IMG/VR virus record: IMGVR_UViG_3300044675_006493
Location: 1-52,135 of that record
Source: a virus
Lineage: Duplodnaviria; Caudoviricetes
Reading direction: 5' to 3' (one strand)
DNA: 52,135 bases
The notes beneath the pieces were generated by a model. That model was not told the DNA's origin, ran no database searches, and saw nothing but the letters and a program-made list of their open reading frames with translations. This document shows positions 1 to 52,135 of the stretch, one piece after another. Numbering within the stretch: the stretch's first letter is position 1; every line of letters starts with the position of its first letter. Both the position numbers and the translations under genes were made by a program.

Positions 1-1
1 T

Positions 2-1192
2 CCTCAGGGTGCCGCTGGCCCTCAGGGGGCAACGGGTCCACAGGGTCCACAGGGGGCACAAGGGCCACAAGGCGCTGTCGGGGCTACTGGACCTACCGGC
101 CCGCAAGGGGCGCAAGGCCCGCAGGGGCCACAGGGGGCCATCGGTCCTCAGGGACCGCAGGGCGACACAGGGGACACGGGTCCTGCTGGCCCTCAGGGTT
201 CGGTCGGTCCGCAGGGCGCTGTCGGCGCTACAGGCGATACGGGACCTCAGGGTGCCGTTGGCCCACAAGGTACAACGGGCGCTCAGGGTGCTGTCGGCCC
301 ACAAGGGTCTACCGGGCCACAGGGTCCGCAGGGTGCGGTTGGTCCTCAGGGCGCTCACGGTGCGACGGGCGACACGGGTGCCGCAGGTCCGCAAGGTCCG
401 CAAGGAGCGCAAGGCCCGCAAGGTGCTATCGGTGCCACGGGCGCTGTCGGTGACACGGGTGCAACTGGACCGCAGGGTGCGACCGGTGCGAATGGTGCGA
501 CTGGTGCTGTAGGGCCTACGGGTGCGACAGGGCCGCAAGGTGCGACTGGTGCCAACGGCGCTACAGGACCGCAGGGTGCTGACGGGTCGTTCATCTCAAC
601 TTGGGAAGGCGAATGGGACTCGGGGACCACCTACTCGGTTGGTGACATTGTTGTTTATAGCGACACGATCACCGGTGTCGGTTTCACGGTCGGGTCGTAC
701 ATCGCGACGGCAGGTTCCACGAATGAGCCTCCGGTCGTGGGCGGCACGGTCAACACCGCTTATTGGGATTACATTGCGGCTGGTGTTCAAGGTCCGACAG
801 GCGATACGGGACCGCAAGGCGACACAGGCCCGCAAGGTCCCACTGGGCCGCAAGGTGCTACCGGTGCGACTGGTGCTGCTGGCGATTGGGCGACGGCTCA
901 GACACTCAATGCTCGGACCGCTGCGTACACGTTGCTTACTGCCGATGCCGGGAAGTTGGTCACGGTTGATTCTGTCAGCAACCTTGACGTTACTGTCAAC
1001 GGATCACTGGACCTGAGCAACGGGCAACGCATTGACATTCTCAGGCTTGGGCTTGGTGAAGTAACTGTTGTTGCGAGCGGTGCAACCGTCAACGGCACGC
1101 CGGGTTTGAAGTTGCGTGCCCGCTACTCTGCTGCAACCCTGCTGTGCGTGGCGGCTGACACCTACGTTTTGCTTGGCGACTTGAAGGCTTGA
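2..1192 (+). CDS. Collagen-like fibre protein, C-terminal part (5' partial; continues from 50920..52135)
   Basis: Frame 2 is open from base 2 to the stop at 1192. About 65 Gly-X-Y triplets (GPQ/GAT/GDT), then a CBM5/12-like motif ([19 protein letters not shown]...YIA...EPP...WDYI), a short collagen stretch, and a C-terminal fibre domain ([15 protein letters not shown]...[24 protein letters not shown]). The ORF track shows only 737..1192. Confidence 0.85.
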
Positions 1193-1193
1193 T

Positions 1194-2042
1194 ATGCCGT
1201 CCACGTTGGGTGTTGTGGCGTCCGGAGTTGGTCCGCAGGTGACGGTTACGGGTGCAAGCACAGATGTTGTCACTACCATTTCTGGCGCTAACTATCGGGT
1301 TGTGACTTGGCTTGGGTCCGGCTCGTTGGTTGTTGCAGCAGGCGAGATTCTGTCGGTGGATTACCTCGTGGTTGCTGGTGGGGCAGGTGGTGGCGCTCAG
1401 GTCGGGTTGACTAATCCGCCCGGTGGCGGTGGCGCAGGCGGTGTGTTGTCCGGTAGCACCAACTTGGCTGTCAACACCTACAACGTTGTTGTTGGGCAAG
1501 GTGGAGTCGGTAAGACGTATGCGGGTACTCAGGTGCGGGGCGACAACGGCAACAACTCGTCGTTTGGTGCAAGCATCACGGCTACTGGTGGCGGTGCTGG
1601 CGGTGTGCCGGGTTTGGACGCTGGTGTGGCTGGCGGTTCGGGCGGCGGAGCGTGCCGCACGGGAGCAGTTGGCACAGGCACAGCGGGTCAAGGCAACAAC
1701 GGTGGTGCAGGTATCGATGTGGCACCTCGGGCGGGTGGCGGTGGTGGCGGTGCGGGTGCTGCGGGTGCGGCAGCGGCGTCCAGTGTTGGCGGCAACGGCG
1801 GCGCTGGTGTGCAAAGTTCGATCACCGGCACGGCAATCTTTTATGGCGGTGGAGCGGGTGGCGGTTCGAACGGCGGCACCGCTGGTACAGGTGGCAGCGG
1901 TGGCGGTGCTGCTGGCATTACGGCGCTCGGCAATGGCAACAGCGGGACCGATGGCCTCGGCGGTGGGGCGAGTGGCAGCGCCGGAAACTTTAAGGGTGGC
2001 GACGGCGGTGACGGAGTTGTGATCGTAAGGTGGCGAGTGTGA
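1194..2042 (+). CDS. Glycine-rich virion/tail-fibre-associated protein
   Basis: YLVVAGGAGGG ... GGGGAGG ... GGDGGDGVVIVRW pattern typical of phage Gly-rich domain proteins; directly follows the fibre gene. Confidence 0.75.
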   Translation: MPSTLGVVASGVGPQVTVTGASTDVVTTISGANYRVVTWLGSGSLVVAAGEILSVDYLVVAGGAGGGAQVGLTNPPGGGGAGGVLSGSTNLAVNTYNVVVGQGGVGKTYAGTQVRGDNGNNSSFGASITATGGGAGGVPGLDAGVAGGSGGGACRTGAVGTGTAGQGNNGGAGIDVAPRAGGGGGGAGAAGAAAASSVGGNGGAGVQSSITGTAIFYGGGAGGGSNGGTAGTGGSGGGAAGITALGNGNSGTDGLGGGASGSAGNFKGGDGGDGVVIVRWRV

Positions 2043-2323
2043 TGGATCGATCGTATGCGGCAGAGTTGAATGAACACAACGAAGTTATTCGCATTATCGT
2101 GGGTTCTGCGGAATGGGCATCAGATAATTTGGGGGGCATCTGGACAGATTCCGACGAAAAGGTTGGAGCGGGTTGGATTTTGTTTTCTGACGGGCTTAGG
2201 CCCCCCCAGCCCTTCAATTCTTGGAATTGGGTCAACGGCGAATGGGTTCCTCCCTTGCCCATGCCCGAGACGGGGCAATGGCTTTGGGACGAAAACCGTC
2301 TATCTTGGTCAGAAATTGTTTAA
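2042..2323 (+). CDS. Small protein of the kind that accompanies Gly-rich fibre genes (possible chaperone)
   Basis: ATG overlaps the upstream TGA; YAAELNEHNEVIRIIV...PPQPFNSWNW...W.PPLPMP...W.WDE pattern. Confidence 0.6.
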   Translation: MDRSYAAELNEHNEVIRIIVGSAEWASDNLGGIWTDSDEKVGAGWILFSDGLRPPQPFNSWNWVNGEWVPPLPMPETGQWLWDENRLSWSEIV

Positions 2324-2387
2324 TCGTCGTACACACGTTGAAACAACTTCCGTTTTTCTAAACACAAATACTCTATAATGAGGAATT

Positions 2388-4841
2388 ATGCCTCCTTCCT
2401 TTAAAAACAGGAAATTTGCTGCGCGCTCACTCGCGACACGCGCCATTACCGCCTCTGCTCAAAGGGTCCTTCATCCCAACGGAGGGTTGGCGTATCGACC
2501 TGAAGACCACAAAGTTGTTGAATGGCAGCAACAGGCATGGAACTTTTACGACCTCATCGGAGAACTTCGTTACGGTGCCCGTTACTACGGAAACAGTCTT
2601 TCACAGTTGCGTCTTGAAATCGGTTGGAAGGTAAATTCTGGAACTGCTCCACAGCCCATCGATTTGGACAATCCGCCAGAAGGTTTCAATAGGCAGCAAT
2701 ATGATATCGCTGTAGAAACACTTGATCGTCTTCATTCCTATGACGGATCGGTTGCAGAGATCCTGCGACAATTCGGTGTGAATCTATTTGTGGCGGGCGA
2801 AGGATACTTGGTGGGTCGAATTGACCGCGACACTGGTATGGAGCGATGGGATTTTTATTCGACCGAACAACTTATTTGGTTGAATGGTGGATGGTACCTC
2901 AAAGAAAATCTTCTTTGGCGCACAGATCAACTCATCAAACTTTCTGACGAAGATTATGTAATTCGGATCTGGCAATCACATCCACGCTATTCAGACGAAC
3001 CCGATTCTCCTCTTCGTTCCATCCTTGGGCTGTGCGAAGAACTTCTTCTTTTGTCAGCAAACGTGAGAGCGACGGCGTTGTCTCGCATTCCCGCTGGCAT
3101 TCTTCTTATGCCCGACACGATGCTTGACGCTGGACCTGATTACGAACCAGAAAACCTGAACGACGATTCGAAGAGGGAACAGCAAACACAATCGGCCCTT
3201 GAAGACATTTACCAACATTTCATTACGCCAATTGAGGATCCAAACTCTGCTGCTTCGGTCGCCCCGTTCATTTTGACTGGAGACCCAGAAGACATCGAAC
3301 GGGTTCGTGTCCTTGAATTTGCGCGCGACATGGATGAAATTGCTGCGCAGCAAAGACAAGAGATCATTACTCGTATCGCCCACGGAGTCGATCTTCCCAG
3401 CGAAATCCTTAACGGGATGGGTTCCGTCAACCATTGGACTGCTTGGCAGATTGAAGAATCTTCTTACAAGTCACATATTCGCCCTGCCGCTGTTCTTTTC
3501 TGCGGGGCGATCACTTCTTCTTTGATTTGGCCTGCGATCCAAGTTGGTACTGGCGGCGAAGTCGATCAGCGTCTCGTTGTCACTTTCGATCCCATTGATC
3601 TCATTTCTCATATCGATAGGCGTTTGAACGCTAAGGATGGTCACGCCTCTCTTGTTATTTCTGATGCGACCTACCGCAAGGCTCTTGGGTTCTCAGAAGA
3701 AGACGCTCCCGGGGAATTGGAATACAAGCGTCGGATGGCGTTGCAGCAGGCCGCTCTGTCTCTTACCCCTGTTGCTGCTGGCGAATTGGATTCTGTTACT
3801 GAGGCTTTGGACGAATCGGTTGCCCGTGTTCGTCCCGGTGTCCCAACACCTGAATCGATTACGTCAGATCCCGATCCTCGTGGACGCACTCCTGACGTAG
3901 AACGTGATGTGGAAACGGGTGAGGTTGCAGATGTCGCTCCCTCCGTTCCTGAAATCACTGCGTCGGCCTCTCCTGATAGTACTTCTGGCTTGGGGCGGCG
4001 TTTGGTGGATATCGATCAGCGCTTGATGGATCGTCTGGAAATTCTTGCTACTTCTGCGATGCGACGCGTTATGGAAAAGGCTGGGGCGAAGATTCGTTCT
4101 AAGGCTTCTAAAGATTCGTCTTTGACTGCTGCCATTAATGACACGAAGAACATTGATGTTGCTTCTGCTTTGGGTGAAAGCATTGTTGCTTCGCTGTTTG
4201 CAGATAACTCTTTGATCACCGAAGAGCAGTTTGATGATTTTGCTGAGCAATACGATCTTTTGACTTCTAGGGCACAGAAACAGGTGCGTCAGATCGCAAA
4301 GGAATACGGTCTTGACCCGTACAACCTGACGGCTTTGGAATTGCAGCAAGAGGTCGAAAGGAACGCAGGCAAAATTGTTTTGGTGGGTCTTCTGGTGGCT
4401 GCTGCGTCAAAGTTGCTTTACAAGCCGAAGGCCTCTTCCGAGCAGATCAACGGATCTTCACTGGGCGAATTTGACGACATTTCTCTCGTTCCTGCGAGAG
4501 TTATTCGCGCAGGTCTTTCTGCTGCTGGAGGAAACATGGGTATTTCTGTTTCCAGTGGCGCTATCGTCGATTTGCAGGACAATCCTCTTGGGTTGTTGGC
4601 AACGGGAGAAACTTCACTGACGTATCTGGGCGAAGCGGGTGTAAATGTCGCAGGTTACCGTTGGGTTTATGGTGAGGATGATCGTAAGGAATTCGAACCG
4701 CACTTAAATCTTGATGGCTACGAGTTTTCTTCGTGGGAAGATCCTCAGTTGACGAATGTTTCAGATTTCCCTGATTCTTCGTTCTATTTCCCCGGCGACC
4801 ATAACGGGTGTCGGTGCCTTATCGAATACTTGTTTGCATAG
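2388..4841 (+). CDS. Portal protein, apparently fused to a C-terminal MuF/SPP1 gp7-like head morphogenesis domain
   Basis: N-terminal ~460 aa carry actinophage portal-like motifs (QAWNFYDLIGELRY, LFVAGEGYLV, RIWQSHPR..DEPDSP, NHWTAWQIEE). The C-terminus has YRW..DDR..H..LDG...PGDHNGCRC, a MuF-like signature. Confidence 0.8.
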   Translation: MPPSFKNRKFAARSLATRAITASAQRVLHPNGGLAYRPEDHKVVEWQQQAWNFYDLIGELRYGARYYGNSLSQLRLEIGWKVNSGTAPQPIDLDNPPEGFNRQQYDIAVETLDRLHSYDGSVAEILRQFGVNLFVAGEGYLVGRIDRDTGMERWDFYSTEQLIWLNGGWYLKENLLWRTDQLIKLSDEDYVIRIWQSHPRYSDEPDSPLRSILGLCEELLLLSANVRATALSRIPAGILLMPDTMLDAGPDYEPENLNDDSKREQQTQSALEDIYQHFITPIEDPNSAASVAPFILTGDPEDIERVRVLEFARDMDEIAAQQRQEIITRIAHGVDLPSEILNGMGSVNHWTAWQIEESSYKSHIRPAAVLFCGAITSSLIWPAIQVGTGGEVDQRLVVTFDPIDLISHIDRRLNAKDGHASLVISDATYRKALGFSEEDAPGELEYKRRMALQQAALSLTPVAAGELDSVTEALDESVARVRPGVPTPESITSDPDPRGRTPDVERDVETGEVADVAPSVPEITASASPDSTSGLGRRLVDIDQRLMDRLEILATSAMRRVMEKAGAKIRSKASKDSSLTAAINDTKNIDVASALGESIVASLFADNSLITEEQFDDFAEQYDLLTSRAQKQVRQIAKEYGLDPYNLTALELQQEVERNAGKIVLVGLLVAAASKLLYKPKASSEQINGSSLGEFDDISLVPARVIRAGLSAAGGNMGISVSSGAIVDLQDNPLGLLATGETSLTYLGEAGVNVAGYRWVYGEDDRKEFEPHLNLDGYEFSSWEDPQLTNVSDFPDSSFYFPGDHNGCRCLIEYLFA

Positions 4842-4861
4842 GGTAATTGTTGTGATACACT
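4834..4861 (+). promoter_or_regulatory. Putative sigma70/SigA promoter for the candidate sRNA
   Basis: TTGCAT (4834-4839), 16 nt, extended -10 TGa-TACACT (4853-4861). Confidence 0.5.
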
Positions 4862-4867
4862 GAATCT

Positions 4868-4957
4868 GCTGGTGGGAGTTTCGCTCCTTTCGCCCACCAG
4901 CGCCTCCTATAGTGAAACCCCCCAGAGGCTCCCGCTACCTCTGGGGGGTTTCTTTTT
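4868..4957 (+). ncRNA. Candidate ~90-nt small RNA with anti-Shine-Dalgarno loops
   Basis: Begins ~6 nt after the -10 box. Stem GCTGGTGGG/CCCACCAGC with loop AGTTTCGCTCCTTTCG, linker GCCTCCTATAGT, then a terminator hairpin with loop CTCCCGCTA. Confidence 0.45.
4914..4957 (+). terminator. Intrinsic terminator
   Basis: 15-bp perfect stem GAAACCCCCCAGAGG/CCTCTGGGGGGTTTC followed by TTTTT. Confidence 0.85.
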
Positions 4958-4960
4958 GTG

Positions 4961-4988
4961 TTGCAAAGCGTGTGAGGGTTGATAGACT
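4961..4988 (+). promoter_or_regulatory. Putative promoter of the replication operon
   Basis: TTGCAA, 16 nt, TGa-TAGACT; same architecture as 4834-4861; followed by SD AAAGGAGG. Confidence 0.55.
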
Positions 4989-5006
4989 GTTGTGAAAGGA
5001 GGAAGA

Positions 5007-5279
5007 ATGCCTAAGAAACTTGAAAAGCCTAAACATCTGGTTTATCTAGATTCCGTAGAAGTAGAAGGAGAAATATTCTGTGTTGGAGAAAGTGTTTGGT
5101 TGGAAGGTTACACAAAGTCTCCTTCATCCAATAATCTCTTGGCGCAAATCGTTCACAACACTCGCAGTGACGAGATCTACGTCAATGTTTTCAGGGAACA
5201 TAGGGGACGGGCGGGATGGCATTCCTTTGCCCCCCAAAGACTGATTAAGCGCAAGACCAAAGCAAAGAGAAAGGTTTAA
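5007..5279 (+). CDS. Hypothetical protein
   Basis: ATG after a strong SD (AAAGGAGG); first gene of a tightly packed operon. Confidence 0.65.
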   Translation: MPKKLEKPKHLVYLDSVEVEGEIFCVGESVWLEGYTKSPSSNNLLAQIVHNTRSDEIYVNVFREHRGRAGWHSFAPQRLIKRKTKAKRKV

Positions 5280-5282
5280 GTT

Positions 5283-5825
5283 GTGACTGAAATCGAAAAA
5301 GTCAATCAAGCGGTAGATATTCAGGAATCTGATGTTGTACTAGCGATTCGTGTCGCCATCGCAGGAATGATGGATCAGATTGATCAACTTGCCGAGGCAG
5401 GCGATTGGGAATCTTTGGTTCGTGGATTGGCTCCACTCCGAGACGTTATTGGTGATTTGCGCATCATCCAAACAAAAGCAACGAACGCAATCATCGACAC
5501 AATGCCAGAGCGAATGGTGACGGTGGAGGGTGTGGGCACCGTGGAACGCCTGAAGAAAACGACTCGCAAGAATTGGGACTCTGAAGAGTTGTTGCGTTTC
5601 GTTGTTCGACATGCTCTTGTGGACGAAGAAACTGGTGAGATTCCTTCTTCGCCCATGGAGGCTGTAGATAAAGTTATCCGAGAGGTTCGTGCCGTTGTTC
5701 CATTTACGGGATCTACTGGCTGGCGTGTTGGCGAGTTAAAGAAACGTGGAATCGATCCTGATGAATGGTGCGAACAGAACACAGATGGTTATTCGTTGAA
5801 AGTAACTGGAATGGGAGGGCTTTGA
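5283..5825 (+). CDS. Hypothetical protein (replication/recombination module)
   Basis: 180-aa ORF in operon context; helical N-terminus, TTRKNWD motif. Confidence 0.65.
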   Translation: MTEIEKVNQAVDIQESDVVLAIRVAIAGMMDQIDQLAEAGDWESLVRGLAPLRDVIGDLRIIQTKATNAIIDTMPERMVTVEGVGTVERLKKTTRKNWDSEELLRFVVRHALVDEETGEIPSSPMEAVDKVIREVRAVVPFTGSTGWRVGELKKRGIDPDEWCEQNTDGYSLKVTGMGGL

Positions 5826-6077
5826 ATGTCTGTTGTTGAGTTTGGCCGTTTTCCCGGTCCTACCCCTAAAAGTAATTCGTGTCTTTATACAAAGATCACT
5901 GAAGAATTGCGTCTCCATCCAAAGAAGTGGGGAAAGGTCGCAGAGGTTGACGGCGAGAAAGATTTGGCTAGGTGGGCTGCCGCTATGCGTTCACGCGGAA
6001 TGCGTTTTGCGCAGAGAAAGATTGGCGAGAACTCATGGGCTTTGTGGTGTATGTATGACCCCGAGATTCAGCCATGA
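5826..6077 (+). CDS. Small protein, paralog 1 of a tandem triplet
   Basis: Y-x13-W-x2-V ... MxxRG pattern shared with the next two ORFs. Confidence 0.65.
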   Translation: MSVVEFGRFPGPTPKSNSCLYTKITEELRLHPKKWGKVAEVDGEKDLARWAAAMRSRGMRFAQRKIGENSWALWCMYDPEIQP

Positions 6078-6289
6078 ACGGAAAACAGAAATTCGATCCA
6101 TCTTTGATGGATTATCAGAATGTTGTTGATCGTTTGAAGGCAAAAAAAGGAACGTGGTTTAGGGTTTATGAAGGTGACGTTGTTGGCGGAAAAACAGTGA
6201 AGCGTCAATTGAAGAAGCGCGGTTGTGTTGTTCACACGGAACGCATCGACGATGACGCGATTCTTAAGGCCATGTGGCCTGATTGGTGA
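6074..6289 (+). CDS. Small protein, paralog 2 of a tandem triplet
   Basis: ATGA overlap; Y-x13-W-x2-V ... LxxRG. Confidence 0.65.
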   Translation: MNGKQKFDPSLMDYQNVVDRLKAKKGTWFRVYEGDVVGGKTVKRQLKKRGCVVHTERIDDDAILKAMWPDW

Positions 6290-6290
6290 A

Positions 6291-6551
6291 ATGGGCTTCG
6301 TACTTTTTCCTGACATTTTTTTGACTGACTGGGACGTTCCTTGGCTGGTGTTTTATGAGGAATGTGTCGCTTTGGCCAAAGAAGATGAGATGGAGTGGAA
6401 GCAGATTTATCGTGGTTTCAGTCAGAAGCGTGCTGAAGGAATAGCAGCACAGATGAAAAGAAGGGGTTGCTTGTCAGCGACCCACAAGTATAGTGATGGC
6501 ACTTACGGCACTTATGCCGCTTACTGGAGGTTAGAAGATGAAGATTCATGA
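6291..6551 (+). CDS. Small protein, paralog 3 of a tandem triplet
   Basis: ATG immediately after the previous stop; Y-x13-W-x2-I ... MxxRG. Confidence 0.6.
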   Translation: MGFVLFPDIFLTDWDVPWLVFYEECVALAKEDEMEWKQIYRGFSQKRAEGIAAQMKRRGCLSATHKYSDGTYGTYAAYWRLEDEDS

Positions 6552-7191
6552 AGCACTTGCTCACGTTATGGAAGATGTGCGGGCTGTTGCAAAGAGCGAA
6601 CGTAATTCGCATCAGAACTACAATTTTCGAGGCATTGACGCTGTTGTGAATGCAGTGGGTCCCGCTTTTAGGCGTCACCAGATTGTTGTGATGCCAAAGG
6701 TCCTACACGTCGAAGCCGAGAATGTGTCAGTTGGTCGGAACAACACGCAGATGCGTTCGGTGACTATTACTGTCGAATACACTTTTGTTGGGCCTGAGGG
6801 CGATTCATTGGTGGCCACTAGCGTTGGCGAGTCGATGGATAGCGGCGACAAGGCTGTGCCAAAGGCCATGAGTGTTGCATTGCGCACCTGCCTTCTTCAG
6901 GCACTCTTGCTGCCAACTGATGAACCGGACCCAGACGAGTTTTCGTATGATCGTTCCGCGACGCAGGCAGTAAAGTTTGATGCTGCGGATCGTGGTACTT
7001 GGCCAGATGAGATCAATGTCGCTCAGGCCAAGAAGATCTTCCTTGTGGCTTGTGGCGGGGACAAGAGCGCTGCTGTTACTGCTTGGGAGCAGGCAGAAGT
7101 TGGTGAGGGGCCTTTTGCCCCTGACGAGATGGACGCCATCGTTAAGGTAGCATCGGAGTTTTTCATTACTGGTGAAGGGAGGCCGTTCTGA
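6538..7191 (+). CDS. erf: ERF-family ssDNA annealing protein
   Basis: VAKSERN..QNYNFRGIDAVVNAV.P and GESMDSGDKAVPKAMSVALRT.L.Q.L.LPTDE.DPD motifs. Confidence 0.85.
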   Translation: MKIHEALAHVMEDVRAVAKSERNSHQNYNFRGIDAVVNAVGPAFRRHQIVVMPKVLHVEAENVSVGRNNTQMRSVTITVEYTFVGPEGDSLVATSVGESMDSGDKAVPKAMSVALRTCLLQALLLPTDEPDPDEFSYDRSATQAVKFDAADRGTWPDEINVAQAKKIFLVACGGDKSAAVTAWEQAEVGEGPFAPDEMDAIVKVASEFFITGEGRPF

Positions 7192-7415
7192 TGGAACGGG
7201 ATTTTTTGGAGGACATCCGCGCTGTTATTGGCGTGGGTTTGGGAACGTCGAAACTTGATCGTGAACTGATTCGCGATGCTTTCGTTCTTGGGGCTGGAGC
7301 GGCTTCTGGTATCGCTACTCGTTTCTTGGATTTGGGTGACGAACAAGCGGAAGAACTTGCTGCTTATTCTTTGGAACTTGTGACGCAAATCGTAGAGCCG
7401 TATGAAGATGTTTGA
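7191..7415 (+). CDS. Hypothetical protein
   Basis: Translationally coupled ORF within the operon. Confidence 0.55.
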   Translation: MERDFLEDIRAVIGVGLGTSKLDRELIRDAFVLGAGAASGIATRFLDLGDEQAEELAAYSLELVTQIVEPYEDV

Positions 7416-7417
7416 TT

Positions 7418-8176
7418 ATGAGTGTTCAAGCGATTTCTTGGGTTCTTGAACATTCCAAATCCTCAAATACTGCTCGCTGCGTTCTGATCTCTATTGCCAA
7501 TCACATGGGCGGCGATGGTTCGGGTTGGGTGTATGTGGACAGGATTTGTCGTGAGGCAAACTGTTCTTTGAATTCGTATCATCGTGCAGTGCAGTGGGCT
7601 GTAGAGAACGGCGAACTGGAACGGGTGTCCCATTCTGGTGGCAGTGAACGTGTGCATGTCCGACATCGCCCGAACATGTTTCGGTTTCCGTTTCTTGAAG
7701 AGCGACCTACTCAGATTGGGGGGGAGGGAGGTACTCAGTTTGGGGACCACCCTCCTACCCAAAATGGGGAGGTCAATATAGGAGCCGTCAGTAGAGCCGT
7801 CAGTAGAGCCTCTAATGACGGGGATGTTCGTAAAGTTTTTGTTGCTTGGTGCGAGGCAACTGGTAGAAACGAAAGTCGGGTGAAGTTAACTAAGGAGCGT
7901 TTGGGGAAGATCAAGGCCCGTTTGCAGGAGGGCTACACAGTGGAAGATCTCATTGATGCTGTGAAGGGTGTCACTTTGTCCAGTTTTCATATGGGCGATA
8001 ACGATCAGAAGCAGCGTTACGACGATCTGACTACTGTTCTTCGAACTGGTTCTCAGGTGGAGAAGTTCAGCAGTTTGTGGAGGAACCCTCCGACTTCAGG
8101 GCCTTCTTCTCCTAAGGCTTTTGATGTGATCAGATCTGTCATAGGTGAACAGGAGCAGCAGTATGAACTCTCGTGA
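7418..8176 (+). CDS. Phage replication initiator (N-terminal HTH, iteron-containing linker, C-terminal domain)
   Basis: MSVQAISWV...ARCVLISIANH wHTH start. The low-complexity linker coincides with DNA repeats, as in lambda O. C-terminal KLTKERLGKIKARLQEGYTVEDL.DA. Confidence 0.8.
   Translation: MSVQAISWVLEHSKSSNTARCVLISIANHMGGDGSGWVYVDRICREANCSLNSYHRAVQWAVENGELERVSHSGGSERVHVRHRPNMFRFPFLEERPTQIGGEGGTQFGDHPPTQNGEVNIGAVSRAVSRASNDGDVRKVFVAWCEATGRNESRVKLTKERLGKIKARLQEGYTVEDLIDAVKGVTLSSFHMGDNDQKQRYDDLTTVLRTGSQVEKFSSLWRNPPTSGPSSPKAFDVIRSVIGEQEQQYELS
7704..7810 (+). repeat. Iteron array / putative replication origin inside rep
   Basis: Three imperfect palindromes of type TAC(C/T)CA-N3-TGGGG, followed by 11-bp tandem repeats (GAGCCGTCAGT/AGAGCCGTCAG). 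Confidence 0.7.
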
Positions 8177-8576
8177 GGTTGGTGAGATTCTGGGTTACCT
8201 GTCGGCCGCTTGGCCTAAGTACGAATTGTTTCCGGAGACGGTCAAGGTTTGGATCGACCAGTTTTCTGAGACGGATTTTGAGGTTGCTCAGAAGGCGGCG
8301 AGGAAGGTTGTCGCTGAAGACAACTGGTTTCCATCTGTTTCTAGATTTATCGGAATTTGTAAAACTGAGTCTAGAATGTCCGAAAGGCCGCTAGGCTGCG
8401 ATCACTGCGATAACGGTTTCGTTATCTCGGAAAGCGGAGTTGCGAGTTTCTGCGGATTTTGTAGGCAAGCGCCTAGGAGTATCCACAGGCCGCGGGTTCG
8501 TGAACTGCATTCCCCTCAGGGCAACTGGGAGGAATGTTTAGAACAAACCAGAAAGAAACTTAAGGAGACGAAATGA
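8163..8576 (+). CDS. Helicase loader/inhibitor-like protein (SPP1 G39P-like)
   Basis: EILGYLSAAWP...VKVW...F...A......FPSVS pattern immediately after the initiator; CxxC pairs. Confidence 0.6.
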   Translation: MNSREVGEILGYLSAAWPKYELFPETVKVWIDQFSETDFEVAQKAARKVVAEDNWFPSVSRFIGICKTESRMSERPLGCDHCDNGFVISESGVASFCGFCRQAPRSIHRPRVRELHSPQGNWEECLEQTRKKLKETK

Positions 8577-8764
8577 TGCAGATGACACAGGAAGTCCTGA
8601 TTGAGCAGTTGGCTGACAGCGTTGCTGCGACGATGTTGGTCCTAAAGCGAATTCAGCGTGATGGTGACGATTCCATTTCTGTCGGCAATGCCATTGAGGT
8701 CGCTGAGAACGCTCTGGAGCAATACTTCGTTTGGGAAGGCAAGCAGATCGGTGTTATTGACTGA
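8573..8764 (+). CDS. Hypothetical protein
   Basis: SD AAGGAG, ATGA overlap. Confidence 0.55.
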   Translation: MMQMTQEVLIEQLADSVAATMLVLKRIQRDGDDSISVGNAIEVAENALEQYFVWEGKQIGVID

Positions 8765-8766
8765 TC

Positions 8767-9669
8767 ATGCCTCGCATTAACAATCTCTCACCGCTATCCG
8801 TTTACCCGGGTTCCAAACGCAAAGTAGTTGATCTGATTTGGGAACGATTCGGAACTGTTAATCGTTATGTCGAATCTTTCCTAGGCTCAGGTGCAGTTTG
8901 GCTAGGACGGCCCGGAGAAAATCTGAACGGATACGGTGAGATTGTTAATGATCGATCAGGTTTGATTGTTAATGTTTGGCGTTCAATGGTTCAAGATCCA
9001 GAGCAGTTAGCAACGATTGTTGATTGGCCGGGAACAACCAATGATTTGGAAGCAAGGCAAAAGGCTTGTTTTAACGCCGCCGAAGGTTTGTCGCAAAAGT
9101 TGGAAGAAGACCCAACTTATTGCGATGTTCAACTTGCCGCATGGACTGTTTACGGTTTGAGTTGGGCTACGCACGCAAGATCTTTTATGAACGATGGCCA
9201 TTGTCGTGTTGGACGACCTTCTGCTACACCTGCTGGGGCGCACGCGGTTAGCAGGCCACCTATGCACGAATGGTTTGCAGAAATTAAAGAGCGCACCAAA
9301 AAGGCCGTCATTCTTTGCGACGACTGGAAAAAGTCTGTGACGCCAGCGTTGTTACACAGCGGCAAGAACGACATTTGCGCTGTTTTCCTTGATCCTCCTT
9401 ATGGGGAAGATCGACGCACGAACCTTTATCAGGTTGATTCAAAAACTGTTTACATGGAAGTTCTTGAATGGGCCATCGCAAACGCTGAGAACAACCGCAT
9501 CAGGATTTGTGTGGCAGGTTATGACGGCGAACATAACGTTTTAGAGGAAATGGGTTGGGAAGTTCTTGCTTGGTCTTCTGCCCAAGGCGGAGAAAGTCGC
9601 CACAAGGAACGTTTGTGGTTTTCCCCTTCTTGCATTAATGCCTCGGCAGGAGGCTTGTTTGATGGGTGA
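8767..9669 (+). CDS. N6-adenine DNA methyltransferase (Dam/D12-like)
   Basis: YPGSK, YVESFLGSGAV (motif I), EIVND, FLDPPY (motif IV). Confidence 0.85.
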   Translation: MPRINNLSPLSVYPGSKRKVVDLIWERFGTVNRYVESFLGSGAVWLGRPGENLNGYGEIVNDRSGLIVNVWRSMVQDPEQLATIVDWPGTTNDLEARQKACFNAAEGLSQKLEEDPTYCDVQLAAWTVYGLSWATHARSFMNDGHCRVGRPSATPAGAHAVSRPPMHEWFAEIKERTKKAVILCDDWKKSVTPALLHSGKNDICAVFLDPPYGEDRRTNLYQVDSKTVYMEVLEWAIANAENNRIRICVAGYDGEHNVLEEMGWEVLAWSSAQGGESRHKERLWFSPSCINASAGGLFDG

Positions 9670-10138
9670 AGAGGAACAACTTCCTTATCAGGGGCCTCAA
9701 AAAGGTGCCTGTGAGGGCAACACTGCAAAATGTAGTCGTGACGACTGTCCCCTATTTGGCACTTTGCTAAAACCCAATAAAGACGGCAAGCGCCGCATTC
9801 GTGGATGTGGAGATGCTGTTGCTAGGGGAAAGCGCGCTAGGACTAAAGGCAAACGGGCGCAGCGTAAGGTCGCCAACAAGTTGGGCATTCCTTCCGGAAT
9901 CGACGGGGGGAACGAAGAGACTTGGCGTTCTTCTTTGAGGATCGAAGTTAAGGAAGGCAAGCAGGTTCAGGCTGCTGTTACTGCCTTTCGTAGGACAAGA
10001 GATCAATCAGAATTGGCGCGCCCTATAGGCGACAACAGACCTTTCATGGGTGTTGTCGTTCATGAAGGTCTTGAAGTGTGCTTGATTGCTTTGGATGATT
10101 TGCATACGGTCGCTGCACACGTTTTGTTGCAAGATTGA
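9662..10138 (+). CDS. Putative Holliday-junction resolvase-like PD-(D/E)xK nuclease
   Basis: RTKGKRAQRKVA...IEVK motif; N-terminal Cys cluster. Confidence 0.55.
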   Translation: MGEEEQLPYQGPQKGACEGNTAKCSRDDCPLFGTLLKPNKDGKRRIRGCGDAVARGKRARTKGKRAQRKVANKLGIPSGIDGGNEETWRSSLRIEVKEGKQVQAAVTAFRRTRDQSELARPIGDNRPFMGVVVHEGLEVCLIALDDLHTVAAHVLLQD

Positions 10139-10158
10139 TTCTGGGGGAATGTGGGGAG

Positions 10159-10500
10159 ATGCATGAATGGATGGAAAGGGCGGCGTGCAAAAATTCAGAT
10201 CCCGACGATTGGTTCCCTTTGGAATATTCCATGCGTCACGAAAACAACATGACGCGAATTTGTATTGAGCAATGCGAAGTTCAGGAACAATGCCTTGAAT
10301 ACGCATTGGTGTCCAAAGAAACGCTCGGGATTTGGGGTGGCTTCAGTCCTGCTGAACTTAAAGGCATCAGGACAAAACGGTACAGCAGATGTTGTAAATG
10401 TGGTCAGAGATGGCCGAAGGCACGCTTGACGTATGAAACAACGTGTAGACCTTGCAAGATCAAAGAAATGGACGAAAGGGACGCGAGGAAAAGAAAATGA
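10159..10500 (+). CDS. whiB: WhiB-family transcription factor with a C-terminal Cys-rich extension
   Basis: AAC....D.WFP...IC..C.V.EQCLEYAL...GIWGG; extra CKCG...CRPC. Start codon uncertain. Confidence 0.9.
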   Translation: MHEWMERAACKNSDPDDWFPLEYSMRHENNMTRICIEQCEVQEQCLEYALVSKETLGIWGGFSPAELKGIRTKRYSRCCKCGQRWPKARLTYETTCRPCKIKEMDERDARKRK

Positions 10501-10700
10501 TAATCATTCTCATTTTTGCCATGCTGTTTGTATCGGTTGCGGCGTTTTTGCTGGGTCAAAGTTTTTTCGCTGAATACATTGAGGCAGTCGAATGGAACCG
10601 CGAATCACTTAATTCCATGTTGATTTCAAGTCTGCTTTTTGCTGTTTCTGGGCTTTCGTTCTTGGGTGCAGTTCTATACTCAATTAGTTTTATGCTGTAG
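10497..10700 (+). CDS. Small membrane protein
   Basis: Two hydrophobic segments; ATGA overlap. Confidence 0.55.
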   Translation: MIIILIFAMLFVSVAAFLLGQSFFAEYIEAVEWNRESLNSMLISSLLFAVSGLSFLGAVLYSISFML

Positions 10701-10712
10701 AATCTTAGTATG
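10698..10712 (+). promoter_or_regulatory. -10 box of a probable leaderless terS transcript
   Basis: TAGAAT-6 nt-ATG with no SD. Confidence 0.55.
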
Positions 10713-11156
10713 AGCGCAGGAAAACTCAACGATAAAGTCCATGAGGCGATTGTTGAATCGGTTCGCCACGGGTCCTACATAACTGTTGCCGCCCAAAGCG
10801 CAGGCATCAACGTGACCACATTTCGCAATTGGCTGGAACGTGGAGAAATGGAGGAGGCGCGAATCGCCGAAGGGTTTGACGCCGATCCTAACGAAGCCAA
10901 ATATCTTGCTTTTAAACGAGACGTGGATTCAGCAAGGTCGCAGGCAGAGATTGAATCTGTCAAGGCAGTGAGAATGGCTTCTCGAAACGGTACTTGGCAG
11001 GCAGCGGCGTGGTATCTTGAACGCAGTTTCCCCCAGCGTTGGGGCAGGAACCGCATCGAAGAGATCATCGAAGAAAAGGAAGAAGCCGATCCAGATCTTG
11101 CGTTGACAAAACTTCTCGCAAAACTGGAATCGCTAGACAACAGCAATGAGCATTAG
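10710..11156 (+). CDS. terS: Terminase small subunit
   Basis: HTH (AAQSAGINVTTFRNWLERG) and WQAAAWYLERSFPQRWG; overlaps terL. Confidence 0.8.
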   Translation: MSAGKLNDKVHEAIVESVRHGSYITVAAQSAGINVTTFRNWLERGEMEEARIAEGFDADPNEAKYLAFKRDVDSARSQAEIESVKAVRMASRNGTWQAAAWYLERSFPQRWGRNRIEEIIEEKEEADPDLALTKLLAKLESLDNSNEH

Positions 11157-12591
11157 TCCTGCACAAAAAATTGCACTTCTTTCTCCAGAAGAGAAACTCC
11201 AACTTCTAAATGAATTGTCTGACGAAGAACGTCAGGCCCTAGAAGATTACTGGCCCTTTTGGGCGCGTGAAGAGCAATTGCCTCCAGAAGGCTCTTGGTC
11301 TGTTTGGCTTTTCATGGCAGGTCGTGGTGCTGGCAAAACTCGTTCTGGTGCTGAATGGGTCAAACATCGATGCTCAACTTTGGACGTTCCGGGTGGAGTT
11401 CCTCGTGGTGCTTTGGTTGCACCAACACTTGAAAACGTCAGATTGGTTATGGTGGAAGGCGAGTCAGGTCTTCTGCGCGTTTTGCCGCCGTCCATGCTGG
11501 TGAACGGTTCGGTAGAAGATTCTTGGAACCGTGTTGCTTGCGAATTGACGTTGGCGAACGGTGCAAAGATGAAGGGATTCAGCGCTGAGAAGGCGGCTAG
11601 GTTGCGCGGCCCGCAGCACCACTTTGTTTGGTTGGACGAACCAGCAGAGTTCCGTGACGCTCATCTTGGCCTTAAAGAAGACACTACTTTTGCTATGGCT
11701 TTGATTGGTTGTCGTTTGCCTCCAGATCCTCGTTTGATGGCTACGGGTACACCAAAGAACGTTCGTTTAATTCATGATCTTTTGGGTGACTCTGGGACTG
11801 TGGTTACTAGAGGAACCACTTACGACAATCTGATTAACCTTGGTTCTGAATATCGTCAACGAATCCTTGAACGCTACGAGGGGACGAGGCTGGGTCGTCA
11901 GGAATTGATGGCTGAACTTTTGACAGACGCAGGAGCGGTTTTTACGCGTTCTTGGTTTCCTCAAACGACTGTTCCCCTTCAGGGTCCTAGCGTGAAAAGG
12001 ATTCGTGCTTGGGACTTGGCTGCGACAGAACCATCGGACGGCAATCCTGATCCTGACTGGACGGTTGGCGCTATGGTCGCTTGGGATCCTCTGAAAATGG
12101 TTGAGGGTTCAGAAGTGCCGGGTGTGTTGCAAATCCAAGACATTGCCCGTTGGAGATTGGGTCCGGGTGCAACACAGGACAAAGTTTTGCGCCATACAAA
12201 AGTTGATGCCTTGCCGCGTGTCCTCATTGAAAAAGAACCGGGTTCTGCTGGCAAGTCGTTGATTTCCGCTTATGGAAGAGCGATGTCAGGTCTGGCCAGA
12301 GTTGAAGGCATCGCCCCTAGCGGAGATAAGCAGACGAGGGCGGAGGTCTGGTCGCTTTTGGCCGAGCAGGGGCGTGTCACCGTTTTGGAAGGTGACTGGA
12401 TTCCAGATTTTTACAACGAGTTGGAAGAATTCCCTATGGGTGCGCACGATGACCAAATCGACGCTGTTTCTTTGGCGGCGGCTTGGTTGACAGGTAGACG
12501 TGCTGCTCGGAGACGCCAAAAGGTTCCTGCTTCGAAACTTCAATTAGGAAAAACTCGCATCTCCAGTAAACCAATTGCTAGATTGCGCTAG
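11146..12591 (+). CDS. terL: Terminase large subunit
   Basis: Walker A GRGAGKT, LRGPQ, Walker B WLDE; nuclease motifs AWDLAA and HDDQIDA. Confidence 0.95.
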   Translation: MSISPAQKIALLSPEEKLQLLNELSDEERQALEDYWPFWAREEQLPPEGSWSVWLFMAGRGAGKTRSGAEWVKHRCSTLDVPGGVPRGALVAPTLENVRLVMVEGESGLLRVLPPSMLVNGSVEDSWNRVACELTLANGAKMKGFSAEKAARLRGPQHHFVWLDEPAEFRDAHLGLKEDTTFAMALIGCRLPPDPRLMATGTPKNVRLIHDLLGDSGTVVTRGTTYDNLINLGSEYRQRILERYEGTRLGRQELMAELLTDAGAVFTRSWFPQTTVPLQGPSVKRIRAWDLAATEPSDGNPDPDWTVGAMVAWDPLKMVEGSEVPGVLQIQDIARWRLGPGATQDKVLRHTKVDALPRVLIEKEPGSAGKSLISAYGRAMSGLARVEGIAPSGDKQTRAEVWSLLAEQGRVTVLEGDWIPDFYNELEEFPMGAHDDQIDAVSLAAAWLTGRRAARRRQKVPASKLQLGKTRISSKPIARLR

Positions 12592-12600
12592 AATCTAACC

Positions 12601-12837
12601 ATGACTACAATTAACGGTTGTACAGTTACTTCTGAAGACGGTTCTGTTATTTTCAAGCGTCAAAGGGTTGCTGTCGAAGATGGTGGAAGATTCACGTCTG
12701 TTGATCGCAGGACAGGGCGTGTCCGTTTGGATGCGTCGAATGCTTCCTTGGAAAAGACTGGAAAGAATCGTTGGGTTCTTTCTTCCCCTGAAGGGAATTT
12801 TGTGATTACGAAATCAGGGTGTGGGTGTGGCCGCTAA
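12601..12837 (+). CDS. Small hypothetical protein with a C-terminal GCGCG motif
   Basis: Preceded by TAGAAT-6 nt-ATG (12589-12603). Confidence 0.6.
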   Translation: MTTINGCTVTSEDGSVIFKRQRVAVEDGGRFTSVDRRTGRVRLDASNASLEKTGKNRWVLSSPEGNFVITKSGCGCGR

Positions 12838-13759
12838 AGCCAAAGTTGCTGTTGTAGGCAACCCCAATTGGAAATGGAACGCTGAATCTGATTGGATCGA
12901 CGCTTTTCGCAATGAGGGGCACCAAGCAAAAATTGTTGATGAGGTTCTTTCTCCAAAAGACATTCTCGCTTCTGTAAAGGATTGCGACGTTGTTTTGTGG
13001 ATCTCATCTAGGGGCAATCACACCAAAGAATTTGTCAGGGACATTTCTTCCAAGAGGCGCACGGTTGCTTGGCACGCCGATTTGTTTTGGGGTTTGAGCC
13101 GTCCCAATTGGCAGGATTCCTGTATGTGGGCCTGCGATTTGGTTTTTACCGCCGATGGGGGTCACGAAAAAGAATGGGAAGAAATGGGCGTGAACCATTT
13201 CTGGATGCTTCCCGCCGTGAGAGAAGTCTGGACGAAATCCAACGGCATCCTTAAACAGAAATTTGATTGCGATGTTGCTTTTGTTGGCAACGATGGTCGT
13301 TCCTATCACAAGGAATGGCCTTATCGTTCAGAATTGATTTCTGCTTTGAGGGACATGTGTCTGAAAAACGGTTGGAGTTTCAGAAACCCGGGTGGTTCTT
13401 CTCCTAGGGTGGAACGCAACCGCCAAATGAATGATTTTTATAGATCTGCCCGCGTCACTGTTGGGGATAGCCTTTGTCTAGATTATGACAAATCTCTATA
13501 TTGGTCGGATCGTGTCTACGAAGCGTGTGGTAGGCGAGGTTTTCTGATCATGCCCCACATTGACGCCCTAGAGGCCCAAAGCGAAAATAGAGTCCCTTCC
13601 TACCAGTGGGGGGACTGGAACGGCTTAGAGAGCAAAATAGGGGCCTTTCTGGGCAATCCTGACGAACGTTCTACGATTAGCGGGAACTGCCGTGCTTGGG
13701 TGGCGGAAAACCATACCTATAATCATCGTGTGCGTTCTTTGTTGGCGATGCTGCCTTAA
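12821..13759 (+). CDS. Glycosyltransferase (CgeB/GT-B-like)
   Basis: DVAFVG...R..L...MNDFYRSARVTVG...YWSDRVYEACG.GFLI...HTYNHRV. Confidence 0.85.
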   Translation: MGVAAKAKVAVVGNPNWKWNAESDWIDAFRNEGHQAKIVDEVLSPKDILASVKDCDVVLWISSRGNHTKEFVRDISSKRRTVAWHADLFWGLSRPNWQDSCMWACDLVFTADGGHEKEWEEMGVNHFWMLPAVREVWTKSNGILKQKFDCDVAFVGNDGRSYHKEWPYRSELISALRDMCLKNGWSFRNPGGSSPRVERNRQMNDFYRSARVTVGDSLCLDYDKSLYWSDRVYEACGRRGFLIMPHIDALEAQSENRVPSYQWGDWNGLESKIGAFLGNPDERSTISGNCRAWVAENHTYNHRVRSLLAMLP

Positions 13760-13776
13760 CAACGTGAAATAGGAAT

Positions 13777-14799
13777 TTGGGGAAACAAATGCGGCTAGGA
13801 ATGCTCGTCAGGGACGACAACGGCGGATTGGGAAATCTTACCTATGACGCTTTTTCTAATTTGAGGCCAGACGTTACTGTCATAGTTCAGTCACGACCCT
13901 GTAGGGGAGAACCAAGACCCCACCTGTTCGAAGAAGCATGGACAGAAACAATCTGTGTCGAAAACCCAATTACTGACGCCCAGTGGGAGACAATCGCCCC
14001 TAAAGCAGACATTTGGTGGACAGCAGAAACTTGGTACAACGACAACGCAGAATCAATTATTAAAAAGGCTGGAGGGAAAACCGTTCTTTATGCGATGCCA
14101 GAACTGTTTTCTGGTTCGTCAGCAGATCAAATTTGGAACCCAACCCAATATCTTCAAAACAGGCTTCCCCTTAATTCCAAAGTCGTTCCTTGGCCAACAT
14201 CACCGCCAGAAAATTGGTTCCCTAAAACCAAAGTATCCAAAATCCTCCATATCTCAGGCGGCGCACAATACGACCGAAACGGGACAGAGATCTTTCTTGA
14301 TTCTTTGCAATACGTTGAAGGTGAATGCGAAATTATTCTTCATCAACCCGATGGAAAGAATCTCACCACGAATCTTCATCGCAGGAAATTCGCAAAAGGA
14401 ATCAAGATCAACCACAGCACGGACTACGAAAAGTCTCTCAACTCTTACATGAGATGGGCAGACGCGCTTGTCCTACCTCGTCGTTACGCCGGTCTTTGTC
14501 TCCCAGCATTTGAAGCGTTCGGCTATGGATGCCTTGTGGCAATGCCTGAAGTTGATCCGCAGGCGTTTTGGCCCATCATTGGTTTTCAGGCGATAAAGGA
14601 ACGTCCTCGCTTGATGAAGGGTGGGAAAATCCCCATGTGGAACATGGAACCCTTTGTTCTCGCCAAACAAATAAATGTCATGCTTGAATGGGACGTTCCA
14701 ACAGTCGTAAGGCTCTCAGAGGAAGGGCGAACTTGGGCTGAAAAGAACTCTTGGGAAAACCTTCTTGAAACATGGAAGACGGCTTTCCAGAATGTTTAG
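13777..14799 (+). CDS. Glycosyltransferase (GT4-like)
   Basis: DNGGLG, LHISG...DRNGTE, ADALVLPRRYAGLCLPAFEA.G.G. Confidence 0.8.
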   Translation: MGKQMRLGMLVRDDNGGLGNLTYDAFSNLRPDVTVIVQSRPCRGEPRPHLFEEAWTETICVENPITDAQWETIAPKADIWWTAETWYNDNAESIIKKAGGKTVLYAMPELFSGSSADQIWNPTQYLQNRLPLNSKVVPWPTSPPENWFPKTKVSKILHISGGAQYDRNGTEIFLDSLQYVEGECEIILHQPDGKNLTTNLHRRKFAKGIKINHSTDYEKSLNSYMRWADALVLPRRYAGLCLPAFEAFGYGCLVAMPEVDPQAFWPIIGFQAIKERPRLMKGGKIPMWNMEPFVLAKQINVMLEWDVPTVVRLSEEGRTWAEKNSWENLLETWKTAFQNV

Positions 14800-15340
14800 A
14801 TACCGGGATAAAACGCTTCGACATTTTTGGCATCCGTACAACTGGACCCACACAAACGAGAGGCAAGTAGAACTTCCCGTTGTTTTTGATTGGTTGAGCA
14901 GGCGTTCGGGTTCAGGGCTTGAAGTAGGAAACGTAACGCCCAACTACATTTCAACAAACCATCATGTAATCGACATTGTTGAAAAGCATGATCACGTTGA
15001 TAACACAAATCTATTCGATATTGAAGGAACTTACGATTGGATTCTGGCAATCTCAACAATTGAACATGTTGGATGGGACAACGAAATAGGTAAGCGAAAT
15101 CCGTTTGAAGCCATTTGTCATCTGCTTTCACTACTCGCTCCAAATGGGTCCATGATGGTTACCGTCCCCGTTGGCTACAACTGGACGTTGGATCAAGACC
15201 TAACAGAGGGGACTGGTGCAGATAGATGGGGTTGCGTTTATCGCAGTCAAGGAGAATGGGAATACAAAGAAGGCTTCAAATGGGAGCCGTACACAATTGG
15301 GGCTTGCTCCGTGTGGTTTGGTGAATGGGGACCAGAATGA
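14792..15340 (+). CDS. SAM-dependent methyltransferase-like protein
   Basis: NERQVELP, GLEVGNV, YDWILAISTIEHVG, LAPNG.MMVTVP. Confidence 0.65.
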   Translation: MFRYRDKTLRHFWHPYNWTHTNERQVELPVVFDWLSRRSGSGLEVGNVTPNYISTNHHVIDIVEKHDHVDNTNLFDIEGTYDWILAISTIEHVGWDNEIGKRNPFEAICHLLSLLAPNGSMMVTVPVGYNWTLDQDLTEGTGADRWGCVYRSQGEWEYKEGFKWEPYTIGACSVWFGEWGPE

Positions 15341-15777
15341 AAGTCAATTTGGGTTGCGGGAAAGACATTAAAAAGAACTGGGTTAACTGCGATCAGCATC
15401 CCCTAGAGGGCGTAAACGTCGTAATGAACCTTGACGAGTTCCCATGGCCGTTCGAAGACTCGTCCGTTGACGAAATCTTTGCTTCCCACGTATTCGAACA
15501 TGTTGGCAAACCAATTGAGTTCGTTTTGGAGTGTTGGAGAATCCTGAAAAAGGGGGGTAAGGCAACCATTGTTTGTCCTCACTGGACTTCAGAAAACGCC
15601 TTTACCGATCCGACACACGTTAGATTCGTGACAGATCGCACCTTTGATTACTGGTGTGAAGGAGAAATGTTGAACGGGCCTTTGGGGGCACAGTTCCTAG
15701 GCGACACATTTAAATTCAGAAAACAAAATGTTCGTCGCAACGGAGGCGACATCATCTTTTTCCTCAGGAAAATTTGA
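15337..15777 (+). CDS. Class I SAM-dependent methyltransferase (Methyltransf_11-like)
   Basis: VNLGCG, PWPFEDSSVDEIFASHVFEH, RILKKGG, DPTH. Confidence 0.85.
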   Translation: MKVNLGCGKDIKKNWVNCDQHPLEGVNVVMNLDEFPWPFEDSSVDEIFASHVFEHVGKPIEFVLECWRILKKGGKATIVCPHWTSENAFTDPTHVRFVTDRTFDYWCEGEMLNGPLGAQFLGDTFKFRKQNVRRNGGDIIFFLRKI

Positions 15778-15778
15778 A

Positions 15779-16840
15779 ATGAAGATTCACGCTCTTGCTT
15801 CCTTCAAACACTACATCGACCATATAGCCCCAATCTGGCGTTCGCTTGATCCTGACCTCACGGGAAATTTCGTAGTTAACAATTTGGCGATGAGCAGGTA
15901 CGCGGAATCCCTAGGGATCTACGCCCAACCCATGAAGCAGGCAGGTCGCCTCAACTTTGCCCTCAGGACACAAGACCCAATTTTGGTTGCTGGTTATACC
16001 GACCTTCAAAAGGTCCACAAGCGCCCCATCGTTTTTATCGAACACGGGGCGGGACAAACATACATTAGGAATGATGGCAGCATCCACGGCGGATACTCGG
16101 GTGGAGTCAACAGGGACAAGATTGGCTTCTACGTTTGCCCCAACGAAACGGTCTTGCAACGCAACTTGAAGGCTTATCCTGATGCACAAGGCATCGCTGT
16201 TGGAAGTCCCCGCTTAGATGATCTGTCTTTCGAACGAAAACTGGCAGCGCCTAGAAACGAACTAAACATAGGCATTGCTTTCCACTGGGATTGCAACATC
16301 GCTCCAGAGGCAGGCTCAGCGTTCTCCGACTTCTATTACAAGATTCCAGAATTTGTGAAATACGCCCAGACATGCGGAATGAACATTGTGGGGCACGGCC
16401 ATCCTCGTGCATGGTCCTATCTTTACGGTTGGTGGAAGGACCAAAAAGTCAGAACTGAATCTGACTGGTTGAAGGTGAGTTCAGAAATCGATTTGCTTAT
16501 CATCGACAACAGTTCCATTCTTTTTGAAGCGGCGGCATTGGACATTCCGGTTGTTTTGATGGAATCAAGCAAGTGGCGTAAGAACGTTCATCACGGACTG
16601 AGATTCTGGGATTACGCAGATATAGGGCCGTCAGTCACCAAAGACGACGATCTTGGCGAAGCGATATCTGAAGCGTTCCACAAAAAATACGCAAAACGCA
16701 GAAAAGAAGCCTCGTCTGCCGTGTATGCATGTCCGCCAATGCTGGATAGAATGTACCAATACTCATCCACTCAGGATAGGTTGTCCTCGCGCAGAGCCGC
16801 TGCCGAGATCATTCATTGGTGTCAGAAAGGAAAACGTTAG
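15779..16840 (+). CDS. GT-B fold glycosyl/phosphotransferase (TagF/capsule-synthesis-like)
   Basis: FIEHGAG, VGSPRLD, GHGHPR, DLLIIDNSSILFEAAALDIPVV. Confidence 0.7.
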   Translation: MKIHALASFKHYIDHIAPIWRSLDPDLTGNFVVNNLAMSRYAESLGIYAQPMKQAGRLNFALRTQDPILVAGYTDLQKVHKRPIVFIEHGAGQTYIRNDGSIHGGYSGGVNRDKIGFYVCPNETVLQRNLKAYPDAQGIAVGSPRLDDLSFERKLAAPRNELNIGIAFHWDCNIAPEAGSAFSDFYYKIPEFVKYAQTCGMNIVGHGHPRAWSYLYGWWKDQKVRTESDWLKVSSEIDLLIIDNSSILFEAAALDIPVVLMESSKWRKNVHHGLRFWDYADIGPSVTKDDDLGEAISEAFHKKYAKRRKEASSAVYACPPMLDRMYQYSSTQDRLSSRRAAAEIIHWCQKGKR

Positions 16841-17226
16841 TGGGAAACTGCGGGCAGATGAAGGGATACAACTCAGGTTGCCGTTGCGAAGAATGCACAG
16901 AAGCAAACCGTGTATACATGAGGGCCTACAGGGAACGTCAAAGAAAAGACTTTGACAAGGCTGTTATCAACTTTGAGAGTATCGACGAAGGAGATACTTC
17001 TTGGGTTAAGTTTGCGGCTTGCCAAAAAGAGGATACAGAAACCTTTTTCCCTCAACGGGGAGATTGGAAAATGGTCCAAAAAGCATTAGACATTTGTAAA
17101 ACCTGCACAGTTGTCGATGATTGTTTGGCTTATGCTCTTCGAACAGATCAGACGGTAGGTGTGTGGGGAGGAAAATCAGGAAGGGAACGTAGGGCCATGT
17201 CAGTTCTTATGAGGGAAACAGCATGA
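16840..17226 (+). CDS. whiB: WhiB-family transcription factor with an N-terminal GCRCxxC domain
   Basis: AAC..ED.ETFFP...ICKTC.V.DDCLAYAL...GVWGG; N-terminal GYNSGCRCEEC. Confidence 0.9.
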   Translation: MGNCGQMKGYNSGCRCEECTEANRVYMRAYRERQRKDFDKAVINFESIDEGDTSWVKFAACQKEDTETFFPQRGDWKMVQKALDICKTCTVVDDCLAYALRTDQTVGVWGGKSGRERRAMSVLMRETA

Positions 17227-17732
17227 ACTTGAACGATGATAGATCCTTGATGAGGGCTGCCTATTTGCAGGCTGCGACATCCCCAGACGTATCCACTCAA
17301 AATGGTGCTGTTCTAGTCGCTTGGGACGGAAGTGTTGTTTTTGGATGCAACAGTCTCCCCATGGGCGTTAGCCCAACGGAAGCACGATTGCAGGGAAGCG
17401 CCAAATACGACTGGACTGTTCACGCAGAACACGCCGTTCTTCTTCACGCGGCATCGCAAGGGGTTTCCACATTTGGGGCAACCGTATACGCCCCTTGGTT
17501 TGCCTGTGTTCGATGCGCTGTTTCCATGATCCATTCTGGAGTAACACGCGTTGTGGGACACGCCTCTTACCATCATGCAGCAGCATCACTCAATTCAAAA
17601 TGGAACGATTCCATCGAAATGGGAATTGACGCGCTGCAAGAAGCGGGAGTGGTGACCGAGTGGCTAGAAGGTCCCATCGAATACGCCCCACCTGTTCTTG
17701 TGGCAGGACGACTCTTTGATCCATGTCTGTAG
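17223..17732 (+). CDS. dCMP deaminase
   Basis: SPD.STQNGAVLV, HAE, and ACVRCA zinc-binding motifs. Confidence 0.85.
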   Translation: MNLNDDRSLMRAAYLQAATSPDVSTQNGAVLVAWDGSVVFGCNSLPMGVSPTEARLQGSAKYDWTVHAEHAVLLHAASQGVSTFGATVYAPWFACVRCAVSMIHSGVTRVVGHASYHHAAASLNSKWNDSIEMGIDALQEAGVVTEWLEGPIEYAPPVLVAGRLFDPCL

Positions 17733-18097
17733 GAGAAATGAATCAAAACGGCGAAGAAATGCGCAGGCTTTCATCCTTAATCGATGACGCCCTTGAAGAA
17801 TTGAAACGGTTTGCTGTAGATCTGGCAGAATCAGAAAACCGTTATCGGCACAGCAGAAGCAAAGCATGGGGAATGGTTTCCAAAACCACCGATGACGGTG
17901 TGAAAAGGCTTGCAGCAGAAATAGAAGCCGAGGTTGACGAACTGACAGCAGATCTCAGATTCGCACGAGATCGTGCAGATTACCTTAGGCAAGTTGCTCT
18001 AGAGGCTGTTCGATCACGCAGGCAGCAATTGTCGGCTTGGCAGTCGTGGGTCGCCGCCGAACGCGCAGAAGCAGAGTTTGTGAGAACGTCCCCATGA
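17723..18097 (+). CDS. Coiled-coil hypothetical protein (possibly UvsY-like)
   Basis: All-helical charged 124-aa ORF; family assignment is tentative. Confidence 0.5.
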   Translation: MSVGEMNQNGEEMRRLSSLIDDALEELKRFAVDLAESENRYRHSRSKAWGMVSKTTDDGVKRLAAEIEAEVDELTADLRFARDRADYLRQVALEAVRSRRQQLSAWQSWVAAERAEAEFVRTSP

Positions 18098-18399
18098 ACA
18101 CTTTTATCATCGACGCGCTAGCCGTTTACAGGCTTACCAGACTGGCGACAAGAGACACCATCACAGAGCAAATCAGAGAAGTAATCGCCAGCGAATTAGA
18201 CACGGCGCAAACATCTGGTTTAATAAGCAAAAACACCAGAGAAAAAATTGATTACCTTATGTCCTGCGATTGGTGCATGTCCATTTGGATCGCAGCAGTA
18301 GTAGTGGCATTAAAAAAATACGTGCCTGACGTGTGGAATAACCTAAGGTACGTTTTGGCAACGTCAGCAGTAACAGGTTTGATTGCGAGCAACGAATAA
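18094..18399 (+). CDS. DUF1360-like membrane protein
   Basis: LAVYRLTRL.TRDTIT..IR...L.SCDWCMSIW. Confidence 0.75.
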   Translation: MNTFIIDALAVYRLTRLATRDTITEQIREVIASELDTAQTSGLISKNTREKIDYLMSCDWCMSIWIAAVVVALKKYVPDVWNNLRYVLATSAVTGLIASNE

Positions 18400-18605
18400 T
18401 GCCCGGACCAAGACCAACAGCACCACTAGGAACAGTAAGTAGTTACAAGAGGGCCATCAGAAACGGCCTTCAACCAACCCCAGCCTGCAAAGCGGCATGG
18501 GCCGCATATCACAGAGATCTTTACCGCCGCCGCAAAATGCGTGCAACGCTACTCACGCAAGCCAATTCGGTCAGTTCCGAGAGCAGTCGTCAGGCGAGCG
18601 ATTGA
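18399..18605 (+). CDS. Small basic hypothetical protein
   Basis: GTVSSYKR..R.G..P..ACKAA pattern common in actinophages; TAATG overlap. Confidence 0.55.
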   Translation: MPGPRPTAPLGTVSSYKRAIRNGLQPTPACKAAWAAYHRDLYRRRKMRATLLTQANSVSSESSRQASD

Positions 18606-18821
18606 ATTTTCAAGATGCCGAACATTGTTCGACTCTTCCAACATATGATTTCTAAGATCCGTGGACAACGAATTCAAATCGTTTTGAATTTCGGTTAACG
18701 CTTTTTCAAGGTCGGAAACACGATCAAAAAGTTTCAAAAGAGCGCGAATGCCACCCACCACCATGGAGAACATCGCGGCATAAGTCGCCACGACAAGCGG
18801 ATGAGACCAAATATCTTCCAT
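18549..18821 (-). CDS. Membrane protein downstream of the endolysin (holin-like)
   Basis: N-terminal TM helix plus coiled coil; adjacent to the amidase. Confidence 0.55.
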   Translation of the reverse strand: MEDIWSHPLVVATYAAMFSMVVGGIRALLKLFDRVSDLEKALTEIQNDLNSLSTDLRNHMLEESNNVRHLENSIARLTTALGTDRIGLRE

Positions 18822-18826
18822 GACTA

Positions 18827-19615
18827 TTACCCGGTCTTAACCCACTGCGTATTGCGAATCTTCTGAGCGCCGAACTCTGCGTTAGGGAAATCGCCCCTAA
18901 ACGGAACACCGGCCGCTTGATACGCCTTAACATCTTCCTGATTCTTCAAACCTGTGCGCCAAGGCCCTGTCCAAAACAGCCAAATAGACCCGTCCTTGGG
19001 GTCACGCCACATTTCTACAGGCTTCATCTCATCGTCCTCGGGACTAGGTGGATTTACATTTTCCAGAATACCGCGGATCAACATGTTCTCTAGTTGACCT
19101 CGCTGAGGATGCTTTGTCCAAGCATCGCTGCGGTTATACGGCTGGGCATCGCCGTGAGTTGTCATGCCAGCAGCAAATAGTGTTTGTTGTGGTGGAATGA
19201 ATCTTGCTGCGGCCACTGGGTCGAAACCGTTTCGTTTCCAAAACGCATAGATTTCGTTTGCGGCGCGCTTAATCGCTGCTTGTGTCCAAGCGTTAGCAAC
19301 GTCAAGATCGGTGCTTTTGCAAGCAAGGGAAATACCCCAAGTGCGACTATTGAAATCCTTTACCTCACAATGAAACGCCGTGTAAGTATCCGGCATCAAA
19401 GCAACTGTCGAATCGGAGTCAACGATCACATGGTACGAGCCGTGTTCGGTGCGTCGGGCGATGTAAGCGGCAACGTTTTCTGCCCCGGTGTCAGGCCCCA
19501 CGTTGTCCATAATGGATTCGGTGGTGTGAACTAGAACTCCACCTGTCATGGGGTTGATGCGTGAGGGGTGGAATTGTTGGATCGCCGGTGGATGATCAAG
19601 GAGATAATACTGCAT
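18827..19615 (-). CDS. Endolysin, N-acetylmuramoyl-L-alanine amidase (Amidase_2)
   Basis: VLVHTTE, SYHVIVD, AFH, NSRTWGISL, THGD...D zinc-amidase motifs. Confidence 0.85.
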   Translation of the reverse strand: MQYYLLDHPPAIQQFHPSRINPMTGGVLVHTTESIMDNVGPDTGAENVAAYIARRTEHGSYHVIVDSDSTVALMPDTYTAFHCEVKDFNSRTWGISLACKSTDLDVANAWTQAAIKRAANEIYAFWKRNGFDPVAAARFIPPQQTLFAAGMTTHGDAQPYNRSDAWTKHPQRGQLENMLIRGILENVNPPSPEDDEMKPVEMWRDPKDGSIWLFWTGPWRTGLKNQEDVKAYQAAGVPFRGDFPNAEFGAQKIRNTQWVKTG

Positions 19616-20294
19616 CTGACAATTCTACCGTTGGACCAGCATCCGTGATTACCGCTTCAAACCATCCGGTATATGAAACATCTGCAGTGGGATACAGGTA
19701 TACGTCTAGGGTTTCAAAACTTGTTTCTTCCGGCTCAAGAATTCGGAAAGAGGTCACCGTCGCAAAACTTGTAGGACCACCGGGGCTGATGCCAACAAAA
19801 AAATCTTCACTTCCGGGCAATATAAGCCCTTCGGCATTTTCATTGTAAATAGCACCATATACCCATGAAGGATCAGCAGGAGATCCAGCAACAAGTGTCA
19901 AAGTGAAATCAATTCGATAAAGACGACCAAAGCAAAAAGTTGCGCTCAATTGTGCTTGCGATGTCAAGTCCTCTGCCTCAAAGGGATTTTCTTCACCGTA
20001 TACTCTGCGCGTTCTTGCAATGATTTGACCAGCGTCAGCAAAGCGGGCAATTGTTCCGATGATATAAATTCCTCGTGGTGGATCGAACAGGACCATTACT
20101 CGGTCCCCTTCGCTCAAATCGGCAAAAAGCATGGATGCCTCAACAGAACTATTCTCAGGGTCGCCGTCCATTAGCAATGTCGCCGTTCTGCGATTTTCTG
20201 CGACGGTCACAATTGTCCCCGGCAAAACTGAAGTCGTGCTTGCCGGTCGCGCTTCTATCGACTGCACCAACAGTCGAACGTCATCCACATTCAT
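19596..20294 (-). CDS. Minor tail protein
   Basis: Last gene of the tail operon; GDRVMVLF OB-like N-terminus. Confidence 0.55.
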   Translation of the reverse strand: MNVDDVRLLVQSIEARPASTTSVLPGTIVTVAENRRTATLLMDGDPENSSVEASMLFADLSEGDRVMVLFDPPRGIYIIGTIARFADAGQIIARTRRVYGEENPFEAEDLTSQAQLSATFCFGRLYRIDFTLTLVAGSPADPSWVYGAIYNENAEGLILPGSEDFFVGISPGGPTSFATVTSFRILEPEETSFETLDVYLYPTADVSYTGWFEAVITDAGPTVELSDAVLSP

Positions 20295-20296
20295 TA

Positions 20297-21310
20297 TTAA
20301 ATCCTTAATTCAGAAGCAACGCGATGCGACATAACGCCGCCAATTGTCATATCGAAATCCCATGACATTTCTCTATAAATGACATTGTTCACAGAAACCA
20401 AATCAAAACAATCGTGATTTGGGTTTGGAACTGCCCCAAAGGAAATCGTCTGATATCCAGCAACCGCTGTATTGGCAATCAATTGAACTAGGCGTTGAGC
20501 CTGTGCAACGCTTTCAATACCTTGTTCTCGGATGATTTGAGCAATTCTGCGGCCATTGCGTTTAAACAAACTATTGGGAGCATTTACCGGAATTTCTGCA
20601 GTGGCGATAATTGGGGCATCTGTCGCCCCCGATCCAACAACAACAAAAACATTTGGCGCATCCAAATAATCTGAATCTTCTACACGAGTGTCGTAAAGAA
20701 TATTTGTTGAATCGTAAAAAGCGGCGGGTTGTGCATCATCTGGAAGTAGTGGCCTCAGTTGCAAAATACCGTTTCTGTCGAAATGGGGAGGAAGGAACCC
20801 CGCCAAAGAACAGAAGCCGTTCAAAGCCGTTGCAAAAGTTGTTCCAACTTGATAGGCAACGGGTTCACCGAATATTTCGCCGGTCGGTTCAATCATTCTG
20901 CGCTCAATACCAGCAGCATCACAAACACGCTCTAAGGCATCGGAAACTGATTCTGCGCTGCGACCAGAAAGATTGTAAGGAGAGGGAGTGGCCAAAAACG
21001 ATCCTCCGTCCACCAGATATGGTTCAACCGGTGCCCTCAAATTGTTTGCTAGGTATCGTGCGGGGTCGGAGGCAATGGAAAACATTCCCAGACGCAAAGA
21101 AGTTCCATCAGAACGACGAAAAATTGGTACAAGCCAATCATTCAATTTATCTAATTGATTCCAATCAGAAATTTCAAATTGAGTTCCGCGAACAACTCTC
21201 TGAATAGTTGCGTTAGCGTCCCAAGACAGTGTTCCACCACTACCCAAAATTGTTCCAATTAAAGCACCGGAACTGTCAGCGACGGCCCATTCAACAGCGA
21301 AAGCAGTCAT
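20297..21310 (-). CDS. Minor tail/hub protein
   Basis: Position; LRLGMF, HFDRNG.L.L, APNVFVVVG, PNPNHD.FDLV patterns. Confidence 0.65.
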   Translation of the reverse strand: MTAFAVEWAVADSSGALIGTILGSGGTLSWDANATIQRVVRGTQFEISDWNQLDKLNDWLVPIFRRSDGTSLRLGMFSIASDPARYLANNLRAPVEPYLVDGGSFLATPSPYNLSGRSAESVSDALERVCDAAGIERRMIEPTGEIFGEPVAYQVGTTFATALNGFCSLAGFLPPHFDRNGILQLRPLLPDDAQPAAFYDSTNILYDTRVEDSDYLDAPNVFVVVGSGATDAPIIATAEIPVNAPNSLFKRNGRRIAQIIREQGIESVAQAQRLVQLIANTAVAGYQTISFGAVPNPNHDCFDLVSVNNVIYREMSWDFDMTIGGVMSHRVASELRI

Positions 21311-24096
21311 GATGACGGTACAAACGGGGCCGGAGGCTCAGGCGGAGAAACAGCGGGAGCCAAAAGGGAAAGTAGTTCAAGGGAAATAAGTGTTCCGTCG
21401 CCAGAATCAAATACAGGCACCGGATAAGGCGTTCGTGTGAGTTCCTTGATCGTCGTTTGAATCCGATATTGACTTCCGGGTTCGGTATCTACGCCTGTAG
21501 GTGTTTGAATGCTGGCAAACCAACGATTTCCGTTGTTGTCAGTTACGCACACATACGCCAAACGCAAAAGATCATCAATAAGGTCGGCAACGATTCTTTT
21601 ATTACCCGTTAGGAACAAAAGTCTGTCAAATACTCTACGTCCCAAATTGTCCAACGTAGAACTTTCTACTGTTCCTCCAGCGGCACCCGCGGCAGCCAGA
21701 AGGAAATCGACGGAGAATTCGTCCAATCGATCAGTCAAACCTCTTGCTTCAACTGATCCGTCTGTTCCTTCAAATTCGTAATAGGACACGGTTTCCAAGA
21801 AGTTATAAGAACGAACACCTACATCATCAAACCACACATTAAAAATTGGAAGTTGATTGGTTGAAAGGAAATAACCGCATCTTCCATCAACGGGGATTGA
21901 AACTTCGACCTCGTTAGACCAAGCAGAATTGAAATCTATATCGCTGACCAAACGAATGCGATATGTGTTCAAAGAATCGCCTAGCGCTCCGCGGTTGGCT
22001 TCATAATCCATGATGCTGTACGTTTCGGCCGTGCCATCAACATACGCGTAATAGATGGTCTGCCAATCACTGTCCCAAGTCGAATCAACAACAGTTGTTT
22101 TACGTTGAATCTCGTAATATCCAAGACCCGAACAGGCATCGGGGCTTACTTGCCCATCCCAACTCAATAGAACAGATGGACCGTAAACGCCAGTGTCGAA
22201 ATCAACATAAGTTGCTGTGAAACCTGACGGCGTTTCCGGCGTGGCACCAATAACCACTGAAACATCAGCATCTTCTCGAACAATCCACGGATCCTGCGGA
22301 AGTGTTTCGGTCGGGTCACCACCAGAGGCGCAATCAATAATTCCGCCAAAAGTTGTGTATTCCATTTCGGTGGACGTTGGGGAGACAACATCCTGCCGCG
22401 TAACGCCAGTATTCAACGTTAAAACCTGCCAACCGTTCGATCCACCCCCATACACGACAAACATGATGGTGTGTTGAGTTTCGCTTTCATTCCACCCGTC
22501 TTGCGTCAATGGCAAATCAAATTTCTGCCAAGTTCCGGGGTATTCCAAATCGTTCGGTCGGATAATTGTTGAAGTTGCTTCTAGCGTGTAAGAGGAATCA
22601 ACAACGTAAACAACCATGAAACTATCCGGCTGAGATTCATTGCTTGATTTGGCCCAAAACCTGATTCGATAATCAACGTCTGAATCTGCGGTGAAGGAAA
22701 CCGTTTGCCACAATTGAGGGCGATCCGGATCACGCACAACGCCAAGTTCGCCGTCACCATCAGTTATATATGCATAAGGCTGGCTGTCCGTCAAAAAATA
22801 ACCAGAAACACCGTCATCAAAAAGAACTGTTGGCGCGTAATTTATTTCAGTTCCAACATTGCGAGGAATATCATGCAAAAATTCTGGCACAGTTTCATAA
22901 ATGCCATTTTGCGTTCCTTGGCCGCCGCCCAAAGCCCGCACAGATAATCCTTGTGTGGACAAAGCGGGACGGCGATCAACCGTTTGTTGCTGGTAAATGC
23001 GCTGATTGAACAAATACTTTTCATTGCCAGTAGCCGTCCAAGAACCACCGGCAATTGTTTCAACAGACCATTCGTTCCAACCGAAAACTTGTTGAGGCGA
23101 AACACGAATGGCTTCTGCAACACGCGTTTCGGTTACATGCTCAACGTCTGCCCATGCCTCATAAATTGCCCCCCCTGTTACTTTCCTTATTTCTACCCCG
23201 TTCGCACCACCCGGACGGGACATAAGCCACATAACAGCATTGTCCTGAATCGTGCTGTTGAAATCTTCCAATTCAGAAGTCGTCCACGAACGACCCGTAA
23301 TTGGGTTTTGATACCAAGTGTAAGAAACAACCTGCGGAGTAATTGGCATAATTTGTGCTTGACCCAACACAATTTGCCCATTCATAGAAATCGCTGGACG
23401 GATCCTATATGGAACGTCCCATTCCCCGCCGATGGCACCCGGATCAATATAACGCTGACACAAGCACGCTACCGTCAAACCAATAATACGGTCTGTTCCA
23501 ACATTTGATTCCAAATCGTCAACGTGGAATGCCCACTGAGAATAAAGCGAATCGTAAGAGCGGTCTGGGGAAGGATCGGGAATAGTTTTGAACCACGGAA
23601 CGAGTCCTAAAAATTGCCGATTGATTACCGGGACGGGATTTACAAAAACCGGACCAACAGTATTCACATAGCCCTGATAAATGCCGGATACCGAAGGATC
23701 GCCCAAAAGTTCGTACCATGACAATGCCGAAGGGCTGTAATCATCCATGCGTTGCTGATCGACAGACTCGACACGGCTTGGCGTCGGATACCAAGCAGCG
23801 CCTACTGGGCGGATGAAAAGCGAAGTGTCTGCGTCGGCACTGTATTGATATCTGTCAACTGTCCGATTCACCGGAGAAATATTTGCAACATCATAAATGT
23901 CAATAACGTCATAGGCATTAGGAACAGCGACCGAAGAAAAATTCCACATATTCTCAACAGTTAGTGTCGTACTGGCCTGCCATGTCCAAGAATATGAAGC
24001 CTCACCAACGCCGCCAACTGGACGATCAACCTCACGCAAAGGTGCCCATTCCAAACCAAAAGCACAATCGGTGTCAGCGTTCGGGTTCCAACTCAT
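21307..24096 (-). CDS. Large minor tail protein
   Basis: 929 aa, beta-rich and acidic, directly after the tape measure; FN3-like segment. Confidence 0.65.
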   Translation of the reverse strand: MSWNPNADTDCAFGLEWAPLREVDRPVGGVGEASYSWTWQASTTLTVENMWNFSSVAVPNAYDVIDIYDVANISPVNRTVDRYQYSADADTSLFIRPVGAAWYPTPSRVESVDQQRMDDYSPSALSWYELLGDPSVSGIYQGYVNTVGPVFVNPVPVINRQFLGLVPWFKTIPDPSPDRSYDSLYSQWAFHVDDLESNVGTDRIIGLTVACLCQRYIDPGAIGGEWDVPYRIRPAISMNGQIVLGQAQIMPITPQVVSYTWYQNPITGRSWTTSELEDFNSTIQDNAVMWLMSRPGGANGVEIRKVTGGAIYEAWADVEHVTETRVAEAIRVSPQQVFGWNEWSVETIAGGSWTATGNEKYLFNQRIYQQQTVDRRPALSTQGLSVRALGGGQGTQNGIYETVPEFLHDIPRNVGTEINYAPTVLFDDGVSGYFLTDSQPYAYITDGDGELGVVRDPDRPQLWQTVSFTADSDVDYRIRFWAKSSNESQPDSFMVVYVVDSSYTLEATSTIIRPNDLEYPGTWQKFDLPLTQDGWNESETQHTIMFVVYGGGSNGWQVLTLNTGVTRQDVVSPTSTEMEYTTFGGIIDCASGGDPTETLPQDPWIVREDADVSVVIGATPETPSGFTATYVDFDTGVYGPSVLLSWDGQVSPDACSGLGYYEIQRKTTVVDSTWDSDWQTIYYAYVDGTAETYSIMDYEANRGALGDSLNTYRIRLVSDIDFNSAWSNEVEVSIPVDGRCGYFLSTNQLPIFNVWFDDVGVRSYNFLETVSYYEFEGTDGSVEARGLTDRLDEFSVDFLLAAAGAAGGTVESSTLDNLGRRVFDRLLFLTGNKRIVADLIDDLLRLAYVCVTDNNGNRWFASIQTPTGVDTEPGSQYRIQTTIKELTRTPYPVPVFDSGDGTLISLELLSLLAPAVSPPEPPAPFVPSS

Positions 24097-27000
24097 GCCA
24101 TTCTCGCTTCCAACTGCAACACACGACGCAACTCAACAGCAGCCGCACGACCAATCTGCGCGCCCATAGCAGGATCAGCGTTGCCATTGATCGTCACAGG
24201 AACATTAACAGAAATGCTGGTATTCCCACCAGAGGCAAGAGGAACAGAATTGACTCGCTGCATCAAAGAACTCGCAGCACCAAACGCGGCTGGCGTCCCA
24301 GTTTCCAAACCGCGAGTCAAACCAGATACCAGATCCTTACCGATATTCTCCCAAACCCTAGAAGGCGAATCGGACTGCGCTTCGTCACGAGCCTTTTGTT
24401 CAGCACCAGCAATAATCTCGGCGGCGATCTGACCGACCTCTCCAGCACCGTCCCTCAGCCCACGCTTCAAACCTTCGATCAAAGCGTCACCCAAATACCA
24501 GCCGGTCATATCTGCTTCGTCGCTGTAATTCTCAACAACGAAAGTGAACGCATTGACAACCTCATCACCAATAACAGTTCTGGAATTGAAGACGCCTCGC
24601 CCTATACCAGTTGCAATAATGAATCCAACGTAAGCGGGAGCAAAAATTAGATTTGACGCCAAGAAAAGAAGAGCAGAGTTAATGGTCTGCAACATGTCAT
24701 CTTGGGCTTCGGTAATTTCCAGATTGAAAGTATTGACAAATCGTTGACCAAGCAATCCACCTTGCAACCCCGAATTGGGAAGAGCGGAACTTCCAATCAC
24801 AGAAAGTTGGAAAATCAAGTTAGCGGCAACATTTGTTGCCCCAGAAGTGATAGCCCCGTTAATGGCAGCCAAAAGGGCTGTAGCGGCTTCCGTGCCTGCC
24901 TGAGGAGCAGCACCCGCGACTCCGCCAGTAATGCCCTTCGCCCATTCCTGACCTGCCTCAGTTACACCACCAGCAATTGCACCAGTCGCATTAGTTGTCC
25001 ACGCATTACCAGCGTCCGTTGCGCCAGTAGCAACGCCATCAACAATTGCAGGAAGGGTCGTTTCTACTTCTTGAAGAGCGGCAGCCAAATCTTCCCGAGT
25101 GATAGAACCAAAAGGTGCTTTATCCCTAAGAATTTGGGCGAGGGCTTCATAATTACCGGCGTACAAACCTCTCTGTTGAAGGAAAGAAATTTTTGCTGCG
25201 ACCTCAGCCTCAACTCTGGCGGCAGCCTCCAACAAAAGCATCTGCCTCAAATGTGCATCCAAGGCTGCTTCATCTCCACCGTAAGCATTCAACAAGATCG
25301 CTGTACGTTCAGCACCGACCTGCGTAGCAACAGTCAAAATGCCAGTTTTGTTTTCCTGTGCCAAACGGACAAGCGTTGTTGACCAGTTGCGGGTATCTTC
25401 CAGATTCTTTTCAAGATCGGCTGCAATCTGATCGAAAGAGCCTCCCTCTTCCTGCCCAAGATTTTGAAATGCTTCAGTAACAGACGGAACGTTATTCAAA
25501 ACTGTGGAAGTGAAGTCTTCAATGGCGGCAGTTACTTCTTCAATAGTTTTCTTAGCCTGCTCTTCTGTCAAACTTGAATTAAGAAGTGCTTCAGCAAAAT
25601 TGTCTTGAGTTGTAATCCCCAAAGCAACTTCAAGACTTAATTCTTTTTGTGCTTCCGCCAACGCCCTCAAATCGGCTGCGGCTTTACCGCTTTGAATGTC
25701 AGCCTTTTTTTGAATCTCTTCCTGTCTTGCTACTTCATCATTGGCGAGTCGCAACAAGTACGTGTAATCAATGATCCCATCGTTACTGCTAGCCCTTGCA
25801 ATCGCTTGTTGTTTCCATTCTTCCGACAACTTGCCAGAAGCAGCAATCTGCTCGTATTGCAATTGAACGCTCTTTTGAGCGTTTTGACTTTGACGCTCCA
25901 ATTCGTCGGCAACCAAATTGGCGGCACCTGCCGTGTTTCTGTTATTGAACGCATACAACAACGTTGCCTCGTCCAAATTTTTGATTGCGTCAGCAGTAAG
26001 AGCGATTCTTTCTCCACCAACAGTGAAATAACCCCAATCTTGCGTATCCAGCATTGCTGTTTGAATCATGTATTGGCGGATGCCCTCAGTCCCCTGAGTA
26101 ACAAACCTAGAAAAATCGTCAATGGTTACACCGACTTCACCGAGGGAACGCACAAGATCTTCATTATTCAAAACTTGATTCACGCGCACATAATCTTCAA
26201 GTTTCGAAATAAGAAGATCTACGGACATCGCTGTATCAGAAGCGACTCCAGAACCTTCTTCCAATTGTTGATTGAAATCTTTAAAACCTTCGACACTTTG
26301 ATTGACATATCCAGAAAGTGTTGCGATTGCTGCACCAGCAATACCTATAACTGTCAACCATCCCTTCAAACCCTTTCCGGGTGCAAGAAGGGTCGTTAAA
26401 ACACCATCAAGAAGTTTAAAGCCTCTATAGACTGCAAAAATGGCAATGAGCCAAGGGCCGATCATGTTGTCTGCGATGCCCCCGATTAGAGAGGCGATGA
26501 CCGCAAGGGAGTCGGCAAAACCAATTGTTAGGAAACCTGCTAGTTCTGCAAGAACGTTCAAAGTGGGCGTTGCGGCCTCCAACAACTGCACCAAGGCATA
26601 ACCGAATGCTTCAAAAGCGGGATTTGTCTCGTCAATGATCTTTGCAACAATGTCAGTGAACGTTGTAAGAATTGGTAAAAATGCCGCCACAACATTCTCT
26701 GCCAAAGGAACGACTTGTTGCGCAAAATCTCCGAATGCTGTGGTGAGTGATAGTGCAATGGGAAAAAGTTCTCTAATCAGTTCCAGTACTGGAGCAACAA
26801 TCGGTGCGCCCAGTTCTTCCGTTAAGTTTGCGAAGATTTGACGGAGATTAGCGAGAGCGATAACTGGGTTGTCAAGGGCCGCATCAATATTTGTTTCGAT
26901 AGAACTGCCCAATTGCTGAACCGCAAGATCTGCACCAGCAGCAGCCAATTCGAACTGATTGAAAGTATCAGTTGTGGCTTTGCCAGTCATCTGTGCAGCC

Positions 27001-28127
27001 CTCAACTTGATTTCTGTTGAAGTCAACGCAATGCCAGTACCCGCCAAAGCGCGACCACCGCGAGCAAAACCAGTGGACAGACGATTAGCGATGTCAGCCA
27101 ATTCCCCCGCATTAGGATTCAAAGATCGGATATTTGCTGCGACGGCAAAAAGATTGCTATTCGCTTCAGCAATATCCTGTGCTGCTGCACCAGAAGACTT
27201 GCCCAACATTGCGAAACGTTGAGCGGCAAGCAAAGCGGCTTCATCATCAGAACCTAAATTCTCGGCCAATTGCTCCAACTGGATATTCAAACCAGCAGCA
27301 TCAATATTGGCGATAGCGGGAGCAAGACTGCCCAAAGACCGTTGAAACCCAATAGCAACAGATTCAGACTCAACGGCGGCAGCGAAGAAAGCGGAGATCG
27401 CCGCGAACGCCGCTGTGCCAGCAGCAGCAGCACCTTTCAAACCAAAAGCAAGACCAGTAGCAACAACAGTGGTCGCACTAATCTCCTCTTTCGCTTTTTT
27501 AGCGTTTTCAGCAGTATCTCCCAAACTTTTGCTGATCGCCGCGCTTTCCGCAGATTCGCGCCCTCCAAAAACGGGTTCAGTTCCCCCTTGCACTTGTTCA
27601 GCGAAAGCCGAATACTCTTCCTTAACCAAAGAAAGATCGGCTGTCGGAGTGACAGTGAAATCCTCTTCTTCTAAAGCAGCCTTCACCTCGTCGGCGGGTT
27701 GAGTCGGATTCACGGACTCCAAGAAAATGTTGGCGATAAGTTCATCGCCACTAGCACCCTGAATTCCCTCTGAAACCGCTTCCCCTAAAGCAGACGCATC
27801 ACCATCAATAGGAATCTGAATAGGATCAGGAGTAACAGAATCCAAAGAATCCTGAGTGCCTTCACGCACAGCGTCAGCATCAACATCGGTGAAAGTAAGA
27901 GAAGTTTCTTGCTCATCACCAATAGCAGCCTGAACAAGATCGCCACCCTCAACTTCAGTGAAAGCAGCCTCAATCGGCAACGCAACAGGATTCGCGGAGA
28001 TCGCTTTAAGCGCATCATCCATCGCCACAAAAAACGTAGTGGCGGCATCAGTAAGGCTTTTAGCCACCTGATCAATAGCGGCTAACGCATCCTCAATACG
28101 TAGAGAGAGTTCTTCTTCAATTGCCAC
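24093..28127 (-). CDS. Tape measure protein
   Basis: 1344 aa, Ala/Gly-rich helical, C-terminal SDSPSRVW..IG..L..GL..G; follows the chaperone pair. Confidence 0.9.
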   Translation of the reverse strand: MAIEEELSLRIEDALAAIDQVAKSLTDAATTFFVAMDDALKAISANPVALPIEAAFTEVEGGDLVQAAIGDEQETSLTFTDVDADAVREGTQDSLDSVTPDPIQIPIDGDASALGEAVSEGIQGASGDELIANIFLESVNPTQPADEVKAALEEEDFTVTPTADLSLVKEEYSAFAEQVQGGTEPVFGGRESAESAAISKSLGDTAENAKKAKEEISATTVVATGLAFGLKGAAAAGTAAFAAISAFFAAAVESESVAIGFQRSLGSLAPAIANIDAAGLNIQLEQLAENLGSDDEAALLAAQRFAMLGKSSGAAAQDIAEANSNLFAVAANIRSLNPNAGELADIANRLSTGFARGGRALAGTGIALTSTEIKLRAAQMTGKATTDTFNQFELAAAGADLAVQQLGSSIETNIDAALDNPVIALANLRQIFANLTEELGAPIVAPVLELIRELFPIALSLTTAFGDFAQQVVPLAENVVAAFLPILTTFTDIVAKIIDETNPAFEAFGYALVQLLEAATPTLNVLAELAGFLTIGFADSLAVIASLIGGIADNMIGPWLIAIFAVYRGFKLLDGVLTTLLAPGKGLKGWLTVIGIAGAAIATLSGYVNQSVEGFKDFNQQLEEGSGVASDTAMSVDLLISKLEDYVRVNQVLNNEDLVRSLGEVGVTIDDFSRFVTQGTEGIRQYMIQTAMLDTQDWGYFTVGGERIALTADAIKNLDEATLLYAFNNRNTAGAANLVADELERQSQNAQKSVQLQYEQIAASGKLSEEWKQQAIARASSNDGIIDYTYLLRLANDEVARQEEIQKKADIQSGKAAADLRALAEAQKELSLEVALGITTQDNFAEALLNSSLTEEQAKKTIEEVTAAIEDFTSTVLNNVPSVTEAFQNLGQEEGGSFDQIAADLEKNLEDTRNWSTTLVRLAQENKTGILTVATQVGAERTAILLNAYGGDEAALDAHLRQMLLLEAAARVEAEVAAKISFLQQRGLYAGNYEALAQILRDKAPFGSITREDLAAALQEVETTLPAIVDGVATGATDAGNAWTTNATGAIAGGVTEAGQEWAKGITGGVAGAAPQAGTEAATALLAAINGAITSGATNVAANLIFQLSVIGSSALPNSGLQGGLLGQRFVNTFNLEITEAQDDMLQTINSALLFLASNLIFAPAYVGFIIATGIGRGVFNSRTVIGDEVVNAFTFVVENYSDEADMTGWYLGDALIEGLKRGLRDGAGEVGQIAAEIIAGAEQKARDEAQSDSPSRVWENIGKDLVSGLTRGLETGTPAAFGAASSLMQRVNSVPLASGGNTSISVNVPVTINGNADPAMGAQIGRAAAVELRRVLQLEARMA

Positions 28128-28540
28128 GTAGATGCCTAGTCAGATTAGCCGTTTCTAACGGACTCATGGGTCTAACCTCAGGAGGAGGCCCTTCCCCCTT
28201 GGAAGCAGCAACCCTCTGAGCAAGAATGTCTTGCCCATATTTTACATTAGGGGTTAGACCCTCTGGAGTGTCTGACTGCTCATATTCCCTCTCCAAACGG
28301 GAATATTCTGTGTGCCATTCTTCCAAATCCTTGGTTGCTTCCCCCAAAGACGAGGCAACAACCCACAGTTCCATGTCGTCCACCTGTACAGGTGTCCAAC
28401 CAAAATTAACTGCGCAGCGGCGATATAAAAGAGCAAACCATTCGAACCATTCACCCCTCAAAAGGGTTTCAGGAGGGGCAGGCAGCCCAAAAAACTCTGG
28501 AGGGTGCCGCTCTACTACCCCCCAGAGGCCCAAGGGACCT
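28117..28540 (-). CDS. Tail assembly chaperone, frameshift extension (G-T-like)
   Basis: Lies in the -1 frame relative to 28515..28886; no convincing own start; FGWTP.QVDDMELW motif. The 5' boundary is approximate. Confidence 0.6.
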
Positions 28541-28886
28541 CGCGCCAATGATTCTGAATCTTGACCATAAGGTCGGTGTTCATCATCCACGTGGGGAAAT
28601 CATCCAGATCTGAAGGGGCGGGAAGATTGTCTTCGTCCCTCAAACCATCAATAACGTCTGACCACCACTGCAACGTAGCAGAAACAACAGAATCAATATC
28701 CAAATCAGAAGTCTCAGGAGACGAATCCCTCTGCTCCCGAGCGATATCAAGGAGCATCTGATTGAACTTCTTCAACTGACCAATCGTGGGGCGATTAAGG
28801 ATGCGCTCAGCACCCCCAAACACCAACTTGACGCGACCATCATCAAGAAAATCGCAAACATCGGACTTGCGCTTTGCAGCCATCAA
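28515..28886 (-). CDS. Tail assembly chaperone
   Basis: LNRPTIGQL motif; position upstream of the tape measure. Confidence 0.65.
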   Translation of the reverse strand: MMAAKRKSDVCDFLDDGRVKLVFGGAERILNRPTIGQLKKFNQMLLDIAREQRDSSPETSDLDIDSVVSATLQWWSDVIDGLRDEDNLPAPSDLDDFPTWMMNTDLMVKIQNHWREVPWASGG

Positions 28887-28892
28887 TATCTC

Positions 28893-29291
28893 CTAAAAAG
28901 GCTCTTCGTCAACGAACTTCGGCTTACGAGCAGGGATGGAAACCTCACCCTGAACAATAGGATCCCACTTCAAAGAAGGACCAACCTCATCAGCAACAAT
29001 CTCAATCTTGCTGCGCTTCTGGCCATCCTTTTCCCATGAAGACTGCTTCAAAGTGCCAGAAACAATAACACGCTGACCCTTAGTAACAGAATCCCCAATG
29101 TTTTCTGCAAGACGCCCAAAAGCAGTCACATCAAAAAACGAGGTATCGCCGTTCTCCCAAGAACCGTCAGCGGCCTTCCTGCGAGCCGTAACAGCCACAG
29201 AAAAAGAAGCAACAGCCATCTCGGACGCAGTGAAACGCATCTCGGGTTCGCGCGTGCAGTTGCCAACAATAACAACAGATGTATCGCTCAT
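28893..29291 (-). CDS. ssb: Single-stranded DNA-binding protein
   Basis: IVGNCTREPEMRFT...AFGRLAENI...KGQRVIV.G.L; acidic C-terminal DEEPF. Confidence 0.95.
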   Translation of the reverse strand: MSDTSVVIVGNCTREPEMRFTASEMAVASFSVAVTARRKAADGSWENGDTSFFDVTAFGRLAENIGDSVTKGQRVIVSGTLKQSSWEKDGQKRSKIEIVADEVGPSLKWDPIVQGEVSIPARKPKFVDEEPF

Positions 29292-29300
29292 TTTTACCTT

Positions 29301-29789
29301 TCAATCAAAGGAAGGAATAACGCCATTCAGGCCAACAGTCACCGGCATGCGCCAGCCTGCCATACCCCCCAAAGGACCCAAGGTGCGAACTTCTTGATAT
29401 TGAACCAGTTCGCAACCAACGACCCTAGAAAGGTTCTCCTGAATGCCGTTCACGAGGCACCAAGCATCGATGTGAAGCATTTTAACAGCATCCTGAATGG
29501 TTTCAAGGGATGGTGGGATATGCGTTCCAATCGGCCAGCAACGCCAAATATCAATAAAGAAAGTCACAACCAATTGGGTTTGACCTGCGTCATTGCGGCC
29601 AACCTGCCTTGTTTGAATCACATCATGCCAAAGCGAAAGAACCCCGCCATCGCAGAACTCCACAACTGGTTGACCATGATGCACATAACGCACATCAGGA
29701 AGATCAATCCCAGTTCTCGTTGGATCCAAAGCATCTTCCGCCAAAACAAGAAGATCTTCAGCCAAACGCCACAAATAGTCTGGAGCCAT
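29301..29789 (-). CDS. Tail terminator-like protein
   Basis: Position in the head-tail module; RCWP and GPLGGMAGW motifs. Confidence 0.6.
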   Translation of the reverse strand: MAPDYLWRLAEDLLVLAEDALDPTRTGIDLPDVRYVHHGQPVVEFCDGGVLSLWHDVIQTRQVGRNDAGQTQLVVTFFIDIWRCWPIGTHIPPSLETIQDAVKMLHIDAWCLVNGIQENLSRVVGCELVQYQEVRTLGPLGGMAGWRMPVTVGLNGVIPSFD

Positions 29790-29798
29790 AAAAGGATT

Positions 29799-30338
29799 CT
29801 ACCTAAAAATGCCGTCTCTGGATTGCTCTAGAGCATCAGCCCATGCTTTGTCAGTAACATTATTCGACCACCAACCCAAATTTTTGCTGAATCCAGTGCC
29901 CGGGTGAATGACAAAAGGTTCACGACGAATCTTTCCCTTTCTATCAACAAACAAAAGGTATTCTTCCCCGGGTTCAAAAGTTTTTTCTGCGGTCCACTGC
30001 CCCTTTTTATTTCTCACCGTAGAACCCCTACCTCGGCGATCCCTTGTGGTGCTGCCAGCAGAAATGCGATAGAAAGAATCCGTGGCTTTATCGCTCCACA
30101 AAGCCTGAGGAGCAGAAAAACCTAACTTTGAACGAACCACACCATCAGAATCGAGATATGGGGAAACCGCAACCATGGTTTCATTCAATTTAGGGAAACG
30201 ACGAGGGCGATCCAATGGATCCTCCTTGCCGCTGGGAACAGCCTCCTCAACATTTTTGCGAATGATCGCAAAAGCCTCCGTCGCCCTATTTAAAGCGGCG
30301 CGCTCCAAAAGACGTTTAGCGTCCTCAACCTTTGCCAC
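29799..30338 (-). CDS. Neck/tail-completion-like protein
   Basis: Basic protein with a VIHPGT motif in the head-tail module. Confidence 0.55.
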   Translation of the reverse strand: MAKVEDAKRLLERAALNRATEAFAIIRKNVEEAVPSGKEDPLDRPRRFPKLNETMVAVSPYLDSDGVVRSKLGFSAPQALWSDKATDSFYRISAGSTTRDRRGRGSTVRNKKGQWTAEKTFEPGEEYLLFVDRKGKIRREPFVIHPGTGFSKNLGWWSNNVTDKAWADALEQSRDGIFR

Positions 30339-31170
30339 AGAACCGATTCACCCCACGCAACGGATACGCGTAATAATCAACACCCAAACGGGCAGCAGAC
30401 ATAGGGGGCCTACAAGACGCATCAGGAACATTTCTACCTGAAACCATCATAGAACGCTTGCGGCGACCCTTGGGATTAACGGCCCTGATCCAAGCATCCA
30501 CAGGAGGCAAACCAACCATGCCCCTGAAAATCACGTTCAAAGGATCAACCATGATGGTCGAAATCCCCTGACGGGTCATGTATTGGGTTCGCATGGGCAG
30601 AGCGCAATCCAAGTTGCAGAAAGATTTCGCCAACTCTGCCGCGTACAAAGCGCACGACAACTTGCCCGCCTCGGGAGGCTCAATCCCATGAACAATACGA
30701 ACCTCAAACGTATCAGCAACCGTTACAGGCAAAGAAAGATTCTGGTCGCAAGGCCAATCATTCCCGTCTACACGCACCAAATAACGCTCATCTTGCAACT
30801 GATAAGCACTAGGAGAAAGCGTCACACCATCAATTTTGACGTGAAGAACACTCTGAACAGGGAAAAATCCCAACTCAATCTTATTGGTAGGCGTGCAAAC
30901 ACCAGTTGCGGAATCGAACTCCCCCCAAGAAGGAACCCAACCCGGAACCTTAAAAGGAGTAGAAGTATCCTCAGCGCAAGGACGTACAGAAGAAGTCTGA
31001 GAACCAGACCACCGCCGTCCCGTCATTTCATACAGGACGGCAGTGGCAATATCAATACCGGCTTGCGCCGCGACATCATTAACGGCCTCAGGAAGAGGGC
31101 AGAGAACGTCTTGATAGTCCTCGTCCGTCAAATCCTCAATCGTGATCCACGGTCTTGGTTCGATAGTCAT
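30325..31170 (-). CDS. Head-to-tail adaptor
   Basis: AT.VLY..TGRRW.G...VRPC, WP.DQNL, C.LP.R....TRQGIS, GLP.VD.WI..VNP motifs of actinophage adaptors. Confidence 0.75.
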   Translation of the reverse strand: MTIEPRPWITIEDLTDEDYQDVLCPLPEAVNDVAAQAGIDIATAVLYEMTGRRWSGSQTSSVRPCAEDTSTPFKVPGWVPSWGEFDSATGVCTPTNKIELGFFPVQSVLHVKIDGVTLSPSAYQLQDERYLVRVDGNDWPCDQNLSLPVTVADTFEVRIVHGIEPPEAGKLSCALYAAELAKSFCNLDCALPMRTQYMTRQGISTIMVDPLNVIFRGMVGLPPVDAWIRAVNPKGRRKRSMMVSGRNVPDASCRPPMSAARLGVDYYAYPLRGVNRFCGKG

Positions 31171-31188
31171 CGAACCTCCTTTTATTTA

Positions 31189-31890
31189 TCAGGAGGCGAT
31201 GGCAGGAACTTCGATGTAACCACACTGAGCAGCAGGCAGCGTATCGTCAAGGAACCAGCCACCAGCAGTGGTGATACCACCAGCCGACACCACAGGCGTC
31301 GGGAAGTCCTGATACGGACCATCAGCGGGCATCTCGCTGTTTTCCTGAGCGTAACCAGTCACAGGAATACGGAGAATGTCGTTCTGGAGGGTCAGGGCAC
31401 CCATCTGGAAACGAACCGAGGGGAAGAACCAGCGGAAGTAAAGAACGTCGCTGGAAGAACCACCGATGAGCGAAGCGTTCGCCTGCTGGTTGCTGTCCCA
31501 AGCCTTCGTCCACAGTTCCATCGCCACACCATTCGGCGGAGTGTCAGTCGAAGAGGGAAGAGAGGCACCAATCGTGACCTCTTCCACGTTGTCGTAGAAG
31601 GTGTCAGCGCCAACCAGAAGACCAACCAACTCGGAATCCAACTGGCAGAATTCCATGTCGATGTTGATTCGCTTAAGACGATCCGCATCCTTGAAGGTCT
31701 GGCAAAGAGCGCCACAACCGTTCTTAAGAACGAAGTCGTCACCAGCCTCCAACTCCACAGTCAGGTTCGCCTGAACAATGGCATCGGAGATGTAACCGGT
31801 ATCAAGACCAGCGTCAGGAAGGCCACCAGAGGTCAACTGAGCGACCCGGATTCGACACACCTGAAGTGAACCAACACAATTTGCGGACAT
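31189..31890 (-). CDS. Major tail protein
   Basis: RIRVAQL..GG...KNGCGALC...LKR..I..EFCQLD...AMELWT pattern; codon usage of a highly expressed gene. Confidence 0.75.
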   Translation of the reverse strand: MSANCVGSLQVCRIRVAQLTSGGLPDAGLDTGYISDAIVQANLTVELEAGDDFVLKNGCGALCQTFKDADRLKRINIDMEFCQLDSELVGLLVGADTFYDNVEEVTIGASLPSSTDTPPNGVAMELWTKAWDSNQQANASLIGGSSSDVLYFRWFFPSVRFQMGALTLQNDILRIPVTGYAQENSEMPADGPYQDFPTPVVSAGGITTAGGWFLDDTLPAAQCGYIEVPAIAS

Positions 31891-31929
31891 TTAAAATACC
31901 TCGTATTTCCTTAAATGAATAATAGCAGA

Positions 31930-32808
31930 CTATGAGACACCAGAGCAGTCGGTTTCACACACATCAATTTCAACAGCCAATTGAGCGCAGCCCTTCCAAT
32001 ACGCTGCAACAATTCGCTCCGCCCTCCACTCCACGAGATTCGTATCACGATCCATCGCGGACGTGTAATCATCAGGTGAAGGAAGAACAGTGATTTGTGC
32101 GTCACGACGAATCTGAACAGGATCCGTCCCGAAGATGAAAGCGGTGGTGTCAGTACGAGGATCGCCAGCAGGACTCATCCCCGAATAGCCGCTATCCGCA
32201 ACAACAATATTGTCAAAAGCATCAAGAAGAAAAACGCCTTCCCGACGAATAAGCCCTGCCATGTACCAGAACGAAGCAACATCACGAGTAGCGTGAATCA
32301 TGCCTCGGCCGGGAAGCGCAAGCGCAAGTTCTCTCTGCAAAGCAATCAGGCCGTAGACGGGTGAATGCAAACCAGAAATAACAGTCGCGTTCCCGTCAGT
32401 CAAATACGGGTTAGGCAAACCTGCTTCCTGAGCAACATTGCCTTCCCACAGTTCCTTCGCCATAATCGCCGATTCGGCAAGTTCATACGCTGCCGTGGCA
32501 CGACCAACAAAATCGCGGCTCCTGAACGTAGCAGGAGAACACTTATCGCCAGCGTAAGCCACGTAAGGGCTGTATTCGATTACCCAGTTCTCAGGAAAAT
32601 CGTTCTTGGGATCTGGGACAGGAATTTCTTCATCGACGGGAGGGCAGAAGAAATGAGTGCCACCGTATTCGGTGCAACCCATCGCATCAAACGTAATACC
32701 AGCAATCCAACGATCGGTATCACGAACCTCTTCCGAAGAGGCAATCAAACTATGGCGGGGGGGAGTGGACCGAGGCCCATCAACCGGAACATACGACATA
32801 TCAGCCAC
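31930..32808 (-). CDS. Second capsid protein (pentamer-type/minor capsid)
   Basis: Directly downstream of the MCP; PY.AY...CS, ES..A.ELW.G, GMIHA, VVAD.GY, AER motifs. Confidence 0.6.
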   Translation of the reverse strand: MADMSYVPVDGPRSTPPRHSLIASSEEVRDTDRWIAGITFDAMGCTEYGGTHFFCPPVDEEIPVPDPKNDFPENWVIEYSPYVAYAGDKCSPATFRSRDFVGRATAAYELAESAIMAKELWEGNVAQEAGLPNPYLTDGNATVISGLHSPVYGLIALQRELALALPGRGMIHATRDVASFWYMAGLIRREGVFLLDAFDNIVVADSGYSGMSPAGDPRTDTTAFIFGTDPVQIRRDAQITVLPSPDDYTSAMDRDTNLVEWRAERIVAAYWKGCAQLAVEIDVCETDCSGVS

Positions 32809-32845
32809 GATCCACCCTATCCCCTACCTAGTCGATAACCTGCGC

Positions 32846-34552
32846 TCAGGATGCGCAGAAATCGGAAGCGTCGATCCCAGCAGCAGAAGCGCCGTCAGGA
32901 CACACCGTGGAAGTGATCCACAGCGACTCAACACCCCGATGGGCGAGACCCTCAAAGGTCTCCACGAACGTCTCGTAATCGTTCGTGCTGTTCAGCGTAG
33001 CGTCACGCACGATCCCAAGATCAAGGGTGCCACCATCAAGGAACAGGTGATGGCCCTCGTCGTAGAGACCCCACTGGACGGTGCTGGGGAATGGGTTCAG
33101 AGCGCCAGCGCCCTGCGCACCAAACACCTGCGAAGTGCCAGTGGTGGGAGTGTCGTCGTAGAACGTGATGTTCACGCCTGCGACAGCAACCGCGCGACGG
33201 AAGATCGACTCGCCCTCAGCCACAAAAGCAGCCTCGCTCTGAAGACCACGCATGAGGTCCACATCGCCAAGGGTGGTGATCCACCGAGGAACCAGCGCAC
33301 GAAGCACCACGCCCGGGGCACGATGACGGCTCCGGTACGCAGCAGCCGCACGCTTGATCGCCTCAGCGAGATCGCGCGAAGCGCCAAACGACTGGCCAAC
33401 AGTGACAGCAGTCGAAGCGCCCTTGATCCCGTCAAGGAGCATCGTCTCACCAACACGCGCGTGAGCAGCAAGCGCGAGTTCGTTGAAGTTCGCAACGTTC
33501 TCGGGGAACGCCCGCGACCCCATGTTGCCAAAGCGAAGACGCTTCACAATGGCCTGCGTGAGGTACTCAGTGAACTCGGGGCAATCGATGGCCTGCACAC
33601 CCTTGGTGGCACCATCGGGATCTTCGTCAGTGGCGTTGTCCCACACCGAAATGGCTGCATCAGCGTCAGACGCATCATAGGCAACCGTGATATCGGCAAG
33701 CGTGGGGGAAGTCGCAACCCGAAGGCCACCGCGAGTCGCGGCAAACCCGGGAAGCGAATCACGCACCGGACGACCTGCCTCGCTGATCTGCACAAGGCCG
33801 TAATCCACATCGGTGGGGGCGCACCAGCCGCCAGAAGCGACGATGCTTTCCGTCCAAGACGAGGGGTTCTGGCCAGCAGCAACAACAGCCTCAATCTTGC
33901 CTTCGGTGCTGCTTCCGTCCATCTCCGACAGAACGCGATCCTCGGAGTACTCGGCAGCGATGCGAGCAACACGCACACGGTTGCCATACACCCCAGCGGT
34001 ACCTGAGTTCCAAGCGTCAGCCATTTCCTTGGCCAGACCCTTGAAGCCATCAATCTCGCCGTTCTGACCCATGATCCGGTAGTTCTTCGCCGGAGCAGCG
34101 GGACGTGGACGCGACTTCACTGGAGCAACCTTGGCGATGTCTGCGAGAGCAGGAGCAGCAGCCACAACAGCAGCCTCAACCTCTGCCTCAACAACAGCCT
34201 CAGCCTCAGCGATAACCTCAGCGACCTCAGCCTCAGTCGGCTCAGCGGTCTCGGCCTCCACGGTCTCGGCAGGAGCCTCAACCTCGGCAACCACAAGGCG
34301 CGCTTCAAGCGCAGCGATCTCGGCAGCAGCGGCCTCGGCCTGAGCAAAACGCTCAGCGGCAGCGACAGCGAGAAGTTCGGTGGTCTCAACGATCACGCGA
34401 AGGGTGTCAAGGTCGGTGGCGTCGATGCCCTCAACCTCGCCACCACGAACAGCGGTGAAAAGATCGGTGAGTTCGATGTGAAGGTCACCGATCTGGCCAT
34501 CGGTCAGATCACCACTCTCCACGGTCTCAAGAATTTCAGTAATGCGAGTCAT
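32846..34552 (-). CDS. Major capsid protein with an Ala/Glu-rich N-terminal scaffold-like region
   Basis: ASGGWCAP..VDY, RGGL, LDLGIVRD.TLNSTNDY..F.ETFEG motifs of actinophage capsids. Confidence 0.9.
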   Translation of the reverse strand: MTRITEILETVESGDLTDGQIGDLHIELTDLFTAVRGGEVEGIDATDLDTLRVIVETTELLAVAAAERFAQAEAAAAEIAALEARLVVAEVEAPAETVEAETAEPTEAEVAEVIAEAEAVVEAEVEAAVVAAAPALADIAKVAPVKSRPRPAAPAKNYRIMGQNGEIDGFKGLAKEMADAWNSGTAGVYGNRVRVARIAAEYSEDRVLSEMDGSSTEGKIEAVVAAGQNPSSWTESIVASGGWCAPTDVDYGLVQISEAGRPVRDSLPGFAATRGGLRVATSPTLADITVAYDASDADAAISVWDNATDEDPDGATKGVQAIDCPEFTEYLTQAIVKRLRFGNMGSRAFPENVANFNELALAAHARVGETMLLDGIKGASTAVTVGQSFGASRDLAEAIKRAAAAYRSRHRAPGVVLRALVPRWITTLGDVDLMRGLQSEAAFVAEGESIFRRAVAVAGVNITFYDDTPTTGTSQVFGAQGAGALNPFPSTVQWGLYDEGHHLFLDGGTLDLGIVRDATLNSTNDYETFVETFEGLAHRGVESLWITSTVCPDGASAAGIDASDFCAS

Positions 34553-34625
34553 TGAATTTCAGGTGCTTTCTCGTTTAGCCCTTGTAGGCTTCGCAACAAC
34601 AAAAGTTATGGCGAGTCCGAGGCCA

Positions 34626-34687
34626 CCTGCTATGCAGGATTGCCTGCTGCAACGCTATGCGTTGTTTAACTCAACAAAAGTGTAACA
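34626..34687 (-). promoter_or_regulatory. MCP leader: extended -10 plus twin GC-ATA-GC hairpins
   Basis: Minus strand: TGtTACACT at 34687-34679, then CAACGC-ATA-GCGTTG and CCTGC-ATA-GCAGG. Confidence 0.45.
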
Positions 34688-34707
34688 CACATTTTAAAGC
34701 GGGTGTG

Positions 34708-34869
34708 TCAGCCAAAGATGCGGAGTGCTTTGCCTGTTTGCTTGCCCACAATGCGCCTTGCAATGCGAGGAACAACGGTGCCCTTCGACAACGCATTCAC
34801 GTCTCCAAGAAACTTGGAAAACGCGTAAGCGGATGTTCGGACGTTTGTGATTGAAAGTCCCTTGGCCAT
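34708..34869 (-). CDS. Small basic protein (53 aa), below the ORF-track cutoff
   Basis: Manual translation: MAKGLSITNVRTSAYAFSKFLGDVNALSKGTVVPRIARRIVGKQTGKALRIFG. Confidence 0.6.
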   Translation of the reverse strand: MAKGLSITNVRTSAYAFSKFLGDVNALSKGTVVPRIARRIVGKQTGKALRIFG

Positions 34870-34881
34870 TTCTTTATTATC

Positions 34882-35022
34882 TCACACCTGAACGTAACGG
34901 CCGCATCTTGGACAATGGCCTCGCACAACATTTTTTAGCGTTAAATCCCAATCACATGCTTTGCATTTGGTGACAATTGTCACAGGATATTCGGTGGGAA
35001 GGGATTTTTCTACAAGAGCCAT
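34882..35022 (-). CDS. Small zinc-ribbon protein (46 aa)
   Basis: Manual translation: MALVEKSLPTEYPVTIVTKCKACDWDLTLKNVVRGHCPRCGRYVQV. Confidence 0.5.
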   Translation of the reverse strand: MALVEKSLPTEYPVTIVTKCKACDWDLTLKNVVRGHCPRCGRYVQV

Positions 35023-35082
35023 AGGGCTGACTATCCTAACGGGTTTTAAGGGGACGCGCGCTTGGGTTAGAAGTGTCTAATG

Positions 35083-36255
35083 TCACAACACACGCAAATT
35101 GTCCCAACCGTCACCATCAATGGTGTAAGTAAGAATCCCAGAACGCGACTTTCCGCCTCCCCTGTTCTCCCACCAAACACTCCCACCATCCATCGCTGGA
35201 CACTGGAAATGGACACGGGGACCGTGGTCCACAACGGAAAGATGATGATAATGCGCAGTAGTCAAATACTCTGCATCACCAATAGGTGACTGCATGAACG
35301 CATGATCCTTCCACCAATTCTGCTGCTTTTGCTGAGGAGTGGAACCGCGACCTGCGATATGCCCGTGAGCGAATCCGCACAGTTTGTCATAGATATCAAA
35401 AACGACATGAAGGCGATCATCGGGGATGTGGAAATTCACATGCCCAAACGCTTCTGGATTAGTCGCAAGGGTTTCAGCAACCATTTCAAACACTGCAACA
35501 TCGTCGTTGTCGCTCGGCGTGGTGAACGATTTGCCGTCCTTGCGGTTTTCCCCATGATTTCCGGCAACACCAGAGACAACCAGTGGGATACCCAAACGAG
35601 AAAGACCAATAACCAGATCACGAAGAAGCCGTCGAACGACACGAACTTGTTGCCTTCGGTCCAATTCGACCGTAAAAGTTTGTTGGGCATAATGACCGTC
35701 GCAGTTTTCTACTAAGTCTCCCATGCCAACAATATAAATCTGTGCAGGTTTAGTTTTGCGTGCGTGTTCAATAATTCTTTGCCAAGAATCCAAGACGCGC
35801 AGAACAGTTCCTTCTGTCCCATCTCCATCAGCCTTTCCTATCTGGAGATCTGACGGGCAGATAATAAGCGCCGAATCGGAAAGGGGCTTTACAGATTTGA
35901 CCGGTTTGTAACGGCTAATGCCAGATAGCAACTCATCGACATCCACTCGTTGCGAAAATCTTCGTTTAAGACGAGCCTTATATTGATAACGCCATTCGCC
36001 ATCTCCGCCTTCCCAGCGATTGACGTACAAGGTGCCCGGTTCAATTTCCCATTGATCGGGATCCATGTGCCAACCGTTAAGAAGTTCGACCTCATCAGCA
36101 TCCCTAGAAAAAACTTCTGAGATCGCTGAAGCCTCATTGTCGGACTGGACGACATGAGGTTCCCAACCCGTTGGATAACCAGATCGTTTGCGTCGATTGC
36201 CTTCTGGATGTTGAACGCCCTCGTTGGGGGGCAAATACTCGTTAAGAGACGACAC
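35083..36255 (-). CDS. Calcineurin-like metallophosphoesterase/nuclease
   Basis: SDLQIG, GDLVE, GNHGE, AHGH, AHYHH motifs. Confidence 0.85.
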   Translation of the reverse strand: MSSLNEYLPPNEGVQHPEGNRRKRSGYPTGWEPHVVQSDNEASAISEVFSRDADEVELLNGWHMDPDQWEIEPGTLYVNRWEGGDGEWRYQYKARLKRRFSQRVDVDELLSGISRYKPVKSVKPLSDSALIICPSDLQIGKADGDGTEGTVLRVLDSWQRIIEHARKTKPAQIYIVGMGDLVENCDGHYAQQTFTVELDRRQQVRVVRRLLRDLVIGLSRLGIPLVVSGVAGNHGENRKDGKSFTTPSDNDDVAVFEMVAETLATNPEAFGHVNFHIPDDRLHVVFDIYDKLCGFAHGHIAGRGSTPQQKQQNWWKDHAFMQSPIGDAEYLTTAHYHHLSVVDHGPRVHFQCPAMDGGSVWWENRGGGKSRSGILTYTIDGDGWDNLRVL

Positions 36256-36484
36256 TATGGCCCTTCCTCAGAAACCACGAGTCCAACATGGTTTTCGTAA
36301 TGTGCAGATATTGACCATCAAAATCTTCGTCGTGAAGCCACGCAATCATCTGAGAAGACGAGTGTGTTCTTTTTGTGCGCGCCTCTATCAACTGATCAAC
36401 AACGTCCTGAGGAAGGAGATCAATTGCAGACTTCTTGTGGCTTGAACCACCCTGCACATCAGCAAGTCGTTTAGGTTTCGACAC
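36242..36484 (-). CDS. Small hypothetical protein (HTH-like)
   Basis: Overlaps the phosphoesterase start; SD present. Confidence 0.55.
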   Translation of the reverse strand: MSKPKRLADVQGGSSHKKSAIDLLPQDVVDQLIEARTKRTHSSSQMIAWLHDEDFDGQYLHITKTMLDSWFLRKGHSVVS

Positions 36485-36486
36485 TT

Positions 36487-36639
36487 TTATTCCCCTTTAC
36501 TGTTTACAACCGTAATCAGCACAAGCGAAGTCATAAAAAGCCATATCAGAGAAAAAGTCTGATAGCCCATCGACGACCACGAAAGAGCGGCAAGGAAATT
36601 AATGACGAGCAAAATGCTTGCTGTCAGGCGCACGTCCAT
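36487..36639 (-). CDS. Small two-TM membrane protein (50 aa)
   Basis: Manual translation: MDVRLTASILLVINFLAALSWSSMGYQTFSLIWLFMTSLVLITVVNSKGE. Confidence 0.45.
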   Translation of the reverse strand: MDVRLTASILLVINFLAALSWSSMGYQTFSLIWLFMTSLVLITVVNSKGE

Positions 36640-37160
36640 GGTCCCCACCCTGCTCTTGCGTACAGGTCATAAGCGTAGGCGATATTGGCTTGTGGGTCAA
36701 ACATGGCGTCCCAAGTCAATCCGCGTTCTTGAAGGTAAGGAATGTGGACTGGATGAATTTGAAAAAGGCCGCGCTCTCCAGCGGATCCAACCGTTGAAGG
36801 ATTGAATCTGGATTCGCAATAGACAACTGATAGTGCCTTATCGCAATCCCCCGCAAAGGTATCGCAAATCATTTTTTCGATGCCCACCAAATCGGCTGGT
36901 GGCGCAACGGGTTCCTCAACAATTGGCTCAGGGGCCGCAGCCATAGTCGTTGGCACCGGAATAACAATTGTTGAAGTGGTGCTAGTAGTGGTACTAGATG
37001 TAGTTGTTGTTGAAATAACAGTAGTAGGTGTAGTGGTTGTTGCGTACTCAACGACATTCGCAGGAGATTCCTGCGGGGTCGCACAGGCAACCAAAACAAA
37101 AAGGCCCAACACAAAAAATGGGGCGAATGCGACAAACGGCCGCTTTAAAAATTTACTCAT
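36624..37160 (-). CDS. Secreted/membrane-anchored lytic transglycosylase (SLT-like)
   Basis: Signal peptide with a possible lipobox (LVAC), Thr-rich linker, CESRFNP...GLFQI...DPQANI..A...GW.PW.C. Confidence 0.85.
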   Translation of the reverse strand: MSKFLKRPFVAFAPFFVLGLFVLVACATPQESPANVVEYATTTTPTTVISTTTTSSTTTSTTSTIVIPVPTTMAAAPEPIVEEPVAPPADLVGIEKMICDTFAGDCDKALSVVYCESRFNPSTVGSAGERGLFQIHPVHIPYLQERGLTWDAMFDPQANIAYAYDLYARAGWGPWTCA

Positions 37161-37197
37161 AGTGTTCTCCCTTCGGCTTGAAAGCCAAGGGTAACCG

Positions 37198-38943
37198 CTA
37201 CTTGTTGATTCGTGCGCCCAACTTCAAAACGGCTTCGTCGGAGAAGCCAAGAATGTCAACAATCGCCTCTAATTTAGCGATTCTTGCCTTCAAAAGATCG
37301 TTTGTGACATTCGACTCACCACAGCCGCAATCGTCGTCAATTACGCCAGCAGCAACCAAAGCGACCTGATTGCCTGAAGCAGTAACGCCCGCTTGCACCC
37401 CGCGAGGAACCGGGAAACCGGGAACATTTACAGCCAAAGCAGCAACAAGTTCAAGATTGCCCTTCAGGCTTCGCCAGTCACCAGAAAGTGAAGCACCCCT
37501 GAATTCGCGAACCTGTTCGGCGTTAATGCCCGGGCGAAGCGCGCCAGCAACCCAAATTCCGTAATCGTCTTCACCACAAACAACGTCTGCAACAGCAAAA
37601 CCGGTGTGTTCGTAGTGGGCGATAGCAGCAGCAGCCGAAACGCCCGGACGAGTCGAAGCATGTCCAGTACTCATCGTAATCGACCCAACCGCAACATTTT
37701 CACCGTTTTCGCAAACAATGTAACCGGTGCGGAAATACGAATAATCGGTTGCGCTACGAGGAGGCATCAAACAAATGTCGCTACGACCCGTATGGCAGGT
37801 GTTCCACAGCGCAAGATGCCCATAAACATACCCTTGATCTGAAATGAACAGAGGGGTAGGCGCATCAAGATCAGGGTTTTCAAACCAATCTGAAGGAGGA
37901 GCAGTGGGGGCTGACGAAGCAATCAAAGCGTGATACGTCGCGTCGTCAAGGTTTTCGGGGCCACCCCAAATATTCGCGGAGGCCACCTGAACCACTTTGG
38001 CTGATTCAATCGCTTGAAACGGGGCGAGTGTCACGGCCCCAATCTTTCCTTCGACGAGATGCATAATCTCTTCGTTGTCGTATTCGATAACTTCGTCACC
38101 GACCTCCATGCTGACACCAGTCAAGAAGCCATCACGAACCTCTGCGGCGACCTGACGACCAAAGTCCGTGTTCAGATTGAATGTCGCTGACGCAACAAGA
38201 ATCGGGCCGGTGCCATCACCTGAAGAAGCATCGATCGAATCGACAGTAACGCCGTCCAGCGACATGACACGCAAGAAGTTATCGATACGGCCTGCACGCT
38301 GATTGGGGTCATGATTGACCGTCAACGAAAGAGGCGGGTTACGCCAAGACAACGATCCTAGATCGGCAACACGCCCATCTGAAGTGACTTCGCCTTCAGT
38401 GGCAACAACAATAACGGCGCGAGTAGGAAGATCAAAATCGGTGACAACCATAACGTCTTCGTTGTCGTCCTCTTCGTCCTCTTCGTCTTCAACCCCCGGC
38501 ACGATCTGAGGATCAGACATTTCCTCGTCGTCCTCGTCGTCCTTAGGGCCTTTGTAACCCAGTTCGTTCTCGGCACGCATGGAAACAATTGTAGCCGAAG
38601 CCTCACCCTCGCGCTCCAACCTAGCCGCGGTTCGTTCCGCCCAACGCATTGCGCGTTCAGAAACGGGTTTTGTTACGCCGCCACCCCACAAAAGGTGAGC
38701 GACCTGACCCGGTGACGGATAATCCTTGTCGCCCCGTTGAGGCGCTGTATCCAAATCAACCATGTGACGGGCGAACCATGCAGCCATACGCTTAGGTTTG
38801 TTGTCAGGAAGGTCGCCGTCTTCTACGGCTTGACGGGCCTCACGCACCGTTTGGGGCATCATGCCGTCGCCTGATTGACCTGCCTCATGGTAGGCAAGGC
38901 CACGACGAAAGTTGTCACGCATCCATTCAGGAACCCGGGGCAT
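37198..38943 (-). CDS. Capsid maturation protease (multi-domain)
   Basis: Central NHD...GRID...GFLTGVSMEV protease domain; C-terminal VYGHLALW.TCH domain; N-terminal RMAAWFARH...PSPGQVAHLLWGG domain. Confidence 0.75.
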   Translation of the reverse strand: MPRVPEWMRDNFRRGLAYHEAGQSGDGMMPQTVREARQAVEDGDLPDNKPKRMAAWFARHMVDLDTAPQRGDKDYPSPGQVAHLLWGGGVTKPVSERAMRWAERTAARLEREGEASATIVSMRAENELGYKGPKDDEDDEEMSDPQIVPGVEDEEDEEDDNEDVMVVTDFDLPTRAVIVVATEGEVTSDGRVADLGSLSWRNPPLSLTVNHDPNQRAGRIDNFLRVMSLDGVTVDSIDASSGDGTGPILVASATFNLNTDFGRQVAAEVRDGFLTGVSMEVGDEVIEYDNEEIMHLVEGKIGAVTLAPFQAIESAKVVQVASANIWGGPENLDDATYHALIASSAPTAPPSDWFENPDLDAPTPLFISDQGYVYGHLALWNTCHTGRSDICLMPPRSATDYSYFRTGYIVCENGENVAVGSITMSTGHASTRPGVSAAAAIAHYEHTGFAVADVVCGEDDYGIWVAGALRPGINAEQVREFRGASLSGDWRSLKGNLELVAALAVNVPGFPVPRGVQAGVTASGNQVALVAAGVIDDDCGCGESNVTNDLLKARIAKLEAIVDILGFSDEAVLKLGARINK

Positions 38944-39241
38944 TGTGCTTCAACCATTCCTCGGCGTCTTCTGGGACAGGCATGAAAAGTCCGCGATTGA
39001 AACCTGCTGAAAACGCTTCGTCGCTGATGTCGGAAACTTCCTGCTGGAACTGGTTGATCGTAATAACCTTTTTGCGAATCAACGGTGCGATAACAGCAGA
39101 AAGCGCGGTAACAAGACCAATAATGGCTGCGATCTGATCGGTTGACCAGTCAATCCAACCAAACGTTTGCGCCAAGCCGATAGCGGCGGCGACAAGGACA
39201 TTTAGGCTCGCAAAACCGGTAACTACTGGTTCGTTACGCAT
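38927..39241 (-). CDS. Holin-like two-TM protein
   Basis: MRNEPV...two hydrophobic helices...IRKKV; preceded by TATTCT-6 nt-ATG. Confidence 0.55.
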   Translation of the reverse strand: MRNEPVVTGFASLNVLVAAAIGLAQTFGWIDWSTDQIAAIIGLVTALSAVIAPLIRKKVITINQFQQEVSDISDEAFSAGFNRGLFMPVPEDAEEWLKHNAPGS

Positions 39242-39267
39242 CGCATAAGAATACCAGATAATTATTA

Positions 39268-40329
39268 TCAATTTTCTGATGTGGCTTGCTGCGCCAAGAT
39301 GCGAAAAGCGTGGGCGGCTTGTTGTGGAACTACCCCATTACCCAAAAGTTTTAACTGTGCAGTTCTAGAATCAACAATGTCGGTTACCCAACCTTCGGGC
39401 AGCCCCATCATCCACTCAACAAACGAAGCGTTCAGTCTTCCGGAGGCATCAACGGCATCTGGAGCGCATCGCCCAACCACGAACTCCCATCGGGCAATCG
39501 CTGGTCCGTACTGTCCAAATCGGTCATGACCATCACTACAGCGTTTAAAGGCAGGGTGTTTCGTTTCATCTGCGCAGGACCGCCCGTGTTGGACGCGTCC
39601 TGACAGGTAGGAGTCGGCAAAAGATGGGGAATATCCCATAAGTTCCTGCCAAAAGCATTCGCCCCCACATCCGGTGTCGCCCCATGTTTGCTTGCTTGCG
39701 CTGTTGGGGTCGGCATGAGACGCATCGCTTCGATTTCCAAACTGCGTCCGTGACCGTTCCCGTTCCCGTGTTTCGCTTTCATTTCTGATGTCCAAGCGTC
39801 CCACTGTTCCACAGTTTTGCGGGCACCCATGTCCACCACTGTCGGTGTAGGCAAGACAGAACCAGCGAAGTCTGTTATGAGGCGCTCCGACTTCTGCCGC
39901 TGGTAAATGTGTCCATTCCGCAGAGAACCCGTTTTCGGCCAAAGCAGAAACAACTCTGGAAAAAGCATGTCCACCGTTAGCGGTACAAATGCCTGAGACG
40001 TTTTCGAGGAGGAGGAATTTGGCTCCAGCCTCGCGACCAATTCTGCAAACATCGTCAATCAACCAGCGTTCGTCTTCCATCCCGAGCCGTTTACCGGCCT
40101 GAGACACCGGTTGACATGGGAAACCTGCTGTTACCACATCCACCGAAGGTGGATTCGAAATTTTTGTTAAATCACCTAAACCGACCGATGTCTTGAACCG
40201 TGTGGACATGACATGGTTTGCGTGGTTGTCGGTGTCTGAAAACCATGCTAGTTCGGTTTGTGTGCCGATGTGTTGCAAAGCGAGTTCTAACCCGCCGTAG
40301 CCTGCGCACAATGCACCAATTTTGATCAT
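39268..40329 (-). CDS. C5-cytosine DNA methyltransferase
   Basis: LCAGYGG (I), GFPCQ (IV), ENV (VI), R.RWF (VIII), LGNGVVPQ (X). Confidence 0.9.
   Translation of the reverse strand: MIKIGALCAGYGGLELALQHIGTQTELAWFSDTDNHANHVMSTRFKTSVGLGDLTKISNPPSVDVVTAGFPCQPVSQAGKRLGMEDERWLIDDVCRIGREAGAKFLLLENVSGICTANGGHAFSRVVSALAENGFSAEWTHLPAAEVGAPHNRLRWFCLAYTDSGGHGCPQNCGTVGRLDIRNESETRERERSRTQFGNRSDASHADPNSASKQTWGDTGCGGECFWQELMGYSPSFADSYLSGRVQHGRSCADETKHPAFKRCSDGHDRFGQYGPAIARWEFVVGRCAPDAVDASGRLNASFVEWMMGLPEGWVTDIVDSRTAQLKLLGNGVVPQQAAHAFRILAQQATSEN
39432..40058 (-). CDS. Overlapping alternate-frame polypeptide nested in the C5 MTase (LPTP-repeat, beta-subunit-like)
   Basis: 208-aa open frame with SKTSQ..WPKTGSLRNG and three (L/M)PTPT repeats. 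Confidence 0.55.
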   Translation of the reverse strand: MTMFAELVARLEPNSSSSKTSQAFVPLTVDMLFPELFLLWPKTGSLRNGHIYQRQKSERLITDFAGSVLPTPTVVDMGARKTVEQWDAWTSEMKAKHGNGNGHGRSLEIEAMRLMPTPTAQASKHGATPDVGANAFGRNLWDIPHLLPTPTCQDASNTGGPAQMKRNTLPLNAVVMVMTDLDSTDQRLPDGSSWLGDALQMPLMPPED

Positions 40330-40637
40330 GAGGTTGTTGTTAGCAGCACTTCGAACTTGATGGGTTCGTTATCAAAACGGTCCTGAACCCAAACGTCGTC
40401 ATAGCCTTCTTCAACCCATTCCATCGCCAAATTTAAAGCCTCTGACGCCGACAACAAACAAAGGTTTACTTCTCCGCCACCAACCCAAACAGACCAGTTT
40501 TCGTCCTTGCTATGCGAAAACCAATCCTCAACAAACGTGTTTACGCCCAACTTTGCAACCTCCAAAAACAAAAACAACAACACCAACACACTACCAACCC
40601 AAACCCCAAACAACAACCCCACCCACCCAGCCAACAA
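40326..40637 (-). CDS. Hypothetical protein
   Basis: WSVWVGGGEVN...A..LA.EW.EEGYDDV pattern; the true start may be internal. Confidence 0.5.
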   Translation of the reverse strand: MLAGWVGLLFGVWVGSVLVLLFLFLEVAKLGVNTFVEDWFSHSKDENWSVWVGGGEVNLCLLSASEALNLAMEWVEEGYDDVWVQDRFDNEPIKFEVLLTTTS

Positions 40638-40880
40638 CCATGGATAGAACCAGCGAAACCGACATATAAATAATAATTACTTACGGCTCTACTTACGGCT
40701 CTTTATTGACCCCCCCAAACTGGGGAGGAGGGAGGTACCCAAAATGGGGAGGTCACAACCAACCTGACCTACCCAAAATGAGTACCACACAATTAACACA
40801 AAAATAACAAAACCCAAAAACAGAATCTAACCATAGATTGAAAAAACACCGAACAAAATCCGCAACCATGGATAGAACCA
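40635..40880. repeat. 18-bp direct repeat CAACCATGGATAGAACCA (40635-40652, 40863-40880)
   Basis: Exact copies flank the second iteron array; the 13-bp core recurs at 48475-48487. Confidence 0.75.
40664..40786 (-). repeat. Second, inverted iteron array with an AT-rich flank (putative origin)
   Basis: TACCCAAAATGGGGAGGTCA is identical at 7756-7775 and 40736-40755; the reverse complement reproduces the AGAGCCGT(C/A)AGT repeats of the rep array. Confidence 0.7.
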
Positions 40881-41121
40881 AAAAACGTACAAACAACAAA
40901 CCATGACGTCCGAATAGGGGCCAGAGGCCCGCGGTCCGAAACCGAGAACGATTCCCAACCCGCGGGCAGGGGTAAGGGGGCAAAGGTGGGGCATGCCCTG
41001 AGAGGGTCCTAGAATGCCCTGTGTCGAGGTTGGGGGGATCCTGGGGTACTTACCCCCTAGTTGGGGGGTGGATCGCAGTAGGGGGCCTTGTGGGGGCCTT
41101 AGAGGGAATCTGAGAAAATGC

Positions 41122-41149
41122 TTGACTTCCGCGGTGGGATCCCTAGAAT
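41122..41149 (+). promoter_or_regulatory. Near-consensus sigma70/SigA promoter
   Basis: TTGACT-16 nt-TAGAAT. Confidence 0.65.
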
Positions 41150-41258
41150 GGTCTCTGTCAGGGGCTAGCCACGATGGCGCCGCTGGCCTGAGATCCTTGA
41201 AAACCGAGCATGTCGTCTAGTGGGGGCCATGGCCGCACCTACCTACAGAGGAGCAACC

Positions 41259-41582
41259 ATGTCCATTTCCATTACCACTGTCCCGATGTCCATCATGACC
41301 GAGCGGGCCGCGTCATCGTCTTTCGATTTCGCGGCGGTCCTAGCGGCGGCCCTTGCGGCCGCGGCGGATTCCCAAGCCATCACTGTGAACACTGATGACG
41401 GCGAGGGTTGGGTCACGAGCACGGCCAACGGCCATGTCAGGGGGCTACAGGAGCGCCACGGTCCGGCATTCCTGACGGCGCAAGGCTTGACCGATCAATA
41501 CGTGGTCAAGGCAGGCGTGACGGGTCAGGGCATGCCTGACGGCCGCAAAGCGGTCAAGGTGGCCCTTGTCCCCAAGCCATAG
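41259..41582 (+). CDS. Hypothetical early protein (107 aa)
   Basis: SD GAGGAG before ATG, downstream of the promoter. Confidence 0.65.
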   Translation: MSISITTVPMSIMTERAASSSFDFAAVLAAALAAAADSQAITVNTDDGEGWVTSTANGHVRGLQERHGPAFLTAQGLTDQYVVKAGVTGQGMPDGRKAVKVALVPKP

Positions 41583-41757
41583 CACTAGCGGAGAATCTAG
41601 AACCTAGAACCTAGTCCCGCGGTCGTGGCCCCCACTAGGCGACATGCTCGACGGCGCCACGCTGCCATCGGGTCCCCGACAGGGGACGCGGTGACGGTAC
41701 GGCGCGGACCGCTACGGCCGACGGCCGTCAGGCGGGTACCGCGTGCCGCCCAGGTGC

Positions 41758-41831
41758 CAGAACATATGTTCGACGAACACCCGTTCGACTCCGCCACGGA
41801 TCGAACACCCGTTCGACGAACACCCGTTCGA
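41758..41831. promoter_or_regulatory. Array of four LexA (SOS) boxes
   Basis: GAAC-N4-GTTC cores at 41760, 41775, 41803 and 41818; 41801-41816 is a perfect TCGAAC-N4-GTTCGA. Confidence 0.8.
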
Positions 41832-42045
41832 CGCCGCGCGGCGCGCGGACCGAGGCGGGGAGCGGCCATGGGCGGCCGGCTCCAATGGGCGGAAAGTTTT
41901 CGGGTTGGGCTTTGACGGTCCGCGGAAATTTTTTTTTCGGCGAAAACTTTTTGTTCGGGTTGCCCAGTTTTTTGTGTGTGTTGTTTCGGTTATGTGTTTC
42001 ATGAGTTGTCGAACGGTTTTGTTCGGCTTTGAGAATGGAGCGGTT

Positions 42046-42444
42046 ATGGATAGAGAAGTGCGGTTTTGTTTTCCTATCGGAGATGATGATGTTTCGGTTG
42101 GGGGGGAGGTTCGGATCTTTCCTCACGACGCGGATTGCGACGGAATGGTTCGGTTGGAGTTCGTTGACGGTTCTGAGCGGTCTGTGTTGGTACTGACTGA
42201 CACGGAAGCGAAACGGATTGCTGACGGATTTGATGCGGTGTTTAGCGGTTTGTTGGAATCGCAGTTTTGTGCGGGTGTGTTGATCGTTGAGGCGGGCTGG
42301 ACATCTAGCGGAGCCAAGCGGGTGTTGTTGTTTTCGGACGATCACGACGAGAGAGTTTGTTTTCGGATTGAGTGCGGGATTATGTTCTCGCATTCTTTGC
42401 GGAACATGGCGACACTTATCGGATACTGGGAACAGTTCGGGTAG
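42046..42444 (+). CDS. Hypothetical protein
   Basis: SD GGAG before ATG; followed by a terminator. Confidence 0.5.
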   Translation: MDREVRFCFPIGDDDVSVGGEVRIFPHDADCDGMVRLEFVDGSERSVLVLTDTEAKRIADGFDAVFSGLLESQFCAGVLIVEAGWTSSGAKRVLLFSDDHDERVCFRIECGIMFSHSLRNMATLIGYWEQFG

Positions 42445-42477
42445 GTTGCCGTAAGTTTCCATCGGACATGGACGGGG

Positions 42478-42522
42478 AAACCCCCAGTCGTTACCTGTAC
42501 GGGTTTCGGCTGGGGGTTTTTT
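42478..42522 (+). terminator. Intrinsic terminator
   Basis: AAACCCCCAGTCG / CGGCTGGGGGTTT stem plus T-run. Confidence 0.7.
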
Positions 42523-42737
42523 CGTACCCTTTTTGCGCGGACTTTAACGGGGTTTTTGCGGGGCTTTTTCGGAGACCCCCCCTAATGTTTTTTCGGACCC
42601 CCGGTACCCCCCCCTACCCTTTCGGGAAGCGAACTATACGGTGCTACGGAAACGAAGTGTTTGCCGTGCGGTTGCCGTCCGCCGCGTCTCGTCGCGCTGG
42701 CGGACATCGGAACCGTGTGGTTTCCGAAAGGAATGGT

Positions 42738-42771
42738 GAAGGCCCGCCCCCCGTGTGAGGAGCGGGCCTTC
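42738..42771 (-). terminator. Hairpin closing the leftward early operon
   Basis: GAAGGCCCGC / GCGGGCCTTC 10-bp stem; weak U-tract. Confidence 0.5.
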
Positions 42772-42793
42772 CGTTGTAGGGGCTACTGATCCG

Positions 42794-43042
42794 TTAGAAC
42801 ATGTGTTCCGCTACTGCTGGTCCGCCACCCGAACCAAAGTTGATGACCGCTTGACTCAACAACCGTTCTAACTCTTCGTTGTCCGAACAATCCGCCCAGT
42901 CGCGAGTAACCGAAACGATTGTACATCCGTGAAGTTCCGTGTAGGTTTCGCCATCCGCGAGAACCATGTAATACCGTTTGTTGGGTTGCTGCCATCCGTC
43001 TGGCAGGTCAACCGTGTCCCACCATGTTTGTTTCCGTTTCAT
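42794..43042 (-). CDS. Hypothetical protein
   Basis: SD GGAGG before ATG; MVLADGETYT.L.GC.IV pattern. Confidence 0.6.
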   Translation of the reverse strand: MKRKQTWWDTVDLPDGWQQPNKRYYMVLADGETYTELHGCTIVSVTRDWADCSDNEELERLLSQAVINFGSGGGPAVAEHMF

Positions 43043-43103
43043 GTTTCCTCCGTTGTTTAGTAGGGGGTCCGACCACCACGACAATGGCCGAACCCCCCGA
43101 TGT

Positions 43104-43958
43104 TTATGGGCCTTCCGAACCTAGGGAAAGTTCCGCGATGGCCCTGTAGTGGTCGTCAAGCCGAGCAAACTCCGATGCTTGTGCGTGTTCCGTGGGCTGC
43201 CAACACATACAGTTTTCCGCGCTTTCTTCGCACAGCCAACAGAATCCGCACTCTTCGCAGTCCGTGTTGGAGTAGTCCGACTCTGCCCGCCAGATGTGTA
43301 GACAGTTTTTACAGGACATGTAATCGTCCGTTGCCCGCGGTGTGGACATGGTGGACGTAATACCGCTAAGGCTGTAGATACCGCTAGCGCTGTACCGCGA
43401 TGGACGCCAAGCCTCGTAACTCCGATTGGACCACCACACTCCGTCATCCCAATGTCCGAGATGTTCGTTCATGATGTAAATGCCGTATTCCGTGTCAGGG
43501 TGCGCAGACAGAAAAGCCGCTTTGCTGGTGCCCAACCACTTTTCCGTTTTGGCCCACCACTCGTCGTCGTCGATCCGCGATGGCTCAACCGACTTGAGGT
43601 TCTCTTCCGTCCAAATCCGTGTGTCCGACTTGCGTCGTCCGGGCTTGATGGGCAGAACTCCGTTGTGAGCGATAGCGATCCGCTCATCGTGCGCCCAAGT
43701 GAACGGGTGACAGTTTTGAACCGTCTCTCCGCCACCTGTGGAGAACCGATGATGGAAGATGCCCCAACAATCCGTGTGGGCCTCCCACACCGATCTGAAC
43801 TCTGTCCACGCTTCCGTGAAATCCATGGACCGAAATCGTGCGATGTGACCGTCAAGGAGGATGGCCCAACCGAACCCGTCAGGGTTGTTGTGCGCCGCTT
43901 CCAACATCCGCTCGTCGTTTAGTTCCGCTTCGTTTGAAAAAACCGTAAGTAGACACAT
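43104..43958 (-). CDS. Class II (Ntn) glutamine amidotransferase
   Basis: Met-Cys start; NPDGFG, HHRFSTGG, NCHPF, AHNGVL, SDT motifs; C-terminal CxxC pairs. Confidence 0.9.
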   Translation of the reverse strand: MCLLTVFSNEAELNDERMLEAAHNNPDGFGWAILLDGHIARFRSMDFTEAWTEFRSVWEAHTDCWGIFHHRFSTGGGETVQNCHPFTWAHDERIAIAHNGVLPIKPGRRKSDTRIWTEENLKSVEPSRIDDDEWWAKTEKWLGTSKAAFLSAHPDTEYGIYIMNEHLGHWDDGVWWSNRSYEAWRPSRYSASGIYSLSGITSTMSTPRATDDYMSCKNCLHIWRAESDYSNTDCEECGFCWLCEESAENCMCWQPTEHAQASEFARLDDHYRAIAELSLGSEGP

Positions 43959-43959
43959 A

Positions 43960-45723
43960 TCAGTTGCTCTCCGTTTCGTAGACTCGCCCGTCAATCCGAT
44001 TGATGGCGTTGCTGTACTTTTCCGCTCGTTCTCCGTCTTTCAGCCATTCGTAGAATGTGCCGAAGTCCGAAGCATTTCCGTATACGATTTCTTGTGACTT
44101 CATGACCCGCGAGTAGTTGACGAGTCCGTGAAGGAACTCTAGGTACGCCGCGAGTGTTGTTGGCAGTAGCGATGACCGAAACATCCGCACTTCGATAGTG
44201 TTCCGATTTTGGTAGTTGACGGCTGAACCGCGATCAGGCCAGCCGCGTCCCGTGGCGTAGGTGATAGCGTTCGCCATTCCGCGCATGGCGTCACCGTGTC
44301 GTCCGTACGATGAACAGTTGCGTCCCGCAAACCGTTCAAGTTCTGTACGCCACTCACCGAAGTAGTATTGGAACCGCGCGATGTGCGCCGCACTTTTGAA
44401 CGCTTTCCGACTGATGTGAACATGAATGCCCGCGTTGGCTCCACGCCAACCCGACCATTTGTGTTCGTTCCGCAGTTCGTCCCATGGGAACGTTTTCCAC
44501 AACTCCGCGTGGGCCGCGAGTGTGGCTGGGTGACTGACCATTTCAGGACCGCTAACCGTGCAGTCCGATTTGGCGTACAGGAAACCGTTGTTGTAGATGT
44601 CCGATACTGCGATTGCGTTTCCGCCCTCACGATAGTTTCCTCCGCTTAGGACGTTGAGTTCCAACTCAACTCCGAGGAAGATTGGGTCGTCAGAGTCGCC
44701 GCTGGCTATCCGTCGAACTCCCTCATCCGTTACTCCGTGGAACTCCGGGCTTGGCTTGTAACTGTACGACTGAACATACAAATCTCCGAAGTTTCCGTCG
44801 TGATCCGAAATGCTGCCGTGAGGCCACGCACCGCACGAAGGGCATGCTTCGTCCGTCCAAGAGACTTCACCGCATTCGTCGCAATCCCGAATGTATTCCG
44901 AGGTACAGTCTTGACAATATGGATCTCCGTTGGGGGCTTCCACCGTATTGTCTCCGTGGACGACACAACCGCAGTGACCGCAGGATGTGAAGTCGCCCGA
45001 GTCGTCACAACCGTGGCAAACAGGGTTCCCCGCATAAGACACCATATCGCCCCGTTGGAACGGACCGCCGCACGCCTCGCACCAAGTCCAGTCACGCCGA
45101 CTTGTGTCGTAGAGTCTGTATAGCCGACTTCTCCACGCACCCCGAATATCCGCGTAAAGGGATTCGATGGAAAACCGTTGGCCCGCGTAATCTGCGCAGA
45201 AAACCGAAAGGAAAACAGCAACCGCCCCAGCGTGTTCCGCGTTCCACTCAATCAAATCTTCCGCGTTGCCCGTCTCCCGCAGCAACTGGTACTGTAACCG
45301 CAACCCGAGGATATCTTCCGCCTGAGACAGCGCAGCGTTCATGAGCCGTTCATTGCCCTCATATCCGTGGGGCCACCGAGGAAGCCATACGTCCCGCCAA
45401 GCGTCCCTAGCCGCTTGACGCCGCATGAAAAGGTTGGTATCCGAAATGTTGTTGAGTGCCCGCAACCGATTGTCGTCCTCGGTCAACCAGCCCGCGTCAT
45501 CGTTGTATGCGGCCGTTTGTTCCCGCAAGGCATCTTCGCCCCGCCTATTGAGGAGAACTCCGAAAAAGCGAATGAGGCCGCTTGCCGTCATGGCGGGATA
45601 GGAAACTCCGAGTTCCGTCAACCGCTGGTGATACAGGAACGCAGGCGCATCTCCGCGCAGCGTTTCTATACAATGCGTAATCCGCATTGCCGCGGATTCT
45701 AGTTCTTCCGATGATGTTGGCAT
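43960..45723 (-). CDS. Putative amidoligase (COOH-NH2 ligase) with zinc ribbons
   Basis: LGVELEL, KSDCTV, EMVSHP, AGIHVHISR, AVN....TIEVRMFRS; six CxxC motifs upstream; SD AAGGAG. Confidence 0.85.
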   Translation of the reverse strand: MPTSSEELESAAMRITHCIETLRGDAPAFLYHQRLTELGVSYPAMTASGLIRFFGVLLNRRGEDALREQTAAYNDDAGWLTEDDNRLRALNNISDTNLFMRRQAARDAWRDVWLPRWPHGYEGNERLMNAALSQAEDILGLRLQYQLLRETGNAEDLIEWNAEHAGAVAVFLSVFCADYAGQRFSIESLYADIRGAWRSRLYRLYDTSRRDWTWCEACGGPFQRGDMVSYAGNPVCHGCDDSGDFTSCGHCGCVVHGDNTVEAPNGDPYCQDCTSEYIRDCDECGEVSWTDEACPSCGAWPHGSISDHDGNFGDLYVQSYSYKPSPEFHGVTDEGVRRIASGDSDDPIFLGVELELNVLSGGNYREGGNAIAVSDIYNNGFLYAKSDCTVSGPEMVSHPATLAAHAELWKTFPWDELRNEHKWSGWRGANAGIHVHISRKAFKSAAHIARFQYYFGEWRTELERFAGRNCSSYGRHGDAMRGMANAITYATGRGWPDRGSAVNYQNRNTIEVRMFRSSLLPTTLAAYLEFLHGLVNYSRVMKSQEIVYGNASDFGTFYEWLKDGERAEKYSNAINRIDGRVYETESN

Positions 45724-45760
45724 TTCCGCTCCTTTTCCGTGTCCCCCCGCTGGGGACACT

Positions 45761-45818
45761 CCCATCTTACTATGCGAATAGAACCGAATCAATACCTTGT
45801 AAATACTTTTTTATTCCG
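45761..45818 (-). promoter_or_regulatory. Early promoter, copy 1 (58-bp repeat)
   Basis: Minus strand: A-tract UP element, TTGATT-17 nt-TAAGAT; 53/58 identical to 46852-46909. Confidence 0.8.
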
Positions 45819-46097
45819 TCACAAAACAACAAACCGAGGACACTCCATTTCCGTTACCTCCGCCAAAAGCATCTTCAAAGCCGAATCAAACTTTTCCGAT
45901 GTTCCGACGATTCTTATCTCCTCATCGAAGGCATCCAAACCGCGATGCGCCGTCTCCACGATGTAATGATTCAATCCACCGTGAACCGCTCCAAGCCACA
46001 TCAACCCGACTGGAAGCCCAGTATCCGTTCTTTTCCACGAATGGCCGTCGAAAACGTCAGCGTCACCGTTTTCTGTTTTCCGAACGTAGATAGTCAT
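45819..46097 (-). CDS. Hypothetical protein
   Basis: ATGA coupling with the upstream gene; SD GGAGG. Confidence 0.6.
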   Translation of the reverse strand: MTIYVRKTENGDADVFDGHSWKRTDTGLPVGLMWLGAVHGGLNHYIVETAHRGLDAFDEEIRIVGTSEKFDSALKMLLAEVTEMECPRFVVL

Positions 46098-46582
46098 GGC
46101 AGGACCCTCCGCTCAACCGACTTGTGACCGTTGGCAAACATGTTGTTTGTGACATTGACCGCACTTTTTTCATGGTGTAGTAACGTCCGCCTAACCGCAT
46201 CTGCCCAAGGCATCCGCGCAGTAGGACGCGCCGTGTCAATGTATGCTTCGTAGTTGCCGAAGTCAGGTGAATCCGCGGATTTCTGTGCTTCCGACAAAAG
46301 GATCTCCGCACCTAACGTGTAACCGAAACGAAACGTTTCCGCGGCTTGCTTCAACACCGTTTCAGCATTCACGTTGGCCCGCGCATCGTTTCCTAGGAAC
46401 TCGTCGTCCGCACCAACAACGTCATACAGCCATTCCCCGACTAGGCAATGGTCACCGTTGTCGTCCACGTAACGACAGTAACCACCGACCCCCAAAGGAT
46501 TCCGTTTGTGGCCGTTGAACACAACGATTCGCCGCATCCATTCCGCGACATCCTCGCCCGTGAAAACCCGCGCATTGTTCAT
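46094..46582 (-). CDS. Hypothetical protein (CRY...HCLVG motif)
   Basis: SD AAGGAGG before ATG. Confidence 0.65.
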   Translation of the reverse strand: MNNARVFTGEDVAEWMRRIVVFNGHKRNPLGVGGYCRYVDDNGDHCLVGEWLYDVVGADDEFLGNDARANVNAETVLKQAAETFRFGYTLGAEILLSEAQKSADSPDFGNYEAYIDTARPTARMPWADAVRRTLLHHEKSAVNVTNNMFANGHKSVERRVLP

Positions 46583-46605
46583 GTTGATTCCTCCTTTTTC
46601 CGACA

Positions 46606-46797
46606 TCACTCGCACTCCGCGAACAACTCTGACGCCGTGCCATTCCAACCCAACTCAATACCGTTTTCTACGCACTCCGCTGTGGCGTTAGAACCGTAAA
46701 CCGCATTCAACCGAAAATGGGTGCCTATCAGGGCCGCAATCAGCAACGCCGACAGAACAACCCAAACTCCGAAAGCAAACCGCTGTGAAATGTACAT
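46606..46797 (-). CDS. Small membrane protein
   Basis: One TM helix; RBS AAAGGAGCGGAAATG is identical to that of the amidoligase. Confidence 0.6.
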   Translation of the reverse strand: MYISQRFAFGVWVVLSALLIAALIGTHFRLNAVYGSNATAECVENGIELGWNGTASELFAECE

Positions 46798-46851
46798 TTC
46801 CGCTCCTTTTTGTTACGACCCGCTGGCCGTCGCCCCCTTTGGGGCCGAGAC

Positions 46852-46909
46852 CCCATTCTACTATGCGAATACAACCGAATCAATACCTTTTAGATACTTT
46901 TTTATTCCG
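46852..46909 (-). promoter_or_regulatory. Early promoter, copy 2 (58-bp repeat)
   Basis: Minus strand: A-tract UP element, TTGATT-17 nt-TAGAAT. Confidence 0.8.
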
Positions 46910-47242
46910 CTGCCGCTGCCCGCTTTTCGTCGCGCTAACGGAAAACGGGCAACGGACCGATAGGGTCGATATCGTCCGAAATGCGCCGAATCACGACAAA
47001 AAACAGGCTCCGATGAGGTTGTTTTGTTCGTTTGGTGCCGATAACCTCCCCTTAGATAGCGAGAACCTTGACAATCCGCCAACAACGACACCCGCGATAA
47101 GGCCAGCGCGTCAGCGCGATTGCCCGCGATCCGCACACCGCAAAAGCGGTTTCGGAAACGGAAAACGGCTCGACCTCTCGCGGAATGTCGGGTTTTAGTC
47201 GGGCGCGCGGCTCGAACTCATAGTGCTCGGCCAAGCCCGCCT

Positions 47243-48031
47243 GAGGCGGGAGGCGGAAGGGCGCGGGCGCTCCAATGGGCTGGAAGTTTCTTGGGTCCCG
47301 CCGAGTTGAAGCCAAAATTTTTTTGAAATTTTTTTGATTTTTTTTTGCGGTTGGAAATATTTTTGCTGATGAGAATATTTTTGTTGGATTTTGGTTGTTG
47401 TGGCTATAACATGTTCTTTGCTGCTACAAGCGTTTGATGCGAGCAGAAGCAAAGATCAAATGTTGGCCATACTAAAAGCATTGGCACAGATAAAGGAGTC
47501 AAGCATGCAGGAAAATAATCGAACAATGTTTTTTGAGGCCGCAGATGTTTACGGTCTTTCTTATTGTCTTGATTTTGTTGCTTCCTATATTTCTTGTGAA
47601 TTGGATATCCATCTTTTTGCATCGATGTTTGACGGAAAAGTTTGCAAGGAACCTTTCACGTTTTCTTCGCAAGGAAAAACCAATGAAGATCTCAGCGAAA
47701 ATTGTTTGGATTCAATTTTTGAGGATTGTTCCAAGTTTCTTTTGGAGAAATCTTCCTTACTTCTTCATTGCAAAGCCTTTGGTTTGGACGGCAACAAAGC
47801 AGGTATGACATTTTCCTTGGGGAGAAATGAGAGGCCCAATCCTCTGGAGTTTTCTTTCCCGGGTGACGCAATACATATTTTGGAACTTTCTTCCTTCATG
47901 TACGGGCGCACTTCTTATTGCGAAAAAGAAGGAAAGATTTGTATTGGTTGATTGAAAAACATTTTTGCCGACCCCCCCTAATGTTTTTTTGAGATTTTTA
48001 GACCCCCCCCACCCCTTTGGGGAAACGAACT
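47243..48031 (+). repeat. Cassette copy B (conserved borders shared with 41852-42635)
   Basis: Same ordered landmarks and near-identical spacing as copy A. Confidence 0.65.
47505..47951 (+). CDS. Hypothetical protein
   Basis: SD AAGGAG before ATG. Confidence 0.55.
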   Translation: MQENNRTMFFEAADVYGLSYCLDFVASYISCELDIHLFASMFDGKVCKEPFTFSSQGKTNEDLSENCLDSIFEDCSKFLLEKSSLLLHCKAFGLDGNKAGMTFSLGRNERPNPLEFSFPGDAIHILELSSFMYGRTSYCEKEGKICIG

Positions 48032-48042
48032 TTTGGAGCATC

Positions 48043-48456
48043 ATGAATTTCGAAGATTGTCATTTGCCTTACGCTGTGTACGGTTCTTTGCGGCCTGATT
48101 GTGGGAACGATGGGTTGTGGAGAAACCGTGCGAATGTCAGAGATGGGAAGTGGTTCGTTGATGGTTACAGGCTCGTTGCGCATCGCAGTGGCATGTTTCC
48201 TTTTGCTTTGCCTTCTCCCTTTGGACATATCTGCGTCGATTTAATTGATCCACTTTCTCATCTTCAGGAGGATCTGCGTATTGATTTTGATCTTCTGGAG
48301 GGTTACCCCAATTTTTACAATCGCATCAAGGTCGATGTGTACGGCGAGAACTCTCAGTGTGTTGCTTGGCTTTACACACCTAACGATTCTGAAAGTTATG
48401 AGCATTTGCCTCGCGTGTCTGGTGGGAACTGGAAAAATTATCTAATCAATGTTTGA
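48043..48456 (+). CDS. Gamma-glutamylcyclotransferase (AIG2-like)
   Basis: AVYGSLR...N, DLLEGYPNFYNR, AWLY, V.GGNW motifs. Confidence 0.85.
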   Translation: MNFEDCHLPYAVYGSLRPDCGNDGLWRNRANVRDGKWFVDGYRLVAHRSGMFPFALPSPFGHICVDLIDPLSHLQEDLRIDFDLLEGYPNFYNRIKVDVYGENSQCVAWLYTPNDSESYEHLPRVSGGNWKNYLINV

Positions 48457-48523
48457 GTAGGTTGTTTTTTAAACCAACCATGGATAGCATGTATTCATGG
48501 AGTCCAACAGGAAAGGAAATGAA

Positions 48524-48766
48524 ATGAGTGACAGCAATTCCACAGAGAAGCGTGCCCTTCACGCCTACCTTGACGTAGGCGCTTACGAACGTTTTTCTGA
48601 CTTTGCCTCTAATGGGGGCGTCTCGGTGTCCGGTTTGCTGCAAGCCATTGGCCAGAACCTTGATGGCAAGAGTGAAAACATCAACCTCAATAGTTTGCTG
48701 CTTGATGCACGTTCGGTTGATTCTGATCGACGCAAGCGGCCCATGTTGCGAAAGGGAAACAAGTAA
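48524..48766 (+). CDS. Ribbon-helix-helix-like DNA-binding protein
   Basis: RALHAYL strand followed by two helices with a GVSVSGLL turn. Confidence 0.6.
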   Translation: MSDSNSTEKRALHAYLDVGAYERFSDFASNGGVSVSGLLQAIGQNLDGKSENINLNSLLLDARSVDSDRRKRPMLRKGNK

Positions 48767-49782
48767 TGCCTCACAATTTGGAACAGTACGGCGAGGGAAC
48801 TTCTTTCGCCTATAACGGTGCTGAGAACCCTTGGCATCGTCTTGGTGTGAAGATGGATGGTCTTTCGACGGCTGAAGAGATGCTTTTGGCGGCGCGCGCA
48901 GACTATTTGGTGAGTTCTGAACCTCTCTATGTCATGACTGAGAATGGGGCAGTTCAAATCGAAGGTCGTCGCGCCACTGTGCGCAGCGTGCGCGAAGACG
49001 ATGATCGTGATCCTTCGGATCGTATTCTGGGTGTTGTCGGTGAGTCGTATGGCATTGTCCAGAATCGTGATGTTCTGAATCGTGCGTTGGCAGTTGTGAA
49101 CGCTGACGGTAAGGCTGTTGTTGATACTTGTGGCGTTCTAGGCAAGGGCGAACGTTTCTTTGCTTACATTGATTTGGGTCACATGAGCATTGATCCAAAC
49201 GGTATCGACGACAAAATCACTCGTGGTTTGGGTGTTTTGACTTCGCATGATGGGACTGCTGCTGTCACTTATGCGATGAGCAATATCCGTTGGGTTTGCC
49301 AGAACACTGTGACTGCCGGTTTGAACGCTGCCACTCGCATGTTTCGCGCTCGTCACACAACGAATGTTGAATCTATGCTTGTTGACGCTCAAAGAGTTTT
49401 GGGTATTGCCGACACGTGGGAACAAACTTTTTCTCAGTTGGCTGAGCGTCTTCTGCGAGTAAACGACGGGTCGAATTCCGCTAAGGCGCATGACATCATG
49501 AGTCGTGTGGAGGGAATTCTGTGGCCCATGGGTGATGAGCCTTCACGCCATGCAGAAACAATTTCTGAGACTCGCAGCATGGAGTTGCATTCTTTGTTGG
49601 ATTCAGATACTTGTGGCAATGGTTTCGGTTACAACGGTTGGGCAATTTACAATGCGTTCGTTGAATACTCTGATCATGTTCGCCCGCGTTTGTCTGACGA
49701 GCGTCGTGCAGAGGCAACAATTCTTGGCTTGACCGATGATTGGAAGAATAAGGTCGCTAACCTTGTTCTTGCAGGAAGTTAG
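48766..49782 (+). CDS. DUF932-family phage protein
   Basis: PWHRLG, LGVVGESYGIVQN, GVLGKGERFF, TSHDG, IRWVCQNT, RHT, GWAIYNAFVEYSDH. Confidence 0.9.
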   Translation: MPHNLEQYGEGTSFAYNGAENPWHRLGVKMDGLSTAEEMLLAARADYLVSSEPLYVMTENGAVQIEGRRATVRSVREDDDRDPSDRILGVVGESYGIVQNRDVLNRALAVVNADGKAVVDTCGVLGKGERFFAYIDLGHMSIDPNGIDDKITRGLGVLTSHDGTAAVTYAMSNIRWVCQNTVTAGLNAATRMFRARHTTNVESMLVDAQRVLGIADTWEQTFSQLAERLLRVNDGSNSAKAHDIMSRVEGILWPMGDEPSRHAETISETRSMELHSLLDSDTCGNGFGYNGWAIYNAFVEYSDHVRPRLSDERRAEATILGLTDDWKNKVANLVLAGS

Positions 49783-49830
49783 GGCTTGCAACGCAGTTTG
49801 AGGTTTGTCGTGGCCTCCCTGCGTTGCGTT

Positions 49831-49873
49831 GGGGGCGACTCGTTGGGCATGGCGAGTCGCCCCCCTCTCATTT
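49831..49873 (+). terminator. GC-rich hairpin, likely terminator
   Basis: 12-bp stem GGGGGCGACTCG/CGAGTCGCCCCC; pyrimidine-rich tail. Confidence 0.6.
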
Positions 49874-49886
49874 GTATCTTTGGAGG

Positions 49887-50246
49887 ATGATGATGGGTGT
49901 GATGGAGTTTTGCAGGATTATTGATACCGACGATTCCAAAATTCTGTGGACGGTGCTTTACGCAGATGTCGAAAACGATAAATGGAATATTGTTGAAGAA
50001 GATCGAATGAGGATGACGAGTAGGGTGCCTCTTAGCGCATTTCACGAGTGGATCCCCGGTGTTAATCTGTTGGAAAATATGTCCTCTGAGGCAGCAGGAC
50101 TAACTTGGCACGGTTTTGTTTGCATGTGTGCTGTCGCCGCTTACGGTTTGGGGCAGGAGGGTTGGGAGACGCGCGCTTGGTGGATTACGGTTCTTGATCA
50201 AGCGTCAGAGTATCGTGATGAGATTCGCGCTATGCAAAACCTTTGA
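49887..50246 (+). CDS. Hypothetical protein
   Basis: SD GGAGG adjacent to an ATG run. Confidence 0.55.
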   Translation: MMMGVMEFCRIIDTDDSKILWTVLYADVENDKWNIVEEDRMRMTSRVPLSAFHEWIPGVNLLENMSSEAAGLTWHGFVCMCAVAAYGLGQEGWETRAWWITVLDQASEYRDEIRAMQNL

Positions 50247-50261
50247 TTGATTGGAATTTGA

Positions 50262-50531
50262 ATGTCTAATTGTGGAAATTGTTCTTCTTGCGGGTGTGGC
50301 AAGAGAGAGTCTTTGACTGGAAGTTTTTCCAGTGCGGAAGGTGAGGGTTTTGCTCTTTTCCTGAGTGAGGTTGGTGGCATTGATTTGGGATCTGAAGATG
50401 ATTTCTTTTGGAGTTTGGCCGTTTCTCAGATTCCTGTAGATCCATCTCAACCTACTGATGTGTGGGAAAAGAAGGTTGCTGAAAGATTTTCTTACCTTAA
50501 AGAGGTCGCCAACCAAATCGAAGAAGGTTAG
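50262..50531 (+). CDS. Hypothetical protein with an N-terminal Cys cluster
   Basis: CGNCSSCGCG start. Confidence 0.5.
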   Translation: MSNCGNCSSCGCGKRESLTGSFSSAEGEGFALFLSEVGGIDLGSEDDFFWSLAVSQIPVDPSQPTDVWEKKVAERFSYLKEVANQIEEG

Positions 50532-50587
50532 ATAAACCTTCTCTGTGTATAATGTCGGGTTGAGACAATCCTAACTTTTGAGGTTTT

Positions 50588-50923
50588 GTGGTGGCAGCCC
50601 GACGCGATCTAGAGGTTTATCAGGGCGACACGTTCACCCATGAGATTCGCATTGTTGATGCGGATGGTGATCCGATCAATGTGACGGGTAGAACGTTTGA
50701 GTCGCAGGTAAGGCGTCGTACTTCTTACGACACTATCGAAGCAACGTTTTCTGTAGATACGTCTCAGGCCGCGACTGGTGTTGTGGTTTTCACCATTGAT
50801 GCTGCCACTTGCGCCGATTTGGAGACAGGCGTTCATCGTTACGATGTTCACCAAATTGTTGGCGGTGTGGTTTTGACTTTGGTTTATGGTCGGGTCAACA
50901 TTCGTGGTGAGGTCACCCGTTGA
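50588..50923 (+). CDS. Virion/fibre-associated beta protein
   Basis: YQGDTF...PINVTG...SQVR...G.V.F.I...T..L..G..RYDV pattern typical of genes preceding collagen fibres; TATAAT at ~50548. Confidence 0.65.
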
Positions 50924-52135
50924 GCAGCGAACAAACAACTGTTGTTGTTGATTCTGGTGCTGTCACAACTGTTGAGGTTGTAGACGAGCAGGTCACAATC
51001 GTTTCGATTGAGGATCGTGCTGTCACCATTATTGGTACTGGCGAGATTGGTCCTGCTGGCCCGCAAGGTGCGACAGGGCCGCAGGGTGTAACAGGGCCGC
51101 AGGGGGCTGCTGGGCCTACGGGTGCGACAGGTGTTCAAGGTCCTACAGGGCCGCAGGGTTCCACCGGTCCTCAGGGTCAGATCGGTCCCCATGGCCCGAC
51201 TGGTCCGACCGGCCCCATCGGGCCGCAGGGCGCTACGGGCGCTATCGGGGCGACGGGCGCTGTTGGCCCAACTGGGGCTACGGGTGTTCAGGGGGCCACG
51301 GGTGCTGTTGGCGCTACCGGAGCGGTTGGTCCTACGGGTGCGACCGGGGCGGTTGGTGCGACAGGACCGCAAGGTGCTGTGGGTGCGACGGGGGCGACCG
51401 GTCCGCAGGGCGCTCAGGGGCCGGTAGGCGATACAGGTCCGCAGGGTCAGACAGGACCTCAGGGCGCTATTGGACCGCAGGGTGCGACGGGTGCGGTTGG
51501 TGCGACTGGGGACACCGGCCCGCAAGGTCCGCAAGGTCCGACAGGTTCGCAGGGCGACACGGGGGATACCGGCCCTCAGGGTCCTACCGGTCCGCAGGGT
51601 GTGACAGGTCCTCATGGTGACACGGGGGCGACAGGTCCTCAGGGACCTCAGGGTGCCACAGGTCCGCAGGGTGCGACCGGCTCGCAAGGACCGACCGGCC
51701 CTCAGGGACCTCAGGGGGCAATTGGCCCGCAGGGTGATACGGGTGCGACTGGCGACACCGGCGCGACTGGCGACACCGGACCTACCGGTCCGCAGGGTGT
51801 TATAGGTCCGCAGGGTCCTGTAGGAGCGACTGGTCCGCAGGGCGATACCGGACCGACTGGTCCGCAGGGTTCAGTTGGCGCTACTGGTCCGCAGGGCGAC
51901 ACTGGCCCTCAGGGTTCTACCGGTCCACAAGGGGCCGTTGGCCCGCAAGGGGCGACTGGTGCGACTGGTTCGCAAGGCCCGACTGGCCCGCAGGGGGATA
52001 CAGGCCCAACCGGGCCGCAAGGCGCGATTGGGGCGACCGGTCCGCAAGGCGACACAGGACCGCAGGGTGCTATTGGCCCTCAGGGCGCTACAGGTGCGCA
52101 AGGGCCGCAAGGCGCTACGGGAGCGACGGGTGTTC
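50920..52135 (+). CDS. Collagen-like fibre protein, N-terminal part (3' partial)
   Basis: TTG start overlaps the upstream TGA; ~121 uninterrupted Gly-X-Y triplets from 51040 to the window end. Absent from the ORF track because there is no stop. Confidence 0.85.

Follow-up and report, generated by a model that had tools for sequence, protein, structure and literature searches.

An array of probable host LexA operators in the early accessory island of a lake-water actinophage

The DNA considered here (the window) is a 52,135-nucleotide stretch of a tailed-phage record, IMGVR_UViG_3300044675_006493, recovered from lake water. The assembly is linear and has collagen-repeat genes at each end. Its replication genes specify a lambda-O/SPP1-G38P-like initiator (at 7.4 kb), a G39P-like loader, an ERF recombinase, an exonuclease, and an SSB; the terminase gene, at 10.7 kb, encodes a T4-like enzyme. 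Pfam and PHROGs searches on 63, 44, and 26 ORFs found no integrase and no CI/Cro-type repressor, and so bear out the original prediction, which had recognized neither. Apart from the initiator, the ORF searches found no DNA-binding proteins other than two WhiB proteins, and none of the window's small ORFs matches a Pfam family. Two WhiB genes, together with capsid relatives that in genomes fall exclusively (14/14) in Actinomycetota, point to an actinobacterial host.

The array lies in an accessory, mosaic early island. The left part of this island holds a promoter-like site on the plus strand, TTGACT-16-TAGAAT (41122-41149; 10/12), the only one found in 40600-43200 and the candidate start of a rightward unit. 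It is followed by a G+C-rich orphan gene (41259-41582, plus strand; 107 aa), for which a large protein search returned two distant homologues (56-58% identity), both on tiny contigs. Next comes an untranslated spacer (41583-41879; G+C about 70%) that is rich in 6-bp palindromes and holds the array. Gene 41259-41582 is followed, before the array, by a stable G+C-rich hairpin lacking a T-run, and the transcription unit of that gene may therefore not include the array. Folded as RNA, the spacer is highly stable (z = -4.4), a stability attributable to the palindromes and from which no conclusion is drawn.

To the right of the spacer is a T-rich leader on the plus strand (41880-42045; CCAATGGG, TTTGA, GAAATTTTTTTTT, and AGTTTTTTGTGTG), in which no convincing sigma-70 promoter could be seen on reading the sequence. 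Neither the leader motif nor a -10-like motif recurs elsewhere in the window above chance. The leader runs into a second plus-strand orphan gene (42046-42444; 132 aa), with a G+T-rich coding strand and no 6-bp palindrome; its only match in the large protein search was itself. Its ATG is 216 nt past the array, close to the 215 bp or so originally estimated, and it is the gene most likely under array control. Three further plus-strand or unoriented elements complete the picture: a terminator-like hairpin followed by a T run (42478-42525, plus strand; 21-nt arms, 81% complementary); a C-rich non-coding element (42566-42635, plus strand), 82% identical to its counterpart in the closest relative (the sister phage), where the adjoining genes differ; and a G+C-rich hairpin (42738-42771) that separates the rightward island from convergent minus-strand genes. 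Rfam found nothing in 40200-43300 at E up to 1. A near-identity search of 41000-43500 against cultured phages gave no match, and searches of viral contigs with both array-adjoining genes gave no relatives.

The array itself consists of four GAAC-N4-GTTC palindromes at 41759-41830: box 1 (AGAACATATGTTCG, 41759-41772), box 2 (CGAACACCCGTTCG, 41774-41787), and boxes 3 and 4 (again CGAACACCCGTTCG, 41802-41815 and 41817-41830). As originally described, this is non-coding DNA: the ORFs that overlap the boxes have G+C by codon position of 0.78/0.68/0.65 and 0.67/0.78/0.66, without a coding pattern, and the values for gene 41259-41582 (0.63/0.52/0.75) are of the coding type. A scan of the 52-kb window with the pattern GAACNNNNGTTC found five matches, the four boxes and 42797-42808; shuffled sequences averaged 1.46, and 1 of 100 shuffles reached five. 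All five matches lie inside about 1 kb, four of them inside 72 bp. With the longer pattern CGAACRNNYGTTCG and up to two mismatches there are 16 matches, of which those with zero or one mismatch are confined to the array: boxes 2 to 4 are exact, and box 1 departs by one mismatch from CGAAC-RNNY-GTTCG. The fifth core, also noticed originally, is present but weaker (42796-42809; two mismatches to the 14-mer) and coincides with the last four codons and stop of a minus-strand ORF (42794-43084); possibly it arose by chance.

The boxes are arranged as two pairs, as first proposed, but the 43 bp that had been placed between the pairs is their repeat period: a 35-nt two-box unit occurs twice within 41760-41837 on the plus strand, 43 nt from start to start and 89% identical, and the gap between pairs is 14 nt. 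The two units look like a recent duplication of a tandem operator pair. Boxes 2 to 4 are identical including the spacer, which likewise suggests a young duplication.

Are these sites operators of the host LexA protein? In mycobacteria the SOS box is TCGAAC-N4-GTTCGA, with lexA-Rv2719c as the corresponding pair. The window boxes share with actinobacterial SOS boxes the GAAC-N4-GTTC core, the CG flanks, and R and Y at spacer positions 1 and 4, and they also share an arrangement with bona fide SOS genes of the host phylum. A scan of genome contigs for the tandem pattern (15-bp period) returned at least 120 stretches, from which 31 Actinomycetota loci were picked by name out of 80 listed. Among these listed matches, the pattern directly flanks lexA (14), the LysM gene divergent from it (20), or both at 22 of the 31 loci, and five more have repair-type neighbours: a PHP polymerase domain, RNase_T (twice, once with GIY-YIG), and DUF6504 (twice). 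Moreover, in the candidate host clade, five of five Actinomycetota genomes with a related prophage capsid gene have one to four single boxes of the same form as the array boxes within about 350 bp of lexA. The four sites are thus, judged by sequence, very probably operators of an actinobacterial host LexA, as originally proposed.

The array nevertheless differs from the native operators at lexA and LysM promoters, which it otherwise resembles in core, flanks, spacer, and tandem 15-bp period. There, the boxes abut a promoter -10 or -35, for example TACAAATA-box-box-RBS. Here, no -35 or -10 hexamer was found abutting any window box, no sigma-70-type promoter was found to overlap the array (as the original prediction had stated), and the nearest promoter-like site lies about 610 bp upstream; the promoter overlap expected of a site that represses initiation is thus missing. 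The pair is, in addition, duplicated to four boxes and carried by a phage.

Comparison with relatives shows what is fixed and what is exchanged at this position. In the same slot, the sister phage has seven perfect DnaA boxes (TTATCCACA) together with one LexA box, which aligns with box 2, and behind them a T-rich leader homologous to that of the window. The leader is thus held in common, whereas the site cluster and the downstream gene differ; no relation could be detected between the sister-phage gene behind the cluster and gene 42046-42444. This suggests that the slot is regulatory and modular, and that it takes interchangeable host-factor modules. Conservation of the array in related phages, by which the original prediction was to be checked, was not found. 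Beyond the single box of the sister phage, boxes are absent from the G001, G003, and G005 records, and G004 has one off-consensus match; all four records are fragments, 32-49% complete. Nor did any of 18 distant relatives of a neighbouring 296-aa protein have an array: 15 loci have no box, and three have one off-consensus match.

In natural samples the array is stable. A second contig, with 6 differences over 3699 bases, has all of them outside the boxes and carries the array unaltered, as do contigs of four lake metagenome DNA runs, all from near-identical strains, which show no variant and no alternative joint at the array. Contigs of these runs break at 41000-41140 and at 41772-41819, so none of these records spans the whole stretch. 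No RNA run is among the listed sequencing runs that contain it.

The tandem pattern recurs in other phages. It was found in 89 IMG/VR stretches, against two for a reversed control pattern. These comprise 64 distinct arrays in unrelated phages of 31-69% G+C, with R and Y at spacer positions 1 and 4 in 95% of boxes when both strands are read. Most of these arrays are not placed like promoter operators. A -35-like hexamer abuts a box in 6 of 64 (six in a shifted control) and TANNNT in 22 of 64 (13 in the control). Crude ORF calling found 48 arrays flanked on either side by an ORF of 70 aa or more; 6 of these are in divergent spacers, 30 are co-directional, and 12 are convergent.

Similar boxes are present in cultured phages of Gordonia (Gordonia terrae) and Mycobacterium (Mycobacterium smegmatis), which makes bench tests possible in laboratory strains. 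Mycobacterium phage JacoRen57 has two boxes directly after TTGACA-17-TATAAT. Gordonia phage Commandaria has three exact boxes and one near box, a cluster at 59409-59470, in a 620-bp divergent spacer that separates the replication operon from 16 rightward hypothetical genes; its annotation from 28 to 68 kb includes neither an integrase nor an immunity repressor. In these two cultured actinophages the LexA boxes appear to be promoter-linked operators.

We tentatively favour a model in which the array acts as a LexA-loaded gate on rightward early expression, lifted by the SOS response. The array would be a duplicated form of the tandem operator pair that actinobacteria use at the lexA/LysM promoter. 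The unit would read, in order: the promoter-like site, gene 41259-41582, the array, the T-rich leader, gene 42046-42444, and the terminator. Up to four LexA dimers would occupy the 72-bp array as phage DNA enters or replicates, and bound LexA, serving as upstream operator or as roadblock, would keep RNA polymerase from the leader and the downstream gene. DNA damage or nuclease attack on the phage DNA, for instance, would then open the gate through RecA-stimulated LexA self-cleavage. For the array, we infer LexA occupancy, transcriptional effect, and SOS relief alike. In scope, the proposal is an SOS-responsive accessory cassette, not a master switch between lysis and dormancy.

A roadblock of this kind would resemble the stoperators of L5 and other cluster A mycobacteriophages, where repressor bound within a transcription unit blocks elongating polymerase, provided that the array lies within the rightward unit. 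Stoperators are asymmetric, however, occur by the dozen throughout the genome, and bind a repressor that the phage itself encodes, whereas the window sites are palindromic, clustered, and matched to a host protein.

The original prediction had also offered a dormancy switch run by host LexA. The precedent is GIL01, a Bacillus thuringiensis tectivirus in which host LexA, with gp7, is the phage repressor (PMC4551915). Like the window phage, GIL01 lacks a CI-type repressor and has host LexA sites. These sites, a strong one and a half-site, lie downstream of a transcription start, at the promoter of the lytic genes, P1, and GIL01 also needs gp7, a small protein that stabilizes LexA on DNA (PMC4551915). 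The window, in contrast, has four full sites in an accessory island far from replication and structural genes. Its boxes are confined to 41.0-42.8 kb, on no lytic-gene promoter, with none near the initiator gene, the terminase gene, or the structural genes. Nor do the sites behave as a conserved core control region: the nearest relative has DnaA boxes in their place, with one LexA box, and the four further records, which are fragments, have no consensus boxes. A GIL01-like master switch for dormancy is unlikely, given that the array sits in an accessory mosaic island and the slot has been swapped to DnaA boxes.

Among the other explanations, the one that survives best gives the sites a structural role. 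The array would be a docking module of the kind found at the T5 injection stop, where LexA (in the sister phage, DnaA and LexA) forms a barrier or anchor at the edge of the early block. Instead of serving as a classical operator, it would hold up DNA entry, anchor the DNA, or insulate one domain from another. We regard this as unlikely. T5 itself provides a parallel. In T5 (AY543070), CTGTATAAATATACAG occurs twice, each copy 11 nt from DnaA boxes and the second inside the annotated injection stop signal. The injection-stop region has eight conserved DnaA boxes, and a preprint proposes that DnaA binding there stops injection (10.1101/866236). T5 thus shares with the sister phage a non-coding DnaA-box cluster beside a LexA-type palindrome, which in virulent T5 is perfect. 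T5 differs in its host, E. coli, in its box type, CTGT-N8-ACAG, and in having the cluster within a terminal first-step-transfer repeat whose part in entry is known; the window array has LexA boxes and no DnaA boxes. The role of DnaA in the T5 injection stop is itself a hypothesis, and the preprint does not mention LexA (10.1101/866236).

Phage loci at large add to the case for docking. The slot shared by the window array and the sister DnaA-box cluster and the scarcity of arrays at promoters both fit it. The 89 viral loci have 89 DnaA boxes, 52 of them no more than 300 bp from the tandem boxes; at 12 of the 89 loci, two or more fall within that distance. Arrays also mark composition boundaries: at 7 of 46 arrays, as against 2.4% of control positions, a negative G+T excess becomes positive with a change above 0.2, and at one array (L049) gene strand does not account for the switch. 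Across the window array, the count of 6-bp palindromes falls from 18 (41501-42000) to none (42001-42500). The palindrome-free stretch, however, is only about 0.5 kb and coincides with a single G+T-rich gene. A large purge of restriction sites ending at the array was considered and rejected, as only this one gene is free of palindromes and the 42-47 kb block is merely lower in them (observed/expected about 0.4, versus 0.5-0.8 elsewhere). We do not claim a T5-like first-entering block in the window. T4-like terminases often pack by headful, and the T4-like terminase of the window phage may thus leave no fixed end to enter first.

A broader form of the docking proposal holds that actinophages, uncultured and cultured, carry interchangeable "host-factor cassettes" of LexA boxes, DnaA boxes, or both, which host proteins would load to form a physical barrier at the edge of an early palindrome-poor block, with SOS opening the gate. 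We consider this, too, doubtful. If true, such cassettes would play in actinobacteria the part of the T5 injection-stop region, and LexA would be, beyond a transcriptional repressor, a structural gate for DNA entry, fork progression, or domain insulation.

Alternatively, the array could be a LexA sink, an idea already present in the original prediction: as phage copies rise, they would draw LexA off host operators and turn on SOS genes without damage. (The DnaA-box version would drain DnaA and block host re-initiation.) Sites that are consensus-grade, clustered, and not tied to promoters would suit a sink, as would growth of the array by duplication of a two-box unit and its interchangeability with seven perfect DnaA boxes; the phage's ERF recombinase, exonuclease, and SSB could conceivably benefit once host SOS is induced. 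A sink could sit anywhere, however, whereas in two phage types the cluster has stayed in place in front of a conserved leader, and that of Commandaria sits in the main divergent control region. Four sites per genome are also a small load. We judge a sink distinctly unlikely.

A role in replication control was suggested by the neighbourhood. The original prediction placed the array near a putative origin, and this finds support: the 12-nt iteron GAGCCGTAAGTA, which belongs to the initiator that the phage encodes, occurs as an exact tandem pair about 1 kb to the left (40678-40701, minus strand) and there forms an origin-like second site. The only other exact pair (7782-7805) is inside the initiator gene. 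Both places have the motif ACCCAAAATGGGGAGGTCA, and a 36% G+C stretch adjoins the second pair (40678-40900 with the iterons). The arrangement recalls SPP1 oriL and oriR, with iterons inside the initiator gene, a G39P-like loader, and a distant second iteron set, and the ERF recombinase, exonuclease, and SSB complete an SPP1-like gene set. For SPP1, the proposal is that oriR-bound initiator stalls the fork, after which replication becomes recombination-dependent (PMC3485210). By analogy, LexA on the array might modulate origin firing or stall a fork. The likeness is one of neighbouring iterons, though, and not of LexA boxes; the SPP1 abstract describes no LexA sites (PMC3485210).

Replication control is distinctly improbable, and several details of the region speak against it. 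The array is separated from the iterons by about 1 kb, a promoter-like site, and a gene, and contains neither iterons nor DnaA boxes. The DnaA boxes of the sister phage, followed by a T-rich stretch, do resemble a chromosomal origin, but its iteron element is about 13 kb from the DnaA cluster, and G001 has the iteron element with no cluster nearby. The window has no DnaA-box cluster at all, only 10 scattered matches at up to one mismatch (shuffle mean, 9.5).

Finally, binding of the boxes by a phage-encoded protein, or a young neutral duplication without function, might be read from the identity of three of the four boxes, spacer included, and from the missing array in sampled relatives, but is very improbable: no candidate protein was found beyond the initiator and the two WhiB proteins, a phage-specific binder would not explain why the same core and R..Y spacer occur in 64 arrays and at host lexA, and the pattern exceeds its control by 89 to 2.

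Host LexA sites are known from a few temperate phages, among them GIL01 (PMC4551915). CTX-phi, 186, and N15 are further examples. What sets the present case apart is a multi-operator array without an abutting promoter hexamer, in a phage in which no lysogeny genes were found; a DnaA-box cluster in its place in the sister phage; and the spread of the tandem pattern over 89 IMG/VR stretches. No paper describing such LexA arrays was found among open-access papers and bioRxiv. Many actinophages may read or exploit host proteins of DNA damage and replication status at an early-gene boundary, and the arrays may be relevant, too, to the long-standing question of how T5 injection stops.

Four GAAC-N4-GTTC palindromes (boxes 1 to 4) occupy non-coding DNA at 41759-41830, at the positions originally predicted. 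The window contains five matches to this pattern, four in 41760-41829 and one at 42797; shuffled windows average 1.46 matches, and five were reached in one of 100 shuffles. Boxes 2-4 fit the longer consensus CGAACRNNYGTTCG perfectly, and box 1 has one mismatch. The best match outside the four boxes has two mismatches, so a scan of the genome for the LexA motif finds only the array within one mismatch. The fifth core, also predicted, is present at 42797, but is weak: it forms the final codons of a minus-strand ORF, and a single stray match is the chance expectation. Three of the four boxes are identical, spacer included, and a 35-nt two-box unit occurs twice, 43 nt apart, with 89% identity. This suggests that the array has grown by recent duplication.

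Three independent lines of sequence evidence indicate that the boxes very probably are operators for the host (actinobacterial) LexA, as predicted. The candidate host clade was sampled as five Actinomycetota genomes with a prophage capsid gene related to the phage; in all five, lexA has boxes within ~350 bp (1, 2, 2, 4, and 4, respectively). A scan of one genome per prokaryote species located the tandem design (two boxes with a 15-bp period) in at least 120 stretches, 80 of them listed. For 31 Actinomycetota loci, chosen by name among the 80 matches listed, the neighbor gene on each flank was taken as the first ORF to reach 80 aa and start no more than 150 nt from the boxes, and was translated. 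Among these picked loci, the tandem boxes adjoin lexA at 14, a LysM-domain gene at 20, and one or both at 22; five more have repair-type neighbors (a PHP polymerase domain; RNase_T twice, once with GIY-YIG; and DUF6504 twice), and neighbors at four have no family. In mycobacteria, the classic SOS pair is lexA with a divergent LysM gene. Finally, in 64 distinct viral arrays drawn from IMG/VR, 95% of boxes (both strands read) have a purine (A or G) at spacer position 1 and a pyrimidine (T or C) at position 4, which is the Gram-positive LexA consensus. At the level of sequence, the match to native LexA operators is established.

The host likely is a freshwater actinobacterium, since all 14 relatives of the capsid protein in prokaryote genomes (best-segment identity 33-74%; 35-40% for the best-covered matches) belong to Actinomycetota, nine of them to Acidimicrobiia, and 21 lake-water metagenome runs contain the window stretch. 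No RNA run is among the runs listed. The record (52,135 bases, classed linear; G+C ~49%, with G+C-rich patches) is 50% complete as estimated by CheckV. Collagen triple-helix repeat genes at 2-1192 and 50920-52134 are on the same strand and open at both record ends, and probably reflect an assembly break within a single repeat gene, the genome being circularly permuted; the completeness estimate therefore may be too low.

Pfam and PHROGs searches recognized an ERF recombinase (6538-7191), a lambda-O-like replication initiator (7412-8176), a G39P-like helicase loader (8145-8576), both small and large terminase subunits (10710-12591), and portal, capsid, tail, and lysis genes, as well as two WhiB genes, SSB, an exonuclease, and two DNA methylases (one C5 and one N6-adenine). 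Neither an integrase nor a CI/Cro-type repressor was found on 63 plus 26 ORFs (Pfam) and 44 (PHROGs), as anticipated. Directly 3' of terminase, 12821-16840 holds two glycosyltransferase-like and two or three methyltransferase-like genes, a block that is unusual in a siphovirus-type layout and may serve virion or DNA modification. Six-base palindromes have observed/expected ratios of 0.4-0.8 over most of the genome, but 1.1-1.2 in 39-43 kb (regions compared, 39001-43000 and 42001-47000). This depletion, together with nine words absent from the window (AAGCTT, ACTAGT, CAGCTG, CTCGAG, GAGCTC, GGGCCC, GTCGAC, GTGCAC, and TAGCTA), suggests restriction avoidance.

The array lies in a ~70% G+C spacer within a small plus-strand island that has minus-strand genes on both sides. 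To its left are the promoter-like sequence TTGACT-16-TAGAAT (41122-41149) and a G+C-rich orphan gene (41259-41582); the gene shows a coding pattern, which ORFs across the array lack. To its right are a T-rich leader (41880-42045), a second orphan gene, G+T-rich on its coding strand (42046-42444), a hairpin followed by a T-run (42478-42525), a conserved C-rich element (42566-42635), and a second hairpin (42738-42771). The promoter-like site is the sole one found in 40600-43200; no promoter abuts the boxes in the window, in keeping with the view that none obviously overlaps the array. Two arms have extreme strand composition: 40375-40975 on the minus strand (GC skew to -0.67, AT skew to +0.65), and 41875-42475 on the plus strand (to +0.50 and -0.53). 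The G+T-rich strands of both arms diverge from the G+C-rich center; small genes in these arms are G+T-rich on the coding strand.

By capsid protein, the closest relatives are the sister phage G002 (93% identity) and G001 (90%). The G002 record begins just left of the spot homologous to the array region. Its array slot is occupied by seven perfect DnaA boxes (TTATCCACA) that flank one copy of GAACAGGTGTTC, which aligns with box 2. The leaders 3' of the two clusters are homologous (CCAATGGG, TTTGA, GAAATTTTTTTTT, and AGTTTTTTGTGTG), and the genes 3' of these leaders are unrelated. The C-rich element at 42566-42635 is 82% identical to positions 963-1031 of G002 (L146); used as query against metagenome contigs, it retrieved two from a single metagenome, one window-type and one G002-type. 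The window-type contig differs from the window at 6 of 3699 bases, none of them in a box. This element (GACCCCCCCTAAT ... GGTACCCCCCCC ... GGGAAGCGAAC), kept between two phage types with differing flanking genes, could be a boundary sequence, promoter, or terminator. In two sister-phage-type sequences (L173, 1-190; L146, 1-125), a ~130-bp duplicated G+C-rich segment with many CTCGAC words lies upstream of the DnaA cluster, and the contigs stop there. G001 keeps an iteron element with no cluster beside it. The array is not conserved among the relatives' records, which are fragments, 32-49% complete: boxes are absent from G001, G003, and G005; G004 has one off-consensus match; and the DnaA cluster occurs only in G002.

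The tandem pattern recurs in uncultured phages, with 89 IMG/VR stretches representing the 64 distinct arrays; read backward as a control, it has two matches. At least three boxes lie within 300 bp in 30 of the 64. Among 130 ORFs adjoining viral arrays, 120 have no Pfam family (E up to 1e-4) and none is a repressor or integrase; the ten with a family include two WhiB, DUF932, SNF2 helicase, YqaJ exonuclease, and phosphoesterase. The arrays thus sit among orphan, early-type actinophage genes. By crude ORF and hexamer rules, the 48 arrays with ORFs on both sides comprise 6 divergent, 30 co-directional, and 12 convergent spacers; across all 64, -35-like hexamers abut boxes 6 times (6 at a shifted control), and TANNNT 22 times (13 at the control). 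Most viral arrays are positioned independently of promoters.

Among cultured phages, BLAST with the array matched 21 records (11 Gordonia and 10 Mycobacterium phages), with most matches in unannotated sequence close to the right end of the genome. Three were inspected. In Commandaria, three exact boxes and a near match lie within ~70 bp, in a 620-bp divergent spacer from which a replication operon runs leftward and 16 hypothetical genes run rightward; the 28-68 kb region of this phage has no annotated integrase or immunity repressor. In JacoRen57, two boxes immediately follow a canonical promoter, TTGACA-17-TATAAT (record ~51,600-51,700), and Silverleaf carries a pair of boxes in a 1.1-kb spacer filled with repeats. 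These layouts place the boxes of at least some actinophages at early promoters, as expected of operators. (The JacoRen57 promoter and boxes run antisense to hypothetical genes annotated close to the right end of the genome, and may mark an unannotated SOS-controlled transcript.)

In the window, the sites lie in untranslated DNA ahead of the conserved leader and orphan gene. The favored model, to which we give somewhat less than an even chance, is that LexA bound to the array acts as a gate on rightward expression, covering the leader and gene 42046-42444. LexA would act as a roadblock to transcripts from 41122-41149; alternatively, the array would be the upstream operator of an unrecognized promoter in the leader. 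During the SOS response LexA would be lost and the gate would open. Against this model, the boxes have no abutting promoter, a stable hairpin separates the upstream gene from the array, and promoter-independent placement prevails among viral arrays.

A second model draws upon DnaA. The pairing of LexA with DnaA boxes is not peculiar to G002: the 89 viral loci contain 89 DnaA boxes in total, 52 of them no more than 300 bp from tandem LexA boxes, and 12 loci have at least two within that distance, often directly abutting. Of 46 testable arrays, 7 coincide with a change of more than 0.2 in G+T excess, from negative to positive, versus 2.4% of control positions. In two unrelated viral contigs, L049 (10800-13150) and L073 (1500-2900), composition flips at a LexA/DnaA cluster, and long blocks to its left have an extremely C+A-rich plus strand (G+T excess -0.4 to -0.6); the L049 switch is not due to gene strand, since a Pfam-supported plus-strand SNF2 helicase gene is C+A-rich too. 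Phage T5 (AY543070) contains two identical, perfect copies of the CTGT-N8-ACAG palindrome CTGTATAAATATACAG, which is the E. coli LexA consensus, at 6213-6228 and 9411-9426, each separated from DnaA boxes by 11 nt. The annotated injection stop signal encloses the second copy; eight DnaA boxes are reported to be conserved there, and membrane-bound DnaA is proposed to stop T5 injection (preprint 10.1101/866236, which does not mention LexA). That the array is a T5-like docking or barrier module is unlikely, but deserves consideration.

A LexA sink, the decoy of the original prediction, in which the array would serve to hold host LexA, is improbable. So, to a slightly greater degree, is control of replication next to the second set of iterons. 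Two exact tandem copies of the 12-nt iteron GAGCCGTAAGTA do lie left of the array (40678-40701, beside a 36% G+C stretch), which bears out the predicted proximity to a putative origin in part, but the promoter-like site and a gene intervene. The only other exact pair (7782-7805) is 33 kb away inside the initiator gene (O/G38P-like); the two places share a 19-nt motif (7757-7775 and 40737-40755), and the second, in a non-coding stretch, is conserved in G001 and G002. The phage thus has two origin-like sites, reminiscent of the comparable oriL and oriR arrangement described for SPP1 in the abstract of PMC3485210. We give very little credence to a phage-encoded binder, or to an array without function, and leave a small remainder to other readings; one motif common to phages of 31 to 69% G+C cannot be accounted for by a phage-encoded protein. 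The predicted dormancy switch, a master switch of the GIL01 type, is unlikely: replication and structural genes lie far from all of the boxes, and the array is not a conserved feature of the lineage.

Phages with LexA sites are already known. Open-access papers and bioRxiv yielded no description of a LexA array that lacks an abutting promoter in a phage without lysogeny genes, of its exchange for a DnaA cluster, or of its recurrence in uncultured actinophages. That the array slot takes LexA or DnaA sites is established. Together, the swapped clusters, unrelated genes, and conserved leader indicate that the island is accessory and mosaic, and that the site cluster is an exchangeable module.
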